From: a virus
Taxonomy: Duplodnaviria; Heunggongvirae; Uroviricota; Caudoviricetes
Direction: 5' to 3' (one strand)
DNA length: 64,000 nt
Virus record (IMG/VR): IMGVR_UViG_3300029841_000001
Location: 1 to 64,000 of that record
Made by a program: the position numbers and the translations under genes. How positions within the stretch are numbered: position 1 is the first letter of the stretch; every line of letters begins with the position of its first letter. The notes beneath the pieces are model-generated. The model did not search any database, was not told the DNA's origin, and was given only the letters and a program-made list of their open reading frames with translations. Below, piece after piece: positions 1 through 64,000 of this stretch.

Positions 1-558
1 TCGTTTAGATTTATCCTTTTTGATAATATTCTCCATTTTTTTAATTGATTCTTCGATATTCCCATCGTTTAACACAAAATAATCAATCAGATTAGACTTT
101 TCAAATATTGTAAATTCTTCACTTTCTTTTTTATAATTAGCTTCCCATGTAGAAAAATCTCCACGTTTCTTTGCTCTTTTTCGCAGCTCACTGAATGGAA
201 CATTAACCATAATAGTAACTAAATGAACATCCATTCCTTTTGTTTTAAGTTTTAATTCATAATATCCAGTGGGATTGATAATGTAGAAATCATTATCTAA
301 GATTTGTTGTTTCGTTGCAAAGCTGCAATAATTTACACGTTCCGTATAAGCAATCATATCATTACGATATTTTTCTACTTCATTGGAAGAGATAAATATA
401 TGATCGCAATTCTCATCTGTTTCGTTCTCTCTTCTTTGTCGAGTAGTATACGATTTTAATACTTTCATGTTCAGATTATTCGCTGTTTTTTGGGTAATGG
501 TTGATTTACCCGAAGATGTTCTTCCCAATACACAATATACTGTATGTATAATAATCAC
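1..558 (-). CDS. Guanylate-kinase-like (d)NMP kinase, partial; C-terminus runs off the window start
   Basis: Minus-strand frame reads ...GRTSSGKSTITQK (P-loop) then KSYTTRQRRENETDENCDHIFIS, matching the guanylate-kinase S-x-TTR-x-x-R motif. A GTG start follows an AGGAGG RBS at ~558-566. No stop before position 1. The ORF track omits it because it is open-ended with a GTG start. Confidence 0.5.
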   Translation of the reverse strand, partial: MIIIHTVYCVLGRTSSGKSTITQKTANNLNMKVLKSYTTRQRRENETDENCDHIFISSNEVEKYRNDMIAYTERVNYCSFATKQQILDNDFYIINPTGYYELKLKTKGMDVHLVTIMVNVPFSELRKRAKKRGDFSTWEANYKKESEEFTIFEKSNLIDYFVLNDGNIEESIKKMENIIKKDKSKR

Positions 559-562
559 CCTC

Positions 563-733
563 CTATTCTTCTGTATAATCGGTTGCAATTATTCCGAAAC
601 AAATTTTATACATTCTTTTCTGAAACCAATTTAAATGTTTGTCTACTTTAATTGTTAATACGTATTTATTACTTCCGAGTTTTAATAAAGTTCCATTTTT
701 TATTTTTGATGGTGATTCAATAGTTCCAATCAT
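563..733 (-). CDS. Small hypothetical protein (56 aa)
   Basis: ATG..TAG ORF read by hand (MIGTIESPSKIKNGTLLKLGSNKYVLTIKVDKHLNWFQKRMYKICFGIIATDYTEE) filling the gap between the kinase and the ThyA-like gene. Confidence 0.25.
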   Translation of the reverse strand: MIGTIESPSKIKNGTLLKLGSNKYVLTIKVDKHLNWFQKRMYKICFGIIATDYTEE

Positions 734-735
734 AT

Positions 736-1605
736 TTATACTCCCAATTCAAGTTTAAGTTGTGGTTTAATTGGATTATAATTTTCAAGGGAAAAATCTT
801 CGATTGAGAAATCATAGAAATTATTAGACTTAGGATTAAAATTCATTTTGACTGGTTCAAATTCATAATCATAATGTCCATTAGATGTAGATAAATCTAG
901 TTTTTGTGCATTCGCTCTATTAATAAGTTCATTCGCAGCATCAATGTGACGATCATAAATCTGCTCATTCGCTACGAAGTGTGTAAATTTACCTGCTTTA
1001 TATCCTGTTGCTTTTGCAATCATCATATGTAAACAAGCGTATTGTACTTCATTAACACCACCTGCTCCACTAGCAGTAATCATATCTCCACTTCTCTGAA
1101 TAAGACACATATCAAGATATTCACCCCTTACATTCCAAATAGTAAGGAATGCACATGGCGCAAGTCCGTCAGTTTCTCTCAGATCATTTTCTTGCCATAG
1201 CGATATGATTTTTCTTCTTCCGTATGGATTAGTTTTAATATCATTAATTAGATTATTAATTAGATCATATTTTTTTACTGTATATCCGTATCTATGACCA
1301 ATTGTTCCGTCACCAATATTCCAGTCGTTCCACCATCTTACACCCATATCTTCCATCTCAGAAATTACATTTGTAGGCTTTTGATAAATGGTAAAAATTT
1401 CTCTAATCGCACTTTTCCACGCAATAGGACGTAATGTACAAATTGGAAATTCAGTTTGAAGATTGTAAGTTCTCACAACATGATTCACAAAATATGTATA
1501 AGCTGGTGTGCCATCTTCATATTTAGGACGAGGATTTTCGTCTTTTGTTCCATTTGCAAGAATGTTACGAATATCATTCACAAGTAATAAATCTGCTCTT
1601 GTCAT
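736..1605 (-). CDS. Thymidylate synthase family protein (ThyA fold), divergent; possibly a dUMP hydroxymethylase
   Basis: The fold can be aligned to ThyA: RRKIISLWQ (ThyA RR.I.SAWNP), catalytic-Cys segment LAPCAF (ThyA PCH with His replaced by Ala), GGVNEV retaining the Asn that specifies dUMP, and NEQIY where ThyA has DTHLY. Confidence 0.6.
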   Translation of the reverse strand: MTRADLLLVNDIRNILANGTKDENPRPKYEDGTPAYTYFVNHVVRTYNLQTEFPICTLRPIAWKSAIREIFTIYQKPTNVISEMEDMGVRWWNDWNIGDGTIGHRYGYTVKKYDLINNLINDIKTNPYGRRKIISLWQENDLRETDGLAPCAFLTIWNVRGEYLDMCLIQRSGDMITASGAGGVNEVQYACLHMMIAKATGYKAGKFTHFVANEQIYDRHIDAANELINRANAQKLDLSTSNGHYDYEFEPVKMNFNPKSNNFYDFSIEDFSLENYNPIKPQLKLELGV

Positions 1606-1608
1606 ACA

Positions 1609-1878
1609 TTATTCCTCCACAATCCATTCTTTTATTGCTTCTTTATATTTATTACATAATTCTATATTATCGCAATGATAAATAACTCTGCATGGTTTGC
1701 CAATACCTACACTAAGAACTCCGAGAATACTACAAAAATCAATAACATACCGCCCGAAAATATAATCTCCATCATAATCTTTAAATCTACTATTCTTTTG
1801 CACAAATTTATTTGCATCATCTGTGCTTTTAATACACACTTTAAATTCAATCATATAAAATCCTTTCTTAATATTCAT
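1609..1878 (-). CDS. Hypothetical protein
   Basis: 89-aa ORF in the minus-strand array with a tight overlap (stop/start) with ligA. Confidence 0.4.
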   Translation of the reverse strand: MNIKKGFYMIEFKVCIKSTDDANKFVQKNSRFKDYDGDYIFGRYVIDFCSILGVLSVGIGKPCRVIYHCDNIELCNKYKEAIKEWIVEE

Positions 1879-3827
1879 TCTCCAATTAGCTGCATAAACT
1901 GTTCTTCATTGATAATTTGTACACCTAATGATTTTGCTTTCTTATTTTTACTAGAAGAAGATTCAATATCGTTGTTAATAAGAGCAAATGTCTTAGCAGA
2001 TACAGAACCAGACACTTTTCCACCATAAGATTCAATAACAGATTTTAGTTCATCTCTATTACTGTATTTCTCCAATGATCCTGTAATAACGAATGTTTTC
2101 CCTTGTAAGGTATTTTGAGTATGATTGGATTCATTAGGAATTTTAAATGTAAATTCTTTACTTAACTCAAAAACTTTATCCATGTATGTTATAGCAAATT
2201 TTTGAATATTATTACTTGCAACTACACCGATACCACCTACTTTAAGATTCCAAAAATATCCATATCCGCAAGAGAAACAATGATAAAATTTACCAAAGTT
2301 ATATTTAAAATGTTTAGCAATATCTTTACTTGCACTTTTACCAATCAGGGGTACGGAAAGTGCATAAATAAATCTGTCAAGTGTAGTTTCTCTGCTCTTT
2401 TCAATAGATTCTAATAATTTATCTACTGATTTTTTGCCGAATCCTTCAAGACTATACATTTTACCCTTATAATCAGATAGATGATAAATACTCTTAATGG
2501 AGTTTAACCAACCAAGAGAAATAAATTTCTCAAGTGTAGCTTCTGATAAATTATCCACATTTAAAGCATTTCGTGAAACTGCGTTGGAAAGTTTTCCTAA
2601 TAACTTACCTTGACAATCATCATTCATACACATAAGAACTTCTGAATCATTCTCTTTCACAATTTTAGTTTCTCCACCACAAATAGGACATTTATCTGGA
2701 ATTGTAATTTCTTCTCCGTAATTATTTTCAACTGAATCGCATTGTGGAATAATCATATTTGCTTTGTATAAATTACAAGTACATCCTTTTGTAAAACGAA
2801 ACTGTTTGAAGATACTTACATTATGAACTGATGCTCTATTAACAATCGTGCCATCAATTTCTACTGGTTCTGTTACAATTGTAGGTGTAAGAACTCCTGT
2901 TTTACCAATTGTCCATTCAATATTAATTAACTTTGTAGGATATGTTTCATCTTTCCATTTAAGAGCCATGCGACAATTTTCATGATGTGATGTACTTCCT
3001 AATTGCTTAGAAATCTCTTTATTATTTACTTCAAAAATAAGACCATCAACAGGATATTCGTAATACTCTGGCTTCATTTTTTCTACACATTTCGACACGT
3101 TAATAGATGTTGAAATATCTGTTAATCTTCGTACGGTTTCAAATCCAATACTATCAAGATAATCTAATTCTTCTGTTTTCCAAGTAAAAGACGGATGAAC
3201 CATTTCAAATACTACAAATGACAACTTTCTTTGTTTTAATATATTCAGATCGAGATTTCTAAGAGTTCCTGCCGCAAGATTTCGTGGATTAGAGTATGGG
3301 GTATCCAGAGTAGAATTAACTCTTTTAAATTCATTCCATGACATCACACATTCTCCACGCACTTCAAAAAAATGTTTATTTGGAATTGTCATTGGAATAT
3401 TATCAATAAACTTACACTGTTCTGTTACATCTTCTCCAATGATTCCATTGCCACGTGTAATTCCTTGAACAAATTTACCATCATTGTATCGAAGAACTAA
3501 TGTTAATCCATCTAGTTTATAAGAGCAATACCAATCGTAATCACGTAGAAATTTGATAATATCATTAATATCTTTTGTTTTATTTGCACTAAGCATTGGT
3601 TTACTATGAGTTACTTTTGTAAAACCATCAAGAACATAACCTTGTACTTTTTGTGTTGGTGATCCTGCGAGCGTAGTTCCCGTTTCTTTCTGAATCATCA
3701 TTAATTCATCATATAATGCATCGTATTCTTTATCACTCATAATAGGACTATCTTTCCCGTAGTATGCGTATGATGCCTTATTGAGTTCCTGGATTAACTT
3801 TTTCATTTTTTTAATATTATCTACCAT
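1875..3827 (-). CDS. ligA: NAD-dependent DNA ligase
   Basis: Adenylation motif CSYKLDGLTL (KxDG), Cys4 zinc finger (CPICGGE...CMNDDC), C-terminal BRCT-like segment (TFVITGSL...GGKVSGSVS), 650 aa. Confidence 0.85.
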   Translation of the reverse strand: MVDNIKKMKKLIQELNKASYAYYGKDSPIMSDKEYDALYDELMMIQKETGTTLAGSPTQKVQGYVLDGFTKVTHSKPMLSANKTKDINDIIKFLRDYDWYCSYKLDGLTLVLRYNDGKFVQGITRGNGIIGEDVTEQCKFIDNIPMTIPNKHFFEVRGECVMSWNEFKRVNSTLDTPYSNPRNLAAGTLRNLDLNILKQRKLSFVVFEMVHPSFTWKTEELDYLDSIGFETVRRLTDISTSINVSKCVEKMKPEYYEYPVDGLIFEVNNKEISKQLGSTSHHENCRMALKWKDETYPTKLINIEWTIGKTGVLTPTIVTEPVEIDGTIVNRASVHNVSIFKQFRFTKGCTCNLYKANMIIPQCDSVENNYGEEITIPDKCPICGGETKIVKENDSEVLMCMNDDCQGKLLGKLSNAVSRNALNVDNLSEATLEKFISLGWLNSIKSIYHLSDYKGKMYSLEGFGKKSVDKLLESIEKSRETTLDRFIYALSVPLIGKSASKDIAKHFKYNFGKFYHCFSCGYGYFWNLKVGGIGVVASNNIQKFAITYMDKVFELSKEFTFKIPNESNHTQNTLQGKTFVITGSLEKYSNRDELKSVIESYGGKVSGSVSAKTFALINNDIESSSSKNKKAKSLGVQIINEEQFMQLIGE

Positions 3828-4057
3828 AACCCTCTATAGCTCCTTAATCCAATATCCATAATCCTGTCAAATGGGTGTTCATCTTCTTTACATTTAATAA
3901 CTCCAATAAACACAACATCATTACCTGTATGATAAGTTTGTTTGTATTCTAAAAGCCAGTCCCATGCATTTTGCATATTTTTGAATTTGTTTCCCATCAC
4001 ACCGCCATTATGACCATATTTAATACATGGAACATATACATAATGCTTTTTACTCAT
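3821..4057 (-). CDS. Hypothetical protein
   Basis: 78-aa ORF contiguous in the operon array. Confidence 0.35.
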   Translation of the reverse strand: MSKKHYVYVPCIKYGHNGGVMGNKFKNMQNAWDWLLEYKQTYHTGNDVVFIGVIKCKEDEHPFDRIMDIGLRSYRGLW

Positions 4058-4272
4058 TTATTCTCCTTATAATACGGACTTTTCTTTGCATATTCTTTCA
4101 AATACTTTAACATCTCTGCTTCTTCTGGAAAGAATGGATCTCGTTTATATTCAAATGCAACATAATTAAAAAAATTCACCATAAACTGACCAAATCTCCA
4201 ATCTGGATAGCATTGTATCCATATTCTTTCTAATTCTTTTATAAACACTGGTATTCTATTAGTATCTCTCAT
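4054..4272 (-). CDS. Hypothetical protein
   Basis: 72-aa ORF, start/stop overlap with neighbours. Confidence 0.35.
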   Translation of the reverse strand: MRDTNRIPVFIKELERIWIQCYPDWRFGQFMVNFFNYVAFEYKRDPFFPEEAEMLKYLKEYAKKSPYYKENK

Positions 4273-4289
4273 GTTTTCTCCTATGAAAT

Positions 4290-4601
4290 TTATTCATCAT
4301 CTACTTTTACAAACTCAAATATTGAGTTTTCGGTTTCTATCGTAATATATTTTACGATCCCTTCTAAATCATTAATAGTAATATAGTTTTTAACACAACT
4401 TGTTTTCAAAAGACTAAACTTCATTGAAGTACCATCAGAATCTATTATGTATTGAATGATCAGTGGATAACCAATCTCGATATAATCAATATCAAGTTTT
4501 ACAACTCTACCAATCCGTTGAGGATATCTATCATCTATTCTATCAGTGCCACGTTCACCGCATGTACCACTATGTTTGATACTTGTAATTTTGCATAACA
4601 T
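4290..4601 (-). CDS. Hypothetical protein
   Basis: 103-aa ORF. Confidence 0.35.
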   Translation of the reverse strand: MLCKITSIKHSGTCGERGTDRIDDRYPQRIGRVVKLDIDYIEIGYPLIIQYIIDSDGTSMKFSLLKTSCVKNYITINDLEGIVKYITIETENSIFEFVKVDDE

Positions 4602-4615
4602 TTTATTTTATTCTC

Positions 4616-4897
4616 CTAATCTTCTACAGTAATCCATTTCTTAACTTTGACTTCTTTAAGTTCTACTTCTGTGCATTCAATTTCATCATCATATTCCCAA
4701 GGTCTTTCATCCTGACATTCTGTTGCACCTTCTGAATATGTAGTCATGTAAAACTTTCCATTATCTTCAAATACAATCTCATGGATAATCGACCACCGAG
4801 TAGTATTTACAATCCTATCAACAATAGTATTGTCATACGGTAAATCAAGTTCATCCATTAAATAATCTTTACTAAATACTTTTGTTCTTGTCATCAT
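4616..4897 (-). CDS. Hypothetical protein
   Basis: 93-aa ORF. Confidence 0.35.
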   Translation of the reverse strand: MMTRTKVFSKDYLMDELDLPYDNTIVDRIVNTTRWSIIHEIVFEDNGKFYMTTYSEGATECQDERPWEYDDEIECTEVELKEVKVKKWITVED

Positions 4898-4898
4898 A

Positions 4899-5810
4899 TT
4901 ATTCTCCTTCTACAATTCCCCAACCTTTACAAGTAGGGCATTCACAATATTTTTTGTTAATCTGTGACATAAGCTCTGTTAAAAATTTCTCTACTTTATT
5001 TTGTAAATCTTGATAATTTTCTCCGATAATAGATGGAGCTTTTACACAATCTTTTCCAAAATCTGTAGATGTTGAATTTTTAAAATCAATAATCGTTTCT
5101 GTTTTATGTGAAATCATACGATTAACCCACTTAGGCTTTCTTTTTCTTTTACTGAATAGATTATTATTTGTATCAATTAAAATATTGTATGGATCAGCCA
5201 ATGCGATTTTCTTCTTTACTTCAAAATGAAAATCATAATCAGATGTGATATCAGCAACATTAGTATCAATATTTGCTTTAACATAATTTCTTATAATCTT
5301 TAACATTTCATCACAATCTAGTTTGCAAGGTTTGTCTTGATATGCTTCTTCTGGATATTCAATTTGTGTGAGTAAATCTGTTTTTGCATTATATTTATTG
5401 GGAACAAACTCAAAATTTTCTCTTGAGTAAATTTCTTTAATTTCAAATTCAATTGGTTCATATTCTCCTGGAATAGTGTCATACTTATAGTTATATAATC
5501 CAATTACTTCATCGTATTCTTCACTTTGTTCCATTTCTTGTGTGATAATCTGTGGCATGAGTTCTGTTGCAGTATATCCTGCTTTCAGTTCATACCTAAC
5601 ATTAATACGTTTATCTTCTTGCTTTGCTGCTACAACTTTAGGAATACTATTAAGTTTAAACCATCTATCTTTATTTGTTTTCTCTGGTACTTCACCATCA
5701 AATAAGTATCTAGTTAAGTCTGTAACTCCATAATAATCTTCATCTGCTATGTAAATATAGTTTTTACAGTTAATTACTTTAAGTTTTAATAGATTTTCTT
5801 TACTATACAT
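4899..5810 (-). CDS. Hypothetical protein with C-terminal zinc ribbon
   Basis: 303 aa, C-terminal CECPTCKGWG. Confidence 0.4.
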   Translation of the reverse strand: MYSKENLLKLKVINCKNYIYIADEDYYGVTDLTRYLFDGEVPEKTNKDRWFKLNSIPKVVAAKQEDKRINVRYELKAGYTATELMPQIITQEMEQSEEYDEVIGLYNYKYDTIPGEYEPIEFEIKEIYSRENFEFVPNKYNAKTDLLTQIEYPEEAYQDKPCKLDCDEMLKIIRNYVKANIDTNVADITSDYDFHFEVKKKIALADPYNILIDTNNNLFSKRKRKPKWVNRMISHKTETIIDFKNSTSTDFGKDCVKAPSIIGENYQDLQNKVEKFLTELMSQINKKYCECPTCKGWGIVEGE

Positions 5811-5812
5811 AT

Positions 5813-6094
5813 TTATTCTCCCATATCATGAAATTCTCTACCATTAAGAATATTAATTAGTGCATTTTTATCTCTTTCTAATGCAAGCGAATATGAACAT
5901 TTTGCAATAGAATCAGATTGGGACAATGGTTTTCTTTCTAATTCTTCATTAATTTTCTTATCAAGAAAATCTACAAATCTCCATAAACGATCTTCAATAG
6001 AAGGAATTAATTTGCCATGAATGTTACCATTTGTATCAAGCTGTATATCAGCAACGTTGCACTTATTGAAGTTGGCTACTTCTTTCTTACTCAA
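5813..6094 (-). CDS. Hypothetical protein
   Basis: 93-aa ORF. Confidence 0.35.
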   Translation of the reverse strand: MSKKEVANFNKCNVADIQLDTNGNIHGKLIPSIEDRLWRFVDFLDKKINEELERKPLSQSDSIAKCSYSLALERDKNALINILNGREFHDMGE

Positions 6095-6204
6095 CCATTT
6101 AATCCATTTGTTGCATTTTTTACAATACAGTCCTGTCTGTGTACCACTTTCTTTTGTGTAAAACTCCTCACATCCACACTTATTACATTTTTCTGGAATA
6201 ATAG

Positions 6205-6278
6205 TTGTTCACCTCTTTTCTTATATACTATATATAGTGTTTATTTTAGTTTAATACACTATATATAGCATTGTTTTT
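6205..6278. promoter_or_regulatory. Intergenic inverted-repeat element (TATACTATATATAGTGT ... ACACTATATATAGCAT)
   Basis: Palindromic CTATATATAG-containing arms separated by ~20 nt in a non-coding gap between two minus-strand genes. The same core recurs at 42930-43000. Confidence 0.4.
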
Positions 6279-6299
6279 GCCATGAAATTCTGCTTTCAT

Positions 6300-6569
6300 T
6301 TAGTTATTTTCTTTTATTAGATTTATTGTCATCATGCTTCCAGGGGTTTCATAATATGAATCCTCTAAATATGCTATTTTATATTCATAATACGGTTGCA
6401 AAGCACTATCTATAATTCTTACCTCAGATAATTCAATTGGTTCTTTTAAGTTTGCTTCGTGTATAATCACATTTACATAAATTTTATCATCATACCCCAT
6501 TAAGAATAATTGAATTAAATCTGCTAGTCTAACATTAGGTTGTAAATCAAGTAAATTATCGAATGTCAT
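6300..6569 (-). CDS. Hypothetical protein
   Basis: 89-aa ORF. Confidence 0.35.
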   Translation of the reverse strand: MTFDNLLDLQPNVRLADLIQLFLMGYDDKIYVNVIIHEANLKEPIELSEVRIIDSALQPYYEYKIAYLEDSYYETPGSMMTINLIKENN

Positions 6570-6603
6570 ATCTTATACTCCTTTAAACTTTATAAAATAA
6601 GAA

Positions 6604-7128
6604 TTATCTAATTCTCAAACTTTCTCTCTGTGGTTCTAAATGACACCATTCACAATTAAGTGATCCATCTTGTCCTTCTAGCCCATTTTCCTTTAAATAA
6701 TCTCTCAGCTTTTCTCCATCAACAGCATCAGGTTGTTTAATTCTATATTCCTCTGGAATATTTTCTACATCAACATCAATTGTGAGTTTACGCTTCCCAC
6801 CATTTTTCTGAATATTAAATGAGAATAAATCTGTTGTAAATTTCTTCTTTCCAATTGTTCTCATGCACATTTCAAGATTTTGTTTTAACCACTTGATTCT
6901 ATTTTCATATGTTTTCTTTCTTGCCGTTAATCTATCATTCTCTTTTGAAATCCCATCAATATCAGATTCAAGAGATCGAATAATCTTAGCGTAGTTATCT
7001 GCTTTATTTTCGATTTCTCCGTCCAATGCTTCAAGTGTGTCAATGATTGTTTGCTCATCAACTTCCTCATCTTCTAACATATTCATAAGTTCCAGATATT
7101 CTCCTGTGAGTTCATAAATACTTGACAT
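6604..7128 (-). CDS. Siphovirus Gp157-family protein
   Basis: N-terminus MSSIYELTGEYLELMNMLEDEE...DTLEALDGEIENKADNYAKIIRSLE followed by coiled coil is characteristic of the Gp157 family. It sits immediately upstream of the RecD-like helicase, as is usual. Confidence 0.6.
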   Translation of the reverse strand: MSSIYELTGEYLELMNMLEDEEVDEQTIIDTLEALDGEIENKADNYAKIIRSLESDIDGISKENDRLTARKKTYENRIKWLKQNLEMCMRTIGKKKFTTDLFSFNIQKNGGKRKLTIDVDVENIPEEYRIKQPDAVDGEKLRDYLKENGLEGQDGSLNCEWCHLEPQRESLRIR

Positions 7129-7131
7129 ATA

Positions 7132-9489
7132 TTAATTCTCCTTTTCTTTTAATCTTTTTGCATTTTCAAGTAACATATCTTTTAAAAATGTTTGTTTGGT
7201 TTTAACTTCTTTTGTTTGAATAGCTTTTACAACAGCATAATTATTTGCAACGAGAATACAATATTTTTTAGCTCTGGTAATTGCAGTATAAAGTAATTCT
7301 GAATTATTCATTATGTAGCTGCTATTATCTAATCCAACAATTGTTGAACAGAATCCAGATCCTTGAAGTTTATGTACGGTACACGCATACCCTAGCTCAA
7401 GATTTTTACAATCGGATTTTGTAAATAATACTTCTCCAACACCAATAAAATCTATTGTACACATTCCATTCTTTTCAATTTCTTTTACAATTCCCATGTT
7501 TCCATTGAATACAGGAGTTGTATCACCTTCTGAATTAATACACTTGTAATTGTTTTTTGTATTAATAACCTTATCTCCTGCTCTAATAATATATTTTTTT
7601 GCTTCGTCATTTTTCTTTTCTAAGAAAATTTCAATTTCATTGCAATTACTTAATTTGGGGTTGTAAATGGATTGAATTTTAGAATTTAGATTATAACAGG
7701 ATAATTCTCCACGCAATCTCATAGGAACACACACTTGAACTTCCATAACGTCGTGAAATTTTTCTAATTCTATTTGAAAATGTTTTATGATTTTATCTGA
7801 TATAGATTCTTCATTTCTTTTTCCAGAAATGTCAAACTCCATATCTTTTAATTCTCCAATAACTGTATTTCCTGTATAATCCCCATCAAAGATTTGTTGC
7901 TGATTGGCAATTTTGATCGAAGTTGGAATGATGCCACTTCTCAAGGCTTGTCTATGTGGTTTACTTAATTTCACTACTGGTAAAACATTACTATCAAGAA
8001 TATCAGCAAATACTTGACAATTACCAATTGGTGTAAGCTGTTGTACATCACCCATGATAATTACTTTTGCACCTGTTGGAATTGCTTCAAGCAAGGATAA
8101 AAACAATGTACCATTTATCATAGTTGCTTCATCAATCAAAACAATATCAACTGCTAATTTATTATCTTTGTTAAACATAAATTCACCATTTTGATATCCT
8201 AAAGCTCTATGAATTGTACTAGCTGGAAGTCCCGTAGCTTCGGTAATTCTTACACTGGCTTTTCCCGATAACGCACAAGCCAAAATACTATACCCACTGT
8301 ATAATGAACATATTCCATTTGCAGTTGAAGTTTTACCTGATCCTGCTCCACCAGTTAGAGTCATAACATGATTATCCAGGCTAAGTTTAATTGCGGCTCT
8401 TTGTTCATCAGTAAACATAAATCCTTGTTCTTCTTCTACCTTTTCTGTAATTGTTTCCCAATTTCCTATATTAAATGATTTAGGAACATAATCATCATGA
8501 ATACTATCAAGAATACTATCAACTTTATTTGAATCATTTTCTACTACTTTTACAAGTCCAATTTGAAGTCTAAATAATTCATTCATGATATTTTTCTCCA
8601 AATCGTAGAATTTTTTTAATGCTATTTTAGAACCATTATCAAGTACAACTACATCCTTATTATCAATCATTTGCTTTGCTGTACTGTTGATAATCTCTTC
8701 TGGAACAAAACCTAATGTATCGTATAAAGCTTTCATGAGTTCTTGATAGTTTAAATAACTTTTACCAGCTTCTCCTCGATCATTCAAATAGTATAATAAA
8801 AATCCTTTGATTCTTCTAATGTCATATTGAGTTATTCCAACTTTACAAGCAACCTCATCAGCTTTCTTAAAACCGATTCCGTCAACACGAAGCAAATCGT
8901 ATGGATTATTTTTTACAATATCAATCACTGTGTCTGGTGATTTATAAAAATCTACAAGCTTTTTGATAAATGTATGTGTGAATCCTAACTGACCTAATTC
9001 CATATAAATAGAACTATAATCTTTAGATTCCTCATATTCATCAATCATTCTTAAAGCTACTTGATTCCCAATTCCTTTTATTTTCATTAATGATTTAACA
9101 TCTCTATTTTCAAGTAATTTAATGACATCATCATATTCATCAAAAAGTTTTTCTACTAAATTTTCATTCAAAACATTTTTCAAAAACTCTTTTTGTTTAT
9201 CCTTACTTGAAATATCAATACATTTACTAATATAAATTAATCCATATGTATCTCCGTATATTTCATGAGTTTCTGCTAATTTGCAAAATACTTTATATGT
9301 AGTTCCATATTCAAGTGTACATGTTGTTCCTTTTAATTTAATGGTTTCGATTTCATCAATTTTATTATCTATCCATTTCGTTATTCTCATGCTGAATATT
9401 GCAAAGTCACCAGATTGTACTTTTTTACTATACTTTGGATAGATAATTCTATCCAAAGCACATTCAAATTTTAAAATTTTCTCTTCCAT
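7132..9489 (-). CDS. RecD-like SF1 DNA helicase
   Basis: Walker A TLTGGAGSGKT, Walker B LIDEATM, SF1 helicase C-terminal motifs (CTVHKLQGS), N-terminal HhH-like region; 785 aa. Confidence 0.8.
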   Translation of the reverse strand: MEEKILKFECALDRIIYPKYSKKVQSGDFAIFSMRITKWIDNKIDEIETIKLKGTTCTLEYGTTYKVFCKLAETHEIYGDTYGLIYISKCIDISSKDKQKEFLKNVLNENLVEKLFDEYDDVIKLLENRDVKSLMKIKGIGNQVALRMIDEYEESKDYSSIYMELGQLGFTHTFIKKLVDFYKSPDTVIDIVKNNPYDLLRVDGIGFKKADEVACKVGITQYDIRRIKGFLLYYLNDRGEAGKSYLNYQELMKALYDTLGFVPEEIINSTAKQMIDNKDVVVLDNGSKIALKKFYDLEKNIMNELFRLQIGLVKVVENDSNKVDSILDSIHDDYVPKSFNIGNWETITEKVEEEQGFMFTDEQRAAIKLSLDNHVMTLTGGAGSGKTSTANGICSLYSGYSILACALSGKASVRITEATGLPASTIHRALGYQNGEFMFNKDNKLAVDIVLIDEATMINGTLFLSLLEAIPTGAKVIIMGDVQQLTPIGNCQVFADILDSNVLPVVKLSKPHRQALRSGIIPTSIKIANQQQIFDGDYTGNTVIGELKDMEFDISGKRNEESISDKIIKHFQIELEKFHDVMEVQVCVPMRLRGELSCYNLNSKIQSIYNPKLSNCNEIEIFLEKKNDEAKKYIIRAGDKVINTKNNYKCINSEGDTTPVFNGNMGIVKEIEKNGMCTIDFIGVGEVLFTKSDCKNLELGYACTVHKLQGSGFCSTIVGLDNSSYIMNNSELLYTAITRAKKYCILVANNYAVVKAIQTKEVKTKQTFLKDMLLENAKRLKEKEN

Positions 9490-12074
9490 TAATTGTCCTC
9501 ACTATCAACAATCAGGGATTTTCCCTTTCCATAGTTTCTATACAAAATCTCATATTGTGTTATGATATCCAATTCTTTATATATATCGGCAGCGATTATG
9601 TTTTTACCTTCTTCATCCTTTCCAATAATCTTTTTTGCAAATTCCTTTTTAGAATTTTTAATTTCAATAATATCGCCATCTTGCAAAGGTAGTATTTTAA
9701 ATATCTTCTTGTCTACCTTTCTATATTGTATTTCTCCATTTTTAATGTTATATATTATTAAATTAGGAGCAATTACGTTTCTTGTATTTAATACAAACCA
9801 CATATCATTTTTCAGCAATGGATCAATATACCTAACGGAATCAAATTTATTTATTTGCATAGTCATTATTTCGTATGGATTTATATTCTCATTTGGGATA
9901 ATATCGAAAATTTCTAATAAAGATTTCTCATAATTGATATTGTTATAAGATTTTCCAGATTTAGATATTTCAGAATTAGATATGATAATATTTTTTACAT
10001 TATCATCTTTTATTTTTTTGTTTAGTGTATTTAGAGTCATTTTATCTTTTCCATTCAGAATCATAAAATAATCTCTAAATACCAATAGTTTCTTTGTTTT
10101 TCCATATATATTACAACAATCAGCAATTAAATATTGTTCTAAAACTTTCTTTGTTATTTTTTTCTCTAAGCATTTTTTAAGAAATTCATAAAATGTTGAA
10201 CTCTGATTCATACAATCAAATAATATATATGGAGTTTCATCTATCTTTTCTTCATCTTTAGTTAGGAACATATCAATTCTTTTCTTTGCTTCATTGATAT
10301 AATATTCTTTATCCAAATACTCAGGAATTGATTTATCATGTACATCTTCATTATCAATAAACAAATGAGTAGGTGTATTTGCAAACTGTTCATAGGATTT
10401 TATACCTTTTTCAATTTTCAATTTATAAATAGATCCATCTGATTGTCGTTTACTAGCAAATACTCTATGTACTTTACCTTTTAAAAGTTCTCCGTTTATA
10501 GATGTGATCTTGTTATCTTTTCCTGATACTCCATTTCCATACCATATTTCTTTGTATTTCGCAGACAATTTAATAACTTTTTGAAACTTGATATACTCTT
10601 TACATTCGTTGATAGTTTGTTCAACTGGAATATCATATGCTAGATAATTTCTAACAGCATCATTCAAAATTGGCAAATCATTATCAATTGGTTTATTGAA
10701 TTTAACCATAGCACCTTTACATTCCAATTCCCCATTTTTCTTAACTGCAATGTAGTTATTTACATCTTTTTGAATGAGTTTTGTATATTCGTCTATCTCA
10801 AACTCCATTTTAAGTCTTTCACCCACTTGATTAGTAATTTCAATTACTTTGTTTTTCATTTCTTCATTCTCACAAAGAACAAAAATACCATCAGTATTAG
10901 TCTGTAATAATTTACAGTATGGTTCAAGTTTATCAATCAAATCAAGAATGAACATTTGACCAAAAATACAAGTGAGATTTGCCATGAGTGGATCATACGA
11001 TGGATTATTTCTATCTTTTCCTGCTCCATACACACCATTAATCATAGGTTTAAGAGCTTTATTTTTTGGATTCTTTTCTGATTTTAATTTTAATCTAAAA
11101 TCTCTCATTTGCTTAAAGTCATCAGGATTCTTAAATTTTCTACTCAACAAACCATATTCAATATCTGTTGTAGGGTACATTGAAGCTACGTCAGCATGTA
11201 GAATAATTCCTTCAAATACAGCTTCTTTGTCATCAGCCCCATGACATCCTCCCCATGCAAATACATGGGGAATACCTGCGACTGTACAACATAACTGATT
11301 ATTATGTTGGTTATCTTCTGACCGAAGATGTTCTTTATACCTCCAATTTTTAGGATTCATATACCATTCTGGAATAAATCTGTATTTATCTGATAATTGA
11401 ATCGTATCTGGAAGACGAATATCAAATTCATCATCGAGAGTATGTTGATCTACAGCATTAAGAATTTTAGGGGAAACTGCCAATTGAACTTTTGTTTTAG
11501 TGAAATACGACATATCAAGTCCATATAATTCAATGATATCTAGCTGACCTTCAAAATCATCCCAACAATAATCAAGAACTCTTAATACCTCTATTACATC
11601 ATGGTGATTGTAATAGAGTGTTTGTTCTATTTCTTCTTGCGTGAGAGGTCTATCAATATTAAAGTCTACTTCTGTTTCTCTAATGTCATCTCCCATAAAT
11701 GCTTCTAACTGCTTCAATGATTTATCTTTTAAAATGGTATCATAATCATTTAATGGATATTTCTTTGCATTTTTTACAACTTGAAAAGGTTTTTTACCTT
11801 CTTTGATGAGTTTATCATTTACATATCCGACATTCATTCCATCCAGGATTCCTTTAAAAATTCCTGTATCATATTGTCGTCCATTGTAAGAAATAAAAAT
11901 ATAATTTTTATATGCGTTATAAAATTTTATTAATTTCGCTCTGTTATTTACTATAACTACTTCTTTATTTCTATCTTCGTAATTTATAAATGTAACGCAA
12001 AACCAGTTAATCTTACTGTATACCTCGAAGTCATATCCAAAAATTTTACTTTTGTCTATTATATCAATCACCAT
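9489..12074 (-). CDS. DNA polymerase, family B, with 3'-5' exonuclease domain
   Basis: Exo I YDFEVY, Exo II YNGRQYD, PolB motif A DVASMYPT (DxxSLYPS), motif B KPMINGVYG (KxxxNSxYG), motif C TNTDGIFV (DTD-like); 861 aa. Confidence 0.75.
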   Translation of the reverse strand: MVIDIIDKSKIFGYDFEVYSKINWFCVTFINYEDRNKEVVIVNNRAKLIKFYNAYKNYIFISYNGRQYDTGIFKGILDGMNVGYVNDKLIKEGKKPFQVVKNAKKYPLNDYDTILKDKSLKQLEAFMGDDIRETEVDFNIDRPLTQEEIEQTLYYNHHDVIEVLRVLDYCWDDFEGQLDIIELYGLDMSYFTKTKVQLAVSPKILNAVDQHTLDDEFDIRLPDTIQLSDKYRFIPEWYMNPKNWRYKEHLRSEDNQHNNQLCCTVAGIPHVFAWGGCHGADDKEAVFEGIILHADVASMYPTTDIEYGLLSRKFKNPDDFKQMRDFRLKLKSEKNPKNKALKPMINGVYGAGKDRNNPSYDPLMANLTCIFGQMFILDLIDKLEPYCKLLQTNTDGIFVLCENEEMKNKVIEITNQVGERLKMEFEIDEYTKLIQKDVNNYIAVKKNGELECKGAMVKFNKPIDNDLPILNDAVRNYLAYDIPVEQTINECKEYIKFQKVIKLSAKYKEIWYGNGVSGKDNKITSINGELLKGKVHRVFASKRQSDGSIYKLKIEKGIKSYEQFANTPTHLFIDNEDVHDKSIPEYLDKEYYINEAKKRIDMFLTKDEEKIDETPYILFDCMNQSSTFYEFLKKCLEKKITKKVLEQYLIADCCNIYGKTKKLLVFRDYFMILNGKDKMTLNTLNKKIKDDNVKNIIISNSEISKSGKSYNNINYEKSLLEIFDIIPNENINPYEIMTMQINKFDSVRYIDPLLKNDMWFVLNTRNVIAPNLIIYNIKNGEIQYRKVDKKIFKILPLQDGDIIEIKNSKKEFAKKIIGKDEEGKNIIAADIYKELDIITQYEILYRNYGKGKSLIVDSEDN

Positions 12075-12076
12075 CC

Positions 12077-13816
12077 TTATCCAAATGCAAATCCAGAAAT
12101 TTTATCACTCTTATAGAACATCCAATCATCAATCAAAACTTGTGCAGATTTTGTTTTATAATCAATTGAAAATCTACCAATAATATCAAATTCAACATTA
12201 TCTCCAATATCTATAATTTCTTTATATTGTGATGCTAAAGAACTTCCTTTGGTTTGTTTTATGAATTTGATATTGTGATATGTAAATTCGATTCTATTTT
12301 GTTTAGAACCAAATAGATACAAATTGTATTTATTACATGGAATATTTTTGATAAGAAATATCGGTTCACTAATCGTATTACCCCAAATGTAGTTGTATTT
12401 CGCTACATTTTTGATAATCTGATCATGAATTTGATTTGATTCATAGACGTTATAGACATGATATGTAGGTTCATTAATACTTTTCATAGTTGATAATAAT
12501 TCAAATAATCTATTTGTATTATCAACACTTATTTCACAACCAAATGCTCCTGAATGACCTTCTACTTTATTAAATAAACCTGTATTTTTACACCATTCAT
12601 TAAAATCTAGTATTTCGCATTTGTCGCTTCCTCTTCCACTTCCTCTACATATATCACCTTTTCTTCTCATTAATAAACATGGACGTTGATATTGGTCAGC
12701 AAGTCTATTAGCAATTAAACCAGTGGAATTACCGTCAACATCATCTTTTGCATTACATACTAGAATTGGAAATTTATCAAGATTGTATTTTGATATTTCT
12801 TCCGATAATATTGCAGCACTTTCTTCTGTTTGTTTTTTCTGTTTACGGTTGCTTGATTGACACGCTTTTAACACATAATCTTGAATCGGCATATTTACAA
12901 TTCCTTGACCTCTAACTTTTCTATCAAGAAATTTATCAGAATTACATAACGCTTCAAACATATAACATTTATCTTGATAATCTCCAAGTCTAATCATTGA
13001 ATTGATTAATGGACATACATAGAAACCCATACCATTGATCGTAACTTTATTATTCATTGAATACATTTGAGCTTCTACAAATGTATTAATCAACTTATTT
13101 TTATTAGTATGATTTCTAATCTCTTCAAGACCTTTTAATATTAAATATCGTGTTTGAAGATTTAAAACATCCGCTCTATCGCCAATCATACCAAGAGCCA
13201 CTAAATCTAAATAATCATCAGCATAATTTACTTTATAATATTTGTCTAATAATTTTGTAAATTTGTATGTAATTCCAACTCCTGTCATAGCTTTATCTGT
13301 AATATTTTTTGATGATTGATTATTAATTACAATTGCAGGATTTCCAGATGTGTCAATCGCATGATGATCCAAAATAATCACATCTTTACCAGAGTTAATT
13401 AATCGCTTACATTCATTCCAATCACCGCTACCAGCATCAGGAACAATAACTAAATCTGAATTATCTGAACACATAGAATCTATAAATTCAGATAATCCAT
13501 GTACTTTCCCACTGTGAATAAAACATCTAATTTCTATTGATGGATTTATTCTTTTGGTATATTGATATATATTTGCACCAGATGTATATCCATCAACATC
13601 ACAGTCAACAAGTAAATCAATTGTATGATTCTGCGACACATGCTGTACATATACATCTCTTGCTTTTTTTATATTGTCAAATAATTCTTCACTCTCAACA
13701 TGTTTAATGGTTGGATGTAAAAATGAATCAATATCTTCAATACCTTTTAATGTCAAAATATCATTTAATTCATATTCAAACCTCACATGTCCAAGTACAT
13801 CATATTTAAAACTCAC
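12077..13816 (-). CDS. RecJ-like DHH-family ssDNA exonuclease
   Basis: DHH motifs: LLVDCDVDGYTSG (motif I), IVPDAGSG, ILDHHAID (DHH); 579 aa. Confidence 0.7.
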   Translation of the reverse strand: MSFKYDVLGHVRFEYELNDILTLKGIEDIDSFLHPTIKHVESEELFDNIKKARDVYVQHVSQNHTIDLLVDCDVDGYTSGANIYQYTKRINPSIEIRCFIHSGKVHGLSEFIDSMCSDNSDLVIVPDAGSGDWNECKRLINSGKDVIILDHHAIDTSGNPAIVINNQSSKNITDKAMTGVGITYKFTKLLDKYYKVNYADDYLDLVALGMIGDRADVLNLQTRYLILKGLEEIRNHTNKNKLINTFVEAQMYSMNNKVTINGMGFYVCPLINSMIRLGDYQDKCYMFEALCNSDKFLDRKVRGQGIVNMPIQDYVLKACQSSNRKQKKQTEESAAILSEEISKYNLDKFPILVCNAKDDVDGNSTGLIANRLADQYQRPCLLMRRKGDICRGSGRGSDKCEILDFNEWCKNTGLFNKVEGHSGAFGCEISVDNTNRLFELLSTMKSINEPTYHVYNVYESNQIHDQIIKNVAKYNYIWGNTISEPIFLIKNIPCNKYNLYLFGSKQNRIEFTYHNIKFIKQTKGSSLASQYKEIIDIGDNVEFDIIGRFSIDYKTKSAQVLIDDWMFYKSDKISGFAFG

Positions 13817-13831
13817 TCTGCACCACCTTAA

Positions 13832-14911
13832 TTATTGATTTGTTCCTACATATATTTTGTTCTCCATAAGTTTCAACAAAGTTTCTTTACCTCTATCTGT
13901 TGGAGAATCTTTATAACCTAACAAATTTGTACTATCCCATAGTACAGATACAGAAACAAATGGACTTAATTTATCTATGATTTTATCTTTTATATGTTGT
14001 GACCAGTTTTTACATTCATCTGAATCAAGAGTTTGATATTGTTTATCCAATGCAATAATAACTTCTCTAACTCCCAACATAAGAATCATTCCTTTTTGAT
14101 AATCAGTTAAATTACTTCCACATAAAGCAACTGTAAAATTATCTTCACCAAACATAGTATCAGTTTGAAATACTGATTTTTCAGCTTCTACAAGCATTAC
14201 CTTTCTCTTTTTTTGAATTGCATTTATATTATGATTTAAACCAAATAAATTCAATCCAAGAGAATGATTATAAAATTTATTGCCAATTTTAAACGGTGCA
14301 TATTTACCGAATAATTCAATATCATCAGGTAGTAATGCTCTCGATCTTACACCAACTAAATTATTTTTCATATCATAATGCGGAATGATGATTTTTTGTT
14401 GCCATGTCGAATAAAGAATATTGTACTTTTTCATTGTTTCTACAGAAATTCCTTCTTCTATCCATGATTGACAATAAAAGTGCTGAAATATATTAAGAAC
14501 GTTTTTATCGTAAGGAACTAATATTTTATCTTTTGGTTTTACCTTTTTATTTTTCTTATATTTTTTAATAAACTCCCAATCGGAAATTTGTTCCTGTTTA
14601 CCAAATCCATACACATGATTGTCAAGATTTAATTTTACAGAAATCCAATTGATAGCTTTTTGAAATTCTTCTTGTTCATATCCTTTATATCCCATAACTA
14701 CGCCAATAATATCTAATTGACCGCATTCTGTATAACAATGAAATGACATAGAATCTTTATAAAAATATAATTTAGGTTTAGTTCCATGATGACATATTGT
14801 ATCTGTAATCCACATATCATCATCTTCGTAATAAAAAGTAGCTCCCATTAATTCAAGAAGTTTCTTAATATCATCTTCTGTAAGTTTACTTTTTAATTCC
14901 TGGGCGGTCAT
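13832..14911 (-). CDS. DnaG-like DNA primase (zinc-binding domain + TOPRIM)
   Basis: N-terminal zinc-binding CHHGTKPKLYFY...FHCYTCG; TOPRIM-like LVEAEKSVFQTD...; position between helicase and RecJ. Confidence 0.6.
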   Translation of the reverse strand: MTAQELKSKLTEDDIKKLLELMGATFYYEDDDMWITDTICHHGTKPKLYFYKDSMSFHCYTECGQLDIIGVVMGYKGYEQEEFQKAINWISVKLNLDNHVYGFGKQEQISDWEFIKKYKKNKKVKPKDKILVPYDKNVLNIFQHFYCQSWIEEGISVETMKKYNILYSTWQQKIIIPHYDMKNNLVGVRSRALLPDDIELFGKYAPFKIGNKFYNHSLGLNLFGLNHNINAIQKKRKVMLVEAEKSVFQTDTMFGEDNFTVALCGSNLTDYQKGMILMLGVREVIIALDKQYQTLDSDECKNWSQHIKDKIIDKLSPFVSVSVLWDSTNLLGYKDSPTDRGKETLLKLMENKIYVGTNQ

Positions 14912-14923
14912 ATAAGTACCTCC

Positions 14924-16543
14924 CTACTTAGATAATTGCATTGCTAAATCTGATCCAGACACATCAATATCAGTTTCAATAATACCAACATCTCCAACAT
15001 CATCTAATCTAAAATCAATCAACGTTTTCTCAATATCAGTAATTAATTTGTAATTGTAATCCGTCACAAAACAATCTACTTCCCTCATAGTTCCCATATT
15101 GAGTTTTGTCCAAATTATGATAGTTTTCCATTTTCCACCACGATTTTTAAATATATAGTAAGACATATTGGGGATTAATGATCCGAATGAACCATCTGAC
15201 TCAAGAATTGGTTTTAATCTTTTTAAATCTTTGTGTGTTACAGGAAGTGCAAGTATACCACCATCAGCTTTTTCGATAATAGCTTTAGATCCTTTTAATG
15301 CGCCTGCATCTTTATTGTTATCTTCTTTATAATTATCATTTAACTGTGTAGCTGAACCAAGATATACATTAAATTTATTACAAACTGATTTTAATGCTGC
15401 ACTGAATAAGAAAAGAATCTGGTCTGTTCTAAGTCTTGTGTGTGTTTTATTATAATAATATTCATAAAGCGATGGTGAATCATTGATGTAATCAAAGAAA
15501 CAAGCTACTATTCCATAGTTTAAAACATATTTCTCAATAGTTTCAGAAATCAAATCAATTGTAAAATCTGGCATATACTCTATATAATAATTATAATTCT
15601 CTATGTATTTTGCAGATTCATCAAGAATTGATTCTTCTTCTGGCGTAATATCACTCCATTCTTCAATTCTATCCTGATCAACTCCACTAACATGAGCTAA
15701 AATAATATCTTGAATTTCCTCTTTTTCAAGCTCTGTTGAAATAAATAACACTGGTTGGCTTTCACCTGTTGGAATCCATTCTTTTTTATTCCAATCATAA
15801 ATTCTATCTGATACCATATTACATCCATCTGCTAATGAAGATCTTGATTTTCCTCCACCAGATACAGAACTTCTTAAAATGTATTTTTTAGGTCGCATTC
15901 CTCGATATACTGTAGTTAAATATCCAGATTGAAACGGATAACCATATACATTTTGCTGATTCTTATGTTCATTTAATCTTTCTACAATACCTTCACCTGC
16001 TCTAAATGAATAGTTATCACCAAAAACATTCTTCCATTTAGATTTAAAATCCATAAATTTATTATTTATTTCATTTAAAACTTCTATGCTTGTTAATTGG
16101 TTGAAGTGTTCCAATTTTTCATCATCGTCTTCATCATATATAAATGATGTATCCATTTTAAGTGATTCTGTAGCATTCCTAATGATTGAATATTTTCTTA
16201 CATCGTCATAATATTTACCTACGTTTGATATTTTATCCGATGACATATCAATCGCAGACTCAATATAACCCCACCCATCATTATTTTTCCATAAAGACAA
16301 AGCGGTATCAAATTGTGATATTTCATTTTCAATATCTATGGGTGTAATTTTTTCAGCCGTTCTTTTCTTAGCAATATTAATAATTGCACCCCATATCATT
16401 TTATGAAAATTCTCAGGATAATCATTTGTATTAGTTGCATATTTTTCATCCAATGCTAATCTTGGATTCAAACAATAACAACCAAATAATAAAAATATAG
16501 CTTTCTTATCTACCTGTTGATTAAAATTAATTTGAATCACCAC
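14924..16543 (-). CDS. DnaB-like replicative helicase (RecA-fold ATPase)
   Basis: N-terminal DnaB-like helical domain; P-loop SVSGGGKSRS; overlaps the primase and the downstream gene, operon-like; 539 aa. Confidence 0.5.
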   Translation of the reverse strand: MVIQINFNQQVDKKAIFLLFGCYCLNPRLALDEKYATNTNDYPENFHKMIWGAIINIAKKRTAEKITPIDIENEISQFDTALSLWKNNDGWGYIESAIDMSSDKISNVGKYYDDVRKYSIIRNATESLKMDTSFIYDEDDDEKLEHFNQLTSIEVLNEINNKFMDFKSKWKNVFGDNYSFRAGEGIVERLNEHKNQQNVYGYPFQSGYLTTVYRGMRPKKYILRSSVSGGGKSRSSLADGCNMVSDRIYDWNKKEWIPTGESQPVLFISTELEKEEIQDIILAHVSGVDQDRIEEWSDITPEEESILDESAKYIENYNYYIEYMPDFTIDLISETIEKYVLNYGIVACFFDYINDSPSLYEYYYNKTHTRLRTDQILFLFSAALKSVCNKFNVYLGSATQLNDNYKEDNNKDAGALKGSKAIIEKADGGILALPVTHKDLKRLKPILESDGSFGSLIPNMSYYIFKNRGGKWKTIIIWTKLNMGTMREVDCFVTDYNYKLITDIEKTLIDFRLDDVGDVGIIETDIDVSGSDLAMQLSK

Positions 16544-17030
16544 CCTCTATCAAATCACCTAAATTAATCAATGATGTAGATGATTTTGTTTTATTCATAT
16601 TTACAGATTTTCTATTTACAATTTTTGTTTTAATATCCAATTTAGAGATTTTATCAGCTTGTTCTTTTTGTTTTTCTTGTTGTATATAAAAGTCACAGGC
16701 TTCATTGTAATAATCCTCTATTATGTAAATTCCGTATTTTATATCAAATGACTTACCTAAAATTTCTTTACAATACCATAATGTATATGTCATTGCAGCA
16801 TATGGATAATTATAATCTTTTTTAAATTTCTTTATTTGCTTTAGAATTAATCCATTTGCTTTATCTAAATGAAAAATATCGAAAATATAACGCATAAGTT
16901 CTTTGTATTCATTAGCGTCCCTTTCGACTTTTTTGTAACAATCTACGCAATAACTATTATTATCATATTTATATCTTTCTTCTGGTAATAGTGTTTTACC
17001 ACAACGTTTACATTTTATTGATCTAGCCAT
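16527..17030 (-). CDS. Zinc-ribbon protein, hypothetical
   Basis: CKRCGK...CVDCY at N-terminus, 167 aa. Confidence 0.4.
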   Translation of the reverse strand: MARSIKCKRCGKTLLPEERYKYDNNSYCVDCYKKVERDANEYKELMRYIFDIFHLDKANGLILKQIKKFKKDYNYPYAAMTYTLWYCKEILGKSFDIKYGIYIIEDYYNEACDFYIQQEKQKEQADKISKLDIKTKIVNRKSVNMNKTKSSTSLINLGDLIEGGDSN

Positions 17031-17043
17031 AATATACCTACTT

Positions 17044-17068
17044 AAAATTGGGAGGGAATTACCCTCCC
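17044..17068 (-). terminator. Rho-independent terminator (minus strand)
   Basis: GGGAGGG-AATTA-CCCTCCC perfect 7-bp GC stem. On the minus strand it is followed by AATTTT, and it lies just downstream of the stop of the AAA_24 gene. Confidence 0.5.
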
Positions 17069-17083
17069 GTCAATTAGTTATAT

Positions 17084-18064
17084 TTATTTGATGTTATATT
17101 TACCAACAAGTTCTTCAAGTTCCATTACAATTACTTTTGTAAGATCAATCTGTGTATCTCTAAGATCATTGAACATCTTTACATTACCATTATCATCAAG
17201 ACCAAGATTTCTCTGAAGAACGGCTGTTGCTTCTGCAAGATGACCATTTGATGCAAGTAAACTACCAAGTTCAATACCCTTTGCTTTGATTGATTCAAAG
17301 TCTTCAACTGGTGCAGTCTTATCAATTGTTTTCTCCTTAGTAGTGAAATCTCCACCTAAATCTTCAACCGCATTCGTCCATGCCTTTTTAAGATCTTTAA
17401 CATTAATCTCATCTGGAAGACCGAATGTATCCTTTAAATCTGGATACTTCTCTGTCTTCTTAAAGGTAATGAATCTTTCATCCTTTTCTCTGTACATATA
17501 TCCAACAAGATAAGCAGCTTCTCTACAGTAAGAAAATGTATTCTTATTAAGTTTTAAAGTATCGCTTTCTTTCTTTGTATCGAAATCCTTACTATGTGTT
17601 GACTGTGCGATGAAATGTACTGTATATCCAAGGCTCTGAATGATGCCAATGTTTCTTAATGCACTCTTAAAACGAAGTGAACCTTCACCAAATGCACCAA
17701 CATCTTTTAAGATTTCCGCATCTCTGTTTTCAAGTACATATCTCTCGCAACTTTCTTCAAATTTATCGAGCGTATCAATTACAATACATGAAAATCTTTT
17801 TTTAAATTCAGGGTTTCTTAACTGACCAATAACTGATTTTAAATCTGCCATTGTATCAATTTTTACAGCCATAATTCCTGGAATATTTTGGAATCTATCC
17901 TCAAATTCTAAGAATAATGGCTGTTTATCTGGATATAAACTCTTTAAGAAATTCATTAAAGTTGTAGTCTTACCTACACCAGTATCACCCATCCAAACCA
18001 TTGAATACTGAGTTAAATCCACAGATACCTTATTTGGCTGTAAATCTAATAAATTAATCATCAT
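17084..18064 (-). CDS. AAA_24/Sak4-like RecA-fold ATPase (recombination-associated)
   Basis: Walker A GDTGVGKTT, Walker B IVIDTLD; size and context with the replication genes. Confidence 0.55.
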   Translation of the reverse strand: MMINLLDLQPNKVSVDLTQYSMVWMGDTGVGKTTTLMNFLKSLYPDKQPLFLEFEDRFQNIPGIMAVKIDTMADLKSVIGQLRNPEFKKRFSCIVIDTLDKFEESCERYVLENRDAEILKDVGAFGEGSLRFKSALRNIGIIQSLGYTVHFIAQSTHSKDFDTKKESDTLKLNKNTFSYCREAAYLVGYMYREKDERFITFKKTEKYPDLKDTFGLPDEINVKDLKKAWTNAVEDLGGDFTTKEKTIDKTAPVEDFESIKAKGIELGSLLASNGHLAEATAVLQRNLGLDDNGNVKMFNDLRDTQIDLTKVIVMELEELVGKYNIK

Positions 18065-18990
18065 AATTTTGTTTCTCCTTTTATGTTATTATTTAAAATT
18101 TTCTCAATATTATCAAAATCCCAATACCAAATCTCTAATAGTTTGATATTATGTTTTTTTGCATATTTACGTTTTCTTTCATCATGTTCTTGTTGAATTT
18201 CCAATCTTTCCTTTGTGAAAAAATCTCCAACAAAACTACTTCCATCATGAAAATTACCTTGATATTCAATTAATAAATCAAAATCCGGTAAATAAAAATC
18301 ATACCTTAATTTTCTACCACCAACGCCAAACAAATCTTCATATGATTTTTGAGATTCATAATTAATATCGTTGTTATTAAAATAATTTGATATTTTAACT
18401 TCACCCTTATATTTCTTTTCACATCTAGGGCATCCGTGATTTTTGTATATTGCATTTATTGGATACGAATTCCACACATTTCCACATTTTTCACACAATA
18501 CTTCTGCCTGTGTTTTATTATTCATATATTTTCCAATAACTTTTATGTTTGGATGAGTATTTCTCATATCCTCTTCATATTGACATTGACTTTTTAAAAA
18601 ATGACCGTTACAATTTAAACAACCATGATTTCTTAAAAGATTATTGGGTGTAGCTCCCCATTCTTTTCCACAATTTAAACATTTCACATTTATTAAAGTA
18701 TGATTATTTACATATTTACCAATTATCTCAATTTGTGGATTTATAAGTTTTATTTCTTTAACAAATTGTTCATGTGATTTAGTTTGAGATTTTATTCTCT
18801 TCTTATATCCACAAATGGGACATCCTTGACCCCTAACTAACTGATCTGGTCTAGGATTCCAAACATTACCACATATACAACAATTGCACTTGATAGGAGT
18901 TTTATTATTTATATAATCTCCTTGGATTTCTATATTTGGTTGTTTAATTTTCATTTCATTTATGAAATCTTCTGTAGATTTTCTTTTCAT
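18061..18990 (-). CDS. Homing-endonuclease-like protein: four zinc-ribbon repeats + C-terminal Vsr/DUF559-like nuclease domain
   Basis: Four repeats of C-x2-C...W...P..L...GCP-x-C (~45 aa each). The C-terminus YDFYLPDFDLLIEYQGNFHDG resembles the PD-(D/E)xK Vsr-like fD..lp...IEvdG..H motif. Free-standing between replication genes. Confidence 0.5.
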   Translation of the reverse strand: MKRKSTEDFINEMKIKQPNIEIQGDYINNKTPIKCNCCICGNVWNPRPDQLVRGQGCPICGYKKRIKSQTKSHEQFVKEIKLINPQIEIIGKYVNNHTLINVKCLNCGKEWGATPNNLLRNHGCLNCNGHFLKSQCQYEEDMRNTHPNIKVIGKYMNNKTQAEVLCEKCGNVWNSYPINAIYKNHGCPRCEKKYKGEVKISNYFNNNDINYESQKSYEDLFGVGGRKLRYDFYLPDFDLLIEYQGNFHDGSSFVGDFFTKERLEIQQEHDERKRKYAKKHNIKLLEIWYWDFDNIEKILNNNIKGETKL

Positions 18991-19009
18991 AAAACTCCTT
19001 TCTTATTAT

Positions 19010-19047
19010 CCACCTACTCAAGATTACTCTTGAGTAGGCTTTTTTGT
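19010..19047 (+). terminator. Rho-independent terminator oriented on the plus strand
   Basis: CCTACTCAAGA-TTA-CTCTTGAGTAGG perfect 11-bp stem followed by CTTTTTTGTTTT on the plus strand only. Confidence 0.5.
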
Positions 19048-19048
19048 T

Positions 19049-19999
19049 TTATTGTAAAAATGGATTGTATGTAGTTGCAGGAGCAGGAGTTGGATTTTTC
19101 TCAAATCCTTCTGCTGTTTCTGTATGTGCTGATTCTCCCATTTCAATCTCTTTGAGTTTTGCTTTTCTCTTAGATTTCAGAGTATCTACAACATCTTCTG
19201 TAAGATCATGCTCATAAATAGTTGATACTGCAACACCAGATTTAATTTCATTTCTTCTGATATTTCTCTTTACTTTTTTAACAATATCTGTTCCAAACGC
19301 AGCCTTCTCAACTTCTTCTGTGATTTCAACAGTATTAATTACAACACCTGTGAATTTAGTAAAGCATCCATCATAATATCCTGCATCTCGGAAATCTGTA
19401 GCCATTGATTTATCAACAGTCATTCTAATTGGAATTAGGTGATCAGCTTCATATTTAGCATCTTTTCCAAATCCATCAGCCATTTGACCAATAGCATTCA
19501 TTGTAACTACGAGATTTCCAGTAGGAACATCTTTCACAATCTCATCTGTAATCTTTTCTACAATTCCTTCTACTTCAAATTTAGCTTCCAGAACTGTACT
19601 CTCATAATCTTTCGGCTCAATTTTATTAATAAATTTAGCGTTGATTTTGTTTGAAGATACTACTTTTCCATTAATCTTGAAGTCGTTATCTGTGAATGTA
19701 CCATCTGTAATAGATACAATATCTGGTGATTCTCCTTCTGAGCAATGTTCAATATCTTTCAGATTGTTTTTTGCATCCATATACTGTTTATAGAAGTAAC
19801 TTTCTTCTGTTGTAAACTCTTTCTTTTCATTTTTCTTGTATTTATTCGCATAGAAATTAATCTCATGTTCACTATTGTCAGCAGTTCTTAATACAAGACT
19901 TCCTCCGATTGCGTCTACACCTTTTTTTGTTTTAAACTCTTCAATATTATTTTTTACAAGTTTTCCTGTTACTGTTACTAGATTCTTTAATTCTTTCAT
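19049..19999 (-). CDS. Putative OB-fold ssDNA-binding protein
   Basis: N-terminal VTVTGKLV...GGSLVLRTAD pattern typical of OB-fold SSBs, C-terminal aromatic tail (NPFLQ), position in the replication module; weak. Confidence 0.3.
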   Translation of the reverse strand: MKELKNLVTVTGKLVKNNIEEFKTKKGVDAIGGSLVLRTADNSEHEINFYANKYKKNEKKEFTTEESYFYKQYMDAKNNLKDIEHCSEGESPDIVSITDGTFTDNDFKINGKVVSSNKINAKFINKIEPKDYESTVLEAKFEVEGIVEKITDEIVKDVPTGNLVVTMNAIGQMADGFGKDAKYEADHLIPIRMTVDKSMATDFRDAGYYDGCFTKFTGVVINTVEITEEVEKAAFGTDIVKKVKRNIRRNEIKSGVAVSTIYEHDLTEDVVDTLKSKRKAKLKEIEMGESAHTETAEGFEKNPTPAPATTYNPFLQ

Positions 20000-20075
20000 G
20001 TGTTTTTCTCCTTAATAATTGTTTATTTAATTTTTAATTTGTTTATGATAAACGCCCTATCGGACGGAACATGGA

Positions 20076-20105
20076 ATTAAATCTATAAGATAAATTCTAT
20101 GTCAA
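20076..20105 (-). promoter_or_regulatory. Sigma-70-like promoter for the SSB-like gene (minus strand)
   Basis: On the minus strand: TTGACA, 18-nt spacer, TTTAAT, ~90 nt upstream of the SSB-like start. It lies in a 250-bp non-coding gap. Confidence 0.35.
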
Positions 20106-20247
20106 CAGTGGTTTATGGGTACAAAATCCCAAGGGTATGCTGCTAACCACCCATATTTTATTTCTCTATTTAATTTCAATTTATTTGGAAAATTCGATTC
20201 GATTGAATCTACAAGATTTATTTCTCCGATGAAATTTGGATTTCCTG

Positions 20248-20541
20248 TTATTTATCTCTTTCAGATAATGTAATTGTATCAATGTTGACTCCAAGCAATC
20301 TCTGTAATACCATTGGTGCTTCATCAATTAAAAACTTTTTACTTGAAACCAATGATCTGTCTTTAAGTAACTCTTGTACTGTCATTGGTTCAGGAATAGT
20401 TAAGCCAATTCTTGTAGCAATATCTTTAACAACTCCTACCCCGGTATAATCTGCACATACAACTGGATATTGTGTAATATGACTTCTATATGTTAAATAT
20501 GTTGTTTTACCTTTGCCTCTTTCTAAATTACAAATTTCCAT
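20248..20541 (-). CDS. Hypothetical protein with P-loop-like GKGKTT
   Basis: 97 aa, ERGKGKTTYL. Confidence 0.35.
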   Translation of the reverse strand: MEICNLERGKGKTTYLTYRSHITQYPVVCADYTGVGVVKDIATRIGLTIPEPMTVQELLKDRSLVSSKKFLIDEAPMVLQRLLGVNIDTITLSERDK

Positions 20542-20910
20542 TTAATTATTCTCCTTTTCATCATCCTCATTCACAACTTTGTCAATCTGCTCTGTAATAT
20601 AATCAACTACATCTTTACCAGTTTTACCAATCGCTTGAATGTTATCTGTGGTTACATTATCTAAAACAACCATTGTATATACTGTATCTTTTGATGGTGT
20701 CATAACCACTATTGCTACACTAATACAAAACCATATAAACGATTTTTTCAAACATTGTTTAAGAGTTTCATCTTTTTTATTATCCATATATGGAATAAAT
20801 GCAAATGCCATTATAATAAATGCAATAAATGTAACAAATAAGAATGCCATGTTAATGCTATCTGCTAGTTCTGCAAAATAAATTAACCACGGACTAATAA
20901 TCGGTTTCAT
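20542..20910 (-). CDS. Membrane protein
   Basis: Two hydrophobic helices (LIYFAELADSINMAFLFVTFIAFIIMAFAFI). Confidence 0.4.
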   Translation of the reverse strand: MKPIISPWLIYFAELADSINMAFLFVTFIAFIIMAFAFIPYMDNKKDETLKQCLKKSFIWFCISVAIVVMTPSKDTVYTMVVLDNVTTDNIQAIGKTGKDVVDYITEQIDKVVNEDDEKENN

Positions 20911-20961
20911 AATGCCTCACCTCCTACCTATTTATTCTCTAACTTAAAACGAAAGATCCAT

Positions 20962-21576
20962 CTACATTTTACATTCAATCTCCTTTAACTCATCTTGCAT
21001 CCTCTTAATCTCATTTTGTAGAAACTCAATTCTAATCTTACTCTCTTTCTTTATTCTTTCTCTTTTAGCCTTATCATTCTTATCGAAAAATTCATCTTCA
21101 AAATTCCAATATTCATGTTGAGTACCTTCCCAATCATGTTTTGATACAATCTGAACTTTTCTAACTTCTACCGTAGGATAATCCCAATCACAATCATACC
21201 CACAACATTGTTTATCTTCTCTATATCCTTTATCAGTTTTTATACATTCACAGTAACCTAAATATGATGTATCTGAATCAAATATGATTTCATAATAATA
21301 CTTCTCTTCTTCGTCAATATAAATATTTGCTTTCACTTGATCTTTATAATCGTTACTTATAACTTCTGCACAAACCAAACCCAAATATCTAAGATCTTCC
21401 GCAAAATCCGCATATTTCTCAAAATGATAATTAATATCCTGAGCTAAAGGAGCAATAAGAAATGCTGTGTTAAGTTTATCTTTAGCTTTTCTCTTATCGT
21501 TAAGTTCTTCAACCTCATTGATTAATAACTTGAAAAACTTTGTTACAATCGGTTTATAAAAATCCTCTATGTACAT
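20962..21576 (-). CDS. Hypothetical protein, coiled-coil C-terminus
   Basis: 204 aa ORF. Confidence 0.4.
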   Translation of the reverse strand: MYIEDFYKPIVTKFFKLLINEVEELNDKRKAKDKLNTAFLIAPLAQDINYHFEKYADFAEDLRYLGLVCAEVISNDYKDQVKANIYIDEEEKYYYEIIFDSDTSYLGYCECIKTDKGYREDKQCCGYDCDWDYPTVEVRKVQIVSKHDWEGTQHEYWNFEDEFFDKNDKAKRERIKKESKIRIEFLQNEIKRMQDELKEIECKM

Positions 21577-21587
21577 TTATTCTCCTT

Positions 21588-21764
21588 TCAATATCCTTTT
21601 ATCTCAAATAATTCTTCTTCATATGAGATACACTCATATTTCTTACAATTATCTATGGTGCATTGAAATTCTTTACACCAAGGACTTCCATCTCCCATAT
21701 GATCATATGGACAGTGATAATCTTTTCTACAATATTCACAATTTGTATATTTCTCACACGCCAT
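21588..21764 (-). CDS. Small cysteine-rich protein (58 aa)
   Basis: Read by hand: MACEKYTNCEYCRKDYHCPYDHMGDGSPWCKEFQCTIDNCKKYECISYEEELFEIKGY; RBS TGGAGAA upstream; below the ORF-track size cut-off. Confidence 0.4.
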   Translation of the reverse strand: MACEKYTNCEYCRKDYHCPYDHMGDGSPWCKEFQCTIDNCKKYECISYEEELFEIKGY

Positions 21765-21779
21765 TTATTTATTCTCCAT

Positions 21780-22115
21780 TTACTTTTCAAATCTATTCCA
21801 CTTTTCAAATCTATATTTTTGTTTAATATCAGGATATTTTTGATGATCCACTTCACTCATAAACATCTCATAAGGTCTTGCATAGATTTTAAACTGTCCA
21901 TACAATGCTTGATACACAACCATATATTCATCTTTCTCTGTATGCTTTGCAATACATAAGATTTTATAAAGATATTCATTTGGTGAATTTACTGTATTTG
22001 TTATTTCTCTTTTAAAATGCTGAACAATATCACCTTGATTAAAACTATTTCGATAACTCCTATCAAGCCTACCATATTGCTCAAGAAGTTCTTTCATATA
22101 ATTTTTCTTCGCCAC
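21780..22115 (-). CDS. Hypothetical protein
   Basis: 111 aa. Confidence 0.4.
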
Positions 22116-22129
22116 TAATAATTTCTCCT

Positions 22130-22390
22130 TTATGATAATTTATTCGCAAGAACATTTAATGCTTTTACAACTTCAATATTTTCTTGAATATATTGAGGGG
22201 CTGGAACATTTTTATAATCACCATATAAACTACATTGTTCTTGATAATAGACTTGTTCATCTTCACCAATGAAATAATCATTTCTACCAAGTAATTGCAA
22301 CTTTAACTCTCTGATTACATCTAATGGATTAATCTCAACAGGTTTTTCAATTTTACCAGTTACTTTAATGTTCATATATGTATTCTCCAT
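22130..22390 (-). CDS. Hypothetical protein
   Basis: 86 aa. Confidence 0.35.
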
Positions 22391-22654
22391 TTACCAAGAA
22401 ATTTGAATTATACTATGGTCTTTTTCATATTTTACAGCAAAATCATAACCATTTCTTCTTAAAACATCTTCTAAATCTTTTGATAATGTTTTAAATGGTT
22501 CTGGTTTTGAAATTGTCCATTGAATTGCATTATCTTCTGAGTATGAAGCATGTTTTCGTATTTCCTTGTCTATTTTATCAATATAATTTTTTAATTTATT
22601 ATTATATTCTGTATTTCTTTTAATTAATTCTCTTGCTTCTTTTGCACTAATCAT
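22391..22654 (-). CDS. Hypothetical protein
   Basis: 87 aa. Confidence 0.35.
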   Translation of the reverse strand: MISAKEARELIKRNTEYNNKLKNYIDKIDKEIRKHASYSEDNAIQWTISKPEPFKTLSKDLEDVLRRNGYDFAVKYEKDHSIIQISW

Positions 22655-22659
22655 AATTC

Positions 22660-23019
22660 TTATTCTCCTAACATTTTCTTTACATCAAGTACGTCAATCT
22701 TCTGGTAATGATACTCATATGGTGATTCAATATAATCTTTATTTAATTTATCAGTAACATCATTGACGCAATATGCGGCACATCTACTACCATATCCATT
22801 GCTACTAAAATAGATTTCCGCTTTATCACACGTTTCTTCACCAATTTTAAAATTGCTTTTTCTACACTCAAGACATTTATTTACTTTTTTACATCTTTCA
22901 TTGAGCTTATCTACCAGGAATTTTGCGGAAGATTCATCCCAAGTGATTCCGTCTATTACTTCTCCATAAGAATGTGTGATTAGATATGCTCCATCTACTT
23001 CACTTTTGATCATTTTCAA
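22660..23019 (-). CDS. Cys-rich hypothetical protein
   Basis: 119 aa, CKKVNKCLECRK. Confidence 0.35.
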   Translation of the reverse strand: MKMIKSEVDGAYLITHSYGEVIDGITWDESSAKFLVDKLNERCKKVNKCLECRKSNFKIGEETCDKAEIYFSSNGYGSRCAAYCVNDVTDKLNKDYIESPYEYHYQKIDVLDVKKMLGE

Positions 23020-23210
23020 CCTCCAATGATTGCTTTAGCTAATTTATCCCAATCAGATTCATAATCTTCTTTAGATAATTCTCTCAGCACATCTTCTGTT
23101 GACAAATCAATAATATCTGATTCTTTCGCAGCTTCGATTGCTGTTTTGCCTTTAATAATCAATTCTACAAATTTTGCAATTTTAACATCTTTCATAGCAT
23201 CATTCTCCAA
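23016..23210 (-). CDS. Hypothetical protein
   Basis: 64 aa. Confidence 0.3.
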   Translation of the reverse strand: MENDAMKDVKIAKFVELIIKGKTAIEAAKESDIIDLSTEDVLRELSKEDYESDWDKLAKAIIGG

Positions 23211-23703
23211 ATAGTTCTCTTAATTTATCAAAGTCATAATCAAACATATTATGCTCATTGCAAACTCTACATAAATATACAGGTATTTCATAATATGTAG
23301 AATCTTCATCCCTATGAGAACATAACTGACAAGAATCTTTAATAAGATATCTTAATTCAGGCGTTGGATATTTCTTTAATAACCTGTACAACTCTTCTAA
23401 TTCTGTATTTCTCTCTTTAATCTTTTTCTCAATCACTCGATCACGTTGTTTTTTGCTATATTTGTATAACTGTTGAATCTGATATTTTTCTGCTTCTTCC
23501 TTTGTAAAGAAAATACTCTCACCTAATTCAGACACTCTATAATTCTCTGGAAGACACATCATCCATTTGTGTTGCTTTCCATATTGAATTCTACGAATTG
23601 CGTAATTTTTAATCCCTTGCCGTGGGAGTATTAAAAACACTTCTCTACCAATTAATTCTTCCATATTAGAAATTCCGTTTTTCGATAAGTAATCACTTAA
23701 CAT
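23200..23703 (-). CDS. Hypothetical protein with C-terminal CxxC pair
   Basis: 167 aa. Confidence 0.35.
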   Translation of the reverse strand: MLSDYLSKNGISNMEELIGREVFLILPRQGIKNYAIRRIQYGKQHKWMMCLPENYRVSELGESIFFTKEEAEKYQIQQLYKYSKKQRDRVIEKKIKERNTELEELYRLLKKYPTPELRYLIKDSCQLCSHRDEDSTYYEIPVYLCRVCNEHNMFDYDFDKLRELFGE

Positions 23704-23901
23704 TTAGTTCTCCTTATGATATTCTTTATCTAGCCAATGAATACAATTTTCAATCGCAGCATCTTTATTACTAAATGTATATCCACTAGGACTACACCAA
23801 ACTTCTGATTTATTGATCATAGTTTTATGCACTAAATATGGCGCAATTTCTTCAAGTGACATTACTCTAAGTCTATCTATATTTCTCATAATCCACCTCA
23901 C
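23704..23901 (-). CDS. Hypothetical protein
   Basis: 65 aa. Confidence 0.3.
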   Translation of the reverse strand: MRWIMRNIDRLRVMSLEEIAPYLVHKTMINKSEVWCSPSGYTFSNKDAAIENCIHWLDKEYHKEN

Positions 23902-24686
23902 ATATTAGTTTCTATACCATGCCATTTCTTGTGCTTTGTACAGTCTCGCAATTCGAGATTACCAAAATGGATTCTTACTTCTACATTCTCTATATTATCC
24001 TGTGCTAATATCCAATCACGATACTGTTTTACTTCACTATCCGTCAAATTATAAATGTTCTTATAATAACTTAACACCTTATCTATCTGCTCAACAGACC
24101 AATCATAATCAGATAAGGCAGCTTGACGTTTATATTCCGCAATATGTTCATCTACTTCTTTCTGTGCTTCATCATATGAACGATATACTTTTGAGCAGGT
24201 TACAGTAGTATAATTAGGTGTTCTATTGATCCCCCAATCTTGCGAATATCCCTTATGTATTCTCCAACCATCTTTTGTGATTTCTGATTCAATAGATCCA
24301 TGAAAGATTTTCGCACGTTTCACTAAGAATCCTTTATCATATGCTTCTTTTAATGTTTCTGGTTTGTTAATGTCTAATTTGAAATTAATCTCTTCATCTG
24401 TTAATGGATCTTGTTTAATCTCAAATAACTTTGTATCATAACTCCAATTCTTAGGAAGTTTGTGAAATCTCTGTTCAGTGTTAAATTCATCAATCGGAAC
24501 ACCTTTTACATAGTCAGAATAAATTCTTCTACGTTCTCTTGGTGCAAGATAGTCAATATAAACATCAAATTTATACTGTTCATCTACCATCCCATAGTGG
24601 ACTGAATATTCATGTCCACATTGGTGACACCAAAATACAATTTCACCGCTTTCAAATCTCTTATTCTTTGGCGGTACATTTGCCAT
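23898..24686 (-). CDS. Hypothetical protein with N-terminal zinc ribbon
   Basis: 262 aa, CHQCGHE; strong RBS AAGGAGAACAGTC-ATG. Confidence 0.4.
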   Translation of the reverse strand: MANVPPKNKRFESGEIVFWCHQCGHEYSVHYGMVDEQYKFDVYIDYLAPRERRRIYSDYVKGVPIDEFNTEQRFHKLPKNWSYDTKLFEIKQDPLTDEEINFKLDINKPETLKEAYDKGFLVKRAKIFHGSIESEITKDGWRIHKGYSQDWGINRTPNYTTVTCSKVYRSYDEAQKEVDEHIAEYKRQAALSDYDWSVEQIDKVLSYYKNIYNLTDSEVKQYRDWILAQDNIENVEVRIHFGNLELRDCTKHKKWHGIETNM

Positions 24687-24715
24687 GACTGTTCTCCTTT
24701 CAATATTTATTAGAA

Positions 24716-24782
24716 TGTGTAGGTAGGGAATCGAACCCTACCATTCTATATTTCTCTATATAGAATCACACCATGTCTACAC
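24716..24782 (-). ncRNA. tRNA-like element; T-arm and acceptor stem present, D-arm truncated, 8-nt anticodon loop
   Basis: Minus-strand reading: GTGTAGA-CA-TGGTGTGATT-CTATA-TAGAGAAA-TATAG-AATGG-TAGGG-TTCGATT-CCCTA-CCTACAC-A. It has a canonical GGTTCGATTCC T-arm and a 6/7 acceptor pairing, but is only 67 nt and has no proper D-arm. It is intergenic. Confidence 0.35.
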
Positions 24783-24785
24783 TAT

Positions 24786-25715
24786 TTACTTCTTTGTTGC
24801 ATCAACAACTGTACTATTTGTACCTTTTACAGTTACCCAACCATGTTTAAGTCTTGCTTCTGCTTCTTTCATCTTAATGAGATCTTCTGTAATAGATGCA
24901 CTAAGTTCTTTATTAGCTTCTGCTTGCGCTTTTGCCTTCGTTCTAGTATTCTCCGCATCGGCTTCTGTTTTGATTTTTGCCTTTTCTGCATCAGCTTGAG
25001 CCTTTGTAATTTCAATCTGAGCATCAGCTTCTGCTTGTAGCTGCTCAGTCTGTTTCTGTACCTTTACTTTCTCCTGTTCAGCTTGAGCTTGCTGTTTCTC
25101 CTGTAGTGCTGTAACACGATTGTCAATAGCTTGTTTTAGCTTTTTATCTGGATGTACATCAACGATAGAAGCATCAAGGACTTCAATTCCGTATTTCTTA
25201 TGGAAATCTTTATTAAGATATTCCGTGATTGCATTATTCAGTTTAGATCTGTTTCCAGAATAAATATCCATCATAGAATAATCTGTTGTCACTTCTGAGA
25301 TTTTAGATTTCAGAACAGTCTTAACACGATTTTCTACAATATCATTTCCATCCATACCTTTAAATTTCTTATATGTATCAATAACTGTTTCAGGATCGTA
25401 ACGATAACTCATCTGGAATGAAACTGCGATGCTAGCATCATCAGATGTTGCCACTTTAAAAGAATCATCTTCTTTACTACCTTCTCTTTTATCTTTCGTA
25501 AGAACAAGAATCTCATTACTTGTAGAAAATTCTTTGGATTTATTCATAGGTGCAATAAAATGTGCGCCTGGTGGAAGTACCGTATCTTGTACTCCATCTT
25601 TGTAATTGTAAACAATACCAACTTTACCAGTTCCAATAAACTTAATATGAGATACTGTAAAAACTCCACCAATAACCGCTGCTGCGATAACAATTCCTGC
25701 AATAAGTTGTTTCAT
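24786..25715 (-). CDS. SPFH/band-7 domain membrane protein
   Basis: N-terminal TM helix, SPFH-like core, long Ala/Gln/Lys/Glu-rich coiled coil (QAQAEQEKVKVQKQTEQLQAEADAQ). Confidence 0.55.
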   Translation of the reverse strand: MKQLIAGIVIAAAVIGGVFTVSHIKFIGTGKVGIVYNYKDGVQDTVLPPGAHFIAPMNKSKEFSTSNEILVLTKDKREGSKEDDSFKVATSDDASIAVSFQMSYRYDPETVIDTYKKFKGMDGNDIVENRVKTVLKSKISEVTTDYSMMDIYSGNRSKLNNAITEYLNKDFHKKYGIEVLDASIVDVHPDKKLKQAIDNRVTALQEKQQAQAEQEKVKVQKQTEQLQAEADAQIEITKAQADAEKAKIKTEADAENTRTKAKAQAEANKELSASITEDLIKMKEAEARLKHGWVTVKGTNSTVVDATKK

Positions 25716-25718
25716 AAA

Positions 25719-25913
25719 TTAATCCTCTTTCTTAATATTATTTTTAATTTTTGTATAAACTTCTTTTTCGATATTAAATTTTTCATCATCTCTGTGCATT
25801 TCAGACTCCATTTTGTGAATAACCCACCATGCAATTAATGATATGATTAGTGCTACAAGAGCAAAAGCACATGCACTAAGCAAAAATATAACCCACATGT
25901 ATATCATCACCAC
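25719..25913 (-). CDS. Small membrane protein (possible SPFH partner)
   Basis: Single TM helix followed by a charged tail; immediately upstream of the SPFH gene. Confidence 0.35.
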   Translation of the reverse strand: MVMIYMWVIFLLSACAFALVALIISLIAWWVIHKMESEMHRDDEKFNIEKEVYTKIKNNIKKED

Positions 25914-25952
25914 CTTTCTAATATTTATTTCTCCATGAAATCAGAGTTTTAA

Positions 25953-26177
25953 TTAGTCCCATAATCCATCAATTTTTACTGTCCTATGATTGATCCATCT
26001 ATATCTGATTTCACTACCATATCCGCACGATTCATCACAATTATTATTTGTACATATTGGTAAAAGTTCTGTTACTTCTGGTTCATCCATATATGAAAAT
26101 TCATAACATAATAAACCCATCTCTAATTTAGAACCACATCTAGGACATTTACCTTTGATTTTAATTTTCTTACTCAT
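25953..26177 (-). CDS. Zinc-ribbon protein
   Basis: CPRCGSK...CTNNNC; 74 aa. Confidence 0.35.
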   Translation of the reverse strand: MSKKIKIKGKCPRCGSKLEMGLLCYEFSYMDEPEVTELLPICTNNNCDESCGYGSEIRYRWINHRTVKIDGLWD

Positions 26178-26294
26178 GCATAATCCTCATCTTCAAGAAC
26201 TGATCCGCAATTTTCACATTTTTATTTTTACTTTTTCTATCATTGGTTTAGTTTGCTCTGGTAATTGATGCGGATTTTGAATTACTTTCATATT

Positions 26295-26891
26295 CTATTC
26301 TTTTCCTATATAAATCCATTCTAATTTCTTGCGAATATCTATATCATCAATTGGAAAATAAATCACACATGGATATTTGTCTGGTATATTAGTAAATTCT
26401 CCACCACGCTCATGATATTCTCTAATTGTTTCTAATACTTTTCCTGTATTATCATTTGCATTTGGAGTGAATCCAAAATATTCTTCAAGAGATTCAGGAC
26501 AATCAAAATATTTTTCAACCATTTCCATAAAGTCAACCATTTCATTTATATCGTGAATAATATTGAGACATTCAATAGGATCATACGCATCACAATTTGC
26601 AACAGAATTTGCGAAAAGTTTAATAGATGAATTTTCAAGACGTGTTCTTAAAAGACAACGATCATGACAAGCACGATCTTCTGGTTCACAATGTTTACAT
26701 CTATAGCAATTATGTTCAAGTTCATTATGATTATGTACGCCTGTATTTACAAAATGAACAGAATTGTTAGTATCACCAGGTATACATCTATGTGCTAGCC
26801 TAAACGTACCATCGTCATTTCTGATTATATCTTTATACTTATTCAATAGAAAATTTATATTATCTTGTTCTACTGTATTCGTACCATACAT
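26295..26891 (-). CDS. Cys/His-rich hypothetical protein
   Basis: 198 aa, HNCYRCKHCEPEDRACHDRC. Confidence 0.35.
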   Translation of the reverse strand: MYGTNTVEQDNINFLLNKYKDIIRNDDGTFRLAHRCIPGDTNNSVHFVNTGVHNHNELEHNCYRCKHCEPEDRACHDRCLLRTRLENSSIKLFANSVANCDAYDPIECLNIIHDINEMVDFMEMVEKYFDCPESLEEYFGFTPNANDNTGKVLETIREYHERGGEFTNIPDKYPCVIYFPIDDIDIRKKLEWIYIGKE

Positions 26892-26917
26892 AACATCTCC
26901 TCCATGAAATGAAAATT

Positions 26918-27829
26918 TTAATGCATTTCCTTATCGGCTTTATGTAATCTCATTACATTATTATAAAGTTTATCTCCAAGCAATTTTTGATATTTATGTT
27001 TTGTTTTATCTCCGTATTCTTTATCTTTTTCCCAGAAATGAGGTTGCATATGTAAATTAATAATAATAGAAACATCCAATCTATTTACACTTTGTGGATA
27101 ATCAAAGAACAAACTATCATATGAACCTGTACAATGATGCTGATAATAATGTGCTATATCTGTTATTTCTCCTTTTGAGTTAACAAAGCTTTTAACAAAT
27201 GGTTTACCGCAATCATGAAGCGATCCCGCATAGTATAGTAAAGAATTATCTTTTAATTCCTCTCCAACTAATTTGCAATGTTGTCCAAGTGTATATACAT
27301 GATGTGGATTATCCTGGTTAAATTCCATATGTTTATCAATCCAATTTTCAACAGTATCCACAATTTTATAATTTTGCGGGAACACGATCCTAATATCATC
27401 CCATCCTTCAAACCAATATGGAGTATTCCAATTTTTATACATTCTATCAATTACTTCATATGGAACAATTCTACTTCTTGACTCATTCTGTTTATAGCAC
27501 ATATGAAACGGAGTAGCCATTATTATACATTTTTTAATACATGGAATATTTTTAAGTTCAGACAAAAACGCCCTACGTCTTTTAGATTTAATATTTGTTG
27601 CGTCATAAATTGTATTCTTACCATTTTTTAAATTATTTTTAATTCTTTTGTGCAATACACGAAATACTTCTTCGTTTTGATTTTGTATATTTTCATTACC
27701 AAATAATTCTTCTCTAATAGCATCTGAATTACAAATTATTGCATTAATGTCATCCGATAATTGTTTTGCATAAGTGGACTTGCCTGACCCAACAAGACCA
27801 ACCATCATAATAAAAATAGGTTTATTCAT
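26918..27829 (-). CDS. Polynucleotide kinase-HD phosphohydrolase (Pnk-HD-type end-healing enzyme)
   Basis: N-terminal P-loop kinase (MVGLVGSGKSTYAKQ, downstream D and R as in polynucleotide 5'-kinases). C-terminal HD domain (H..H...LHDCGKP...H). Adjacent to the RNA ligase. Confidence 0.6.
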   Translation of the reverse strand: MNKPIFIMMVGLVGSGKSTYAKQLSDDINAIICNSDAIREELFGNENIQNQNEEVFRVLHKRIKNNLKNGKNTIYDATNIKSKRRRAFLSELKNIPCIKKCIIMATPFHMCYKQNESRSRIVPYEVIDRMYKNWNTPYWFEGWDDIRIVFPQNYKIVDTVENWIDKHMEFNQDNPHHVYTLGQHCKLVGEELKDNSLLYYAGSLHDCGKPFVKSFVNSKGEITDIAHYYQHHCTGSYDSLFFDYPQSVNRLDVSIIINLHMQPHFWEKDKEYGDKTKHKYQKLLGDKLYNNVMRLHKADKEMH

Positions 27830-29144
27830 TTACAGTTTCCTCATATAATTCTTCTGCTTCTTCAATATCGGGAGTATCTGATGTATCTTTTGCAATACCT
27901 TCAACAACTTTAAATTCAAAAACTTTATCTTTAAAAGCAGTAAATGTTTCCCTATTATCAATACGGACGACTACTCCTTCTGCGATATGTGTCTTTCCAA
28001 TCTCATCCACTGGCATCCCGTCAAGATATTTATTTACTCTCATTTTTAAATCTTCTGGGGTTGTATAAATAAATTTCTCTAAATCTGGTACATGTTTAAC
28101 GCCTAATTTGTCACACCATATTTTAGTTACTTCCCAAGGGACTTCAACAACTGTTCCATCTGCGGTAGTCATAGTCATTCTATACACATACATTTCTGAT
28201 TCACCAGGTTTACATCCATATGAAAATATAGTAGTGTCACCGAATTTCTTTATAAATGCTTTATCTTTTACACTTTTATTTGAAACGGAACTCATAATAG
28301 GAGTAGACTCATTTACATATCCAACAATCTCATAAAAGATTTCACATCCTTCTGGTAATTTATCTTTTAAAATATCATGATATTTTCTTCTGAATCCATT
28401 GTCTGAATAATATCCATCATTCTTTGCCATATCTTTTAATACAACTCTTCTACTTCCAGATACAACGGAAACTTCTCTAATTGTCTTTGGACACATTCGA
28501 AATAATCTTCTTAGTAAATTATTTTTCTTGGTTACTTTTACAGTTTTCATTGTACGTGCAGATGTTCCATGCATTTTTCTTGTAATATAAATTGTATCTC
28601 CTGGTTTAAACGCAGATATATTATATGCAAGCTGTGCAGTATCCTTATGCTCTTCAAAAAATGGATACGATATAGATTCTTGTTTATATTTATTTTTCTT
28701 ATTTTTTGAATTAGGTATATTTGAATTTGAACGTCTTTTACTTCTTGGAATATATTTCTTACAAATCTCATGTCCTCCAAGAATTGTAATTTGATCACCA
28801 TCTTTTAATTTTGAAATATCAGTATATTTAGAAAGTGTTTCAACTGGTAAAACAAGTCCTTCTGATTTCTCGCCACGGAGTCTTATAGCGGTAACATTTC
28901 TTTTTTCTGCGTCCATATAACCGCCGATGTTATTACCATTTTCATCTTTCTTTCGCACAAGATTATTATCTATAGCAAATTCAATAGAAAGCTGTCCATC
29001 GGAAGGAAAGAATATTACTTTTTGTCCTTCTTTATAGCTTAAATCTACAATTACATTTTGACCAAATACTTCCGCACACTGTAATCTATCAGCATTACTA
29101 TGTTTCCTTAGACCTTTTAGCGTTGTTATATATGCACAATACAT
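27822..29144 (-). CDS. ATP-dependent RNA ligase (Rnl2/DraRnl-like)
   Basis: Adenylyltransferase motif I RKMHGTS (T4 Rnl2 KIHGTN); N-terminal extension upstream of the nucleotidyltransferase domain; 440 aa. Confidence 0.55.
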   Translation of the reverse strand: MYCAYITTLKGLRKHSNADRLQCAEVFGQNVIVDLSYKEGQKVIFFPSDGQLSIEFAIDNNLVRKKDENGNNIGGYMDAEKRNVTAIRLRGEKSEGLVLPVETLSKYTDISKLKDGDQITILGGHEICKKYIPRSKRRSNSNIPNSKNKKNKYKQESISYPFFEEHKDTAQLAYNISAFKPGDTIYITRKMHGTSARTMKTVKVTKKNNLLRRLFRMCPKTIREVSVVSGSRRVVLKDMAKNDGYYSDNGFRRKYHDILKDKLPEGCEIFYEIVGYVNESTPIMSSVSNKSVKDKAFIKKFGDTTIFSYGCKPGESEMYVYRMTMTTADGTVVEVPWEVTKIWCDKLGVKHVPDLEKFIYTTPEDLKMRVNKYLDGMPVDEIGKTHIAEGVVVRIDNRETFTAFKDKVFEFKVVEGIAKDTSDTPDIEEAEELYEETVNE

Positions 29145-29425
29145 CTATTTAACCTCCTTTTTATGAAAGGGAACTTTCATCTGTTCTAAATTTCTCCCTT
29201 TGCTCCACAATTATCCGCAATAGTCCAGTCGTCACACGCCATGTTCTCGATTGTATATGTAATGTCTTCTGAATCCCTAATGTTAATAACTCTACCATCA
29301 TGACAGTGCATCATAACTTCATTACCATCCAATTCCCACCATCCTGTCCAATGTTTTCTCTTGATCTTATGTCCTCTTTTAAGTTAAAATAGTGCGCTTG
29401 CGAAATTCATAATTTACATCCCCCT

Positions 29426-29692
29426 TTATTCATTTACTATTTCAAACATATCCTTAAATTCTTCATCTGTATAACTTTTCAACGTTGCTTCGTCCCAATC
29501 GAAAACATACCAATTATTGTAAAAATAATATTTCTCCACTTCAAAACGTTTAACAAGACAATATTTATCATTATCATCTTGGATAAAGACATATTTACTA
29601 TCAAGATAAGGTTCAACTATTCTTAAAAATTCTTTTAAATTTTCCTTTGTTAATTTTATGCATTCATATTGTTTCTTACTTACACATCTCAT
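29426..29692 (-). CDS. Hypothetical protein
   Basis: 88 aa. Confidence 0.35.
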   Translation of the reverse strand: MRCVSKKQYECIKLTKENLKEFLRIVEPYLDSKYVFIQDDNDKYCLVKRFEVEKYYFYNNWYVFDWDEATLKSYTDEEFKDMFEIVNE

Positions 29693-29803
29693 TGTTGTAC
29701 CCTTCTTTCCACTTCATCTGTTTACAGAATTCTCTATATCTTCTTGTATACTCATAAGATTCTCCAAATATATTATTTACTGTCTTGAAAGAAATATTTT
29801 ATG

Positions 29804-30127
29804 CTACTTCTTATCTTCGTTTATTACTCTTGTTAAGGCTTCGATTAATACTTGTGTATTAACATACATTTTAATTTTTGATTCATTCTCTAATATATTT
29901 GTGAGTGCAATTTGATATTTTGTTCTTGTTTCTTCAAAAGACACACAATTCCCATATTGATCACATGCATACTCAGATGGAATATCATAATCTATATGTC
30001 CTAAATCATCTTTGAAATGATAACCGCAATCTCCATTATATTTCTTGCATACTTTACATTGTTCACTCATAATTCTATAGCATCTCCGCAACTTTCTTCG
30101 CAAAAATATCTTTGATATTCTTATCAA
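29804..30127 (-). CDS. Cys-rich hypothetical protein
   Basis: 107 aa, CKVCKK...CGYH. Confidence 0.35.
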   Translation of the reverse strand: MIRISKIFLRRKLRRCYRIMSEQCKVCKKYNGDCGYHFKDDLGHIDYDIPSEYACDQYGNCVSFEETRTKYQIALTNILENESKIKMYVNTQVLIEALTRVINEDKK

Positions 30128-30386
30128 TTACATCACAAATAACTTTTTCTGTCGCTTCTTTTACATACGTTTCTAATGTTTTATCTTTAATTTTTCGATT
30201 TGGATTCCATCTATCTGCTGATACTAACGCTCCAATTCTTTTAGTGACAATCTTTTCAATCTCATCATCAAGATTCCCTACAATTACATCTTCTATATAT
30301 TTATCCATTGCAAGTTTAACTTTCTGATCAAGTTCTTCACTATCAACTTGTAGATTTAAAATTAATTTTGGTTCTGATTTCTTCAT
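30075..30386 (-). CDS. Hypothetical protein
   Basis: 103 aa. Confidence 0.3.
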   Translation of the reverse strand: MKKSEPKLILNLQVDSEELDQKVKLAMDKYIEDVIVGNLDDEIEKIVTKRIGALVSADRWNPNRKIKDKTLETYVKEATEKVICDVIDKNIKDIFAKKVAEML

Positions 30387-30401
30387 ATTTTTAATCCTTT
30401 C

Positions 30402-30671
30402 TTATTCCTCAGTAATACAAGTATTTGTCACTTTCTTATACACATCTTCATAAAGTTCCTGCTTATCACCATTGTATGTATACTCAACATAGATTCCATC
30501 ACCAGAAACCGTAGTAGAAGCAAGACATTTATAGTTTTGTAGAGTCTTACATGACCAAACAATAAATACATCATTCAAATCAACTTCATATTCTGGATAA
30601 TTTTTATAATACCATTCTACTAATTTCTTTAAACATACTTTCTGAAAGTGATTCATTCCTGTAATAATCAT
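30402..30671 (-). CDS. Hypothetical protein
   Basis: 89 aa. Confidence 0.35.
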   Translation of the reverse strand: MIITGMNHFQKVCLKKLVEWYYKNYPEYEVDLNDVFIVWSCKTLQNYKCLASTTVSGDGIYVEYTYNGDKQELYEDVYKKVTNTCITEE

Positions 30672-30673
30672 AA

Positions 30674-31129
30674 TTAATCCTCCACTGATTCATATTTTTT
30701 AAATAATCTACCCATTGTTAAATGATTGAATTTAGCTAGATCCATTGCACAAGCCACAACATTATGAGGTGTAGAAGCTCCAATAAATTCACAAAGATAC
30801 TCTGATAATGATTCATAATTAATATCTTTTGATATTTCTTCATCCCAAGGTTTTCTAATCCATCCAATCATTTTCTGATTATTGATTGTTACTTCTCCTT
30901 TATCAAGTGAATATAATACACTACCGTTACTACTTCTCCACCAAGCATCTTCACCTGCGAATTTCACAAATTTTTCTTCTGATATATCTGAAATCATATC
31001 AAATATTTCATCATCCATTAACCAAACTTCATATCTATTACTCTTGTATGTGCATATTGCTCCATATTCTTTTGGATAATCTAATACGAAAAAGAATTGT
31101 TTAAGATTATTTCCTAAAATTTCTTTCAT
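30674..31129 (-). CDS. Hypothetical protein
   Basis: 151 aa. Confidence 0.4.
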   Translation of the reverse strand: MKEILGNNLKQFFFVLDYPKEYGAICTYKSNRYEVWLMDDEIFDMISDISEEKFVKFAGEDAWWRSSNGSVLYSLDKGEVTINNQKMIGWIRKPWDEEISKDINYESLSEYLCEFIGASTPHNVVACAMDLAKFNHLTMGRLFKKYESVED

Positions 31130-31133
31130 TTGC

Positions 31134-31562
31134 TCACCACCCTAAATGTTGAAACCATTTTGCAAATAATAGCAACCCTTCTTGAATCTTATCATTAGTT
31201 TCCTTATATTTTTCTTTCCAATCTGAATTGTTACAATCTATCGACTCATATATCTCATAATAATTAGCAGCTTGCTCAAATGACCAGATCATCTTATCTA
31301 ATAATTCATCCCATTTCTCAGGTGTATTTGCTTCATCATATCCAGGATAAGCAATGGTTAGTTTCTTATACATTTTTAATCTTGGAAGAATATATTTTGC
31401 AACATTACAATCAAGATTCCATATTTCTTTTGGACTAACATATAATCCTTGCTTCTTTAACCATTTCTTTCTTACTCGTTTATTCAATATTTGAACCTCT
31501 CGTATAATATTTCTCCGTAATTTCTTGTTTAATCTTAGAAACTCTTTGTTTTGATATACCAA
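31134..31562 (-). CDS. Hypothetical protein (true start probably downstream of the sigma gene stop)
   Basis: 142-aa ORF whose first ~27 codons overlap the 3' end of the sigma-factor gene. Confidence 0.35.
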   Translation of the reverse strand: MVYQNKEFLRLNKKLRRNIIREVQILNKRVRKKWLKKQGLYVSPKEIWNLDCNVAKYILPRLKMYKKLTIAYPGYDEANTPEKWDELLDKMIWSFEQAANYYEIYESIDCNNSDWKEKYKETNDKIQEGLLLFAKWFQHLGW

Positions 31563-31974
31563 TAATTTTAGATATTTCGCATTGTGTATATCCTTCTCTT
31601 AATAAAAGAAAAACCTTTTTCTTATTACCAACCAATTCATTTTCAATATTTTCTAATGATAGTGCTGATATTATTTCATTTTCAATATCTTGTTTACTTG
31701 GAATATAATTAAGAAATGTAGATGTGTCATTATCTTTAGATGATTCGTTGACTTGATTCTCATAATAAACTATCTGATTTTGTGGAATTGTACGCATTGC
31801 ATTTTCTTTACGTTTCTCCATTATTATAGTTGTATACATACATTTATAGGCATAGGTAGAAAATCCCGATTTATCATTGTTATATGTATTTGCAGCTTTA
31901 CATAAGCCTATTGCTGCAATATCATACCATTCTTCTACATCTAAATGATATTTATACAAAAAGGAATATATCAA
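31480..31974 (-). CDS. Sigma-70-family RNA polymerase sigma factor (phage-encoded)
   Basis: Region-2-like WYDIAAIGLCKAANTYNNDKSGFSTYAYKCM; region-4 HTH LLLREGYTQCEISKIIGISKQRVSKIKQ; 164 aa. Confidence 0.6.
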   Translation of the reverse strand: MIYSFLYKYHLDVEEWYDIAAIGLCKAANTYNNDKSGFSTYAYKCMYTTIIMEKRKENAMRTIPQNQIVYYENQVNESSKDNDTSTFLNYIPSKQDIENEIISALSLENIENELVGNKKKVFLLLREGYTQCEISKIIGISKQRVSKIKQEITEKYYTRGSNIE

Positions 31975-32062
31975 ATTGTGATTCTCTTCTACTAATTCCC
32001 TTGCTTCATCTGTAATTTATATCACCTCCATAAAATCGAGAATTCAAATTAAATAATACTAC

Positions 32063-32344
32063 TCATCCAATTCCTCTCTTTTTAAACAATTTTCTTAATG
32101 ATTCTTCTGTGTATAATATATCATTATCTTGTAGCCATTTAAGAAAATTATTTTTATTAGGAAAACATTGAGCACAACCATAATAATTGTTGTAAATACC
32201 ACAATTACAACGATACATTAGTTCTCTTCTATATTCTTTATGGCATTTCTCACATTGACACCTTAAAGATAAAGGTCTTATTTTCTTTACACTAATAGAA
32301 TCCATATGCTCTTTTATGTATCTTTCTGCTGGATCACGTTTCAT
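32063..32344 (-). CDS. Cys-rich hypothetical protein
   Basis: 93 aa. Confidence 0.35.
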   Translation of the reverse strand: MKRDPAERYIKEHMDSISVKKIRPLSLRCQCEKCHKEYRRELMYRCNCGIYNNYYGCAQCFPNKNNFLKWLQDNDILYTEESLRKLFKKRGIG

Positions 32345-32658
32345 TTCTTATCACCATCTTTCTTTATACCTATATTCGCTATTTTATAAATGAATTTTGT
32401 GAACATTCTATTACTCTTTCGTTTTTCATATATTTTTTGAAGAATATCAACTATGATAAGATAAAAGACAATTAAAAATGACACCCCTCCCGTAAGAATA
32501 AGAACTATAGTATGCAGTATTTCTCCTTTAAAATAATTCTCATCATATGGTTCTCCTCTCATATCGTATACACATATACTTATTACCGATAATAAGCCAA
32601 TCAGCAACCATATGACTGCAATTATAATATACTCTTTACGTCCAAACATTATCATCAC
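32341..32658 (-). CDS. Membrane protein
   Basis: Two TM helices. Confidence 0.4.
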   Translation of the reverse strand: MMIMFGRKEYIIIAVIWLLIGLLSVISICVYDMRGEPYDENYFKGEILHTIVLILTGGVSFLIVFYLIIVDILQKIYEKRKSNRMFTKFIYKIANIGIKKDGDKK

Positions 32659-32687
32659 CTGCCTTAAAACGTTTGTTTCATGTGATG

Positions 32688-33023
32688 CTAAACCATCACT
32701 TTATCATTGATTTCTTCAATTTTAGTTCTCATATAATATCTTAAATCTTCTCTAAGTTCACGATTACACATAATTTGTTTAATATCATTTGAAAATTCCG
32801 TGATGATTTTATTTACGATCTTATCTGCCATTTCTTCTTCTAATCGTGATATAATTTTCTCTTTTACTTTTTCAATATCAATTTTTTCATAACATTCTTT
32901 AATGATTTCGTATGGAACTTCATACCTATTATCATAATTGATTTTAATAAGATCCTGTTTTGAAATGTCATTGATAATCTTTTTCTGGATTAAATCATTA
33001 AATTTCTCTTCAAAATTTACCAT
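32688..33023 (-). CDS. Hypothetical protein
   Basis: 111 aa. Confidence 0.35.
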   Translation of the reverse strand: MVNFEEKFNDLIQKKIINDISKQDLIKINYDNRYEVPYEIIKECYEKIDIEKVKEKIISRLEEEMADKIVNKIITEFSNDIKQIMCNRELREDLRYYMRTKIEEINDKVMV

Positions 33024-33640
33024 TTCGTATTCTCCAAACTATCTAAAAATTGTTTCATCCATAGATTCTTTTCTTCTACTCTCTTTAATTCTGCTTGATA
33101 TTTTTCATATGCCCTATTAACTTGCATATCCTTTTGATCTTTTAAATCATCAATATATTTCCTAATTGCATCATCAGAAGTATCTAATTCCTTATTTATA
33201 TCTTCTTCACACCATTTATATAAAGATGTATTCAATGACATATCAATTTGTTCTAAACAAAATTTCTTTAAATTTTCATGTTCTGGTGTTGGAGGAATCC
33301 ATTTTTCAACTTCTTCTCGTACTTTTAGGTACTTTTTATCTTCATCTTTATAATCTTTAAGACATCTTTTTGCACTAGCTTTATTATTCTTAAATTTAGA
33401 AATCATGTCTTCTTTCGCTTCTTCAAGAGTCATGCTATATGCTTTTTCTCTTGACACTAAAGAATCTTTGTATGCTTTTTCATAATAAGGATCTGGCTCA
33501 AAATGATTTGGTGTTGGAACATCTAAAGATTCATCTTTTAAGTCAACAGCAATTCCAAATGCTCTTGTACATAGTTTCAAAAACTCTTTACCAGATGTTA
33601 TTTCTCCATCATTAATGTAAGACGTATATCCTGTTGGCAT
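33017..33640 (-). CDS. Hypothetical protein
   Basis: 207 aa. Confidence 0.4.
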   Translation of the reverse strand: MPTGYTSYINDGEITSGKEFLKLCTRAFGIAVDLKDESLDVPTPNHFEPDPYYEKAYKDSLVSREKAYSMTLEEAKEDMISKFKNNKASAKRCLKDYKDEDKKYLKVREEVEKWIPPTPEHENLKKFCLEQIDMSLNTSLYKWCEEDINKELDTSDDAIRKYIDDLKDQKDMQVNRAYEKYQAELKRVEEKNLWMKQFLDSLENTKW

Positions 33641-33694
33641 CTAATCACCTCTCTAGTCAGTTATATTTTTATGGAATCTTGAGCAGAAATGCTC

Positions 33695-34723
33695 TTAGAT
33701 TTCACCTTTAACTACTCTTTCATTTACAGAAGCTACAAACTCATTAATCTTTTTATAATCTGGACTATCTGGTAAATCGGTATTCTCTTTTGCGTAGTCT
33801 AATCTCTTTTCATATTCATCTACCATTTCATAAAATTCTGGAACAGGTTGCCTATTTTCATCTAAATATTTACCATTACGAATATCCATAAGTAAATCAT
33901 GCTCTTTATCTCTATAGGTATTGATTTCTCCTTTTTCAAGAATATCCAGGCACATCATATATAATCTAATCAAATGCATCATATGTTTACCTAATTTATT
34001 TGCTTCAATCGCTTTTTGATTGCGTTTACCAATCTTGCCATATGCTTTTACGATAGATTGCATTTCAGAAATCATACCAGAATAATCTCTTAGAGGATAA
34101 TGTGTTAAATTCACATCCATAAAAATTTCCGTATCATATCCCTCTTGAACTGCTTTATCAATATATAATTTAATCGCATCATCTGGCATTGTAAAATGTT
34201 TTTGTTTAAAGTCAAACATTGCATGATCAATTGTCTTAAAGATATGTTCTTCGTTTTTAGCCTGTCCAACTAATCTATTTGACTTATTCTCCAACCTACG
34301 GAGCTGCTGATTAGCATAGCCACCAAAAGAATAAATTGCTTTCTTCGATAGAAATAAATCTTTATTATAAATAAATTCTCTACCAATTGGCGATACATAG
34401 AAATAATGTTCTGGTTTATTACCGAGCATTTCAATTGTGTTAGGATTACAATTGCATAACAGTGAAATCAATTTATTAAACGCATAAATGGTTGTATCTG
34501 TTTTTTCATTTACAAATTGCTCAAAATTTTCATTCGTAAGAATTTGCATTTTACTATTCAATGCACATCCTCTAATATCCAGATCACTTGTTTCTGTATT
34601 TGTACCATAAGCATGACTTCCACCAAGTGTAAGAATAATAATATTATTACCTAAATTCTTATCTTTTCGTAAGAAATCGTATTCTTTACTTCTTAATTTC
34701 TCTTTAATCTGCTCTATTGTCAT
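33695..34723 (-). CDS. Pol-beta-superfamily nucleotidyltransferase
   Basis: LTLGGSHAYGTNTETSDLDIRG matches hG[GS]-x9-13-[DE]h[DE]h; 342 aa with a helical C-terminal domain. Confidence 0.5.
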   Translation of the reverse strand: MTIEQIKEKLRSKEYDFLRKDKNLGNNIIILTLGGSHAYGTNTETSDLDIRGCALNSKMQILTNENFEQFVNEKTDTTIYAFNKLISLLCNCNPNTIEMLGNKPEHYFYVSPIGREFIYNKDLFLSKKAIYSFGGYANQQLRRLENKSNRLVGQAKNEEHIFKTIDHAMFDFKQKHFTMPDDAIKLYIDKAVQEGYDTEIFMDVNLTHYPLRDYSGMISEMQSIVKAYGKIGKRNQKAIEANKLGKHMMHLIRLYMMCLDILEKGEINTYRDKEHDLLMDIRNGKYLDENRQPVPEFYEMVDEYEKRLDYAKENTDLPDSPDYKKINEFVASVNERVVKGEI

Positions 34724-34759
34724 AAAAATTCACCTCTTTTTATGAATGAAAGTTTACTT

Positions 34760-35014
34760 TCAACTGTTAATTTTTTGACTACCTGCAATCTCCTCTAAAC
34801 ATCTATTCCAACCGTCACGATACCCAGTATAATATTCCTCATAGGGATCGTCAAAATCATCTTTCTCCGGCAGTGGCTGCAATGGACACCAATCGGGGAT
34901 TACATCATTGTTTGGAACTCTCCTGCAATGTATTGCTCTGCACCAGAAATCACTTATAAATTTACATTTTCCACAGTCCTCTGGTGTATCCATAACTAAT
35001 ACTGATTTACTCAT
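34760..35014 (-). CDS. Cys-rich small protein
   Basis: 84 aa, CGKCKF...C..C. Confidence 0.35.
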   Translation of the reverse strand: MSKSVLVMDTPEDCGKCKFISDFWCRAIHCRRVPNNDVIPDWCPLQPLPEKDDFDDPYEEYYTGYRDGWNRCLEEIAGSQKINS

Positions 35015-35162
35015 CTTATCTTCCTTCTTTTCTGTAAAAATGCTCCATACTGTGCGGGGCTGATAATGTCTTCCTTCTCTCTGGTAGCTAGACCGTATCC
35101 GAATCTTCCGTTCTTTTTGTTTTCTTCCTTTGTGAACATAGTGGAAATGTCTTTTCCTTTAC

Positions 35163-35426
35163 TCATTTGATTCCTCCACTTTTCACAATTTCGATCAAAT
35201 CATCAATAAGAGCATCTGAGCAATCTTCACTGCATACTGTTTTCCCATCATCATTATATTTACATAATTTACAATCAAAATTTGCTCTTCTATATTCAAT
35301 CTGTTCAATAACTTTTTCCACATCAAAAGCTGTCGGCTGCTCATCAATCTTTTCAAGAATTTCTAAATCATCAGAATACGCACAATGTATCACATGTTTC
35401 AATTTATCTGCATCAATTAATCTCAT
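35163..35426 (-). CDS. Hypothetical protein
   Basis: 87 aa, CxxC pairs. Confidence 0.35.
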   Translation of the reverse strand: MRLIDADKLKHVIHCAYSDDLEILEKIDEQPTAFDVEKVIEQIEYRRANFDCKLCKYNDDGKTVCSEDCSDALIDDLIEIVKSGGIK

Positions 35427-35509
35427 CTTTTATTTCTCCAAATTAACACACATCCGCTAAGTAACACCATAAATAACAATTCTACAATTACTGTAAATCT
35501 ATCCATTTA

Positions 35510-35866
35510 TTATTCCTCATTTTCTTTAAACGCATATTGAATAGCTTCACTAAAACAACATCCACCGTTGTAATATCTAACATTGTATTTATATTCTTCA
35601 TCCTGTAACTTTGTCAGATCAAAAGTAGACTCATTATAATCAATTTGTTGTTTTGACATAATCCTATACACATTTTCATTAACAACAACATAATAATCAT
35701 AAAATTCATATATAAGATATTCTTCCCATGTGTCATAATAACTCGGCAAATTCTCATCACAACCAGGACAAGTTAATGCAACTCTTTTACAAAAATCACC
35801 ATATGTTTCATTTTCTTTTTTGTGAATTAATTTTAGTTTACCTCTATAATTTACATACTCACTCAT
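35510..35866 (-). CDS. Hypothetical protein
   Basis: 118 aa. Confidence 0.35.
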   Translation of the reverse strand: MSEYVNYRGKLKLIHKKENETYGDFCKRVALTCPGCDENLPSYYDTWEEYLIYEFYDYYVVVNENVYRIMSKQQIDYNESTFDLTKLQDEEYKYNVRYYNGGCCFSEAIQYAFKENEE

Positions 35867-35869
35867 ATT

Positions 35870-36175
35870 CTAATGCTCCTCATTTTTATCCGTATAATAT
35901 CTACCAAAAACCATATTAAATAAATAGCCTAAAATTAATATCCTCTTTAATTGATTTGGAGATACTGGACGTAAATCCATAAATGCACCTAAAATTTCAG
36001 TTGTTTCAAAATCCATCATATGATAATCGCAACTATTTGGATCAGATATTCCATGTTTAAAATATAAATCATCTTCACTTTGTAATCTTTGTGGTTCAAA
36101 AGTTTGTTCATAAATTGATTTATAAACAGACATTGGAATTTTATCAAATAATTCTAATTCAAACATATTTCTCAC
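35870..36175 (-). CDS. Hypothetical protein
   Basis: 101 aa. Confidence 0.35.
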   Translation of the reverse strand: MRNMFELELFDKIPMSVYKSIYEQTFEPQRLQSEDDLYFKHGISDPNSCDYHMMDFETTEILGAFMDLRPVSPNQLKRILILGYLFNMVFGRYYTDKNEEH

Positions 36176-36192
36176 CTCATGAAAGACGCATT

Positions 36193-37080
36193 TTATCGTG
36201 TAATAACATTAAACATATCATCTACAGAATCAAGTAAATCATATCTTTTATCAAACGGAGCAGTTGAACTTTTTGCAAATTTTTTCTCTACCATATCAAT
36301 GTAATATGTAAATTCAGAATCTCGTCCCATATAAAACTCATCCCATTCTTCCTGAGTTAATAATCTTTTTACATTCAACTGCTCAATTGCAAGATTATCA
36401 AAACTTACAACTTTAAATTTCTGAATAATATCTTCAAGATTTTCATATAACCATTGCTGCTTAGTCTCAATATCATTCTGTTCTTCTTCAAAATACTCAT
36501 TACCTCTACGCAAATGTTTATACCCAAGAATTAACATCTTTAAATTATTATTCTCTAATGCTTTTATATCAGATGGTTTTAATACACCATTAATTACATG
36601 AATAACTGCATTTGGATATTGTTTTATAAGTTCAATAAAATGTTTTGTGGGATTTACTAGCGAAACGCCAAGACCATAGATTAATTTCTCGTCAACTAAC
36701 TTTTTGATTAATTCATGCTTCTTTTCAAAATGGATCTGATTAACAGTCATATTTGCAATAACTTTTCGTTCTTTTAGTTTTTGTAAGAATGGAATTAAAT
36801 CAGGATGACTGGTTGCATCACCACCGCCAATTGCAATTTCTTGATATGGATGTAAAGTATCAATAAATTTTTCATTTAAAATATCTCCAAATTTACCATG
36901 TAAAGAGCTACCCTCATGACAAAATTTACATCCCCTATCACAGTAATTACAAATTTTTACATCCATGTTTTCAGCAAAACTAGGAATAAATTCATCATCT
37001 TTTGTTTCTCTAATTTTTGTTCCGTCACTCAAAATAGTTGTCACAAAGTTACCGTTTTTATATCTTCCTAATAATCCCAT
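36193..37080 (-). CDS. Radical SAM enzyme
   Basis: CNYCDRGCKFC contains the CxxxCxxC [4Fe-4S] motif near the N-terminus; glycine-rich AIGGGD SAM-binding-like motif; 295 aa. Confidence 0.55.
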   Translation of the reverse strand: MGLLGRYKNGNFVTTILSDGTKIRETKDDEFIPSFAENMDVKICNYCDRGCKFCHEGSSLHGKFGDILNEKFIDTLHPYQEIAIGGGDATSHPDLIPFLQKLKERKVIANMTVNQIHFEKKHELIKKLVDEKLIYGLGVSLVNPTKHFIELIKQYPNAVIHVINGVLKPSDIKALENNNLKMLILGYKHLRRGNEYFEEEQNDIETKQQWLYENLEDIIQKFKVVSFDNLAIEQLNVKRLLTQEEWDEFYMGRDSEFTYYIDMVEKKFAKSSTAPFDKRYDLLDSVDDMFNVITR

Positions 37081-37095
37081 TCTTAACCCTCCTAA

Positions 37096-37389
37096 TCAAT
37101 CATGACCGTAATATCCAAATGCAACTACTGTATCACCATTTTTTGTCGTAAATGTATCTTCAAAAGTTTTATAATCAAGTGCGCCATACTCATTAAAACG
37201 ATCATATGTATAATATCTGTCATCATCATCATGATCTGTATCATCTAGTGGAATTAATTTATCTTCCCAATAATCATAAATAAGTTCTCCATTTTTCCAT
37301 CTATCATAATCTGATTGTGTACACATTGTTAAACTATGTACGCTTGATGAATTAGTTTCAAATACACCTCGTCTAATTTGTCTCTTCAT
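37096..37389 (-). CDS. Hypothetical protein, paralog A (N-terminal MKRQIRRGVFETNSSSVH motif)
   Basis: Shares a near-identical 20-aa N-terminus with the next gene. Confidence 0.4.
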   Translation of the reverse strand: MKRQIRRGVFETNSSSVHSLTMCTQSDYDRWKNGELIYDYWEDKLIPLDDTDHDDDDRYYTYDRFNEYGALDYKTFEDTFTTKNGDTVVAFGYYGHD

Positions 37390-37394
37390 ATAAT

Positions 37395-37973
37395 TTAATT
37401 TCCTTTCATATAAACTTCATAATTGTCAAACACTGGTTTTAATCCACCATAATTTGTATATGTACCCCAACTTGTTTCTTCTTCACCTTCGTTGACATAC
37501 ATTGTGTCTCTAAAAGCATTCGAGTTATCATTGCCAGTAATCACTATTGAATTACCAAACAAATACCTAAATAATTTATCTGAATCTGCTAATACATCAT
37601 TAACAAAATCTTGTGTTTCTTCTGAATGATCAATATACCCATCAATATCATAGTAGTATCTTGTTTTACCATCATATTTATATGTATCAACTTTTAATTC
37701 CGGAAGAGTATATTCAATATTATTATCATCTAAAATATCTTTTAATTTCTGTAAATTTTCATCTGCCTTATTCTTATCAAAACTTAGAATCGCCGTGATT
37801 AAATATGATGCCTTATCATATGATGCCCCATAAGTAATATTCTCCCAACCAAACTCTCCTACTACAAAATCAATATGACTTAAAGGATTGTAATTCCCTT
37901 TAGTGATACAAATTGCATGTGTACTACTCGAATTAGTTTCAAAAACACACCTTCTAATCTGTCTCTTCATTTT
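37395..37973 (-). CDS. Hypothetical protein, paralog B (MKRQIRRCVFETNSSSTH motif)
   Basis: The listed ORF extends to 38012. The internal Met at 37973 has a good RBS (AGAGAGGAAAAT) and aligns with paralog A. Confidence 0.4.
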   Translation of the reverse strand, partial: KMKRQIRRCVFETNSSSTHAICITKGNYNPLSHIDFVVGEFGWENITYGASYDKASYLITAILSFDKNKADENLQKLKDILDDNNIEYTLPELKVDTYKYDGKTRYYYDIDGYIDHSEETQDFVNDVLADSDKLFRYLFGNSIVITGNDNSNAFRDTMYVNEGEEETSWGTYTNYGGLKPVFDNYEVYMKGN

Positions 37974-38012
37974 ATTTTCCTCTCTTTCTTCTTTATGAAA
38001 ACAACATTTCAT

Positions 38013-39113
38013 TTATCTTAAATCTACATCATTTCGGGTTTCTCCATCAGAATAATAAATATTCCAATCATTAAATAAATTTATAAGCAAATCATTATCC
38101 CATTTGTCATATTCATTACAATGGGTAATTGCAATTGATTTTGTATTTCCAAAATCTCCAATATCATCAGAACATCTATTATATAGTTCTCTTAGATTAA
38201 GATGTCCATATCTTAATATATCTTGAAAAGGATTTGGAACATTTGTTTTATCATACATATATTCGTTAATAAAATTTTTATTGCATTCTGATGGAAATTT
38301 CCCTGCGCCATGTCTTGTTAAATAAGTACGAGATACATAACAAGTTTCAATATTTATATCATCATTCCATTCAATATTTTCAATTATTTTCTTGGGATTT
38401 TTAATTCCAGTGTTAGATGGGGTAAGATGTGGAAAATAATCAATATTATTTTGATCAAGTAAAAGCCCTTGTGCTGCTTCAAAAATAATATTGTCATACT
38501 GATTTAAGAAATATTCATCTGAAATACACAATGAATGGCTATTCATAAAATCCAAGTCTTCTAAGAAATGTTCAAATATACCATTATCAAAAAAGATTTT
38601 CAACCATTCGCCTGATAATTCAATGTCCTCCTTTTTAAATTGTTCCAAATAGTATTCTTTAATATTGTAATCTAAATCAGTTACACCAGCTCTATATCTT
38701 TTAATTGTCTCAAAAACCCCTAATCCACAACTACCATGTTTATTTTTACCACGGCTTTCCTCAACGATTTGATTAGCTATCATATCAAATGGAGTTGTTA
38801 TCATGCAATTTTGATTAATATATACATTTAGATTATGATTAAGTTTTACTAACTCATCATATTCTTGTTTAAAAATAATTGGATTAAGAATAAAATCCTC
38901 AGATAAATATGTACTTGCGTTATTAAATGTACCTGATCCAAAATGATGAAAGACATGTCTAATTGCAGTTGGCGTTGTTACAGTATGTCCTCTTTGCGCT
39001 CCACCATTTGAACACACAACAATGCTATTGGATTTTTGCGAAAAATAATCTGTCATCAAGCCCTTTCCTTCATCCCCAAAATTTGCTCCAATTACAATCT
39101 TAATGTCTTTCAT
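38013..39113 (-). CDS. Adenylosuccinate-synthetase-like enzyme (PurA family; PurZ candidate)
   Basis: GANFGDEGKGLMTD (PurA GDEGKGK P-loop) and NGGAQRGHTV (PurA GG.NAGHT). 366 aa is shorter than cellular PurA and within the phage PurZ range. Confidence 0.55.
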   Translation of the reverse strand: MKDIKIVIGANFGDEGKGLMTDYFSQKSNSIVVCSNGGAQRGHTVTTPTAIRHVFHHFGSGTFNNASTYLSEDFILNPIIFKQEYDELVKLNHNLNVYINQNCMITTPFDMIANQIVEESRGKNKHGSCGLGVFETIKRYRAGVTDLDYNIKEYYLEQFKKEDIELSGEWLKIFFDNGIFEHFLEDLDFMNSHSLCISDEYFLNQYDNIIFEAAQGLLLDQNNIDYFPHLTPSNTGIKNPKKIIENIEWNDDINIETCYVSRTYLTRHGAGKFPSECNKNFINEYMYDKTNVPNPFQDILRYGHLNLRELYNRCSDDIGDFGNTKSIAITHCNEYDKWDNDLLINLFNDWNIYYSDGETRNDVDLR

Positions 39114-39130
39114 CTTTTAATTCTCCTATT

Positions 39131-40009
39131 CTACCATGTAATTTCTTCTGAACCAGAAGATGTTGTAACTGAATTTACTACATTATTTTCTGCTTCATTA
39201 ATGATAATGTCTACAATTTCATTCGTAATACTATCCATAGTCACTTTTCTAAAATGAACATCATCAAGATATTTTCTATAAGATGTTTCAATCTCATCTT
39301 CGTCCCATCTACGACCATGATTTACATCTAAATGATAAATATTAAATTTTTTAGAAACTTCATTATATAAATCTTTTGTTTCTACATCATCTTGAAGATT
39401 ATCCCCTGTTGCTTCAATCAATCCGCTATAACAACCTCTTAACGGAAGATATGGATTAAGCTGTTCATCTCCCATAGTGATGATAATTCCTTTTCTTCCA
39501 CGATTTAAACAATCAAGCTTTGTATGACGAGAACCAAAATACCATGCTGCGGTATAAGACTCGTAATTATTTCCACCACCACCAAATTCAAAATAAATTT
39601 TATCAAGCTGTTCAGCAATACGAATATCTGATTCAAACTGAGAAGCTTGAATAGGGTAAATGTCACATGCTAAATCTCCAATCCCCATAATGAGAAATTC
39701 AACATCTGTTACTTTCTCATATAATTTAGTCATAATTACATTGAGTTTCTTTGCTACTTCAACGGCAGCTTGTCCCATAGATCCAGTAACATCTAATGCT
39801 AAAATAACTGGAACTGTATTTGGATGTTCTTCTGTGTCGCAACATTCCCTGATTACATTTTTAGGATTCAGTGCAGGATCAATATTTGTAGCTTTGAACA
39901 TATCCTGATTAGAATAAGAACCACTAATTGTTCCATCTTTTGAAACACTTCTTCCTACTGATTTTGAATAACTTGTATAACTAGCTCTTGTCCATGATCC
40001 ACATCCCAT
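39131..40009 (-). CDS. von Willebrand factor A (VWA) domain protein
   Basis: MIDAS motif ILALDVTGSMG. Confidence 0.55.
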   Translation of the reverse strand: MGCGSWTRASYTSYSKSVGRSVSKDGTISGSYSNQDMFKATNIDPALNPKNVIRECCDTEEHPNTVPVILALDVTGSMGQAAVEVAKKLNVIMTKLYEKVTDVEFLIMGIGDLACDIYPIQASQFESDIRIAEQLDKIYFEFGGGGNNYESYTAAWYFGSRHTKLDCLNRGRKGIIITMGDEQLNPYLPLRGCYSGLIEATGDNLQDDVETKDLYNEVSKKFNIYHLDVNHGRRWDEDEIETSYRKYLDDVHFRKVTMDSITNEIVDIIINEAENNVVNSVTTSSGSEEITW

Positions 40010-40010
40010 A

Positions 40011-40619
40011 TTATGCTTCCTCCTCTTCTTCTACATCTGTATCATTGTCTGTATCAAAATCAAACATTCCATCAAACATTTCTCCCATATTTCCACCCAT
40101 CATCATAAATGGTAACATGGCACTCATTCCTCCACTATTTCCATTTAGCATTCCAGAAGAATTGTTTTCACCTTTCATCATTTGTGAAAGCATCATATAT
40201 TTAAAAATATTGTTTGTGCCTTTCTTTCCTTTTAAAATATCACATCCAAACATTGAAACAATTTTCCCATAAAAATATGTATTACCCATAAATACATGTC
40301 TCTCAGGTAAAATAGTTTCTACTGTTGAATCTTCATAGTTGATTACAGTAATTTTAGTTTTATCAGATTCAATGACACATTTTGGTTTATTATTAACTAA
40401 AATAATATCACCTTTTTCTACTTTATTTGTTGGAATTACAAAGAAAAATTCTTCTCCAATATCAAACACAAAATTGCTACAATTAGTAAGTTTACTTGTT
40501 TTAACATTGTAGCTTTTGTACCCGTTTGATGTTTTTACTGCAATTCCTCCATTCATTGAAAGCCTACACATTCCACTTCCAACTTTCCCAAACATCCCGT
40601 TTAAAAAATTGTTCATCAT
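40011..40619 (-). CDS. Hypothetical protein with Gly/Met-rich and acidic C-terminal tail
   Basis: 202 aa; ...GMLNGNSGGMSAMLPFMMMGGNMGEMFDGMFDFDTDNDTDVEEEEEA; overlaps the VWA gene (operon). Confidence 0.4.
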   Translation of the reverse strand: MMNNFLNGMFGKVGSGMCRLSMNGGIAVKTSNGYKSYNVKTSKLTNCSNFVFDIGEEFFFVIPTNKVEKGDIILVNNKPKCVIESDKTKITVINYEDSTVETILPERHVFMGNTYFYGKIVSMFGCDILKGKKGTNNIFKYMMLSQMMKGENNSSGMLNGNSGGMSAMLPFMMMGGNMGEMFDGMFDFDTDNDTDVEEEEEA

Positions 40620-40688
40620 TTTTTATTCCTCCTGTTTTATATATTATTTATTGTTATGTGCTTTATTTCTCCAAATGAAACTGCCGTT

Positions 40689-40874
40689 TCAAGATTCCCT
40701 TGCAACCAGTTCCGTAATAGCATAAATCAAATCATCTAATAGTTCTTCCTTATCTTCCGCACTCAAAGATTTCGTGACTTCTTTTTGTCCACTATGATTT
40801 CTTGTGAATACTCTATATTTATTGTTATCAAAATCATACTCTACTCTAAATCTGCTTCCTACTAGACTAATCAT
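40689..40874 (-). CDS. Hypothetical protein
   Basis: 61 aa. Confidence 0.3.
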   Translation of the reverse strand: MISLVGSRFRVEYDFDNNKYRVFTRNHSGQKEVTKSLSAEDKEELLDDLIYAITELVARES

Positions 40875-40884
40875 TTTCTATTCC

Positions 40885-41190
40885 TCATATTTCCTCAAAC
40901 ATATTTTTGTTTATACACGCTTGACACTTTCTCCCTACAACATCTTTCTGTCCATACTTACACTCAGTACAATTAGCCAGCTCAAAATATTCTCGCTCCC
41001 ATTGAAGAACATTATGGAAATCATATGAAGCATATCCCATATGATAATTGTCTTCTCCAACTTCCTTGTATTTTAATAAATAACATGGTTTATCGTCTAT
41101 AATCTCGAAAATTTGTTCTATATCGGTTACTTTTGTTTTTGGATTATGTTTAATATTTGTACTTGTTTTACACATTGCTATTACTCCCAA
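40885..41190 (-). CDS. Cys-rich hypothetical protein
   Basis: 101 aa. Confidence 0.35.
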   Translation of the reverse strand: MGVIAMCKTSTNIKHNPKTKVTDIEQIFEIIDDKPCYLLKYKEVGEDNYHMGYASYDFHNVLQWEREYFELANCTECKYGQKDVVGRKCQACINKNMFEEI

Positions 41191-41540
41191 TCAAGTTTCT
41201 GTCCGCATTTATCACAATAAATAAAAGATCTATTAAGTCCTTCTCCGCAACAAGGACAATTTCCTCTTGAAGTATAATAGTTTCCAGAAAAATCGAGAAT
41301 GGATTTCATATTTGTGATTTTCTTAGGAATTTGTTTTTCCAATGCTTTAATGGCTTTCATTCTAACTTCGTAAGTACATTTACCACCATAAGCTGTGTCG
41401 TCATAACTTAATTCTTTTAATGCTTCTTCTGGTTTCATATTAGTCCTCCTAATGAAATTTCTCCTTAATGGAAACATAATCAATGAATACTCGCTTTCTT
41501 TTACCACATTTCTTACATTCCAGAACAGCTTCCTCAGCAT
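41181..41540 (-). CDS. Zinc-ribbon protein
   Basis: CPCCGEG...CDKCGQKL. Confidence 0.35.
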   Translation of the reverse strand: MLRKLFWNVRNVVKESEYSLIMFPLRRNFIRRTNMKPEEALKELSYDDTAYGGKCTYEVRMKAIKALEKQIPKKITNMKSILDFSGNYYTSRGNCPCCGEGLNRSFIYCDKCGQKLDWE

Positions 41541-41715
41541 CCTTCCAATACCAAACCAATTTGTATTTATGTGGTTTGCAGAGACATTTTATTTTGCATC
41601 CATTCTTTCGCCATCTATTGAATTTATTGATTATTGTGCAGAGTAATCCGTAAATAATAGCGGCAACTACGTATATCCCCAACATCATAAGAATTTCTTT
41701 TATCACTTCGATCAT
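41449..41715 (-). CDS. Membrane-anchored zinc-ribbon protein
   Basis: N-terminal TM helix, C-terminal CKKCGK. Confidence 0.3.
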   Translation of the reverse strand: MIEVIKEILMMLGIYVVAAIIYGLLCTIINKFNRWRKNGCKIKCLCKPHKYKLVWYWKDAEEAVLECKKCGKRKRVFIDYVSIKEKFH

Positions 41716-41733
41716 TTCTTATCTCCATTTATC

Positions 41734-41934
41734 TTATATTTTCTCTATTACTTCCAACTTTTTTCCACAATACGGACAATAATTATAATTATCCGCATAA
41801 TCTTCACAACCGTCTTGAAATGAATTGAGATAACTTGCACCATACGGTTTACTGTTTGCGACATTACACCAAATGAATACTGTTCCATACGGATTTATGT
41901 ATTTGAAGCAATTCAGGTGCTTTTTATTTCCCAT
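41734..41934 (-). CDS. Small zinc-ribbon protein
   Basis: CPYCGKKL. Confidence 0.3.
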   Translation of the reverse strand: MGNKKHLNCFKYINPYGTVFIWCNVANSKPYGASYLNSFQDGCEDYADNYNYCPYCGKKLEVIEKI

Positions 41935-42361
41935 TCTTCTTCATCTCCTCCAGCTTCTTCTCGGCTTCTTCACGAGTGAGGAAAATAGATTTTCCTATAG
42001 AATTCTTCATAATTGAAGTAAACTTAATTTCTTTTACATAATATTTCTTCTTTTCATACTCGCATTGAACATATTCTTCACATTTCCATTTTTGAGTAGC
42101 TTCACAATGTTCATAATCATAAATACAATCAAGAAATGATCCTACTACATACACATTAGTTCCTGTCGCAACTGGCAATCTCACAAGCAAGCCCTGTTCT
42201 TCTAAGTCTTCATAAGTGGCAAGCTTTTCAATCGCAGGATATAAATATTCTCCGCTTAATACTTTAACAAGAGGTATTTTATTCTTAGATTCAAATACTT
42301 TTATCCCTGAAATTCCATTCTTTTCATCATTTGGAACATATCTTTCTGTTAATCTCTCCAT
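41924..42361 (-). CDS. Hypothetical protein
   Basis: 145 aa. Confidence 0.4.
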   Translation of the reverse strand: MERLTERYVPNDEKNGISGIKVFESKNKIPLVKVLSGEYLYPAIEKLATYEDLEEQGLLVRLPVATGTNVYVVGSFLDCIYDYEHCEATQKWKCEEYVQCEYEKKKYYVKEIKFTSIMKNSIGKSIFLTREEAEKKLEEMKKNGK

Positions 42362-42374
42362 TTATTTCAACCTC

Positions 42375-42605
42375 TTAAAAAATCATATCTTCCAAGTATT
42401 CATAAATTTTATATGGGATAAAACAAATTACCATAAGTACAAATCTTAATATTACAATTGGAATCTGTGCTATCATACATAACAAACACCAACTACACGC
42501 CCATTTATTTTTCCTCCACCAATCAACAGGGGAACCATTGATGTATCCGTTTTCATCTTCTAACGATCTCTTAGCCATTCTACTTATTGCAATCAACCGC
42601 TTCAC
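42375..42605 (-). CDS. Small membrane protein
   Basis: 76 aa, hydrophobic core. Confidence 0.3.
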   Translation of the reverse strand: MKRLIAISRMAKRSLEDENGYINGSPVDWWRKNKWACSWCLLCMIAQIPIVILRFVLMVICFIPYKIYEYLEDMIF

Positions 42606-42925
42606 CTCTCAAACTTAATCTTCTTACCAATGTATTTCTCTATAATCGCACCTAATTCATCAGAATATGTTTTCACAACATAATCTGTATCAACTTTAAT
42701 CGCAATAATTACATTATGATCGTCTACCAAAATTCCACCAACTGTACCACCAGGAACACGAATTGGATAATTATGAAATCTATCTCTATCCCTATAATCC
42801 AATAGATAATGCTTATAATATGGATATTCTCTTATATCAAATCCTGCACATCGGTCTAATTCTTCTGTGAATTTACAATAATACTGTTTATTATTACCTA
42901 AACTATATTTCTCTTTTAGAATCAT
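42602..42925 (-). CDS. Hypothetical protein
   Basis: 107 aa. Confidence 0.35.
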   Translation of the reverse strand: MILKEKYSLGNNKQYYCKFTEELDRCAGFDIREYPYYKHYLLDYRDRDRFHNYPIRVPGGTVGGILVDDHNVIIAIKVDTDYVVKTYSDELGAIIEKYIGKKIKFER

Positions 42926-42929
42926 ATTT

Positions 42930-43000
42930 TGTCCTCTTTACATATACCATATATAGCATTTAAAAATGTTATATATACTATATATGGTATTTAATTAACC
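42930..43000. promoter_or_regulatory. Intergenic inverted-repeat element (ATACCATATATAGCAT ... TATACTATATATGGTAT)
   Basis: Palindrome built on the same CTATATATAG core as the 6205-6278 element, in a non-coding gap. Confidence 0.4.
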
Positions 43001-43018
43001 ATGAAACTCGTGTTTCAT

Positions 43019-43228
43019 CTAATAGCGTTTATATGTCACAAATTCTCCATTCTCAAACTCCACTTCAATTCTTGTAGGATATCCAGTATTATCTCCTTTG
43101 AATGAGACATATTTCTTTCCTATAATTTTTAAATTTGTTTTATGATTCTCTTCACACTGTTTACATTTGTTTTTGTCTGAATATTCTGTTCCACAAACTT
43201 CACACTGATATCTGGTACTTGTTTTCAT
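43019..43228 (-). CDS. Zinc-ribbon protein
   Basis: CEVCGTEY...CKQCEE; 69 aa. Confidence 0.35.
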   Translation of the reverse strand: MKTSTRYQCEVCGTEYSDKNKCKQCEENHKTNLKIIGKKYVSFKGDNTGYPTRIEVEFENGEFVTYKRY

Positions 43229-43275
43229 AACATTAAACCTCTTTAAATTATATTTTGTATAAGGAATATAGCCGC

Positions 43276-44184
43276 TTATGCGACTACATCCTCAATACTC
43301 TTTTCTCCAACTGGAAATACTTCTGGTTCTTCGGCAGCCACAGACTCTACATTTTTCTTTAACTGCTCAAAATAACTATCTTTTAATTCACTTGCAATTC
43401 CTCTTCTTCCTAATTTAAGTGCAACATATGGAGTAGAACCAATTCCACCAAACGGATCAAACACAATATCGTTTGGATTCGTCCATAATTCAATACATCT
43501 CTGAATTACTTCAAGCTGTAATGGACAAATATGTTTCTCATCCTGTTCAGATCTTGCTGATTTTCTCTGTAATGTATCACTCTGCCTAATGTCCATCCAT
43601 ACAGGTGAAGCGTAATTTTGCCATACATTAACAGGAAATGATTCATTTGTGTGTTCAACTCGTTCTGGATTATCACCAGGCTTCCTAACCGTAATTACAT
43701 AATCTGGAAGTCCTTGACGACTCATACTACTATCTTTCTTAATCTGTTTATGTAAAAGCCCAAGTGCTTTTGTTCTTTGCATTTCCGTAACAGGATTCTT
43801 CCAAATAGTTACTTTACTATGGTAAATGAATCCACAATCCTGAAAGATTTTAAGCATGAGCGCAGGAAAATCTTTTAATCCAATAACACCATCTCTTGAC
43901 TTCATGAGAGGTAAATCCATACAGTGAAAACTCAGAAGTCGTCCAGGCATTGTAATTCTATATAATTCTTTTGCAAGATATTTGAAATGGTTATAAAATT
44001 CTTCATCGCCCTTACAGTTACCCATATCTCTATCTGAATTGGAGTACACATATAACTGTGAAAATGGTGGTGAAAAGATAGTGTAGTGGATGCTATTATC
44101 TGGAATCTCCTTAGTAATTTCTACACTATCTCCATGATAAAGTGCATATCTGTTTGCTACTGCTTGATCAATTACATTCATCAT
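43276..44184 (-). CDS. DNA N6-adenine/N4-cytosine methyltransferase (beta class, PF01555-like)
   Basis: Motif IV FSPPF (D/S-PP-Y/F) near the N-terminus, then motif I VFDPFGGIGSTP near the C-terminus; this order defines beta-class amino-MTases. Confidence 0.7.
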   Translation of the reverse strand: MMNVIDQAVANRYALYHGDSVEITKEIPDNSIHYTIFSPPFSQLYVYSNSDRDMGNCKGDEEFYNHFKYLAKELYRITMPGRLLSFHCMDLPLMKSRDGVIGLKDFPALMLKIFQDCGFIYHSKVTIWKNPVTEMQRTKALGLLHKQIKKDSSMSRQGLPDYVITVRKPGDNPERVEHTNESFPVNVWQNYASPVWMDIRQSDTLQRKSARSEQDEKHICPLQLEVIQRCIELWTNPNDIVFDPFGGIGSTPYVALKLGRRGIASELKDSYFEQLKKNVESVAAEEPEVFPVGEKSIEDVVA

Positions 44185-45548
44185 TATTTAAATTCCTCCC
44201 AGTTTGGTAATTTCATTGTTGTATTTGCTTCATATGGTGTAGTAAGCCTACACGTTGATTTAAGCTCTTTCTTAGTAATTTCTTTAGTCAGATTAATCAT
44301 TGCATCTCTCATAGTAATGAAATCTAATTGTTTTCTTTCGATATTCTCTTTTACACAACCTTCTTTTGCTGAAATGATTATGTATACATTGACTTCTTTT
44401 GTCTGACCAAAACGCCAACATCTTCTTACAGCCTGATAATACTGCTCAAAACTATCAGAAAGTCCAGTAAAAATAACATTGTGGCAATTCTGCCAATTCA
44501 TGCCATACCCTGCGAGCTGTGGCTTACTGATAAGACATTTTAATTTTTCATCAGAAAATGATAGCATTGTTTCACTCTTGTATTTATTCTTATCACTTCC
44601 TTGAACGTTTTTACTTTCCTCAATCAGTTCATTTAACCTATCACCTTCGGCATTAAGATCACACCATACTAACCACTGTTCATCAGAATTATTCACTAAC
44701 TCCGCTGCTTTTTGGCATCTTAATTCAAGAGTATCTTTTCTTGCATTTCTACGCTCTGTTAATGTGAGTGATTCAGTAATTGGTTCATTTCCATCAACTA
44801 TAATTTCGTGAATATTCAAATTAGGTAATTCATAATCTGTACCGTCATATCCTAAATTTGATGGATTATCAATAAATACAGACCAACTTGCCATCCATTG
44901 CCAAAATACATCTTTTGCATGACCTTTCAATCTCCACTTAGATGTTTGACCACCATCATGAACAAAGAACATTGATAACATCTCTGAACGTGTCATAACT
45001 CCACAAAATTCAGAATGATTTCCCAACTCCATATAATCATTTGGGGCAGGTGTTGCAGTACAAGCTAATTTATAGGGAACATTTTGGAAATTCTCGATAA
45101 TAGAAGTCCTCACTTTACCAGTGTAGGATTTAAGAATTGAACTCTCATCTAAGACTACTCCAACAAATTCATTTGCTACGAATTTATCTAGTTTCTCATA
45201 GTTTGTAATATTAATTCCATTAATACAATCTTCCTGTTTCTCACATACTTTTGAATTATAATGGAATTTTTCAGCTTCTCTCTTTGTCTGATCCGCAACC
45301 GATAGAGGTGCAAGAATCAAAACTTTACCGCCCGTATGTAGATGTACTTGATGCGCCCATGATAATTGCATTAGTGTTTTACCAAGCCCACATTCTGCAA
45401 AAATACAAGCTCTACCTTTTGCTAAAGCCCATCTTACTACATCTTTCTGAAAGTCAAATAACATGGGATTTAGTTTATCTTTATCAATATTAAATCCGCT
45501 ACTTTCCAGAACATAATCCTTTTGTTTTAGAAAATCTTCGTAATTCAT
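44184..45548 (-). CDS. SNF2/DEAD-like superfamily-2 helicase
   Basis: Motif I ECGLGKTL, motif II VVLDESS, motif VI QAVRRCWRFGQ; its stop overlaps the MTase start. Confidence 0.65.
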   Translation of the reverse strand: MNYEDFLKQKDYVLESSGFNIDKDKLNPMLFDFQKDVVRWALAKGRACIFAECGLGKTLMQLSWAHQVHLHTGGKVLILAPLSVADQTKREAEKFHYNSKVCEKQEDCINGINITNYEKLDKFVANEFVGVVLDESSILKSYTGKVRTSIIENFQNVPYKLACTATPAPNDYMELGNHSEFCGVMTRSEMLSMFFVHDGGQTSKWRLKGHAKDVFWQWMASWSVFIDNPSNLGYDGTDYELPNLNIHEIIVDGNEPITESLTLTERRNARKDTLELRCQKAAELVNNSDEQWLVWCDLNAEGDRLNELIEESKNVQGSDKNKYKSETMLSFSDEKLKCLISKPQLAGYGMNWQNCHNVIFTGLSDSFEQYYQAVRRCWRFGQTKEVNVYIIISAKEGCVKENIERKQLDFITMRDAMINLTKEITKKELKSTCRLTTPYEANTTMKLPNWEEFK

Positions 45549-45570
45549 TCAATCTCCTTTTAATTATTTA

Positions 45571-45960
45571 TTATTGTTTATATTTTTCTATAAAATCTAA
45601 TTCTCCATTAGACTTTAATCTTTCATATTCATCAATCCAATATTGAGCTTTGTATCTATTATTGTTTGTTGATTTCCACATATTGTAATCAAACTTTTGA
45701 TGTGGCTCTTGTGAACTTAATACACGTTTACAAAATCCATATAGATAAATAGCATATTCATTAGACAATTTTCTTATATATCCGTTATGTATAAAAGCAC
45801 TTGTATTATCCCAAGGCTCCCGTTCATCAGTAAGTGTTCTATCATACAACTCAGTTTGTGCATTATAATAACAACGCACTTTATAATATAGTTCTTCTAT
45901 TGGACTCTTTTTTACTGATTCAGCGAATACTTTACTTCTCCATTCATAAGGTTCAAACAT
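45571..45960 (-). CDS. Hypothetical protein
   Basis: 129 aa. Confidence 0.4.
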   Translation of the reverse strand: MFEPYEWRSKVFAESVKKSPIEELYYKVRCYYNAQTELYDRTLTDEREPWDNTSAFIHNGYIRKLSNEYAIYLYGFCKRVLSSQEPHQKFDYNMWKSTNNNRYKAQYWIDEYERLKSNGELDFIEKYKQ

Positions 45961-45961
45961 T

Positions 45962-46225
45962 TTATTTAATCTCCAACGGAATATTTTCCATAACCGCTCT
46001 CATCTGTAACACCGCATAATAATCTTTCATAGCTCTTAACTGTAAATCATATGTACTCCTAGGACAAGTTGGCTTGAAATTCAATTCATTATGATCCCAG
46101 TTGTCTAACATTCTCTCAAGCCCTAAAATTCTAATTTCTAATTGTTTATATTCAGCAATAAATCTTTCTTTATAATCTGTGCTGCACATAATATCTACCG
46201 TATCTTTTAAAGTTTTATATTCCAT
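45962..46225 (-). CDS. Hypothetical protein
   Basis: 87 aa. Confidence 0.35.
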   Translation of the reverse strand: MEYKTLKDTVDIMCSTDYKERFIAEYKQLEIRILGLERMLDNWDHNELNFKPTCPRSTYDLQLRAMKDYYAVLQMRAVMENIPLEIK

Positions 46226-46562
46226 AATCTTATATTCTCCTTTGAAATAAATTTTTTATTGAGTCAAGATTGAAACTGCTAAAGGAATCATCATAATCCA
46301 TATTGATTCTAAATCTTTTGTGATTGCTATTCCTGCAATCGCAACAATCGCACTTGCAATCCACATAATACATTCAGGTACGTTATTCATACGTTTTACT
46401 CCTATCTGATGTTGTTCTATTGGTAAAACTCATCTTAATATTTCGTGAATCATAACCACATGTACATGTAAAATAAACTATTGGAGATCCACAGAAATAT
46501 CCAATAGTTTGTTTTAAAGTTTTATAACATATCGGACATGTATTCATAGTTTTATTTCTCCT

Positions 46563-47108
46563 TTAATGTTCATATTTGTCTTTTAACCTTTGTAATTCAG
46601 CTAATTCTTTTTCTCTTAGTTGTTTCTCTTTTTCTAATCTTTCTTTTTCTTTAAAAGGTCTTACAAATTTTTTATTCATCAACTTAATATTTTCATCATA
46701 AATTTTACCATCACCGTAAGAACGTAATTCTGCCAAATAATCTTGTGCAATTTTTTCAGCAAGTTTTCTATCATTATGACTAATATTAATTTCAAATTTT
46801 ATCCAGTTACACAATCTATTACTTTTCGTTATGCTATTGCAATGCAATTCATTATCTATATAATATCTATATCTATCGGGTTCTTTTCTCATAGTGTATT
46901 TATTATTTTTATCATAATCAAAAAGAACCTCATGAGTATACTTTAATTCTACTTTCGACAGATCTTTTTCATTTGTTAAATTTTTTAATGGTTCTACATA
47001 ATAATCAGCATGAGAGATACAACAATATTTTTCTGCATCATCACGATTATCAAAATAACCAACTATATACCAGTCGCTATAACAACCACCAAATACTCCA
47101 TATACCAT
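46563..47108 (-). CDS. Hypothetical protein with C-terminal coiled coil
   Basis: 181 aa. Confidence 0.4.
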   Translation of the reverse strand: MVYGVFGGCYSDWYIVGYFDNRDDAEKYCCISHADYYVEPLKNLTNEKDLSKVELKYTHEVLFDYDKNNKYTMRKEPDRYRYYIDNELHCNSITKSNRLCNWIKFEINISHNDRKLAEKIAQDYLAELRSYGDGKIYDENIKLMNKKFVRPFKEKERLEKEKQLREKELAELQRLKDKYEH

Positions 47109-47153
47109 AATTCCCTCCTATTTATCCATTCTATGAAAGATTTCTTTCAACTG

Positions 47154-47333
47154 TTATCGGCTTTTATATTTCTTCTCTATTCCACATTTTTTACAACGAT
47201 AAGTTTTCATACGATATAATGGATATTTGTAAGGTGTTCCATCTAAATGTTCTCCATATGCATAAGTATCAAAAATTAATTCCCAGTCATGTTTACAAAA
47301 ACAACTTCGTATATAATTAATTAACCTTTTCAT
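47154..47333 (-). CDS. Small zinc-ribbon protein (59 aa)
   Basis: Read by hand: MKRLINYIRSCFCKHDWELIF...YRCKKCGIEKKYKSR. Confidence 0.3.
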   Translation of the reverse strand: MKRLINYIRSCFCKHDWELIFDTYAYGEHLDGTPYKYPLYRMKTYRCKKCGIEKKYKSR

Positions 47334-47501
47334 TTAAAATCCACCTTCCATTGCCAAGCAACACATTAATATTGTTATAATTATTGAAGTTGTACATGAG
47401 ATAATGACATTTTCTAATTTATTTCGATTAGCGTACCATTTTGCCGCAATCATATTTAGAATAATCAACGCACCCATTATACAATACCTAATGTCATTCA
47501 T
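47334..47501 (-). CDS. Small membrane protein (55 aa)
   Basis: Read by hand: MNDIRYCIMGALIILNMIAAKWYANRNK...; two hydrophobic segments. Confidence 0.3.
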   Translation of the reverse strand: MNDIRYCIMGALIILNMIAAKWYANRNKLENVIISCTTSIIITILMCCLAMEGGF

Positions 47502-47820
47502 TATTATTCCCTTTCATCTCATCGGATTCCCTGTTTATGCTCCAATATTGCAAGAAATTGTATTGAAAGCATTCAGCAGAAAAGTCTGAATAACTCTGCA
47601 ATTTGTCTGGTTTAGCTTGTGCCCTGTAGCAATGACTACGTTTTGGACAGTCACTACTACGGCACATAGTAATATCAGGCATTTTTATTACTATCTTTCT
47701 TCTTACGTTTCACGGAATCAGCTTTAATTTTAAGCTGCTCATTCTCAATTTTTCTCATCATCCCTCTGAATTTTCCTGTCTGTTTACTTGTAATTCCCAT
47801 AATGCTTTCTCCTTTTCTTA

Positions 47821-48032
47821 TTATGAATTAAAATATTTTACAATCTGTTTGCCAATCCAACGTCCCATTGGAACAGCAACAGCATTACCAATCTGTCTAT
47901 AAGCATCATTATCTGTTCACAGAACTCAAACCAATCTGGAAAACCTTGTAGTCTAGCATATTCCCTTACTGTATATGGTCTAATTCTATTTTCATTTTTG
48001 ATTAATCTTGTTCTTGGAAATAATTTGGATGA
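47821..48032 (-). pseudogene. C-terminal remnant of a DNA (cytosine-5)-methyltransferase, frameshifted
   Basis: One frame reads ...RPYTVREYARLQGFPDWFEFCEQ. After a -1/+2 shift near 47905-47925 the frame continues DNDAYRQIGNAVAVPMGRWIGKQIVKYFNS*. This is C5-MTase motif IX/X (ENV...QIGNAV). No N-terminal motifs (FxGxGG, PCQ) are present upstream. Confidence 0.6.
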
Positions 48033-48061
48033 TCACCCATAGAAATTTACTTAGATATGTA

Positions 48062-48217
48062 TTATTCCTCCCAATAATCATAATTAGGATTCATAAGACA
48101 TTCAGGACATCTACAGACTAATTCTCCATCTTCGTCCTCGTAATAATCGTCACCATAACCACTACATTCATAGCAGTAGTCATATGGATCTTCTTCATAA
48201 TTGTCTAAATCATTCAT
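48062..48217 (-). CDS. Small acidic zinc-ribbon protein (51 aa)
   Basis: Read by hand: MNDLDNYEEDPYDYCYECSGYGDDYYEDEDGELVCRCPECLMNPNYDYWEE. Confidence 0.35.
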   Translation of the reverse strand: MNDLDNYEEDPYDYCYECSGYGDDYYEDEDGELVCRCPECLMNPNYDYWEE

Positions 48218-48686
48218 CTTTCACCTCTAGTTTCTTTAAATCTTCAATGCTCCAAGGTTTTTCATTTTCCCATTTTATAAAATCAAACATACCGCCAAAT
48301 GGCTTTTTAGAAATATAACAATAGTCACACATTGATATATTTTCGAGACACCAACCATCATATCCTTTACTTGGCAGTGAATCAAAAACATATAAATTTT
48401 TATCTTCACCTCTTGCTAAATATTTCCATTTAGCTACAATCAAATCAAGGAACGTTTTCTCTTTTGATGTGATTGTAGGTTCCTCTACATATTCTGATTC
48501 AGACCATTCACGTAATTGATCGAGGCATACCTGTGAACGTCCAATATGTTCAACCATATCAAACATGCATGATTCACAATTAATATTATCACAACAAACA
48601 ACTTCATTATCTTTTGTTACTGCTATACTCCTACCATTACAAGCAATATCTACAATTTCTTTAGCGAATTTCTCTCTATTTTTCAT
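48210..48686 (-). CDS. Cys-rich hypothetical protein
   Basis: 158 aa. Confidence 0.4.
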   Translation of the reverse strand: MKNREKFAKEIVDIACNGRSIAVTKDNEVVCCDNINCESCMFDMVEHIGRSQVCLDQLREWSESEYVEEPTITSKEKTFLDLIVAKWKYLARGEDKNLYVFDSLPSKGYDGWCLENISMCDYCYISKKPFGGMFDFIKWENEKPWSIEDLKKLEVKDE

Positions 48687-48957
48687 TTATATCCTCCAAA
48701 TATTCTTTATTATATACTTCATTTACTTCTTCATCTTTTGGCATTTGAAACACGATACATATAAAACCTGTCTCAAAATTATTATAAGCTTGACCAATCA
48801 AATCTAAAACTTTGAGAGCCTTTTCTTTACTCGTATATTTTCCTAACAAAACATTACTGTTTGCATACGTTATTTCAATTGCATTCGCACGATCAATAGC
48901 AATTGTTTTACCTGCAATATCTACCAATTTAGTTCTATCCTGGCTTCTAATTAACAT
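48676..48957 (-). CDS. Hypothetical protein
   Basis: 93 aa. Confidence 0.35.
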   Translation of the reverse strand: MLIRSQDRTKLVDIAGKTIAIDRANAIEITYANSNVLLGKYTSKEKALKVLDLIGQAYNNFETGFICIVFQMPKDEEVNEVYNKEYLEDINEK

Positions 48958-48992
48958 ATTTTCTCCTTTGAAATGCCAAATTCATCATTAAG

Positions 48993-49379
48993 CTACTTTT
49001 TAAATCCAGAACTATACTCAAAATCATCATCATTAAATACAATAACTTCTTTATCACTCATACCACAAAATTCCATTTCATATTTTCTGATATAATCATC
49101 AATAGATTTCTGATGCATCTCACCGAAAAATGGATATGGAAATGTACTCACTTCATGATTTTTGACTTTATCATAATCAATTCCTTTTGATACACTAATA
49201 TGTTTACAAAATGCTTCTTCATTAATTCTCACCCAGTCTATGATTGAGTTCATATTAAATGTATAGGCTGTTTCAGATCCTCTAGTGTACGAAACAAAAT
49301 CAATTACAAAATCTGTCCAGGGATCTTTCTTGCTTCTGAATATCATTCCTGTCTTATATTTCTCTTTATACTTTTTCAT
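48993..49379 (-). CDS. Hypothetical protein
   Basis: 128 aa. Confidence 0.4.
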   Translation of the reverse strand: MKKYKEKYKTGMIFRSKKDPWTDFVIDFVSYTRGSETAYTFNMNSIIDWVRINEEAFCKHISVSKGIDYDKVKNHEVSTFPYPFFGEMHQKSIDDYIRKYEMEFCGMSDKEVIVFNDDDFEYSSGFKK

Positions 49380-50023
49380 TTTCCCCTCTCATATTTCATT
49401 CTTCTCTCTACTTCTTTATCATTTTCTTTATCATTGAAGTATTTATAAGCTAACATCATGGGATAATCAGAATCTTTAGCTCTTGGATATAACATATATT
49501 CACACCAATTAACTTCTCCATCATCTTTAACCCAGCTTGTGCCTTCAAATAGATTCAAGAAAACATTCTGATATGAATACTTTTCATTCTGCACACGATA
49601 ATCTTTGATGATTGTAGACTTATCATATCCACTAATTTTTACAAGAATATTATCAATCATGACTCTTTTACCTAATCGTACAAGCCATTTCGTAAACTCT
49701 TTATATGTTTGATTATATTCTCTATCTCTTAATGCAGCATCTACAACTAAGATGTATTCATCTTGTGTACGCAACATCCCTCTACTTCTTGTTCTATTAC
49801 CATACCTATCAACAAGATTATTAGTTCTTTCTCCAAATTCATCACAAGAACAGGAACTATTATGTCCATTCTTTTGAATTACATATACATCCATGTCTTT
49901 CTCTGAACCAGAAACTATCGGTAAATGTGCTAAGACGGTATCAAGAATATATCTTTTCTCTGCTTGTGTACGCCCTATTGGAGATACTGTTATTGTTCCC
50001 TGTATGTAAGTCCAACTACTCAT
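49376..50023 (-). CDS. Hypothetical protein
   Basis: 215 aa. Confidence 0.4.
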   Translation of the reverse strand: MSSWTYIQGTITVSPIGRTQAEKRYILDTVLAHLPIVSGSEKDMDVYVIQKNGHNSSCSCDEFGERTNNLVDRYGNRTRSRGMLRTQDEYILVVDAALRDREYNQTYKEFTKWLVRLGKRVMIDNILVKISGYDKSTIIKDYRVQNEKYSYQNVFLNLFEGTSWVKDDGEVNWCEYMLYPRAKDSDYPMMLAYKYFNDKENDKEVERRMKYERGK

Positions 50024-50221
50024 TTATAGCCCTTCCTCAGGATAATGTCCCTTAAATTTTTTAAATCCTAAATCTAAAGTACAAACATCGTTTTCTATAG
50101 TTTTATATCTAACATAATATTTCTCTTCAAAATCATCACCAACATTCGGAAAGGTGTTTTTGTCCAAATCTTCAAGATATTCTCTCGAATATGAAAGTGG
50201 TACATTTATAATTAATTTCAT
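50024..50221 (-). CDS. Hypothetical protein
   Basis: 65 aa. Confidence 0.3.
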   Translation of the reverse strand: MKLIINVPLSYSREYLEDLDKNTFPNVGDDFEEKYYVRYKTIENDVCTLDLGFKKFKGHYPEEGL

Positions 50222-50249
50222 AAACTATCTCCATAAAAGCAAGATTTCA

Positions 50250-50675
50250 TCAGTCACCACACAACTTTTCGGCATAAGTTTTTAATTCTACTACTTTACT
50301 ACGAGGAATTTTTACTGTCACTTTTTCATATACGTCAATGCTATTTAAAAATTCTGCGATTTCTTCTTGCTCAGATTCATAATCTAAATCATTATCTTTA
50401 TAAACACTCTCTAACTCCCATCTTAAATTCTCACCATCACATTCTAATTTCCCTTCAATGGCATATTCTTTATCTGATTTAAAGCTTTCTTTTACTGTAA
50501 CTTTTCCTTCTGTTTCGCTATATTTTCCATCAATGTCAGCAACATATACTTCGGTTGGAAAACACTCTTTGATTTTTTCATATGAAGATTTTTTAATCCA
50601 AATATTTTCCTCATATTCTACTCCGCTATAATATGCATAAGCGTATAAATTTGCCTTTACTAATTCCATTTTCAA
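50250..50675 (-). CDS. Hypothetical protein
   Basis: 141 aa. Confidence 0.4.
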   Translation of the reverse strand: MKMELVKANLYAYAYYSGVEYEENIWIKKSSYEKIKECFPTEVYVADIDGKYSETEGKVTVKESFKSDKEYAIEGKLECDGENLRWELESVYKDNDLDYESEQEEIAEFLNSIDVYEKVTVKIPRSKVVELKTYAEKLCGD

Positions 50676-51172
50676 TTCCTCCCATAATTTGATCTTCTGC
50701 TAATAACAACGCAATCTACTATATCATCTAGCATCTTTGATATTTCGCTATAAGTCCCACTAAATGCAGTTCCAGTTGTCTTTAATTCATATGTCCATTT
50801 ATCTTTATCTTTTGTACAAATAACTGGGATACTCATATATGTAACTGTTCCTTTCGGTATGATAACTGGACAATATTCATACGCATAATCTTCTTTTAAT
50901 ACTTTTAACCATGTTTGACAATTTTTATTGTATGATTTATATTTTGCTCTACTCATATGCACACGAATATATTCTTTTGTCTTATCAGAATAATCAATAG
51001 AAATAAACTTATTCACAACAAGTAAAACTCCATCTGTAATTCTATAAATGTCCTGATAATCTGTTTGTGCTACTACTTCCATATTTTCACCTCTATTCAT
51101 TTTTATTCGCTTTGGAAATTTCGACTTGAACAAGTCTAATAGATTTAATAGATTTTGATGAATAATTATCAT
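50672..51172 (-). CDS. Hypothetical protein
   Basis: 166 aa. Confidence 0.4.
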   Translation of the reverse strand: MIIIHQNLLNLLDLFKSKFPKRIKMNRGENMEVVAQTDYQDIYRITDGVLLVVNKFISIDYSDKTKEYIRVHMSRAKYKSYNKNCQTWLKVLKEDYAYEYCPVIIPKGTVTYMSIPVICTKDKDKWTYELKTTGTAFSGTYSEISKMLDDIVDCVVISRRSNYGRN

Positions 51173-51174
51173 TT

Positions 51175-51843
51175 CTATCCAAGCAGCTCTTTATATACTT
51201 TTAATTTCTCCGCTAACTCAGGATTGTCACTTGCGTACATCTCATACAGCTTTGTCTGATCCATTCTTGCAATCATTTTATCCATCTGTTTTTTAATTTT
51301 ATCTGCTTCTTTATTACGTTCTTTCTCTTTGCGTTCCTTCACACGTTTGTCATAAGACGATGTATCAACTTTGCATATGACCTCAGCGGTAATATCTTTT
51401 CTTCCTTTTTCTTTCGCTTCTTCTGGTGTAATAATATTCTTAATTGTTAGAACATTTTTATTTACTCCACTAACTAATATATTATCACCAATCGCATATG
51501 TGTTCCCATCATTAAATATTGCATAATGATAATCCTTTGTCATTCCATAATATCCTGTTTCTTCTTCCGTTACTGCAACTGCATAATATCCTTCTAATTT
51601 TGCCATGTTATTATTCTCACTTTCTATTTCTATAAGATGACCTTTATGAACTTCATCAATTATTCCATCATCAAAATATACTGTTACATACTTATAACTA
51701 TTTTCATCTCTTTCTTTTATAATCCCTGTCTTTCCTTGCAAAGGAGATAAAGGATACATATATTTAACTCTAATATCGCCCATTGTTTGTTTTTCCTCTA
51801 CAGCTTTCATCGAAAGCATAATCACTACAAGTCCACTTCTCAC
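51175..51843 (-). CDS. Hypothetical protein (probable true start at internal MGDIRVKY)
   Basis: 222-aa ORF. The internal Met is preceded by GAGGAAAAACAAACA. Confidence 0.4.
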   Translation of the reverse strand: MRSGLVVIMLSMKAVEEKQTMGDIRVKYMYPLSPLQGKTGIIKERDENSYKYVTVYFDDGIIDEVHKGHLIEIESENNNMAKLEGYYAVAVTEEETGYYGMTKDYHYAIFNDGNTYAIGDNILVSGVNKNVLTIKNIITPEEAKEKGRKDITAEVICKVDTSSYDKRVKERKEKERNKEADKIKKQMDKMIARMDQTKLYEMYASDNPELAEKLKVYKELLG

Positions 51844-51957
51844 TTTTATACATCAATCCATGCATTCCTCTAAATCTAGGATGTGGATATACGTCTACGA
51901 CAGCACCTTGAACTTATACAGCCACACCTATGTTTTCTCCTTGCTTAATATGTTTCA

Positions 51958-52368
51958 TCATTCCAGGTCAATATCCTTTCCATCAAAATCAGATAAGTCA
52001 ATAATCCATTCATATTTATCAGTTTCTTCGTTATAATGTTTTACGGATATCATAGCAACCCAATTCAGAATCTTTTTAAATAAGTTCTCATCATAATTAC
52101 ATTCTCTATTCCAAAATAAATTATTGCTAAATATGTAATACAGAAATGAATGTAACTTATTGTCTCTATGATTCTCCAATACCCATTCAACCATAGGAAA
52201 TAAAAATATCTGATTAGCAAGTTGATAAGTAATGTCAATGTCATCACAATAATATTTGTGATAATATCTATTCATTGCATTAAATACTGACCCGTACTTT
52301 TCATAATTGTATCTTCCCTTGCAAATAAGAAATATCTCTTTAGAAAATTTTTCTTTCTCCTTATCCAT
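51958..52368 (-). CDS. Hypothetical protein
   Basis: 136 aa. Confidence 0.4.
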   Translation of the reverse strand: MDKEKEKFSKEIFLICKGRYNYEKYGSVFNAMNRYYHKYYCDDIDITYQLANQIFLFPMVEWVLENHRDNKLHSFLYYIFSNNLFWNRECNYDENLFKKILNWVAMISVKHYNEETDKYEWIIDLSDFDGKDIDLE

Positions 52369-52690
52369 TATAATTCTCTCCGTAAACTGCTATTTCTGGT
52401 TTACCATCTTCATCCAATATGTAATATGGTGTAATGCCACCATAATGATCTGAACCTTGTACTACATATACAATTTTAGTGGTTTTATCATATACAAAAT
52501 ATTGACTGAATATACACCCATCATTTGATGCGATTTTTGTTTTCTTAATTTCAATAAATTGACCGAATGATTGAACTTTTTCACCTTTATCATTTATCAC
52601 TTTGTCACCACATCCAGTAAACGAAAGTGTCAGTCCAGATACAAGTAATCCAATTAATAGTTTCTTAACTTTCATTCTGTCCCCTCTCAA
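52361..52690 (-). CDS. Lipoprotein
   Basis: Signal peptide and lipobox MKVKKLLIGLLVSGLTLSFTGC; start probably at the internal MKVKK. Confidence 0.5.
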   Translation of the reverse strand: MRGDRMKVKKLLIGLLVSGLTLSFTGCGDKVINDKGEKVQSFGQFIEIKKTKIASNDGCIFSQYFVYDKTTKIVYVVQGSDHYGGITPYYILDEDGKPEIAVYGENYNG

Positions 52691-52693
52691 AAC

Positions 52694-53473
52694 TCACATT
52701 TCAACAATTCTGTATAATTGCCTATTCAGATAATGTTCAAGTAAATAATCATTATCTAGCCCAGTACCATGATAAAATTCTTCTGCAATTCCACCACCTA
52801 TAGCACATAATGTATCCATATCACATTTCAACGAGAATACATTTCGCAAGAAACTTTCATAATCATCACTTTCCAGAAAACATCTTATTGCAACAGGTAC
52901 ACTTCCTTGACAAGTTTCATTCCACTGATATGTCTTTCTATAGTCTTCAATTTTATATTCAACACTATATTGATAATCGTCTTTTGGGTAATTCTTCTTC
53001 ACATATTCATAGATTTCTGCTTTTGTAGCACCTGTTCTTGCCATATAAATGCACATTGCTGTTACAACTGCTCCTTTGATTCCCTCTGAATGATTATGTG
53101 TACACTCAGCAGATTTTGTAGCCCATTCGATAACTTCTTTTTCTGTATTAAAATGTTCTCCGACATAAGAACATCTCATTGCAGATCCATTACCAAAACT
53201 TCCATATGTAGTTTCATCATCGTATCTTAACCACGTTTCAAAATTGTTTCCATATCCTGCATTTGGATATTTTCTTCCCCATTCTCTATATGATTCTGCG
53301 AAAGATTTATTATTAAGAATTGCTAATTTAGCAGCAAGTGTCATTACAGTATCATCTGTAAAATAACATCTATCAGTAAATAACTTACAATTCTTCCAGT
53401 CTAAATCAATCGGTCTACCAAATTCATATTGTGAACCTGCAATATCTCCTAAAATTGCGCCAATGATAGCCAT
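52694..53473 (-). CDS. ADP-ribosylglycohydrolase family protein (ARH/DraG-like)
   Basis: N-terminal AIIGAILGDIAGSQYEF (GDALG.p.E motif) and FTDDTVMTLA (DDT motif); 259 aa. Confidence 0.6.
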   Translation of the reverse strand: MAIIGAILGDIAGSQYEFGRPIDLDWKNCKLFTDRCYFTDDTVMTLAAKLAILNNKSFAESYREWGRKYPNAGYGNNFETWLRYDDETTYGSFGNGSAMRCSYVGEHFNTEKEVIEWATKSAECTHNHSEGIKGAVVTAMCIYMARTGATKAEIYEYVKKNYPKDDYQYSVEYKIEDYRKTYQWNETCQGSVPVAIRCFLESDDYESFLRNVFSLKCDMDTLCAIGGGIAEEFYHGTGLDNDYLLEHYLNRQLYRIVEM

Positions 53474-53558
53474 AGTATTAATCTCCTTTATATTAAATTG
53501 TAATTTTTATGGGATTTTATTAAGAAATATTAGAAATTTTTACCATGAAACCACGATT

Positions 53559-53756
53559 CTATGTATTTACTTCTTCAAAAATATTTCCAATCTGATGTCC
53601 AATCATCTTCCTGTCTTTTATCTTCTTACATTTCGTACACCGACATTTACCAATCACAACTTCGCAACCATCATAATCATATTTAATATGTCGAGGTCTT
53701 TCGATCAATACCCACTCATGTTTACACATTAGCTGATCCATCCTTATCAATCTCAT
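53559..53756 (-). CDS. Zinc-ribbon protein
   Basis: CKHEW...CRCTKCKK. Confidence 0.3.
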   Translation of the reverse strand: MRLIRMDQLMCKHEWVLIERPRHIKYDYDGCEVVIGKCRCTKCKKIKDRKMIGHQIGNIFEEVNT

Positions 53757-54312
53757 ATTTTAATAATTCTCCATTTCTAATGATTATTCTTGAGCAAACA
53801 AATTTTACTTTCAAATCTGTATCCCATGAATCACGTTTCTCAATTCTTGTTATAATCACAGGAGCAATTCCATTCTTTGTACCGCAATAAATCAAATCTC
53901 CTGGCAGCAACACATCATACATATTCTCTTTTGATTTTGGCAATCTCCAAACATATTCTTTATTAATAATTCCATTTGGATGTTTACCATAAATATATAC
54001 AGTTGGTTTCTCTTTATATGTAAGAACTTTCTCAGGTGGAACTAAACGTCCATATCTTACACGTTGTTTATCAGTATATTTATGTTTTCTTAACGTGATA
54101 CGTTTTGCATCACAACTCTCAGCATTATGACTTTTTAACACCAGATACATTATGTAGCCATCTACTAAAACATTCTTCTCATCTACTACTATGTACCTAT
54201 CCTGATTTCCTATTTCTTTATAATATCTACAACATTTTTCATATTTGTATAAACTTGGTACACTATTTTCAAAACTCTCTGGAATTTTGATTTCTGAAAG
54301 ATTCATCTTCAT
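53722..54312 (-). CDS. Hypothetical protein
   Basis: 196 aa. Confidence 0.4.
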   Translation of the reverse strand: MKMNLSEIKIPESFENSVPSLYKYEKCCRYYKEIGNQDRYIVVDEKNVLVDGYIMYLVLKSHNAESCDAKRITLRKHKYTDKQRVRYGRLVPPEKVLTYKEKPTVYIYGKHPNGIINKEYVWRLPKSKENMYDVLLPGDLIYCGTKNGIAPVIITRIEKRDSWDTDLKVKFVCSRIIIRNGELLKYEIDKDGSANV

Positions 54313-56582
54313 TATGCAGTAGCCCCTTTCTTATTGAATCTAATGAAGTCGTTCCTCATATGTAAATAATTTCTCTTCTGATCAATCTCATATGTATTTG
54401 TTCTTTTAAAGTAGTCCTTAAACCAATCGTCAATATCCTCATCCATCTTATAAGCATAAGCAATAAGAGCAATAAGAGATTTATGATTTACTCCATCTAA
54501 GAGTTTTGAATTATTATCAACATCAAGTGTTACAACATCCAAATCTTCCTCATAATCCAGGATATCGGCATCTGTCACATCATCATCAACACACATTTTT
54601 ACAAATTCTAAAGTATCTTTATCTACTACTTCTCCACTAACATGCTCGATTTCTTTGTTTCCAATAGCTGAATACTCTGTTACTTCTGCAATAATTGGCT
54701 TCTTATCATCAGATTCTTCTACTACTTCTGTATCAAATAAATCATCTTCGATTACATCTAATTCTGATTCTTCAACAGAATCTTCTATATGTAAGTATTC
54801 TTTCATCAGAGTAAGTAAATGATTGAATCTTTTTGTTACAGAAGAGCGATCCTTTGTACCTTTCTGACCATTTAAACAATCATATGTAATACCGTCAATT
54901 TCCTTGCTATGTAATGTTTCTTTAAACTCCTGAATAAAATCATTGAATTTATTATCTTCAACGCCATATTCTATGAATTTATCAAATAACGCAAACCATA
55001 AAAATGAATTTTTGTTATTAAAAATATCCGATGTATCACCTCTTAACACATTAGATAATTTCTCCAATGTCAAATAGAAATCAATAAATACTGATTCATT
55101 TGCATTTTCTGTTAAGTAAATACACATTTTCCCAAAGTCTTTATCAAAATGGCTAAGATATTTAGATGTCATTATTGCTTCAATAATGACTCTTCTAAGT
55201 GATCCATTCTTGATATTCGTATTTGAATAACTTGACTTATCACAATCAACCTTAAAGAAGTCCATCTTTAAAATCTTATCTACATATTCGGCATAGGATT
55301 CTTCCAATCCTAGCCATCCTGACTGAGAAACGTTCATTGGTCTACATCTATTGAATCGTGCAATATCATAAGCAATATCTTTCTTTGTACAATTCAGATT
55401 AAGCATTACAGGAACTTGATAATCCTTAAATTTATCCTGTAATTCTTCTGGTAACTGAGAAAATTTCTTTCCACGAATATCAAATGTTTTACTTTCGGGT
55501 ATTGGAAATCCATCTTCATTCAAAATCACATTACCATCTTCATCTGTCTTATCAGTCTGATATTCAATCATATATCTCTGTACATTCTTTGAAACAGCAA
55601 ATCCATCTTCCAGATAATCTTTTAAATTTGTAGAACGCTGTTTGCCATCAATTAACCAGTGCATCGTAATTCCGGCTTTGATTTCTTCTGAAATTACAAT
55701 CTGTAAAAGTGAATTACCTTGTAAAATATCAGAAATTAATTCACTTTTTGTAAGTAAATTCCATTGTCCAGAAGTTCTTTGCAATGGATGATTATCTCTT
55801 AATCTGTGCTGTCTTAACTGTTTACTAAGAGATTCTATTGAATAACTGGTAGACTTTGTTCTTTCTGATGTTGTCGTTTTTGTTTCCATTGGTAATTCCT
55901 CCTCAATATTTACATTCTCGCATTCTTCTGTTTTTAGAAGTTTTCTTTTGTCATATTCTTTCATATCAGAAAGATATGTATAATATTCCTTATCGGAAAT
56001 ATGTAAAATCTCTTTGATCTCTGTAGAATTGTATCCTTGCATTATTAAATCCGCAATTTGACGTTGTATAGTTCCAAGAGAATTAATATATCTAATTACA
56101 TTTTCCCCAAGATTCAATAATTCTCCGACATCAATATTACTTTCAATATCAAAATCCGAAGGAATCACATCCATATATTTTGTTTCTCCATCATCTGTCA
56201 TTAAATTATCTAATGATGTTGGATAAATATATTGTTTGACTTCTTTATTACCTTCTTTTGATGTTACAATCTGACATCTCTTTCCTCTGTTTTTACGTGT
56301 TATATAGGTTTTTATCTTATTCGTAATTCCAAAATACATATAACCATTGAATTTATCTTCATCAAAATCTTCAATGTTCTGATCTAATTGACTTTTTATA
56401 TACTTTGAAATATATAAATTTGCTATTGAGTAACATTCTTCTCTATCAAAATCGGTGATACCACCAAACTGCGAAAGAATTTTATCTACCATAGTATGTA
56501 ATTTTTTTGCTGATTCTTCTGGTTTATCCTCGTTTACTTTATAGTACGATTCCAGAATTTCTTTGTAGTGCATCTGTACCAC
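54312..56582 (-). CDS. Sigma-70-like HTH (regions 2/4-like) fused to a DUF262 (ParB/DGQQR-type) domain and a long acidic C-terminal region
   Basis: N-terminal ~210 aa include LGTIQRQIADLIMQGYNSTEIKEILHIS (sigma region-4-like HTH). The middle has HPLQRTSGQW ... WLIDGKQRSTNL, i.e. the DUF262 [FY]QR..W + DGQQR motifs. The C-terminus is D/E-rich. Confidence 0.5.
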   Translation of the reverse strand: MVQMHYKEILESYYKVNEDKPEESAKKLHTMVDKILSQFGGITDFDREECYSIANLYISKYIKSQLDQNIEDFDEDKFNGYMYFGITNKIKTYITRKNRGKRCQIVTSKEGNKEVKQYIYPTSLDNLMTDDGETKYMDVIPSDFDIESNIDVGELLNLGENVIRYINSLGTIQRQIADLIMQGYNSTEIKEILHISDKEYYTYLSDMKEYDKRKLLKTEECENVNIEEELPMETKTTTSERTKSTSYSIESLSKQLRQHRLRDNHPLQRTSGQWNLLTKSELISDILQGNSLLQIVISEEIKAGITMHWLIDGKQRSTNLKDYLEDGFAVSKNVQRYMIEYQTDKTDEDGNVILNEDGFPIPESKTFDIRGKKFSQLPEELQDKFKDYQVPVMLNLNCTKKDIAYDIARFNRCRPMNVSQSGWLGLEESYAEYVDKILKMDFFKVDCDKSSYSNTNIKNGSLRRVIIEAIMTSKYLSHFDKDFGKMCIYLTENANESVFIDFYLTLEKLSNVLRGDTSDIFNNKNSFLWFALFDKFIEYGVEDNKFNDFIQEFKETLHSKEIDGITYDCLNGQKGTKDRSSVTKRFNHLLTLMKEYLHIEDSVEESELDVIEDDLFDTEVVEESDDKKPIIAEVTEYSAIGNKEIEHVSGEVVDKDTLEFVKMCVDDDVTDADILDYEEDLDVVTLDVDNNSKLLDGVNHKSLIALIAYAYKMDEDIDDWFKDYFKRTNTYEIDQKRNYLHMRNDFIRFNKKGATA

Positions 56583-56604
56583 CGATCCTCTCTGTTAATA
56601 GTTA

Positions 56605-57285
56605 CTATCGAAGCATATCCAATGCCAAGTCATAGTATTCAGTTCTTCCCTGATACTTCTCATATGTAGCTTTACTTAATTCAAACTTTAATTTTTCTAA
56701 TGTGTAATGATATGTAATAGCATCTTGCATTACTTTTATATAACATTGACATTGTTTGATCCGCTTATGTTTATCTCTTACATCATCAAGTAGATAACCA
56801 ACTTTTGCCATCTTATGCGCTTGTGGTTTCTTGCCACCAGATTCTTCCTTGTAAGTCTGTAATGCATGTTCAATATCTGCTTCTGCCGAATCATATTTAG
56901 ATAATGCTGTGGAAAGCATATTCTGATATGTAGTAAGCTGCGCCATATTCCATCCAGCAATACCTAAAAGATTATTTGTTTCTTGCATAATCTGATCAAG
57001 AATAGACACATCAAAATCAATATCATTCTTACCTACAAATACACCTTTATTACTTCTACTTCTTACTTCCTGTTCCGCAATTTTCTCTCCCGAAGAATCA
57101 TCCACCATATTGAAACTTCTAATCCAAGATAACTTCTTACTTTTATTATTCAACAAGGCTCTTGCTTGTTTAAAAGTAAATTTCTTTGCGTTTACCGGTG
57201 AAGTGCTGTACATGACCCTTCCTGGATGAATAGGATCATCCATGACATAGTTCTTACCATCTGTCAAAATGTACAATTTTAGCAT
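56605..57285 (-). CDS. Hypothetical protein
   Basis: 226 aa. Confidence 0.4.
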   Translation of the reverse strand: MLKLYILTDGKNYVMDDPIHPGRVMYSTSPVNAKKFTFKQARALLNNKSKKLSWIRSFNMVDDSSGEKIAEQEVRSRSNKGVFVGKNDIDFDVSILDQIMQETNNLLGIAGWNMAQLTTYQNMLSTALSKYDSAEADIEHALQTYKEESGGKKPQAHKMAKVGYLLDDVRDKHKRIKQCQCYIKVMQDAITYHYTLEKLKFELSKATYEKYQGRTEYYDLALDMLR

Positions 57286-57324
57286 CTCCTTTCATTCTTA
57301 TAAGTTTTACTTCTCTTCTGTAAA

Positions 57325-57398
57325 TGGAAATTATGGGATTTGAACCCATCATTAATCACAAAATAGTGATTTCTCAGTCCAATTTGAGCTAAATTTCC
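57325..57398 (-). tRNA. Probable tRNA gene with atypical anticodon loop (6 or 8 nt); no encoded CCA
   Basis: Minus-strand reading: GGAAATT-TA-GCTC-AAATTGGACT-GAGA-A-ATCAC-TATTTT-GTGAT-TAATG-ATGGG-TTCAAAT-CCCAT-AATTTCC-A. It has a perfect 7-bp acceptor stem, U8/A9, a D-arm with GG, a 5-nt variable loop and a canonical T-arm (GGTTCAAATCC). The anticodon stem-loop cannot be drawn with a 7-nt loop. Confidence 0.5.
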
Positions 57399-57517
57399 CG
57401 AAAATGAGTACAAAAACTACGATGAAACATGACTTTCATGTATCTCTTATTTATACATTCTCCATATTCAGTTGTATTATTATTGGAATAATCGCTGAAA
57501 TGCTATGAATTAATATA

Positions 57518-57655
57518 GAAACTACTTGACTTTTAATGCCAGACCAACTAAACTAATTAATAGCATTTCTGGGATTCCCGTCCCTCATGCTAAATCATTA
57601 TGTAAGAGGTTCTTATCTCATTATGGTGCGCCAACACCGAGATAAGAGCCTTTTT
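57518..57655 (+). ncRNA. Candidate small RNA on the plus strand (promoter-like element plus intrinsic terminator)
   Basis: TTGACT-17 nt-TAAACT promoter-like element at ~57518-57546. Downstream is a stem (A)GGTTCTTATCTC / GAGATAAGAGCC(T) followed by TTTTTTATTTT at 57598-57655. There is no ORF, and it sits in a ~500-bp non-coding gap. Confidence 0.3.
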
Positions 57656-57838
57656 TATTTTGCCTTTCGACTTTCTTATAATATAGCAAACATTTGTTTG
57701 TGTCAATACTCATCAGAACATTTGTTTGCATTTTTTTAATTATACCAAAAATTAGGTATAAATCCTATATTTACCATTGTTTATGTTTATATGTTACTAC
57801 CTTAGTATAGGAAATCGAGCGGTAATTTTTGGAAATTT

Positions 57839-58120
57839 TTATTCCAATTTTTTGATTCCCTTCTCCGCAAATAGAATAGTTTTTTCTTTGTTTTTATCAT
57901 GTGTTTTTAATGATGAAACAATGATGTTTCTATCATACATTATCGGAAATCCTGTAGATATAGCTTTGATCCCATGTGTGATGCTAATTGGAATAGCTTC
58001 ACAATCAGGAGATCTGCTATCTAAATCAAATGAGGAAAATAACACATTCTCTCCACCGTTTTTCTTATACTCAGTTAATAATTTTATAGCTTCGTCTACA
58101 GACACAATCTTTCCATTCAT
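57839..58120 (-). CDS. Hypothetical protein
   Basis: 93-aa ORF with protein-like composition; preferred over the overlapping low-complexity plus-strand ORF 57777..58139. Confidence 0.4.
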   Translation of the reverse strand: MNGKIVSVDEAIKLLTEYKKNGGENVLFSSFDLDSRSPDCEAIPISITHGIKAISTGFPIMYDRNIIVSSLKTHDKNKEKTILFAEKGIKKLE

Positions 58121-58179
58121 GCCAATTCCTCCACCCTAATCTTCTTTTTGCCAAATAAGTTTGCAAGGAAACATTTCTC

Positions 58180-58330
58180 TACCAATTCTCTTTCCTCTTT
58201 ATTGTCAACATTTCCCCATTTTTCTACTACGTCACGCTTGTCAATGGTAAAAATCTGCTCTCGTGAACTACCACGAAGCTAAAGACTTCGTAGCTTCTTG
58301 GGACTATACTCTTATGAGCATTTCATTACC
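58180..58330 (-). ncRNA. Predicted omega-RNA (reRNA) region at the 3' end of tnpB / right end
   Basis: Inferred from TnpB biology: the guide RNA scaffold derives from the tnpB 3' end and RE, and this region contains the RE hairpin. Boundaries are not determinable from sequence alone. Confidence 0.3.
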
Positions 58331-59680
58331 AAGCTAATAACCGTGTTCCACAGTCTCTTATATTCATCGCTGCATTATAATCTCTATCGTTTTCATATCC
58401 ACAATCACAAGTATACCATCTGTCTGATAATTGCAAATCTTCTTTAATAGTGCCACAACAATGACACATTTTAGAAGACGGAAACCATTTATCAATCTTA
58501 ATAAATTGTTTTCCTTGTTCTTCCAACTTATATTTCAAAAAAGTCCTAAACATTCCAAATCCATTATCATGAACATTCTTTCCAAGTTTTAGACATTGAG
58601 CCATATTTCTTAAATCAATATCTTCTACTATAACAGCGTCATATTCGCCAGCTATTCTTCTCGATTCTTGGTGTAACCAATTAAGTCTTTGATTTGCAAT
58701 ATGTCTTTGTAATGTTGTAATTTTTTGTTTTTGTTTATACCAGTTTTTAGATTTAAGTTTTTTTCTTGACAATCCTCTTTGGATTTTTTTTAATTTTTCT
58801 TCTGATTTCCTATAATAGTGAGGATAATTGGCTTTCTTACCATTGCTATCAACATAGAAATCATGTTGAGAATAATCTAATCCAAGAACTTTTTCTGATT
58901 TCTTTGATTCAATATCAATTACATATTTAACACATAAACTGACATAAAATACACCCTTATTATCCATTGAAACAGTACAATTCTTAATAATTGAATTATT
59001 TGGCAATGGACGATGTTGTTTTACTTTAATCAATGTTTTAAGTTTTGGAATTTTTAACATAGAATTTTCCAATGTAATTAAATTCCATTTTTCACCTTGT
59101 GACTGATTATATGTTCTATATGAAAAATCATTGTTCTTAATACTCTTAAATCTTGGCATTCCTTTTAAGTCTCTGAAAGTAAGTTTAATTCCTAATGTCT
59201 TTTCTCTTTTTCGACTGCTTTTGGTATATGTCTTTTTATCATATTCTGTATTAAATTTTTTAATGGCATTATTAAAATCCATTTTTGCACTTGATAAACA
59301 CTGAGCATCAACATTTTTCATATAATCAAACTGTCTTGAAAAATCAGTATATTTACTCAAATGCAATTCCGATTTTTTAATTATTCCATTCTGATAACTA
59401 GACTCTTCGAGTTTTCTATATAACTCATCAACATACATATTGTATATTTTTCTTGCACAACCAAATGATTGTAAGAAAAACTCTTTCTGATCTTTAGTTG
59501 GAGCAATTTTAAACTTATAACCTCGATTAATGATAGTTTCCATCGTCTCACCACCTTTCTATGGATATTTTAGTTCCTACATATTTTTCTTTGATTTATT
59601 CTTCTTTATGTTGGTATATTCTCTATTCACATTCATTCACTAGGCTAAAGACCTAGTGGATTTCTGCTCTAGAAGTTTTA
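58260..59680 (-). mobile_element. IS200/IS605-family (IS1341-type, tnpB-only) insertion sequence with subterminal hairpins
   Basis: Intact TnpB ORF flanked by two hairpins in the same orientation with identical CTAAAGA loops and different, compensatory stems: ACGAAG/CTTCGT at 58273-58291 and CACTAGG/CCTAGTG at 59638-59658. This is typical of IS200/IS605 LE/RE structures. The element ends are approximate. Confidence 0.6.
58326..59543 (-). CDS. tnpB: TnpB (OrfB) RuvC-like RNA-guided nuclease/transposase-associated protein
   Basis: N-terminal OrfB-type HTH (GYKFKIAPTKDQKEFFLQSFGCARKIYN), C-terminal RuvC-III plus zinc ribbon CHCCGTIKED...CDCGYENDRDYNAAMNI; 405 aa. Confidence 0.75.
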   Translation of the reverse strand: METIINRGYKFKIAPTKDQKEFFLQSFGCARKIYNMYVDELYRKLEESSYQNGIIKKSELHLSKYTDFSRQFDYMKNVDAQCLSSAKMDFNNAIKKFNTEYDKKTYTKSSRKREKTLGIKLTFRDLKGMPRFKSIKNNDFSYRTYNQSQGEKWNLITLENSMLKIPKLKTLIKVKQHRPLPNNSIIKNCTVSMDNKGVFYVSLCVKYVIDIESKKSEKVLGLDYSQHDFYVDSNGKKANYPHYYRKSEEKLKKIQRGLSRKKLKSKNWYKQKQKITTLQRHIANQRLNWLHQESRRIAGEYDAVIVEDIDLRNMAQCLKLGKNVHDNGFGMFRTFLKYKLEEQGKQFIKIDKWFPSSKMCHCCGTIKEDLQLSDRWYTCDCGYENDRDYNAAMNIRDCGTRLLAW

Positions 59681-59689
59681 AATATTCTT

Positions 59690-59824
59690 TTTTTAGATTC
59701 ATATGCTTCTTTTCTATAAGCTAATGTTTGATTATAAAACAAATCTACAACATCCAAACGTCTTATTAATTTGTTCTTCTTGTTGTTTATTTGGATAAAT
59801 TCTATACTTATAAGCTTTTAACAT
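59690..59824 (-). pseudogene. N-terminal fragment of a second TnpB-like gene, frameshifted
   Basis: Reads MLKAYKYRIYPNKQQEEQINKTFGCCRFV, then after a +1 shift YNQTLAYRKEAYESKKR.., the canonical OrfB N-terminus. The frame runs directly into the LE hairpin of the intact element. No downstream remainder is found. Confidence 0.5.
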
Positions 59825-59864
59825 TACCTATCATCTTCTTTCTAACTTTTAACAACTTTAAGTT

Positions 59865-60161
59865 TTATTCTAACATAGGATATGGAAACATTATATTTCT
59901 CATTAATTCTCCTTCTTTTTCGTTTGACAAACATCCAATTACACCAAAGAAATCATTGTCTTGATATCCAATTTCTTTAGCTAATTCAATTAATTCTTTA
60001 CCTATCTTTTTCTTATTTCTTAAAGTAGGTTTATGGATCATTGTAGATTTATTGTAAATTGCAATAGTAACGCTATCTCCTGGCGCTGCATCAATCATTT
60101 TTTTTGCTTCTTCTTTAGAAACTGTTAAATATCCTTCAATCATGCTAATACTTCCTCCCAA
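59865..60161 (-). CDS. Small protein, possible MazE/AbrB-like partner of the MazF-like toxin
   Basis: 98 aa. GYLTVSKEEAKKMIDAAPGDSVTIAIYNKSTMIHKP loosely resembles a swapped-hairpin antitoxin segment. Overlaps the toxin gene by 22 nt, but lies downstream of the toxin rather than upstream. Confidence 0.3.
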   Translation of the reverse strand: MGGSISMIEGYLTVSKEEAKKMIDAAPGDSVTIAIYNKSTMIHKPTLRNKKKIGKELIELAKEIGYQDNDFFGVIGCLSNEKEGELMRNIMFPYPMLE

Positions 60162-60544
60162 TTAATATTTTCTCCAAAGAACATTGTATTCCAACATACT
60201 TTATTTACAATGTTTCTCTGTTCTTTATCTACAACGGCTCCAAGCTTTCTTTTGATCTCACATTTTTTATCTAGTGTATAAGGTTGCTCACCAAGAACCA
60301 TTGAGTATAAAGACAAACCAGTATCACTATTTGCACTGATACATCCATGAGTAGGAAGTCCAGTTCTTTTTATAATATGAGTCAAAGGCATGGCAATAAC
60401 TGTTGGAGCTGTAGTAGTCCCTTTTTCATTTCCCACAATCACATATGGACGTTTCTTTTTCTGCACAGAGCCAGATGGTGTTGTCATCTTAATCTCAGCT
60501 TCAATAATATCATATCTGTGATATTCATTTCTCATACCTTCCAT
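60140..60544 (-). CDS. MazF/PemK-family endoribonuclease toxin
   Basis: KRPYVIVGNE...VIAMPLTHIIKRTGLPTHGCISANSDTGLSLYSMVLGEQPYTLDKKCEIKRKLGAV matches the PemK/MazF pattern (RP..V..., PLT, TLDK); 134 aa. Confidence 0.6.
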   Translation of the reverse strand: MEGMRNEYHRYDIIEAEIKMTTPSGSVQKKKRPYVIVGNEKGTTTAPTVIAMPLTHIIKRTGLPTHGCISANSDTGLSLYSMVLGEQPYTLDKKCEIKRKLGAVVDKEQRNIVNKVCWNTMFFGENINWEEVLA

Positions 60545-60635
60545 ATATGTAACCTCCTCTCTGTTGTGGTATGTATTCCTTACCTTTGATAGTTCTTATT
60601 ATAGCGTGTACGCTAATTATTGTCAAGACTAATTA

Positions 60636-60664
60636 TTGCAAAAAATAAATATTTTTGATATAAT
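60636..60664 (+). promoter_or_regulatory. Sigma-70 consensus promoter for the XRE gene
   Basis: TTGCAA (60636-60641), 17-nt spacer, TATAAT (60659-60664); RBS GGAGGG 8 nt before the ATG at 60693. Confidence 0.6.
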
Positions 60665-60692
60665 CTATTCATCAAAAATTGGAGGGAAATTC

Positions 60693-60902
60693 ATGAAAGT
60701 AATTCTCAAAGAAACCCTTGAAAAGAAAGGTAAATCACAATATTGGCTTGCAAAAGAAACAGGAATAGCTGCATCTACTTTAAGCAATATGTGTTCAAAT
60801 AAAACAACTAAAGTAGATTTTGTTGTTCTCCAAAAAATATGTAATGCTTTAAAATGTGATATTACTGACATTCTTTCAACAGCAAAGGACGATGATAAAT
60901 AA
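60693..60902 (+). CDS. XRE-family (Cro/CI-type) helix-turn-helix transcriptional regulator
   Basis: MKVILKETLEKKGKSQYWLAKETGIAASTLSNMCSNKTTKVDFVVLQKICNALKCDITDIL is a classic HTH_XRE. The ORF track starts it at 60636, but the RBS supports the internal Met. Confidence 0.7.
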   Translation: MKVILKETLEKKGKSQYWLAKETGIAASTLSNMCSNKTTKVDFVVLQKICNALKCDITDILSTAKDDDK

Positions 60903-60923
60903 TCATCGCCCATACATATATCA

Positions 60924-61568
60924 TTATATTAAATTAATTTGTAAAAGATCTTGTTTTATTTTATTCAATCCATCTGGTGAATGTGAAATATTAGTATTAA
61001 ATTCCTTTGTACATTTCATTAAATATTTTATTTGCTCAAAATCATTATCTTTTATCTTGTTGTTAACTGCAATATTATAATTATGCACACTTTCTTTCAA
61101 TATAAATACTGTTTCCAGTGGAACATCTGCATTTAACAAATAACCATTTCCTTCCACATATGTAAAATCACATTCCTTACTAACTCTACAATAATCCAAT
61201 AAATTATAGTATAATATATCTTTTAAGAATATTAACACAGAATATTCAAAATCATATTTTTGAACAATGACACTACCTGTTTCTTTAAACCATTTGTAAA
61301 AACATTCTTCCTTGATTTTACTTTTTTCTCCAAACATATTATACAATTCATTAAAAAAATCACTTATGCAATTTAACAGCTTTGATTTTAACCTTTTAAA
61401 ATCAACGTTCATTCTGTCTTCTTCATTAAGATTATTATAATTAGATTCAATCAAATAATAAATCAAGCTAGCTAAATCCCATGTACTTACATCTTCATCT
61501 TTTGATATTCTATCGTATATTTTCCAAAAGTCTAAATCATCTGGAAAAACAAAACCATTATCTACCAT
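60924..61568 (-). CDS. Hypothetical protein
   Basis: 214 aa. Confidence 0.4.
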   Translation of the reverse strand: MVDNGFVFPDDLDFWKIYDRISKDEDVSTWDLASLIYYLIESNYNNLNEEDRMNVDFKRLKSKLLNCISDFFNELYNMFGEKSKIKEECFYKWFKETGSVIVQKYDFEYSVLIFLKDILYYNLLDYCRVSKECDFTYVEGNGYLLNADVPLETVFILKESVHNYNIAVNNKIKDNDFEQIKYLMKCTKEFNTNISHSPDGLNKIKQDLLQINLI

Positions 61569-61748
61569 ATCACTTATCCTCTAAAATATTATTCATTCGA
61601 TATTTCATTATTTAATATGATTATTGTACAAAATTTATTGTCCTTAAAGTATGATATATTGATTATATAATAATTTAATTTTCACAAATTCTTTTCCACA
61701 ATAATAACAATTTACATATTTTTCATAAAAGCAACCTTTCATCTATAT

Positions 61749-61979
61749 TTAAACATATCCAGGACGCACTCGAATAGTTCCCTTTTTAGTTTTATGCGCA
61801 TCCATACATTGATCATTGCAAAAAATTAACGTTCTTCCTCTATTAAGATCAATACATCCTAACATTCCTGCGTTATTTGCAATATTATATAGTTCAAATC
61901 CAAATGTAATTTGTCCATCAATTAAAACATTTTTTTCTTTTCCACAATGGAAACATTTTAATGTAATTATATTCTCCAT
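61749..61979 (-). CDS. Zinc-finger protein
   Basis: CFHCGK...CNDQC..H; 76 aa. Confidence 0.35.
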   Translation of the reverse strand: MENIITLKCFHCGKEKNVLIDGQITFGFELYNIANNAGMLGCIDLNRGRTLIFCNDQCMDAHKTKKGTIRVRPGYV

Positions 61980-61984
61980 TTTAT

Positions 61985-62524
61985 TTACTTAACCTCAAAT
62001 TTAAGAATCATTTTCTTAACTCTATCAATTTCTTCTGTTGTATGTGGTGTTCCACCTGCGTTCATATCAATATACCACTGTAACACTTCTCGTTCTGTCT
62101 TTAAATCATTCACATTCAATTTTACAGTATGACTATTTAACATTGCTAAATCCGTATACTCATTGAAATATGATCCAAATACTTTGATTTCGTTATTGAT
62201 AAATCTGCAAATAGCAGTCAATCTTTGCAACCCATCTACACACACAAACTCATTGTATGCTCCATCTTGAACAGACCAATGCCATGATGGACAATTAAAG
62301 TATATGATATTTCCGCTTTTACCGCCTTTAAGAAAGAACTCTAACCATGCAATCTGCTGTTCCTCTGTCCATACATGTCCTCTCTGGAAATCTGGGTTAA
62401 GCTGCAAGTTCATATCTTCTTCCATGTCTTTTATCCATCTAGGAACTCTACTGATATTTACATCACATTGATAGTTACCATCCCTGGTAAATTGTGGTAT
62501 GTATTTAAATTTTGTATACTTCAT
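61985..62524 (-). CDS. DUF262 (ParB/DGQQR-type) domain protein
   Basis: NPDFQRGHVW ... CVDGLQRLTAI; 179 aa. Confidence 0.55.
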   Translation of the reverse strand: MKYTKFKYIPQFTRDGNYQCDVNISRVPRWIKDMEEDMNLQLNPDFQRGHVWTEEQQIAWLEFFLKGGKSGNIIYFNCPSWHWSVQDGAYNEFVCVDGLQRLTAICRFINNEIKVFGSYFNEYTDLAMLNSHTVKLNVNDLKTEREVLQWYIDMNAGGTPHTTEEIDRVKKMILKFEVK

Positions 62525-62544
62525 AACAATCTCCTTTTATAAGA

Positions 62545-63354
62545 TTATTCCTGACACAAGTTGTTATACATCTGTTCTACTTTATCCAAATGCTTTTGAT
62601 CCATCACTTTTCCTGTACGATTAAGCATTAAAAAATATTTTAATATTACTTTTTTGTCTGATTCTTCAATATTACCAACAGATATATGGTGATCTTTAAA
62701 CGTATATTTGTCCATACCACTTAAATCACTATAATATTTTCCCATATACGGAAATCTATCTTCATAAAATTCTACCAATGCATTTAATCGCTGTTTACCG
62801 TCAAGAATTTCATATCCATATCCATATTCCATCCATTTAGATGTAGAATGATGAACTAAAGCTATTTTACCAATATCAATATTATTAAAAATACTGTCAA
62901 TTAAAAGCAATTTATCTTCCATCGTCCATACATAATCTCTTTGATAATCTGGATTCATATTAATACCGAAATTATAATAAGTGTGTAGTAAACTCTCAAT
63001 CGTAGAATTATTAAAATTTATTCTTACATCTTGATTCTTTGAAAAATTACTATCATTATGTTTGATTGCTCGAATATCCATCCATGCAGTAACAATATAT
63101 TTCTGATAATCATATGGACTTCCATAGTTATTATCTGTTGCGGTGCATAATAACCCATATACCTTGCCATCATACAATACTTCTTTTATTACAGATTTCT
63201 TTAAAGAACCATATATAACCTCGTCACCAATATTAAAAGAATAAGTTGGCTCATTAATATATTGTACTCGATCTTCGATAAATGATAACTCTCTATCTCT
63301 TTCTTGTTTTAATCTCTCTTCTAATGTTAATTCTTTCTTTGTTTTTCTTGCCAT
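62545..63354 (-). CDS. DUF262 (ParB/DGQQR-type) domain protein with N-terminal extension
   Basis: NPDYQRDYVW ... ILDGKQRLNAL; 269 aa; tandem with the previous gene. Confidence 0.55.
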   Translation of the reverse strand: MARKTKKELTLEERLKQERDRELSFIEDRVQYINEPTYSFNIGDEVIYGSLKKSVIKEVLYDGKVYGLLCTATDNNYGSPYDYQKYIVTAWMDIRAIKHNDSNFSKNQDVRINFNNSTIESLLHTYYNFGINMNPDYQRDYVWTMEDKLLLIDSIFNNIDIGKIALVHHSTSKWMEYGYGYEILDGKQRLNALVEFYEDRFPYMGKYYSDLSGMDKYTFKDHHISVGNIEESDKKVILKYFLMLNRTGKVMDQKHLDKVEQMYNNLCQE

Positions 63355-63390
63355 GACAATATCCTTTCTTTAAAGCTGGATTTCAGCTTA

Positions 63391-63600
63391 TTAATGATAG
63401 TAATCTTTGCCTACGTTAAATCCAATTTCTAATAATTTTGCCTTTCCAGCTGCACTATTCAATGATTTTCCACTTGTAACTTCTTTACCATATCCATCGA
63501 ATACCGCAAAATAATTATTTGATAGCTTAATGACAGTAAAATGATCAAAATCCATACGTCCAGATTCTAAATCCACACGCCTTGCTTTAATTTTTTCCAT
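63391..63600 (-). CDS. Hypothetical protein
   Basis: 69 aa. Confidence 0.3.
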   Translation of the reverse strand: MEKIKARRVDLESGRMDFDHFTVIKLSNNYFAVFDGYGKEVTSGKSLNSAAGKAKLLEIGFNVGKDYYH

Positions 63601-63601
63601 A

Positions 63602-63844
63602 TTAATCTCCCACTCCTTCTAATTTTACTCCACAATTAGGGCAATACCCTTCAACATCTTTAATTAAAATCTGATCTTTACAATTTGAACATTTCATAAA
63701 ACTGTAAATATCGTCATTTACAAACATCCATCTTCCACAATGATTTTCTATAATCATTCTATACCCTGTATCTTTTACTTTTGCCATTTGTAACACTATC
63801 TTTCTCATAAAATGAAAGTTTGATTTCAGCGTTGTATTATTCAA
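63602..63844 (-). CDS. Zinc-ribbon protein
   Basis: CSNCKDQ...CPNCG; 80 aa. Confidence 0.35.
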   Translation of the reverse strand: MNNTTLKSNFHFMRKIVLQMAKVKDTGYRMIIENHCGRWMFVNDDIYSFMKCSNCKDQILIKDVEGYCPNCGVKLEGVGD

Positions 63845-64000
63845 TTCTAATGTCTGTTACACTACCATGCATTTCGTCATATAACTGAGAAGCAATAGTT
63901 TCTAAATCATCAAAATAATAATCCCATAAATCACATTGAAATCCATTTGGTGTGTCATTAATATAATATGTCGTGTCTAAATTCGTATCAATTGCCACAA
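63837..64000 (-). CDS. Hypothetical protein, partial (N-terminus beyond window end)
   Basis: Open minus-strand frame ending ...MHGSVTDIRIE* with the stop at 63837-63839 and no start within the window. Confidence 0.3.
   Translation of the reverse strand, partial: VAIDTNLDTTYYINDTPNGFQCDLWDYYFDDLETIASQLYDEMHGSVTDIRIE

Follow-up and report, generated by a model that had tools for sequence, protein, structure and literature searches.

An overlapping gene pair for an Rnl5-type RNA ligase and a predicted kinase-HD end-healing enzyme, probably serving RNA repair, in a phage of gut Clostridia

Host defences that cut tRNAs are increasingly recognised, and RNA repair is the classic phage counter-measure. 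A ligase-then-kinase gene pair of the kind described here is already annotated and interpreted in Tsamsa/Thrax-like Bacillus phages, where the cassette has been read in print as anti-PrrC tRNA repair (PMC9703825), and the annotation in itself is ordinary, since such genes are already present and named in cultured Bacillus phages and in mycobacteriophages. The HD-Pnk genes of Runella slithyformis and D. radiodurans likewise have a ligase open reading frame (ORF) immediately upstream and overlapping (PMC6097658). Among RNA ligases, the Rnl5 family, represented by DraRnl and NgrRnl, has as its signature an N-terminal OB domain which is needed for adenylylation and nick sealing, the latter a Mn-dependent activity on 3'-OH/5'-PO4 nicks whose 3'-OH strand is RNA. 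Its characterised members seal nicks in duplexes, not single-stranded loops, and their natural substrates have been called "uncharted" (PMC5397189, PMC4408790). For DraRnl, the 3'-OH strand alone has to be RNA, and D. radiodurans lacking the enzyme is sensitised to radiation and delayed in genome reassembly (PMC5397189). RlaP, an RNA-ligase-associated Pol-beta nucleotidyltransferase, extends damaged RNA 3' ends and helps to restore aminoacylation of tRNA with a lost anticodon-loop nucleotide, and RNA is its sole target among macromolecules isolated from cells (PMC12776372).

We analysed a window of 64,000 nucleotides (the whole stretch of DNA considered here, positions 1 to 64,000 of IMG/VR record IMGVR_UViG_3300029841_000001), in which the following features were delimited.

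27822-29144, minus strand: ATP-dependent RNA ligase gene, 440 aa, ATG start
28752-29144, minus strand: N-terminal OB domain of the ligase (about aa 1-131), aligned to the NgrRnl and DraRnl N domains
27909-28667, minus strand: nucleotidyltransferase domain of the ligase (about aa 160-412)
27825-27908, minus strand: C-terminal tail of the ligase (aa 413-440), short, acidic and conserved in the alignment
26918-27829, minus strand: kinase-HD end-healing gene, 303 aa, ATG start, predicted to be bifunctional
27380-27829, minus strand: polynucleotide kinase domain of the 303-aa protein (about aa 1-150)
26921-27337, minus strand: HD-fold domain of the 303-aa protein (about aa 165-303)
27822-27829, minus strand: overlap of the two genes, 8 nt, ATGAATAA
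29159-29153, minus strand: Shine-Dalgarno sequence AAGGAGG, 8 nt upstream of the ligase ATG
33695-34723, minus strand: RlaP-family nucleotidyltransferase, 342 aa, PF10127

The initial annotation had described adjacent, overlapping genes at 26918-29144, and both ORFs are as it reported. The junction reads ...GAA ACT GTA AATGAATAA ACC, and the overlap contains both the TAA that ends the ligase gene (27824-27822) and the ATG that begins the kinase gene (27829-27827); a GAGG stands 9 nt upstream of the kinase-HD start, and an overlap of identical length occurs in the relatives L001 and L018. The two genes are translationally coupled through this overlap. Scanning for promoters and terminators gave nothing above shuffled background, and a DNA-level search of phages returned a sole match of 260 bp, in a human faecal phage.

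Sequence and fold together establish the enzyme families of the two proteins and the integrity of their active sites. On these grounds the product of the longer gene, 440 aa in length, is an ATP-dependent RNA ligase of Rnl5 (DraRnl/NgrRnl) architecture, and within that family it falls into a divergent branch of enlarged proteins. It matches Pfam RNA_ligase PF09414 (E 6e-11), the OB model PF21189 (E 3e-4) and phrog_968 "RNA ligase" (E 5e-66), and TIGR02306 (the RNA_lig_DRB0094 model) at E 5e-14 over residues 11-197 only. With 51.9 bits it stays below the TIGR02306 equivalog cutoff of 151.15, hence the divergent branch and the assignment to Rnl5 at the family, not the equivalog, level. HHalign gave 98.8% for DraRnl, of which residues 7-171 were matched, 98.6% for canonical Rnl5 and 96.7% for NgrRnl. 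A single-sequence search of the PDB found no matches and a diverse profile was needed, with which NgrRnl (E 5e-10) was the sole significant solved relative. The OB domain carries an HPNADRL motif inside its alignment to the NgrRnl and DraRnl N domains, and D49 and K130 are the conserved counterparts of NgrRnl D53 and K121.

Motif I, KMHGTS, is present at residues 190-195 as first noted, and motifs III, IV and V, whose possible absence had been raised as a ground for doubting the ligase, are all in place. Across 36 homologues with 32-51% identity the residues concerned (I K190, Ia R232, III E272/G275, IIIa Y321, IV E389/G390, V K405/K407) do not vary. The protein database contains over 7900 homologues of the ligase. 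K190, E272 and E389 correspond to NgrRnl K170, E227 and E312 by HHalign mapping (PMC7261155); since motif V lies just beyond the aligned region, the counterpart of NgrRnl K326 was placed by spacing. NgrRnl R149 is replaced by Gln171. After K407 just 33 residues remain; they make up an acidic tail, in which D426, E428 and E429 are almost invariant, and not a folded C-terminal domain; NgrRnl ends about 13 residues past its motif V lysine, counted by spacing from motif IV. In some homologues inteins sit beside motif I, which points to a selected active site.

A DNA ligase or capping enzyme was also considered for the 440-aa protein and rejected: such domain matches are absent, as against the better fit that the initial annotation had allowed for, and a separate NAD-dependent DNA ligase gene is present at 1875-3827, so that the 440-aa ligase is not the replicative one.

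The 303-aa protein has the kinase-then-HD order, and the fusion of a P-loop polynucleotide kinase to an HD domain proposed at the outset is real. Its kinase half matches AAA_33 (E 1.7e-21), the bacterial Pnkp model (E 2.4e-18), the CthPnkp kinase chain (E 5e-13) and, by HHalign, DR_B0098 residues 264-386 (98.2%, E 3e-14). It carries the P-loop GLVGSGKST at residues 11-19 and the key residues K17, S18, S35, D36, R39, D76, T78, R118 and R120, that is, the P-loop lysine and serine, the general-base aspartate, the acceptor-binding arginine and threonine and the lid arginines of the kinase signature. The HD half has an H...HD...D metal-binding signature on an all-helical HD fold, with an invariant His/Asp set (H176 H177 ... 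H205 D206 ... H231 ... H260 ... H296 D299), and resembles the HD body of tRNA nucleotidyltransferases. It is predicted, from sequence, to remove 2',3'-cyclic or 3'-phosphates. The protein database holds 2009 homologues of the kinase-HD protein. The kinase and ligase matches lie far beyond chance, and the RNA-repair type of cassette, with end healing and end sealing, suggested earlier is supported.

The RlaP ORF scores 63.1 bits against PF10127, for which the Pfam cutoff is 23, and is the probable third repair component, 4.5 kb upstream of the pair. RlaP adjoins kinase-HD at seven loci of relatives (L011, L013, L014, L018, L019, L024 and L025). The gene lies outside the coordinates flagged in the initial annotation and was missed there.

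When we inspected the gene neighbourhoods of relatives, the gene before kinase-HD encoded an enlarged Rnl5-type ligase at L001-L007 and L018. At L008, L010 and L012 its place is taken by a T4 Rnl1-type ligase (PF09511, E 1e-19 to 4e-23), and at L011, L013 and L014 by RlaP. Ro60/TROVE is also found at L011, and L014 also holds a canonical Rnl5 together with a calcineurin-type phosphoesterase directly after kinase-HD. This partnering of kinase-HD with an Rnl1-type ligase, RlaP, Ro60 or canonical Rnl5 ties it to RNA repair. Among near-identical strains the ligase/kinase-HD pair is fixed while the flanks vary. YAcAr and Sequestin domains are encoded downstream in sister strains and were not found in the window.

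We therefore think that the genes probably constitute a phage "heal and seal" RNA-repair module, presumably countering host defences that cut tRNA, in gut Clostridia infected by the phage. The substrate would be a cleaved RNA with a 5'-OH on one side of the break and a 2',3'-cyclic phosphate or 3'-phosphate on the other. The kinase half would move a phosphate from an NTP onto the 5'-OH, with D36 as general base, R39 holding the acceptor, and K17, S18-bound Mg and the lid residues R118 and R120 holding the donor; the HD half may then strip the 3'-end phosphate using bound metal, and RlaP could restore one or two lost nucleotides. The ligase would finally adenylylate itself at K190, transfer AMP to the 5'-phosphate and join this end to the 3'-OH. 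Most likely the module would serve to mend tRNAs, or further RNAs of translation, after host ribonucleases of the abortive-infection or toxin kind have cleaved them, tRNA cleaved by an anticodon nuclease being the putative substrate. The nick preference of Rnl5, the radiation phenotype of DraRnl, the position of the genes in a replication region and Gln171 are points against RNA repair; we also count against it that a scan of the window gave no tRNA genes and that no nuclease inhibitor was identified there.

A narrower version, which we regard as tentative, is that the enlarged phage Rnl5, kinase-HD and RlaP form a dedicated repair system for tRNA anticodon loops, replacing the T4 Rnl1 route. 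The idea of such a substitution comes from phages that differ in which of the two ligase types precedes kinase-HD. If true, it would provide the first defined natural substrate for the Rnl5 family, and the kinase-then-HD healing enzyme would have an origin independent of HD-Pnk.

It seems unlikely that the cassette instead serves DNA, the ligase sealing nicks with a ribonucleotide on the 3'-OH side in RNA-primed or RNA-patched DNA while kinase-HD heals dirty DNA ends, to the benefit of phage genome replication or recombination. Such a role would suit the strand requirement and genome-reassembly phenotype of DraRnl (PMC5397189), the title of the Runella HD-Pnk study, which names a DNA/RNA end-healing enzyme (cited in PMC6097658), the richness of the window in replication genes (polymerase, primase, DnaB, RecJ and Sak4), within which the cassette lies, and the DNA ligase which adjoins the cassette in Bacillus phages. 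However, the alternative partners of kinase-HD, namely RlaP, Ro60 and the Rnl1-type ligase, favour RNA as the substrate, the phage already has its NAD-dependent DNA ligase, and RlaP was active on RNA alone among macromolecules isolated from cells (PMC12776372). Within the same window, ORF 38013-39113 was considered as PurZ, which would imply a 2-aminoadenine genome, and fell far below both the PurA and the PurZ cutoffs.

About as improbable, to our judgement, is that the HD half is an end-trimming nuclease acting before RlaP refilling, or a nucleotide hydrolase, rather than an RNA 3'-end phosphoesterase, 3'-phosphate removal being left to another enzyme or unnecessary. Its best PDB sequence-profile match is the Cas3 HD nuclease (E 0.008), its HHalign match to the Deinococcus HD-Pnk HD spans only 21 residues around LHDxGK (49% probability), and, with a metallophosphoesterase at L014, the 3'-phosphatase may be something other than the HD domain. 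All these matches are marginal, though, a classic ligase depends on a 3'-OH, and beside the window cassette we found no further phosphoesterase. The similarity to tRNA nucleotidyltransferases also speaks for a phosphoesterase; 2',3'-cyclic phosphodiesterase activity is known for the HD domain of the CCA-adding enzyme of E. coli.

Remodelling of host or phage RNA for takeover (circularisation, processing or handling of tRNA fragments), as opposed to repair, appears quite improbable. The related polynucleotide kinase, RNA ligase and Ro-like protein of mycobacteriophage LeBron are each host-toxic when overexpressed (PMC13148394), but toxicity on overexpression is non-specific, the set of healing, sealing and RlaP functions fits the logic of repair, and the genes beside the cassette include none for an RNA-cutting partner. 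Least credible of all is the Rnl2-type label originally given to the ligase, probably because of its KxHGT(S/N) motif I, a form which T4 Rnl2 also has, and compatible with the PF09414 nucleotidyltransferase family common to both: DraRnl carries KLHGT as well, the N-terminal OB domain, which Rnl2 enzymes (T4 Rnl2, kinetoplastid RELs) do not have, is present, their signature C-terminal domain is absent, and alignment favours Rnl5 relatives, T4 Rnl2 chains reaching only E 0.15-0.42 where NgrRnl reached 5e-10.

With RNA repair as the preferred reading, abundant phages of gut Clostridia would carry a three-part version made of kinase-HD, an Rnl5-type ligase and RlaP. The cassette offers an entry point to what Rnl5 enzymes repair in nature and to how HD domains act at RNA ends.

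Compared with known systems, the ligase is closest to the Rnl5 enzymes, sharing with them the N-terminal OB and nucleotidyltransferase domains, the lack of a C-terminal appendage and the motif set, including a KxHGT motif I as in DraRnl. It is about 100 residues longer, the extra length lying in the acidic tail, in a basic linker (aa 134-160) and in insertions that separate motif I from Ia and III from IIIa. The closest cassettes are those of Tsamsa/Thrax/PBC2/vB_BcoS-136-like Bacillus phages, in which orthologues of both genes (ligase 51-52% and kinase-HD 31-37% identical over the full length) follow each other as they do here, with a nucleotidyltransferase gene close by; those phages infect Bacillus instead of gut Clostridia, vB_BcoS-136 has a 4-nt gap between the two genes in place of the overlap, and RlaP in the window lies at a distance of 4.5 kb. 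T4 Pnkp and Rnl1 have an experimentally proven role against PrrC, whereas our cassette is known from sequence; the T4 phosphatase is a DxDxT (HAD-type, acylphosphatase-type) domain and not an HD fold, no HAD match being found in the C-terminal half of the 303-aa protein, and the T4 repair ligase is Rnl1, not Rnl5-type. HD-Pnk of Runella slithyformis and D. radiodurans (DR_B0098) also fuses HD to a homologous P-loop polynucleotide kinase, but with HD N-terminal and the kinase C-terminal, and the ligase it is partnered with there is of another kind, LigB/LIG-type. The Pnkp of Clostridium thermocellum has a calcineurin-type phosphatase and a fused Rnl4 ligase domain and acts together with the Hen1 methyltransferase, all three of which the window cassette lacks. 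The RlaP ORF resembles its family in its PF10127 match and its linkage to RNA ligases, yet it has 342 aa against a model of 249 positions, and the characterised RlaP examples, unlike this one, belong to RtcB operons of Pseudomonas.

The initial annotation correctly recognised an RNA-repair cassette, and its two long open reading frames (ORFs) are real. Both lie on the minus strand, which carries essentially all genes of this AT-rich window (G+C about 30%, GC skew negative throughout):

27822-29144, minus strand, ligase, 440 aa
26918-27829, minus strand, kinase-HD protein (kinase half followed by HD half), 303 aa

The 8-nt overlap ATGAATAA holds the ligase stop codon and the kinase-HD start codon, GAGG is found 9 nt upstream of the kinase-HD start, and AAGGAGG 8 nt ahead of the ligase start, an arrangement which fits translational coupling of the two genes.

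In the ligase, K190 (motif I, KxHGTS), R232 (Ia), E272/G275 (III), Y321 (IIIa), E389/G390 (IV), and K405/K407 (V) are invariant over 36 homologues (32 to 51% identity), so that the downstream motifs III, IV, and V, on which the initial call of an RNA ligase had been made to depend, are all present. Its assignment to the Rnl2 type, instead, is rejected and corrected here to Rnl5, as indicated by domain architecture and profile scores: the N terminus is an OB domain (PF21189), just 33 residues follow motif V, and the ligase-family profile searched against the PDB returned NgrRnl (Rnl5) as the sole significant match (E 5e-10), versus E 0.15 for T4 Rnl2. The histidine in motif I is not an Rnl2 marker, since DraRnl itself reads KLHGT. 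HHalign gave 98.8% (E 7e-17) against DraRnl, whose sequence was taken from the D. radiodurans megaplasmid, 98.6% (E 1e-15) against a canonical 361-aa Rnl5 from a related locus, itself matching NgrRnl with E 1e-41, and 96.7% (E 4e-10) against an NgrRnl sequence reconstructed from printed alignments. The essential NgrRnl residues K170, E227, and E312 (PMC7261155) align with K190, E272, and E389, and the OB residues D53 and K121 with D49 and K130, while K326 was assigned to K405/K407 by spacing, motif V lying just beyond the aligned region. NgrRnl D172 and R149 are replaced by His192 and Gln171. Members of this branch exceed DraRnl and NgrRnl by about 100 residues and carry a basic linker and two insertions, along with an acidic tail that is conserved. 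Because of this length and of a score under the NCBI equivalog cutoff (Rnl5 DRB0094 model), the protein is best regarded, from its sequence, as belonging to an enlarged and divergent branch that has Rnl5 architecture.

The acidic tail (aa 413-440; 27825-27908, minus strand; EGIxKD...D-EE), in which D426, E428, and E429 are near-invariant across the 36 diverse homologues, is apparently absent in the shorter NgrRnl and could be a protein-docking tail. The ligase has at least 8,000 homologues, with 2,314 clusters at 50% identity among the matches listed. Some, of about 590 to 800 aa (P0243, P0244, P0249, and P0253; also P0258, P0269, P0276, P0318, and P0343), hold inteins beside motif I, with Hint/intein-splicing domains inserted directly past it, around residue 200, and a LAGLIDADG endonuclease within the inteins of long homologues.

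The essential or contact residues of CthPnk, Lys21, Ser22, Ser37, Asp38, Arg41, Thr80, and the lid arginines (PMC3902929), align with K17, S18, S35, D36, R39, T78, and R118/R120 of the kinase-HD protein, which are invariant or near-invariant in its family. The protein database search yielded 2,009 homologues; among GTDB genomes, the gene is found in Clostridia of the gut and rumen (Lachnospiraceae, Roseburia, Eubacteriales) and in one Treponema MAG. In homologues P0199 and P0220 and in Bacillus phages FADO and vB_BsuS_PJN02 (search matches H42 to H47, deposited as 'polynucleotide kinase' and 'homing endonuclease'), a NUMOD4 and HNH homing endonuclease interrupts or is fused with the gene just past the first HD motif.

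Among related loci (L001 to L026), the upstream neighbour of kinase-HD is the Rnl5-type ligase described above in L001 to L007 and L018, a T4 Rnl1-type ligase (PF09511) in L008 (4716-6008), L010 (4632-5996), and L012 (4706-6001), and the RNA-ligase-associated nucleotidyltransferase RlaP in L011, L013, and L014. L014 further encodes a calcineurin-type phosphoesterase and a canonical Rnl5, L011 encodes Ro60/TROVE, and in L019 RlaP lies 1.6 kb away. Kinase-HD is predicted to be an RNA end-healing enzyme, the strongest evidence being that a recognised partner in RNA repair is present at each of the complete loci examined. Its pairing with either ligase type suggests that Rnl5-type and Rnl1-type ligases can be exchanged while the healing enzyme stays constant. 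Among near-identical strains, the pair is retained but its flanking sequence varies. In L001 (ERZ21563605, 1.57-Mb contig), the pair (8701-10918) sits among DNA methyltransferases and IS elements, and this copy may belong to a prophage or other integrated element.

The window, which also encodes thymidylate synthase, covers the part of a large phage genome devoted to replication and nucleotide metabolism:

1875-3827, minus strand, NAD-dependent DNA ligase, part of a full replication module
7132-18064, minus strand, remainder of the module: exonuclease V/Dda-like helicase, DNA polymerase, RecJ-like exonuclease, primase, DnaB, Sak4
18061-18990, HNH homing endonuclease, in addition to the module
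24786-25715, minus strand, SPFH/Band-7 protein (PF01145, E 2e-25), located downstream of the cassette at a distance of about 1.2 kb; the same gene also comes after the cassette in L018 and L024 to L026
31480-31974, minus strand, sigma-factor-like protein (phrog_351, E 1.5e-17; Sigma70_r2 in sister-strain counterparts), between RlaP and ligase
33695-34723, minus strand, RlaP nucleotidyltransferase (PF10127, 63 bits; cutoff, 23)
36193-37080, minus strand, radical-SAM protein (PF04055, 29.6 bits; phrog 'Fe-S oxidoreductase'), near the PurZ-like gene
38013-39113, minus strand, adenylosuccinate-synthetase-like ORF; best PHROG is the PurZ family (2-aminoadenine genomes), scores far under both PurA and PurZ curated cutoffs, no DatZ or MazZ matches among its neighbours
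54312-56582, minus strand, 756-aa ORF with zero PHROG or Pfam matches
58326-59543, minus strand, IS605/TnpB-type transposase (phrog_506, E 3e-95) within the phage genome; L001 likewise has an OrfB_IS605/Cas12f-like gene

RlaP lies about 4.5 kb upstream of the ligase, beyond the annotated pair, and probably belongs to the same repair pathway, since it recurs adjoining kinase-HD in related loci; the module should be widened to include it. Enzymes of the RlaP family extend damaged RNA 3' ends by one or two nucleotides and help repaired tRNAs that lost an anticodon-loop nucleotide to regain aminoacylation (PMC12776372). The tRNA scan found no tRNA genes in the 64,000-nt window.

The best-supported reading, which we hold to be probable, is a heal-refill-seal module: the kinase half would phosphorylate the 5' end, the HD half would presumably clean the 3' end, RlaP would optionally add nucleotides, and the Rnl5-type ligase would seal through a K190-AMP intermediate, which would restore RNAs of the translation machinery after their cleavage by host ribonuclease defences. 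The main alternative is a role linked to DNA or replication: DraRnl does protect against radiation and requires RNA on the 3'-OH strand only (PMC5397189), and the cassette is located among replication genes; however, the window encodes an NAD-dependent DNA ligase, so that the ATP-type enzyme is not the replicative one, and we deem such a role unlikely. It is similarly doubtful that, within the heal-refill-seal module, the HD half is a trimming nuclease rather than a phosphoesterase.

Cassettes of this kind are known, having been annotated and interpreted in cultured phages. The pair also occurs, with its gene order unchanged, in the Bacillus siphophages Kirov, vB_BcoS-136, PBC2, and the Thrax phages (ligase 51 to 52% and kinase-HD 31 to 37% identical), where it is annotated as 'RNA ligase' and 'polynucleotide kinase', and the Bacillus phage pair has been read as T4-like repair against PrrC (PMC9703825). 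Cluster L mycobacteriophages encode a ligase of 29% identity together with a polynucleotide kinase and a Ro-like protein, and overexpression of any of the three is toxic (PMC13148394); the Band-7-like protein of phage LeBron is mildly toxic on overexpression. The work that defined Rnl5 already pointed out DraRnl homologues in phages, some of them mycobacteriophages (PMC4408790), and in the Runella repair cluster the ligase ORF overlaps a downstream HD-Pnk (PMC6097658). In the window, the kinase half shares homology with the kinase of Deinococcus HD-Pnk (98.2%), whereas the domain order there is reversed and the HD halves match over just 21 residues, so that, judging from these alignments, the two fusions may be independent.

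Follow-up and report, generated by a model that had tools for sequence, protein, structure and literature searches.

A six-gene block of a human-gut phage probably comprises two independent cassettes, built around a radical-SAM enzyme and a PurA-family enzyme

Several described systems share features with the genes considered here. In the adenylosuccinate synthetase PurA of E. coli, residue roles are established for an aspartate loop, TTGRxRR, and a guanine motif, (N/T)KxD, and we know of no requirement of either PurA or PurZ for a VWA-like or Met/Gly-rich partner. Proteins of the VWA/MIDAS type include YeaH/DUF444 and also BchD, ViaA and CoxE, which are partners of AAA+ or P-loop NTPases. Radical-SAM (rSAM) maturases, including PqqE/PqqA, the sactipeptide and SCIFF-type systems and the anaerobic sulfatase-maturating enzymes, combine one rSAM enzyme with co-oriented ORFs that carry a conserved terminal segment, and a SPASM or RRE domain is present in most known peptide maturases. 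Finally, T4, likewise a large phage, encodes a polymorphic set of internal proteins in a variable part of its genome, and these share a short N-terminal capsid-targeting sequence.

The block analysed here lies within a 64-kb stretch of phage DNA (hereafter, the window) and was originally predicted to be an operon-like unit of five genes, acting in nucleotide or DNA hypermodification or in anti-defence. All of the predicted minus-strand ORFs are present at the positions given, yet they number six rather than five (Table 1). Their identification as genes for an rSAM enzyme, a PurA-like, a VWA-like and a Gly/Met-rich protein and a duplicated pair of FETNSSS proteins was correct, and all six indeed lack a functional description. 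The start of the long FETNSSS gene was moved from 38012 to 37970, where a ribosome-binding site, GAGAGGAAAA, lies upstream of the MKRQ start. The genes are tightly packed on a shared strand and no terminators were predicted within 35.5-41.5 kb; however, the “operon-like” appearance is not distinctive, as the entire window is minus-strand and densely packed.

Table 1. Features of the six-gene block, with positions numbered along the window.
Feature	Position	Strand	Remarks
Met/Gly-rich protein (202 aa), cassette A gene 1	40011..40619	-	small N-terminal domain and Met/Gly-rich acidic tail
VWA-like protein (292 aa), cassette A gene 2	39131..40009	-	MIDAS-type LDVTGSMG; N-terminus consensus MGxGxW
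PurA-family enzyme (366 aa), cassette A gene 3	38013..39113	-	Pfam Adenylsucc_synt, 5.7e-35
Long-type tagged protein (191 aa), cassette B	37395..37970	-	ORF readable from 38012; homologues start MKRQ
Short-type tagged protein (97 aa), cassette B	37096..37389	-	tag, acidic/Tyr-rich middle and C-terminal ...VVAFGYYGHD
Radical-SAM enzyme (295 aa), cassette B	36193..37080	-	single CxxxCxxC; no other conserved cysteines
Tag-coding segment, short gene	37330..37389	-	MKRQIRRGVFETNSSSVHSL; direct repeat D1
Tag-coding segment, long gene	37911..37970	-	MKRQIRRCVFETNSSSTHAI
Replaceable segment	36193..37994		one unrelated 76-aa ORF here in MT835469.1

The block is probably composed of two independent, widely conserved and uncharacterised phage cassettes lying side by side. 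Both sit in the variable early/middle region of a human-gut phage of ~30% GC and roughly 170-180 kb. The close relative MT835469.1, which is 99.4% identical over positions 37994-40689 and 95% identical over 35877-36212, retains the Gly/Met-rich, VWA-like and PurA-like genes (cassette A), whereas the rSAM gene and both FETNSSS genes (cassette B) have been replaced, with breakpoints that coincide with gene boundaries. With half of the block missing from so close a relative, the six genes do not constitute one module. In four related contigs, a block encoding proteins of 194 and 147 aa, the 97-aa protein and the rSAM enzyme is constant, while the PurA gene occurs in two of the four; these two contigs have a split VWA gene.

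That all six genes serve a single nucleotide or DNA hypermodification pathway, as was originally proposed, now seems very improbable. The tight, co-oriented packing and the position of an rSAM gene next to that of a nucleotide-type enzyme would fit such a pathway, and in a subset of related phages (20 of 80 viral loci selected by the VWA-like protein, the only ones of these with the rSAM gene) both cassettes are found within 5 kb. The distribution of the genes, however, already largely refutes it. Among loci selected by the FETNSSS protein, the complete PurA/VWA/GlyMet set accompanies cassette B in 8/80 viral loci, and none of 77 genome loci contains either PurA or VWA; most of the loci surveyed are metagenomic and biased to gut samples. 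Cassette B occurs without cassette A in the Lak phages, Ma-LMM01 and locus L003, the carriers of cassette A among cluster C mycobacteriophages and Vibrio and Rhizobium phages are not among the cassette B matches, and where both are present their relative order varies (compare L030 and L037). Independent scattering of the genes among related phages had been named at the outset as evidence against a common pathway, and the scattering of the genes as two sets comes near to that outcome; neither the relatives nor the locus surveys bear out a single unit. Given their proximity in a minority of phages (20/80), a loose functional link between the cassettes may nevertheless exist.

Nor did the content of the window favour hypermodification by the block. 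The PurA-like protein is not PurZ, as discussed below. The companion genes to be expected with PurZ or PurZ0 are those for DatZ, MazZ/DUF550 or DutZ/DmtZ, and DpoZ, and a tblastn search of the 64 kb (E≤1) for homologues of phiVC8 DatZ, of p26, which is encoded adjacent to DatZ, and of DpoZ returned nothing but a 16-residue match to p26 (E 0.81). The ThyA-family gene of the window resembles an ordinary thymidylate synthase. A role in anti-defence, for which PADLOC gave no significant match, is conceivable.

Cassette A shows a fixed arrangement. The PurA-like gene lies directly downstream of the VWA-like gene in 80/80 VWA-selected loci, and the Met/Gly-rich gene directly upstream of the VWA-like gene in 79/80 of the viral loci so selected. 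Among phage records, 239 have a PurA-like and 220 a VWA-like protein, the two groups being almost entirely the same (Mycobacterium, ~201, cluster C; Rhizobium, 10; Vibrio, 6), and the genes are adjacent in phages I3, TDDLMA and TM21B. Phages of four host groups share this three-gene order.

The PurA-like protein belongs with PurA, PurZ and PurZ0 in family PF00709 and is similar to them in the P-loop GDEGKG, the catalytic Asp13 and His41 (as in PurA), Gln224 and TRxG, although it comprises 366 rather than 432 residues. The Pfam match covers HMM positions 1-280 of 416 only, leaving the C-terminal third unmatched. According to the alignment, the residues of PurA phosphoryl transfer (P-loop, Asp13, His41, Gln224) are kept, along with a T239-like Thr, while the aspartate loop and guanine motif have been rebuilt: TTGRRRR is replaced by TNVPNPFQDILRY, the family consensus being TNxPNxFQ(G/D)xxR[YF], and TKLD by THCN. 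The protein is neither PurZ nor a canonical PurA.

The PurA-like protein was considered, and rejected, as a Z-base enzyme. The notion that it is PurZ or PurZ0, and that 2-aminoadenine (Z) is a base of the phage genome, derives from its best PHROG, phrog_1211, labelled “2-aminooxy adenylosuccinate synthetase”, and from the same label on several GenBank records of homologues. This label looks like an over-transfer, since phrog_1211 spans the cluster C PurA-like protein I3 gp273 end to end (1.7e-142). Ser replaces Asp13 in all 147 phage PurZ and PurZ0 sequences (PMC12884076), as in the GSTGKG of phiVC8 PurZ, whereas GD[EA]GKG is found in the window protein and in its relatives from Vibrio, Rhizobium and Mycobacterium phages; with Asp13 retained, it is not a Z-base enzyme. 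Moreover, it scores 39.1 bits against NCBIfam PurZ (NF038379, cut-off 300), its PDB matches are to bacterial PurA and include no PurZ at E below 1e-3, and phiVC8 PurZ aligns to its first 44 residues only. Together with the absence of DatZ, p26 and DpoZ homologues from the window, this makes a Z genome scarcely credible.

It is likewise unlikely, if less so, that the gene encodes an ordinary adenylosuccinate synthetase, i.e. an auxiliary metabolic gene raising the supply of AMP, with the VWA-like and Met/Gly-rich genes as unrelated neighbours. The retained residues listed above and the greater nearness to bacterial PurA than to PurZ agree with this explanation; the replaced TTGRRRR and TKLD, the unmatched C-terminal third and scores far under every PurA equivalog cut-off (best model NF002223, 98.6 bits against 402) do not. 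Neither does the near-constant company of both partner genes, which always precede the PurA-like gene. In the reading we favour, the enzyme would still activate a carbonyl oxygen by phosphorylation and then couple it to an amine that displaces the phosphate, probably with the same chemistry as PurA and PurZ; the amine, and perhaps the nucleotide too, would differ from those of PurA and PurZ, and the reaction would depend on the two partner proteins.

For the VWA-like partner, the MIDAS motif (DxSxS...T...D), of which DxSxS had been noted originally, corresponds to D73-V-T-G-S77, T163 and D181, which are invariant across homologues from Firmicutes, Vibrio, Rhizobium and Mycobacterium phages (DFSGS in Rhizobium). 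Unlike described VWA/MIDAS proteins, it has an invariant N-terminus (MGxGxW, with M1 and G2 invariant), its partner is a PurA-family enzyme instead of an AAA+ ATPase, and no Pfam VWA family matched any of nine members at E≤1, DUF444 (0.06) being the only hit. The assignment as a putative VWA protein is based on a low-confidence model. The Gly/Met-rich acidic composition of the remaining protein was confirmed: its C-terminal 83 residues contain 17% Met and 14.5% Gly, and the tail is acidic. Searches of Pfam and PHROG with this protein yielded nothing beyond a weak match to GPKOW_C (E 0.029). In Vibrio phage TDDLMA and Rhizobium phage TM21B, the gene ahead of the VWA gene (CDS0096 and EVB61_017, respectively) encodes a counterpart built in the same way; pairwise BLASTP aligns the Vibrio protein with that of the window at E 0.002.

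Cassette B is defined by an equally strict association. All 86 non-redundant rSAM loci contain, within 4 kb and on the same strand, one to nine ORFs bearing the FETNSSS tag, and there is no third conserved gene at these loci, the next commonest neighbour occurring in 12/86. Conversely, the rSAM gene lies within ~2 kb in 77 of the 80 viral loci picked by the FETNSSS protein, and of 46 full-length genome loci with that protein 44 contain it. The 24 complete phage records with a FETNSSS protein (15 Lak and 9 Microcystis phages) are exactly those with a full-length rSAM orthologue of at least 38% identity. The cassette is found in Lak megaphages, in numerous gut phages and in a cultured cyanophage, Ma-LMM01 (gp128/gp130); gene order is variable, with the rSAM gene first in Lak-A1. 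In Ma-LMM01, gp130, gp129 and gp128 all belong to middle class B5, and the sole promoter predicted among them precedes gp130 (PMC5780444, supplementary file 4); the cassette B genes of this phage are co-expressed middle genes, although class B5, with 162 genes including those of replication, discriminates poorly (PMC5780444).

The partner ORFs have in common a fixed N-terminal tag, R-x-x-x-F-E-T-N-S-S-S-x-H, which in full extends over ~20 residues (M-K-x-Q-I-R-x-G-V-F-E-T-N-S-S-S-x-H) at a constant distance from Met-1 and is joined to at least 18 unrelated bodies. Among 336 unique tagged ORFs, whose bodies fall into 18 BLAST-unlinked clusters, R(-4) and H(+8) are essentially invariant even though they lie outside the search pattern; their lengths run from 30 to 318 aa, with a median of 167 aa. 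The two genes of the window had been described as paralogs, and their N-termini are indeed alike (62% identity over the first ~29 residues, E 1e-9), but the remainder of the proteins differs. At the DNA level the reported likeness of about 85% holds (35/41 positions, 37350-37390 against 37931-37971) and a 59-nt direct repeat is 80% identical. The tag-coding segments agree at 43 of 60 nucleotides, and the two copies use different, synonymous codons for each of the three Ser residues.

The short type falls in the second-largest cluster of bodies, which comprises 122 ORFs from 114 loci, and its C-terminus recurs in orthologues from L003, Lak-A1 and numerous further loci. The long type is predicted to adopt a confident globular α/β fold (pLDDT 93) with no counterpart in the PDB, and invariant polar residues (D114, H115, TGNDN, K189) are numerous in its family.

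For cassette B it is established that its two kinds of gene strictly occur together, that the tag is invariant while the bodies are diverse, and that the genes are co-expressed in Ma-LMM01. We infer, as the most likely reading, that the tag is what the rSAM enzyme acts on or works through: a divergent single-cluster enzyme would recognise the tag of its obligately paired proteins and would either modify a residue within it, like a protein maturase, or use these proteins as exchangeable subunits, either partners or specificity determinants. That the tag is a substrate is suggested by the architecture of the cassette. The arrangement recalls that of rSAM maturases, with the differences that the partners are proteins of 90-320 aa, at least one of them well folded and globular, in place of short leader/core precursor peptides, and that the conserved segment is Ser-rich and Cys-free.

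A different role for the tag deserves some weight. Instead of being a recognition peptide, it could supply one half of a structural or catalytic core that these proteins have in common. The FETNSSS proteins might be enzymes, e.g. metal-dependent hydrolases, working before or after the rSAM enzyme in a small-molecule or nucleic-acid pathway with the N-terminal motif in the active site. We regard this as possible but doubtful. The confident fold of the long type, the invariant or nearly invariant Glu, Ser, His, Asp and Asn at its loop positions and a C-terminal strand with a Gly/charged ending common to many tagged bodies speak for it. On the other hand, the short type and other paralogues have none of D114, H115 and TGNDN while the tag is perfect, a single rSAM enzyme serves up to nine different bodies, and no known hydrolase matches the long type structurally.

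Quite improbable is the explanation that the common N-terminus serves for targeting or as a pro-peptide, akin to the T4 capsid-targeting sequence, on diversifying injected or anti-defence proteins, with the rSAM gene as a mere neighbour. The likeness would be that of two polymorphic sets with a common short N-terminus: many paralogues with ~20 constant residues and hypervariable bodies lie in an accessory region, and the “VFE” of the tag looks like a Glu-specific site for cleavage by a prohead protease. In contrast to the T4 set, however, the tagged proteins are obligately coupled to an rSAM gene (86/86), the conservation runs past any plausible cleavage site, with the most invariant residues (TNSSSxH) beyond it, and the Ma-LMM01 genes are expressed in the poorly discriminating middle class together with replication genes.

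Recognition of the tag by the rSAM enzyme, the reading we prefer, also has to be reconciled with the enzyme itself. Its identification as a radical-SAM protein was upheld by the CxxxCxxC motif (CDRGCKFC, residues 47-54) and by PF04055, which it passes marginally (29.6 bits, cut-off 29.5) and for which nearly all listed homologues have a precomputed match; phrog_16999 matches at 1.1e-44, and more than 7434 homologues were found. The cysteine triad is kept in nearly all of ~80 orthologues and C47, C51 and C54 are the only invariant cysteines, the four cysteines of the window protein all lying within residues 44-54. The enzyme differs from the maturases in having no SPASM domain or auxiliary-cluster cysteines and no recognisable RRE. 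Profile searches of the PDB gave weak matches confined to the N-terminal cluster region, with PqqE first (2e-3), followed by QueE, SkfB and viperin.

Its single-cluster architecture, a weak NrdG2 match (7e-4) and the label “organic radical activating enzyme” given by JGI to one homologue could be taken to indicate an activase of the NrdG or PFL type, with a glycyl radical as its product, which we nevertheless consider highly unlikely. NrdG was rejected as an identity at 18.9 bits against a TIGR02495 (NrdG2) cut-off of 131, no NrdD was identified among the larger ORFs scanned with Pfam and PHROGs in the 64-kb window, and the Vibrio phage has a separate nrdD/G of its own; an NrdG with an nrdD elsewhere, which the original prediction had regarded as telling against it, was not what the window contained. 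An RVxG[FWY]-type glycyl-radical motif with an invariant C-terminal Gly is not seen in the long type, where at least 70% of the sequences, but not all, have the candidate Gly in the C-terminal KGN, endings in ...KSN, ...KVN and ...KYN also occurring; the short type has GYYG near its C-terminus. Two rSAM orthologues carry an intein at the third cluster cysteine, and its insertion there suggests that this cysteine is important.

The region between positions 36193 and 40619 of the window, originally predicted to hold five minus-strand genes, does lie on the minus strand but comprises six of them, which are separated, in transcription order, by gaps of 1, 17, 42, 5 and 15 nt. Most of what had been observed there is correct. 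The radical-SAM (rSAM) enzyme was recognised by its CDRGCKFC motif, a Pfam PF04055 match of 29.6 bits (cut-off 29.5) and a match to phrog_16999 at 1.1e-44, and the PurA-like enzyme by its match to PF00709 (5.7e-35). The two FETNSSS proteins are related N-terminally, having only their first 29 residues in common (62% identity, E 1e-9), and the reported DNA likeness of about 85% was recovered at 35 of 41 positions (85%), falling to 80% across the 59-nt repeat. Since homologues of the long FETNSSS protein (191-193 aa) begin at MKRQ, and the stretch up to 38012 is part of a flank in common with MT835469.1, the true start of the long gene is at 37970. The description of the block as operon-like holds in so far as its genes are co-oriented and close-packed, but they are no more so than those of the remaining window, and promoter and terminator scans found neither terminators nor an excess of promoter-like sites. 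Its interpretation as a single hypermodification module, however, is not supported. The block consists of a pair of distinct phage cassettes, each of them abundant, conserved and uncharacterised: cassette A (Met/Gly-rich, VWA-like and PurA-like genes) and cassette B (the rSAM gene and two FETNSSS, or tagged, genes).

Features of the window and of homologous loci (L handles) referred to in the text
Feature	Location	Strand	Remarks
Met/Gly-rich protein	40619-40011	-	first in transcription order
VWA-like protein	40009-39131	-	second in transcription order
PurA-like enzyme	39113-38013	-	third in transcription order
FETNSSS long protein	37970-37395	-	fourth in transcription order
FETNSSS short protein	37389-37096	-	fifth in transcription order
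rSAM enzyme	37080-36193	-	sixth in transcription order
ThyA-family protein	736-1605	-	thymidylate synthase equivalog, 308.6 bits vs cut-off 327, full length
Gad1 homologue (Gabija anti-defence 1)	4899-5810	-	Pfam PF25705, 1.7e-65, full length
RNA-repair set: PNK-like AAA_33 kinase, RNA ligase (PF09414 + PHA02142 OB domain), RlaP nucleotidyltransferase	26918-29144 and 33695-34723	-	
ADP-ribosylglycohydrolase	52694-53473	-	3.3e-28
TnpB/IS605 OrfB-family protein	58326-59543	-	HTH_OrfB_IS605, OrfB_IS605 and Cas12f1-like TNB domains
GmrSD_N-domain protein	61985-62524	-	3.8e-13
GIY-YIG homing endonuclease	L003, 8996-9952		between short tagged gene and rSAM
rSAM orthologues with intein	L074 and L081 (viral contigs), ~5217-5969		first two cluster cysteines absent from ORF
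Split VWA-like gene	L004 and L006, both 3619-4498		two ORFs (147+114 aa and 222+77 aa)
Ser/Thr-kinase-like gp270 of cluster C	L088 (Mycobacterium phage I3), 1972-3102		in the Met/Gly-rich position

The closest public record, MT835469.1 (176 kb, from human faeces, filed without annotation as "Bacteriophage sp."), is 95% identical to the window over 35877-36212 and 99.4% identical over 37994-40689, while the intervening 1.8 kb, which holds the rSAM gene and the two FETNSSS genes, is swapped for 283 bp carrying an unrelated 76-aa ORF, the breakpoints being gene boundaries. Lak megaphages show the opposite pattern, matching the rSAM/FETNSSS part only (66-69% DNA identity). Among four contigs with a 93-94%-identical rSAM, genes of 194, 147 and 97 aa are constant together with the rSAM gene; the PurA-like gene occurs in two, where the VWA gene is broken into two ORFs. 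At loci L030 and L037 the cassette A trio lies on the opposite side of the rSAM cassette. Only 20 of the 80 viral loci selected by the VWA-like protein have an rSAM gene within 5 kb, and 11 have a long-type tagged gene; a VWA-like or PurA-like gene was found in none of the 77 genome and metagenome-assembled genome (MAG) loci chosen by FETNSSS. In the close relatives L004 and L006 the PurA-like and Met/Gly-rich genes are intact despite the split VWA-like gene, which may reflect pseudogenisation or sequencing frameshifts.

Within cassette A the gene order is nearly fixed. In viral loci selected by VWA-like alignment, the PurA-like gene lies directly downstream of the VWA-like gene in 80 of 80 and the Met/Gly-rich gene directly upstream in 79. 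GenBank phage records matched by the PurA-like (239) and VWA-like (220) proteins belong almost without exception to the same groups, namely phages of Mycobacterium (~201; Bixzunavirus, cluster C), Rhizobium (10) and Vibrio (6). The order is CDS0096 (Met/Gly-rich), CDS0095 (VWA-like) and CDS0094 (PurA-like) in Vibrio phage TDDLMA, EVB61_017 (Met/Gly-rich), 018, 019 (VWA-like) and 020 (purA) in Rhizobium phage TM21B, and gp270 (kinase), gp271 (VWA-like), gp272 and gp273 (PurA-like) in Mycobacterium phage I3. The kinase-like gp270 of cluster C, together with the VWA-like gene, recalls the bacterial pairing of YeaG kinase with YeaH (DUF444). The Met/Gly-rich proteins have in common an N-terminal domain of small size and a tail rich in Met and Gly, an architecture that stays the same at a pairwise E of 0.002.

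The PurA-like enzyme shares 24% identity with E. coli PurA and 18% with PurZ of phage phiVC8. It retains, along with its Vibrio, Rhizobium and Mycobacterium relatives, the P-loop GD[EA]GKG (Asp13), His41, FE[AG][AS]QG (Gln224), the Thr of VTSSN, and TRxG. The P-loop of phiVC8 PurZ reads GSTGKG, and Ser takes the place of Asp13 in every one of the 147 phage PurZ and PurZ0 sequences surveyed (PMC12884076); with its Asp13 retained, the present enzyme is therefore not a member of the PurZ type. A PurZ identity was likewise rejected by the NCBIfam PurZ model (39 bits, cut-off 300), and homologues of DatZ, p26 and DpoZ of phiVC8 were not found in the window. Canonical PurA was discarded as well, every PurA equivalog scoring far under its cut-off (98.6 versus 402). 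The Pfam match spans only HMM positions 1-280 of 416, and, in the alignment with PurA, the aspartate loop TTGRRRR is swapped for TNVPNPFQDILRY and TKLD for THCN; the roles of these residues are those given in the structural literature on E. coli PurA. Thus the phosphoryl-transfer half would be conserved and the amine-binding half would not, and the enzyme would work with both partners of its cassette. A more tentative possibility is that it joins a phosphorylated purine, or some different carbonyl, to an amine that is not aspartate. The amine may reside on a protein, for example at the invariant N-terminus of the VWA partner.

The label "PurZ" carried by phrog_1211, which matches the cluster C protein I3 gp273 end to end (1.7e-142), is, judging from these sequence comparisons, probably an over-transfer. 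Roughly 200 cluster C mycobacteriophages carry a member of the clade, and its separation from PurZ corrects a spreading label (phrog_1211 and the RefSeq name "2-aminooxy adenylosuccinate synthetase" on cluster C) that could otherwise falsely imply Z-genomes. Only genome announcements were found in the literature on the cluster C gene, and in the latest survey (PMC12884076) non-PurZ phage PurA homologues have no role beyond that of outgroup.

The VWA-like family is marked by invariant M1 and G2 (N-terminal consensus MGxGxW), LD[VF][TS]GS, QxxQFExDxRI, GGG, T163 and GDE. HMMER assigned it to no VWA family, giving weak repeated matches to the MIDAS region of YeaH/DUF444; hhalign returned a local match of 36% probability and PDB sequence searches gave none. 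The AlphaFold2 model was poor (pLDDT 52.5) because of a shallow alignment (at least 81% identity), and was relied on with caution. The VWA-like assignment is accepted as probable.

In cassette B the association is strict. An rSAM orthologue (down to 44% identity) is located within ~2 kb in 77 of 80 viral loci selected by FETNSSS alignment, two of the three exceptions stopping at the locus edge, and in 66 of 77 genome and MAG loci (44 of 46 when full-length). Most of the latter "genome" matches are 100-170 kb contigs in MAG bins and probably represent mis-binned phages. Conversely, after rSAM loci were collapsed at 85% rSAM identity, each of the 86 remaining had at least one same-strand tagged ORF within 4 kb (190 in total). 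No third conserved gene was found in these loci, the commonest other neighbour being a PNK-like kinase (12 of 86), and the unit is therefore strictly two-component. The 24 complete phage records encoding a FETNSSS protein (15 Lak and nine Microcystis phages of the Ma-LMM01/MaMV group) are exactly those with a full-length rSAM orthologue of at least 38% identity. Gene order is variable (in Lak-A1 the rSAM gene comes first, followed by five tagged ORFs), and the number of tagged genes ranges from one in Ma-LMM01 to nine at L235 and L241. These two MAG contigs, binned as Fibrobacter and Prevotella, show the largest expansion observed, with nine tagged ORFs in tandem, their bodies for the most part unrelated, beside one rSAM gene. 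At L003 the neighbours include NAD-dependent DNA ligase, a NadR-like gene and PnuC (NAD salvage). In Ma-LMM01, gp128 (rSAM), gp129 and gp130 (long-type tagged) all fall into middle expression class B5 with the replication genes, and a predicted promoter is listed ahead of gp130 and not of gp129 or gp128 (PMC5780444, supplementary file 4). No literature linking the rSAM to Lak phages, or containing the FETNSSS motif, was found.

The tag was analysed in 336 unique tagged ORFs, in 306 of which the motif begins 8-9 residues past Met-1. Its consensus is M-K-[RK]-Q-I-R-x-G-V-F-E-T-N-S-S-S-T-H-S-[LI], and R(-4) and H(+8) are essentially invariant even though they lie outside the search pattern. In the two window copies the three Ser codons differ synonymously, across both serine codon families (TCA TCA AGC versus TCG AGT AGT), which indicates that the tag is kept by selection on the protein and not by gene conversion. 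Sequences following the tag fall into 18 clusters without BLAST links between them, the two large ones being the long type (162 ORFs, 130 loci, C-terminal ...[FY]xKGN) and the short type (122 ORFs, 114 loci, ...AFGYYGHD).

The long-type family counts 1369 cluster representatives (50% identity) at E<=1e-3 and 529 at E<=1e-10. It has no Pfam family, only two of 120 listed homologues, both longer proteins, having a Pfam match. Residues E11, S14-S16, H18, Y56, D114, K189 and N191 are invariant, and H115 and T145-G-N-D-N149 nearly so. The AlphaFold2 model (pLDDT 93.1, pTM 0.88) is of low confidence only at its N-terminal end, over ~15 residues in which most of the tag lies. No structural match was found in the PDB, and Foldseek against BFVD returned solely another uncharacterised family member.

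The Cys triad of the rSAM enzyme is kept in almost all orthologues, and no further conserved cysteines were found. PDB sequence and profile searches gave weak matches limited to the N-terminal cluster and the "GGE" region (PqqE at 2e-3, then QueE, SkfB and viperin), and identification as MoaA, NrdG2 or the W-cofactor maturase was rejected, all NCBIfam scores being far under cut-off. The rSAM ORFs of L074 and L081 open with the C-terminal part of an intein, ending ...ENILVSN/C (...VYNIEVKDNHNYFVENILVSN/CHENS), which places the insertion at the third Cys of CxxxCxxC. Essential sites are the characteristic location of inteins.

One rSAM gene is strictly tied to proteins, variable in number, whose sole common feature is a flexible, invariant N-terminal segment, the architecture expected if the enzyme recognised that segment; it could then either modify the tag or use the tagged proteins as exchangeable partners. 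We tentatively suggest, as a possibility that is still rather doubtful, that cassette B represents a new type of radical-SAM protein maturation, in which a single-cluster rSAM recognises a fixed 20-residue N-terminal tag (R-x-x-x-F-E-T-N-S-S-S-x-H) and covalently modifies its Ser-rich core. In this reading the carriers of the tag are folded proteins of a diversifying set, which number 1-9 in each genome and have at least 18 bodies unrelated to one another. A simple model, in which the tag would act as a leader peptide, sits poorly with an rSAM devoid of SPASM or RRE domains, with the enzyme-like conservation of the long type, and with the many bodies that end alike in a "hydrophobic strand plus Gly/charged" segment, a likeness which suggests that the N- and C-termini may form one core. 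If the maturation reading is true, RiPP-like logic would operate on whole proteins, and would do so widely, in phages of the gut, in Lak megaphages and in the cultured cyanophage Ma-LMM01; were the tag the site of modification, rSAM maturation chemistry would extend from peptides to a folded phage protein family.

Neither cassette matches a described system, and Pfam, NCBIfam and PADLOC searches with the FETNSSS, VWA-like and Gly/Met-rich proteins yielded nothing significant. Known superfamilies supply the components (rSAM, PurA, VWA), with the long-type tagged protein standing apart by its lack of a PDB match or Pfam family. Both cassettes are abundant (more than 7,400 rSAM homologues, ~5,700 VWA-like homologues, ~1,400 representatives of the tagged family at 50% identity) and experimentally approachable in cultured systems: gp128 and gp130 of Ma-LMM01 for cassette B, and Mycobacterium phage I3 or Bxz1, Vibrio phage TDDLMA or Rhizobium phages for cassette A.

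The window has a GC content of ~30%, and all its substantial ORFs lie on the minus strand with short intergenic gaps. It covers the part of a large phage genome that holds replication and accessory genes, among them those for NAD-dependent DNA ligase, an exoV/Dda-like helicase, DNA polymerase, a RecJ-like exonuclease and a DnaB-like helicase, as well as for a sigma factor, a Band-7 protein, a DNA methylase and an SNF2-type helicase. The ThyA-family protein is, from its sequence, probably an ordinary thymidylate synthase; a hydroxymethylase was set aside on account of its full-length equivalog match. In other phages, too, genes of the PNK-like kinase, RNA ligase and Thg1-like kinds are found repeatedly in the vicinity of the rSAM cassette, though in no more than 12 of 86 loci. 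The Gad1 homologue is a bona fide anti-defence gene, ~30 kb away from the six-gene block, and the GmrSD_N-domain protein and ADP-ribosylglycohydrolase are further accessory genes linked to conflict. Near homologues of both the rSAM and the VWA-like protein come from records filed as assemblies of Blautia wexlerae and Anaerobutyricum hallii, and the host is therefore probably, albeit on weak grounds, a member of the gut Lachnospiraceae. L005 (GCA_013300045.1), a 170,096-bp, phage-genome-sized contig with the rSAM cassette and a nearby TnpB-like gene, lies inside a Blautia wexlerae isolate assembly, which points to the host and possibly to a phage that is in a carrier state or extrachromosomal.

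Follow-up and report, generated by a model that had tools for sequence, protein, structure and literature searches.

The 366-aa open reading frame at positions 38,013 to 39,113 (minus strand) of the window, by which we mean the entire 64,000-nucleotide stretch of viral DNA analyzed here, encodes a PurA-like ligase that sits beside a vWA protein in a conserved gene module. The evidence as a whole is best explained, with a probability of roughly 60%, by a distinct and uncharacterized branch of the PurA superfamily that is catalytically competent and is neither PurZ/PurZ0 nor a housekeeping PurA. The pairing of this enzyme with a vWA/MIDAS protein is the strongest new fact to emerge and formed no part of the original prediction, which had proposed a candidate PurZ of Z-genome biosynthesis.

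Results

The open reading frame runs from ATG to stop, and an AGGAGA ribosome-binding site of its own lies 8 nt upstream. As predicted, its product carries both the P-loop GDEGKG (aa 13-18) and the GG..GHT motif, here GGAQRGHT (aa 37-44), and is a homolog of adenylosuccinate synthetase (PurA) of only 366 aa. Pfam (PF00709, E=5.7e-35), PHROG (PHROG 1211, E=2.7e-63) and a phmmer search of PDB PurA chains (E down to 7e-16) all agree on this homology, as does Foldseek, in which an AlphaFold (AF2) model with a pLDDT of 96.2 and a PurA fold intact over its full length matched PurA structures at E=5e-21, with a TM of 0.74 to bacterial PurA 4m9d. The reading frame is real, and chance falls far short of explaining its similarity to adenylosuccinate synthetase. 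Its placement in a vWA-coupled clade draws on the family scores, a residue table and alignments together with the AF2 model and Foldseek search.

Directly upstream lies a gene for a 292-aa vWA (integrin beta-I-like) domain protein (39,131 to 40,009, minus strand). Pfam, NCBIfam and a PDB profile search gave no identification of this partner by sequence, and its Rossmann-like vWA fold came only from the predicted structure. The MIDAS residues are D73-V-T75-G-S77, T163 and D181, with D-x-S/T-x-S found across homologs and D73, S77, T163 and D181 invariant in 116 partner sequences; the protein has a predicted vWA fold with an intact MIDAS, a putative metal-binding site. Its N-terminus, MG-x-G-x-W, is kept across lineages that include phages of four bacterial phyla and the Clostridia cassettes. 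The vWA gene adjoins the PurA-like gene in 237 of 241 scorable loci (85/86, 77/77 and 75/78 in three sets), and among GenBank phages both genes are present in 220 records, with matching genus counts. Listeria and Staphylococcus "phage" matches that lack the partner were considered as exceptions to the pairing and set aside, being 3-7 kb fragments with partial PurA-like matches. The vWA partner was not found in PurZ phages.

The module is completed by a third gene, giving the order third gene, vWA/MIDAS gene, PurA-like gene. In the window this third gene (40,011 to 40,619, minus strand) ends 1 nt before the vWA gene and encodes a 202-aa protein, here called S-type, that has a conserved N-terminal motif (FNGMFGK..G.CRLSMNGGIAVKT), a core rich in beta structure, a Met/Gly-rich tail and an acidic C-terminus, and that returned no Pfam or PHROG match. 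S-type genes were present in 81 of 83 gut-phage loci and in 32 loci of Clostridia genomes, and genes at the third position in Vibrio and Rhizobium phages have an architecture weakly like the S-type (E=2e-5 and 6e-3). The alternative to this ~200-aa protein with its Met/Gly-rich tail is a J-domain plus kinase-like protein; the two are mutually exclusive, and hhalign detected no relationship between them. The kinase-like domain has Asn where the HRD motif has its Asp, and GGW in place of DFG, and is therefore probably inactive, and in one locus only it is preceded by a dual-specificity (DSPc-type) phosphatase gene. Separately, the S-type domain occurs alone in Bacillus phage G gp39, with no vWA or PurA-like neighbor, an occurrence that we regard as uninformative.

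The query clade is separate and large, comprising about 2,275 clusters at 50% identity (E<=1e-30). Carriers of the module are large phages of Clostridia, Vibrio, Rhizobium and Mycobacterium, and a compact chromosomal cassette version exists in Clostridia, with non-prophage chromosomal contexts and usually an NrtR-type Nudix/winged-helix regulator near the chromosomal module. We found no paper on the clade or on its vWA pairing. In the gene-product table of a paper on a Vi01-like phage, an adenylosuccinate synthase and a vWA protein stand ten entries from each other, a distance in table order.

In phages the module sits among early accessory, anti-defence and RNA-repair genes. Within the window, the genes for RlaP, Pnk-HD and RNA ligase are 3-11 kb distant from the PurA-like gene, and DUF2828, TROVE or Pnk occur near the module in L172, in the Vibrio phage and in phage I3. 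A tight link to RNA repair was not supported, with homologs of RlaP, Pnk and the ligase no more than 8 kb away in just 4-12 of 86 loci. Likewise, the radical SAM gene (36,193 to 37,080) and the two "FETNSSS" reading frames (37,096 to 38,012) directly downstream were rejected as part of the system, as they occur with the PurA-like gene in no more than ~21 of 83 related gut-phage loci. The PADLOC library (2023) of known and candidate defence systems gave no match to any component, and a link to NAD reconstitution was dismissed because the NARP3 system (NARP3 paper) has no PurA or vWA component.

Closer inspection of the active site relied on a residue table of 148 clade members in E. coli PurA numbering and on a separate alignment to E. 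coli PurA and to the phiVC8 and S-2L PurZ proteins. As in PurA (E. coli 1ade; B. anthracis 4m9d), the whole-chain fold and a GDEGKG with the catalytic Asp are present, and the residue table, AF2 and Foldseek agree that equivalents of the catalytic Asp13, Lys16, His41 and Gln224 are all kept (D14, K17, H43 and Q215 in the query). The TRxG loop and the residues equivalent to His41, Gln224 and Thr239 are invariant across ~150 diverse clade members. The query differs from PurA in being ~65 residues shorter, in its aspartate loop, and at Asn38, Thr129, Val273, Lys331, Asp333 and Arg143. The clade is marked by Gln at Asn38, Cys at Thr129, an invariant His at Val273 and an invariant Gln in the Thr301 column (Q40, C129, H268 and Q297 in the query). 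The PurA aspartate loop Thr300-Thr301-Gly-Arg303-Arg304-Arg305 is replaced by P-F-Q-D-I-L-R in the query (NPFQDILR versus GATTGRRRR) and by the consensus x-[FYW]-Q-G-x-L-R in the clade, with no conserved Arg at 303; the register of this loop between the clade, PurA and PurZ may be off by one or two positions, and a non-canonical aspartate site is possible. The guanine-specific (S/T)-K-x-D motif of PurA (Lys331, Asp333) is altered as well, reading T-H-C-N in the query, with His (113) or Cys (30) at position 331 and Asn (73) or Asp (73) at position 333 in the clade. The equivalents of Arg305 and Ser414 are mostly conserved. Among the residues that contact the nucleotide 5'-phosphate, Asn38 has become Gln, Thr129 has become Cys, and the dimer-interface Arg143 is not conserved; with several of these contacts altered, the substrate may be no simple nucleoside monophosphate.

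PurZ and PurZ0 normally occur with genes acting on the dATP/dGTP pool (DatZ, MazZ/DUF550, or DutZ/DmtZ/DUF5664) and often with DpoZ. Using the S-2L, phiVC8 and Ghobes proteins as tblastn queries, we recovered no homolog of DatZ, MazZ, DpoZ, DmtZ or the Ghobes accessory proteins below E=0.8 in the window at BLAST-level sensitivity, in keeping with the earlier observation that no stand-alone DatZ- or MazZ-like gene is obvious there. Pfam scans of the window's reading frames of ~140 aa and up (E<=0.001), a range that lies above the MazZ size class, contained no HD or MazG family. The one HD domain previously noted, fused to a polynucleotide kinase, corresponds to an H...HD motif in the C-terminal half of the kinase at 26,918 to 27,829, for which Pfam gave the kinase domain only. 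In the 176-kb relative MT835469.1, of which only 20.8 kb aligns with the window at the nucleotide level, a search of BLAST-level sensitivity for DatZ, MazZ, DpoZ, DmtZ and the Ghobes accessory proteins returned nothing at E<0.1 save an ordinary dUTPase.

Discussion

The first alternative to weigh is the one originally predicted, that the protein is a PurZ or PurZ0 condensing dGMP with aspartate to start dZTP synthesis in a phage with a 2-aminoadenine genome, with MazZ/DatZ or DutZ/DmtZ elsewhere in the genome; we consider this highly improbable. Like PurZ and PurZ0 (phiVC8 6fm1, S-2L 7odx and Gordonia phage Archimedes PurZ0 7vf6), the query is a short phage-borne PurA homolog of similar length, which at 366 aa also resembles archaeal PurA. 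In PurZ, Thr262 and Phe12 help to make room for the 2-amino group, and the donor, ATP/dATP, has its adenine stacked against Phe295 and Tyr298 (phiVC8 numbering). The query has T290 and, just before the P-loop, the aromatic F12 in the columns of Thr262 and Phe12, but both are kept across the whole Asp-containing clade and so do not discriminate PurZ. Phe295 and Tyr298 are unmatched, their columns holding His331 and a gap where the alignment is moderately reliable. The P-loop itself reads GSTGKG in phiVC8 and S-2L PurZ and GSEAKG in Ghobes PurZ0, as opposed to GDEGKG in the query, and the column of PurA Asp13 holds Asp rather than the PurZ Ser both in the query and in 148 of 148 clade members. 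Ser occupies this substrate-selecting position in 100% of 147 phage PurZ/PurZ0 proteins (PMC12884076), and changing S14 of phiVC8 PurZ to Asp, the PurA residue, was reported to abolish substrate selectivity. The NCBIfam PurZ model NF038379 scored the query at 39.1 bits (E=5.1e-10) against a cut-off of 300 bits, and phmmer against the PDB put PurZ at E=0.05-0.38 and PurA at E=7e-16. The phage match sets are also disjoint among the matches listed or genera named: tblastn with S-2L PurZ gave 201 phage records, with Mycobacterium, Rhizobium and MT835469 not among them, while the query's full-length phage matches are Mycobacterium, Rhizobium and Vibrio (Va1-type) phages. The label "2-aminooxy adenylosuccinate synthetase" on PHROG 1211, a point in favor of PurZ, is over-propagated, because by RefSeq annotation this PHROG also takes in ~200 cluster C mycobacteriophage proteins of the Asp-containing clade. 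Together with the lack of DatZ, MazZ, DpoZ, DutZ or DmtZ neighbors in our searches, the P-loop residue, model scores and separate match sets led us to reject PurZ/PurZ0 identity, and the role of the enzyme is most probably not Z-DNA synthesis. The fallback once offered, a PurA-like enzyme used in a different nucleotide modification, fares better in that the evidence favors another use, but nothing ties the enzyme to DNA or nucleotide modification specifically.

An ordinary if divergent adenylosuccinate synthetase, converting IMP, Asp and GTP to adenylosuccinate as a phage auxiliary metabolic gene for AMP/ATP supply or IMP/ITP recycling, is less remote than PurZ, and we judge it unlikely. The complete PurA fold, the retention of every first half-reaction residue (the Asp13, Lys16, His41, Gln224 and Thr239 equivalents), the largely kept Arg305 and Ser414 equivalents, and the fact that bacterial PurA proteins are the nearest PDB relatives all speak for it. 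An archaeal precedent for the short form is Pyrococcus horikoshii PurA (5k7x/2d7u; TM 0.67/0.72), a genuine IMP/Asp/GTP enzyme solved together with IMP, GTP and hadacidin, which lacks the same C-terminal insertion, but its sequence match to the query is confined to roughly the first 100 residues (E=4e-5). Set against this reading are the replacement of Thr300, Thr301 and Arg303 in the aspartate loop and the changes at Lys331/Asp333, and the query reaches only about 25% of the PurA equivalog cut-offs of NCBIfam/TIGRFAM (98.6 versus 402, 94 versus 445 and 85 versus 395.6 bits). Strict coupling to a vWA protein and a third gene, a linkage without a role in AMP synthesis, also argues against it, as does the separate, regulated cassette that bacterial chromosomes carry outside purine operons. 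A protein that has lost small-molecule catalysis and instead serves the vWA protein as an NTP-driven switch or assembly factor, in the manner of MoxR-type ATPases or SIMIBI-class GTPases toward their vWA or metal-site partners, we consider very unlikely, given the invariance of residues that serve purine chemistry and not NTP hydrolysis (those equivalent to His41, Gln224 and Thr239, plus the TRxG loop).

We therefore favor the distinct, catalytically competent PurA-superfamily branch, for which the sequence suggests the following mechanism. The enzyme would carry out the first PurA half-reaction, an NTP-dependent step that phosphorylates a hypoxanthine-type purine nucleotide at its 6-oxo group, since Asp14, Lys17 of the P-loop, His43 and Gln215 are retained. 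A guanine substrate is unlikely because the clade keeps the Asp whose loss PurZ requires in order to fit a 2-amino group, and the phosphoryl donor need not be GTP given His or Cys in place of Lys331 and Asn or Asp in place of Asp333. The activated C6 would then be attacked by an amine, which is probably not free L-aspartate bound canonically, as the aspartate loop has given way to the clade consensus. The vWA partner and the enzyme may act in a complex, in which the substrate would be presented or held through the metal site or the enzyme would be regulated, as their gene linkage suggests.

A far more speculative proposal, to which we assign a low likelihood, is that the enzyme, instead of using a free amino acid, joins the C6 of the activated purine nucleotide to a macromolecular amine, most suggestively the free alpha-amine of the N-terminal Gly that is universally conserved in the vWA partner (M-G-x-G-x-W), or a target held at the MIDAS. 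The aspartate loop has lost exactly those Thr and Arg residues that bind carboxylates, which fits an amine without free carboxylates, although many other amines would fit equally well. If true, the product would be a linkage of the protein-N6-adenylate type, a covalent nucleotide-protein chemistry not described before, serving in phage-host conflict or ADP-ribose/NAD-linked signalling, the latter hinted at by the NrtR-type regulator of the bacterial cassettes. Irrespective of the chemistry, our guess is that the module acts in virus-host conflict or in signalling linked to nucleotides, as suggested by the position of the phage genes among accessory, anti-defence and RNA-repair genes and by the isolated, regulated cassette in bacteria.

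The module can be compared with known vWA systems, namely the TerY-P triad (vWA, kinase and phosphatase), MoxR/BchI-vWA and BatA/BatB. It resembles these in the vWA fold and intact MIDAS predicted for the partner, in the kinase-like third gene of one module version, and in the dual-specificity phosphatase of a single locus. Unlike them, the query module contains no AAA+ ATPase and no PP2C, and its NTP-using enzyme is a PurA homolog, an arrangement of which we met no earlier description. The window holds the non-kinase version of the module and, in contrast to the TerY-P triad, neither a protein kinase nor a PP2C.

These findings correct a tempting misreading, in which PHROG 1211 and the RefSeq label derived from it would wrongly flag carriers as Z-genome phages, a label that by now extends over more than 200 genomes of mycobacteriophages, Rhizobium phages and Vibrio phages as well as abundant human-gut phages. 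They define in its place a large and widespread enzyme clade with a vWA partner and two alternative third subunits. This module is common to jumbo-sized phages and compact bacterial cassettes, a distribution typical of conflict systems, and its function is directly testable because culturable carriers exist, among them the Bxz1/I3-type mycobacteriophages and Vibrio phage Va1.

A structurally intact PurA-superfamily fold in a separate clade

The PurA-like gene occupies 38013..39113 on the minus strand and runs from ATG to stop over 366 aa, exactly as the original prediction had it, with an AGGAGA ribosome-binding site 8 nt upstream of the ATG. The motifs reported there were likewise recovered, GDEGKG at residues 13-18 and GGAQRGHT at residues 37-44, and the homology to adenylosuccinate synthetase was borne out by matches to PF00709 (E=5.7e-35, confined to profile positions 1-280 of 416 in Pfam), PHROG 1211 (E=2.7e-63) and cellular PurA structures in PDB (best E=7e-16). 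An AlphaFold2 model built from 131 diverse homologs was very confident (pLDDT 96.2, pTM 0.94); its whole-chain Foldseek matches were PurA-family structures only, led by bacterial PurA (4m9d, E=4.9e-21, TM 0.74), with PurZ and PurZ0 ranking below (E ~2e-16, TM 0.62-0.68). Together, these findings demonstrate that the protein is, in its predicted structure, an intact enzyme of the PurA superfamily that falls in a clade of its own. Run in full over 1.84 billion representatives, HMMER sized this clade at 2,275 clusters at 50% identity (E<=1e-30).

Comparison with PurZ and cellular PurA

The original prediction took the gene for a PurZ candidate, and the family's annotation reads the same way: PHROG 1211 is named '2-aminooxy adenylosuccinate synthetase', which implies PurZ, and this RefSeq or pharokka-style label stands on genes of cluster C mycobacteriophages, Rhizobium phages and Va1-type Vibrio phages (for example NC_004687.1 (Bxz1), NC_070966.1 and OR413349.1). 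The PHROG name also spans the Asp-containing clade. When 481 phage PF00709 homologs were sorted into groups, Ser stood at the PurA Asp13 position in 147 of 147 phage PurZ/PurZ0 proteins and Asp in 99% of the PurA group, Asp13 being essential in PurA (PMC12884076); reverting S14 of phiVC8 PurZ to Asp is reported to abolish substrate selectivity (2025 preprint). We aligned the query and ~150 clade representatives with phiVC8 PurZ, S-2L PurZ, Ghobes PurZ0 and E. coli PurA, and observed a P-loop of G-S-T-G-K-G or G-S-E-A-K-G in the PurZ proteins and of G-D-E-G-K-G, or close Asp-keeping variants, in the query and 148/148 clade members. With the NCBIfam PurZ model, whose cut-off is 300 bits, the query scored 39.1, and an S-2L PurZ tblastn search returned 201 phage records (Arthrobacter, phiVC8-like Vibrio, Microbacterium, Acinetobacter, Gordonia and others), with the query's relatives absent among the rows listed and genera named. 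The earlier remark that MazZ and DatZ are not obvious in the window held at BLAST-level sensitivity, where DatZ, MazZ, the MazG-like phiVC8 protein, DpoZ and the Ghobes accessory proteins gave no window match; against MT835469.1, the closest GenBank record, the same queries returned nothing but an ordinary dUTPase (E<0.1, BLAST sensitivity). The PurZ assignment thus failed on the retained Asp, the model score, the disjoint hit sets and the missing Z-cluster partners. By every discriminating criterion that is testable from sequence, the query is not PurZ, which leaves that reading extremely improbable, and by the P-loop criterion the PHROG 1211 label is over-propagated on Asp-containing genes.

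That the query is instead an ordinary PurA draws on the residues it keeps. In a table of 148 clade members in E. coli PurA numbering, Gly12, Asp13, Lys16, Gly17, His41, Glu221, Gln224 and Gly225 are invariant and Thr239 and Ser414 nearly so; because residues such as Asp13, Lys16, His41 and Gln224 are invariant, the query is predicted to keep the machinery that phosphorylates a 6-oxopurine. The aspartate and GTP-guanine sites appear remodelled. Clade changes comprise Asn38 to Gln (145/148), Thr129 to Cys (138/148), Val273 to His and Thr301 to Gln (148/148 each) and Lys331 to His or Cys; Asn and Asp are equally common at Asp333, and neither Arg303 nor Arg143, which lies at the dimer interface and binds the IMP phosphate, is conserved. 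The aspartate loop reads GATTGRRRRTGW in PurA, VTKKVRRVFSF in PurZ and NPFQDILRY-GH in the query, in an alignment uncertain by a residue or two. PurA equivalog models scored 85-99 bits versus cut-offs of 395-445, and on these scores and the altered sites we rejected a housekeeping PurA: judged from its sequence, the query is not a PurA equivalog, and an ordinary PurA is unlikely.

Linkage to a vWA protein and a third gene

Directly upstream lies the gene for a 292-aa vWA-domain protein with a MIDAS site (39131-40009), whose sequence had no match in Pfam, NCBIfam or PDB. In each of three distant phages a homolog immediately precedes the PurA-like gene: Vibrio phage phiKT1024 (E=9e-53), Rhizobium phage RHph_TM2_3B (E=7e-42) and Mycobacterium phage I3 (gp271, E=3e-39). 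Among GenBank phages, 220 records carry a full-length PurA-like match and 220 the partner, with matching genus counts (PurA-like/partner: Mycobacterium 202/201, Rhizobium 10/10, Vibrio 6/6); the few partner-less matches are 3-7 kb fragments, partial and cellular-PurA-like. Pairing held at 85/86 loci of a first viral-contig and phage set, at 75/78 loci of a second, more diverse viral set (partner within 5 kb) and, after six-frame checking, at 77/77 loci in GTDB genomes that had room upstream. Literature searches turned up no account of either the clade or this pairing.

A third gene completes the module. In the window it is a 202-aa ORF (40011-40619) ending 1 nt before the vWA gene, and this S-type occurs in 81 of 83 related gut-phage loci. 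S-type proteins have a conserved N-terminal motif and close with a low-complexity tail, rich in Met and Gly, that gives way to acidic residues (…MMMGGNMGEMFDGMFDFDTDNDTDVEEEEEA); the third genes considered here were the window ORF, L001:7054-7767 and L002:4750-5544. Vibrio and Rhizobium phage genes in the same slot weakly resemble this architecture. The alternative K-type, a ~332-aa protein homologous to Mycobacterium phage I3 gp270 (E=1e-18), begins with a J-domain, in which HPD is invariant, and continues into a kinase-like domain lacking the HRD Asp and DFG. The two types occupy 32 versus 31 genome loci with zero co-occurrence. We take the S-type tail to recall, in resemblance only, the GGMP-type tail of Hsp70/DnaK and, likewise, the K-type J-domain to recall an Hsp70/DnaK co-chaperone. 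Collectively, these data demonstrate that the PurA-like gene is genetically locked both to the vWA/MIDAS protein and to a third subunit of one or the other type.

Chromosomal cassettes and genomic setting

In Clostridium carboxidivorans P7, Desulfosporosinus hippei and Ruminococcus flavefaciens YL228 (loci L150, L152 and L141), the K-type module forms a compact, non-prophage island among ordinary chromosomal genes, comprising an NrtR-like regulator, the J-domain and kinase-like protein, the vWA protein and the PurA-like enzyme, with unrelated housekeeping or membrane genes on either side. An NrtR-type regulator (Nudix domain plus NrtR winged helix, with a degenerate Nudix box in the one example inspected) is nearby in 58-59 of 77 loci, and a dual-specificity phosphatase is added at one module locus. 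In layout the cassette looks like a small island of defence or stress genes, although the module components had no match in PADLOC. Directly downstream of the window's PurA-like gene, a three-gene cassette (36193-38012, minus strand) encodes a 295-aa radical SAM protein (CxxxCxxC; PF04055 just at threshold; PHROG 16999) and two small paralogs of 97 and 205 aa (PHROG 28997, unknown function) with a common N-terminal 'MKRQIRR.VFETNSSS.H' motif. These genes travel together, in ~21 of 83 related phage loci, and are a facultative insertion.

The window corresponds to a large phage's early/replication region. Its G+C is ~30%, all substantial ORFs lie on the minus strand, each of the 32 two-kb bins has a negative GC skew (cumulative -8.9), and no tRNA genes or DNA polymerase were identified in it. 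Its genes include thymidylate synthase, NAD-dependent ligase, RecD2-like and DnaB-like helicases, a sigma factor and a DNA methylase; minus-strand replication-region ORFs of 861 aa (9489-12074), 359 aa (13832-14911) and 756 aa (54312-56582) had no Pfam match at E<=0.001. A full-length homolog of the Gabija anti-defence protein Gad1 lies at 4899-5810, minus strand (PF25705, E=1.7e-65, 291/293 profile positions). A Pnk-HD polynucleotide kinase (AAA_33, C-terminal H…HD motif) overlaps an RNA ligase (PF09414) at 26918-29144, minus strand, and ~4.5 kb beyond, an RlaP-family nucleotidyltransferase (33695-34723, minus strand) completes an RNA-repair set; Pnkp-ligase, RlaP and DUF2828/TROVE genes are loosely linked to the module in locus L172, the Vibrio phage and phage I3. 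A TnpB/IS605 OrfB-type protein (58326-59543, minus strand) has HTH_OrfB_IS605, OrfB_IS605 and Cas12f1-like TNB domains, the last weakly matched by a 119-aa zinc-ribbon ORF (41181-41540). Two adjacent ORFs with GmrSD N-terminal (DUF262-type) domains (61985-63354, minus strand) and an ADP-ribosylglycohydrolase (52694-53473, minus strand) are probably further conflict-related accessory genes.

MT835469.1, a human-faecal phage of 176 kb whose record carries no annotation, encodes a PurA-like protein 98.9% identical to the query, with nucleotide-level alignment to the window over 20.8 kb only. An Anaerobutyricum hallii annotation holds a near-identical copy of the query's neighbouring gene, with remoter relatives in Lachnospiraceae and Ruminococcus genomes; given these copies and the faecal origin of MT835469.1, the host is probably a gut clostridial bacterium.

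Proposed function

Our preferred reading, to which we assign a probability of roughly 0.6, is that the query, neither PurZ nor an ordinary PurA, would activate a hypoxanthine-type 6-oxopurine nucleotide with NTP, couple it to an amine other than the canonically bound aspartate, act as a complex with the vWA protein, and may serve in phage-host conflict or nucleotide signalling. A version in which the amine sits on a macromolecule, for instance the N-terminal glycine conserved in the partner, is doubtful and distinctly improbable. It is from gene linkage and genomic setting only that we draw the complex and the role.
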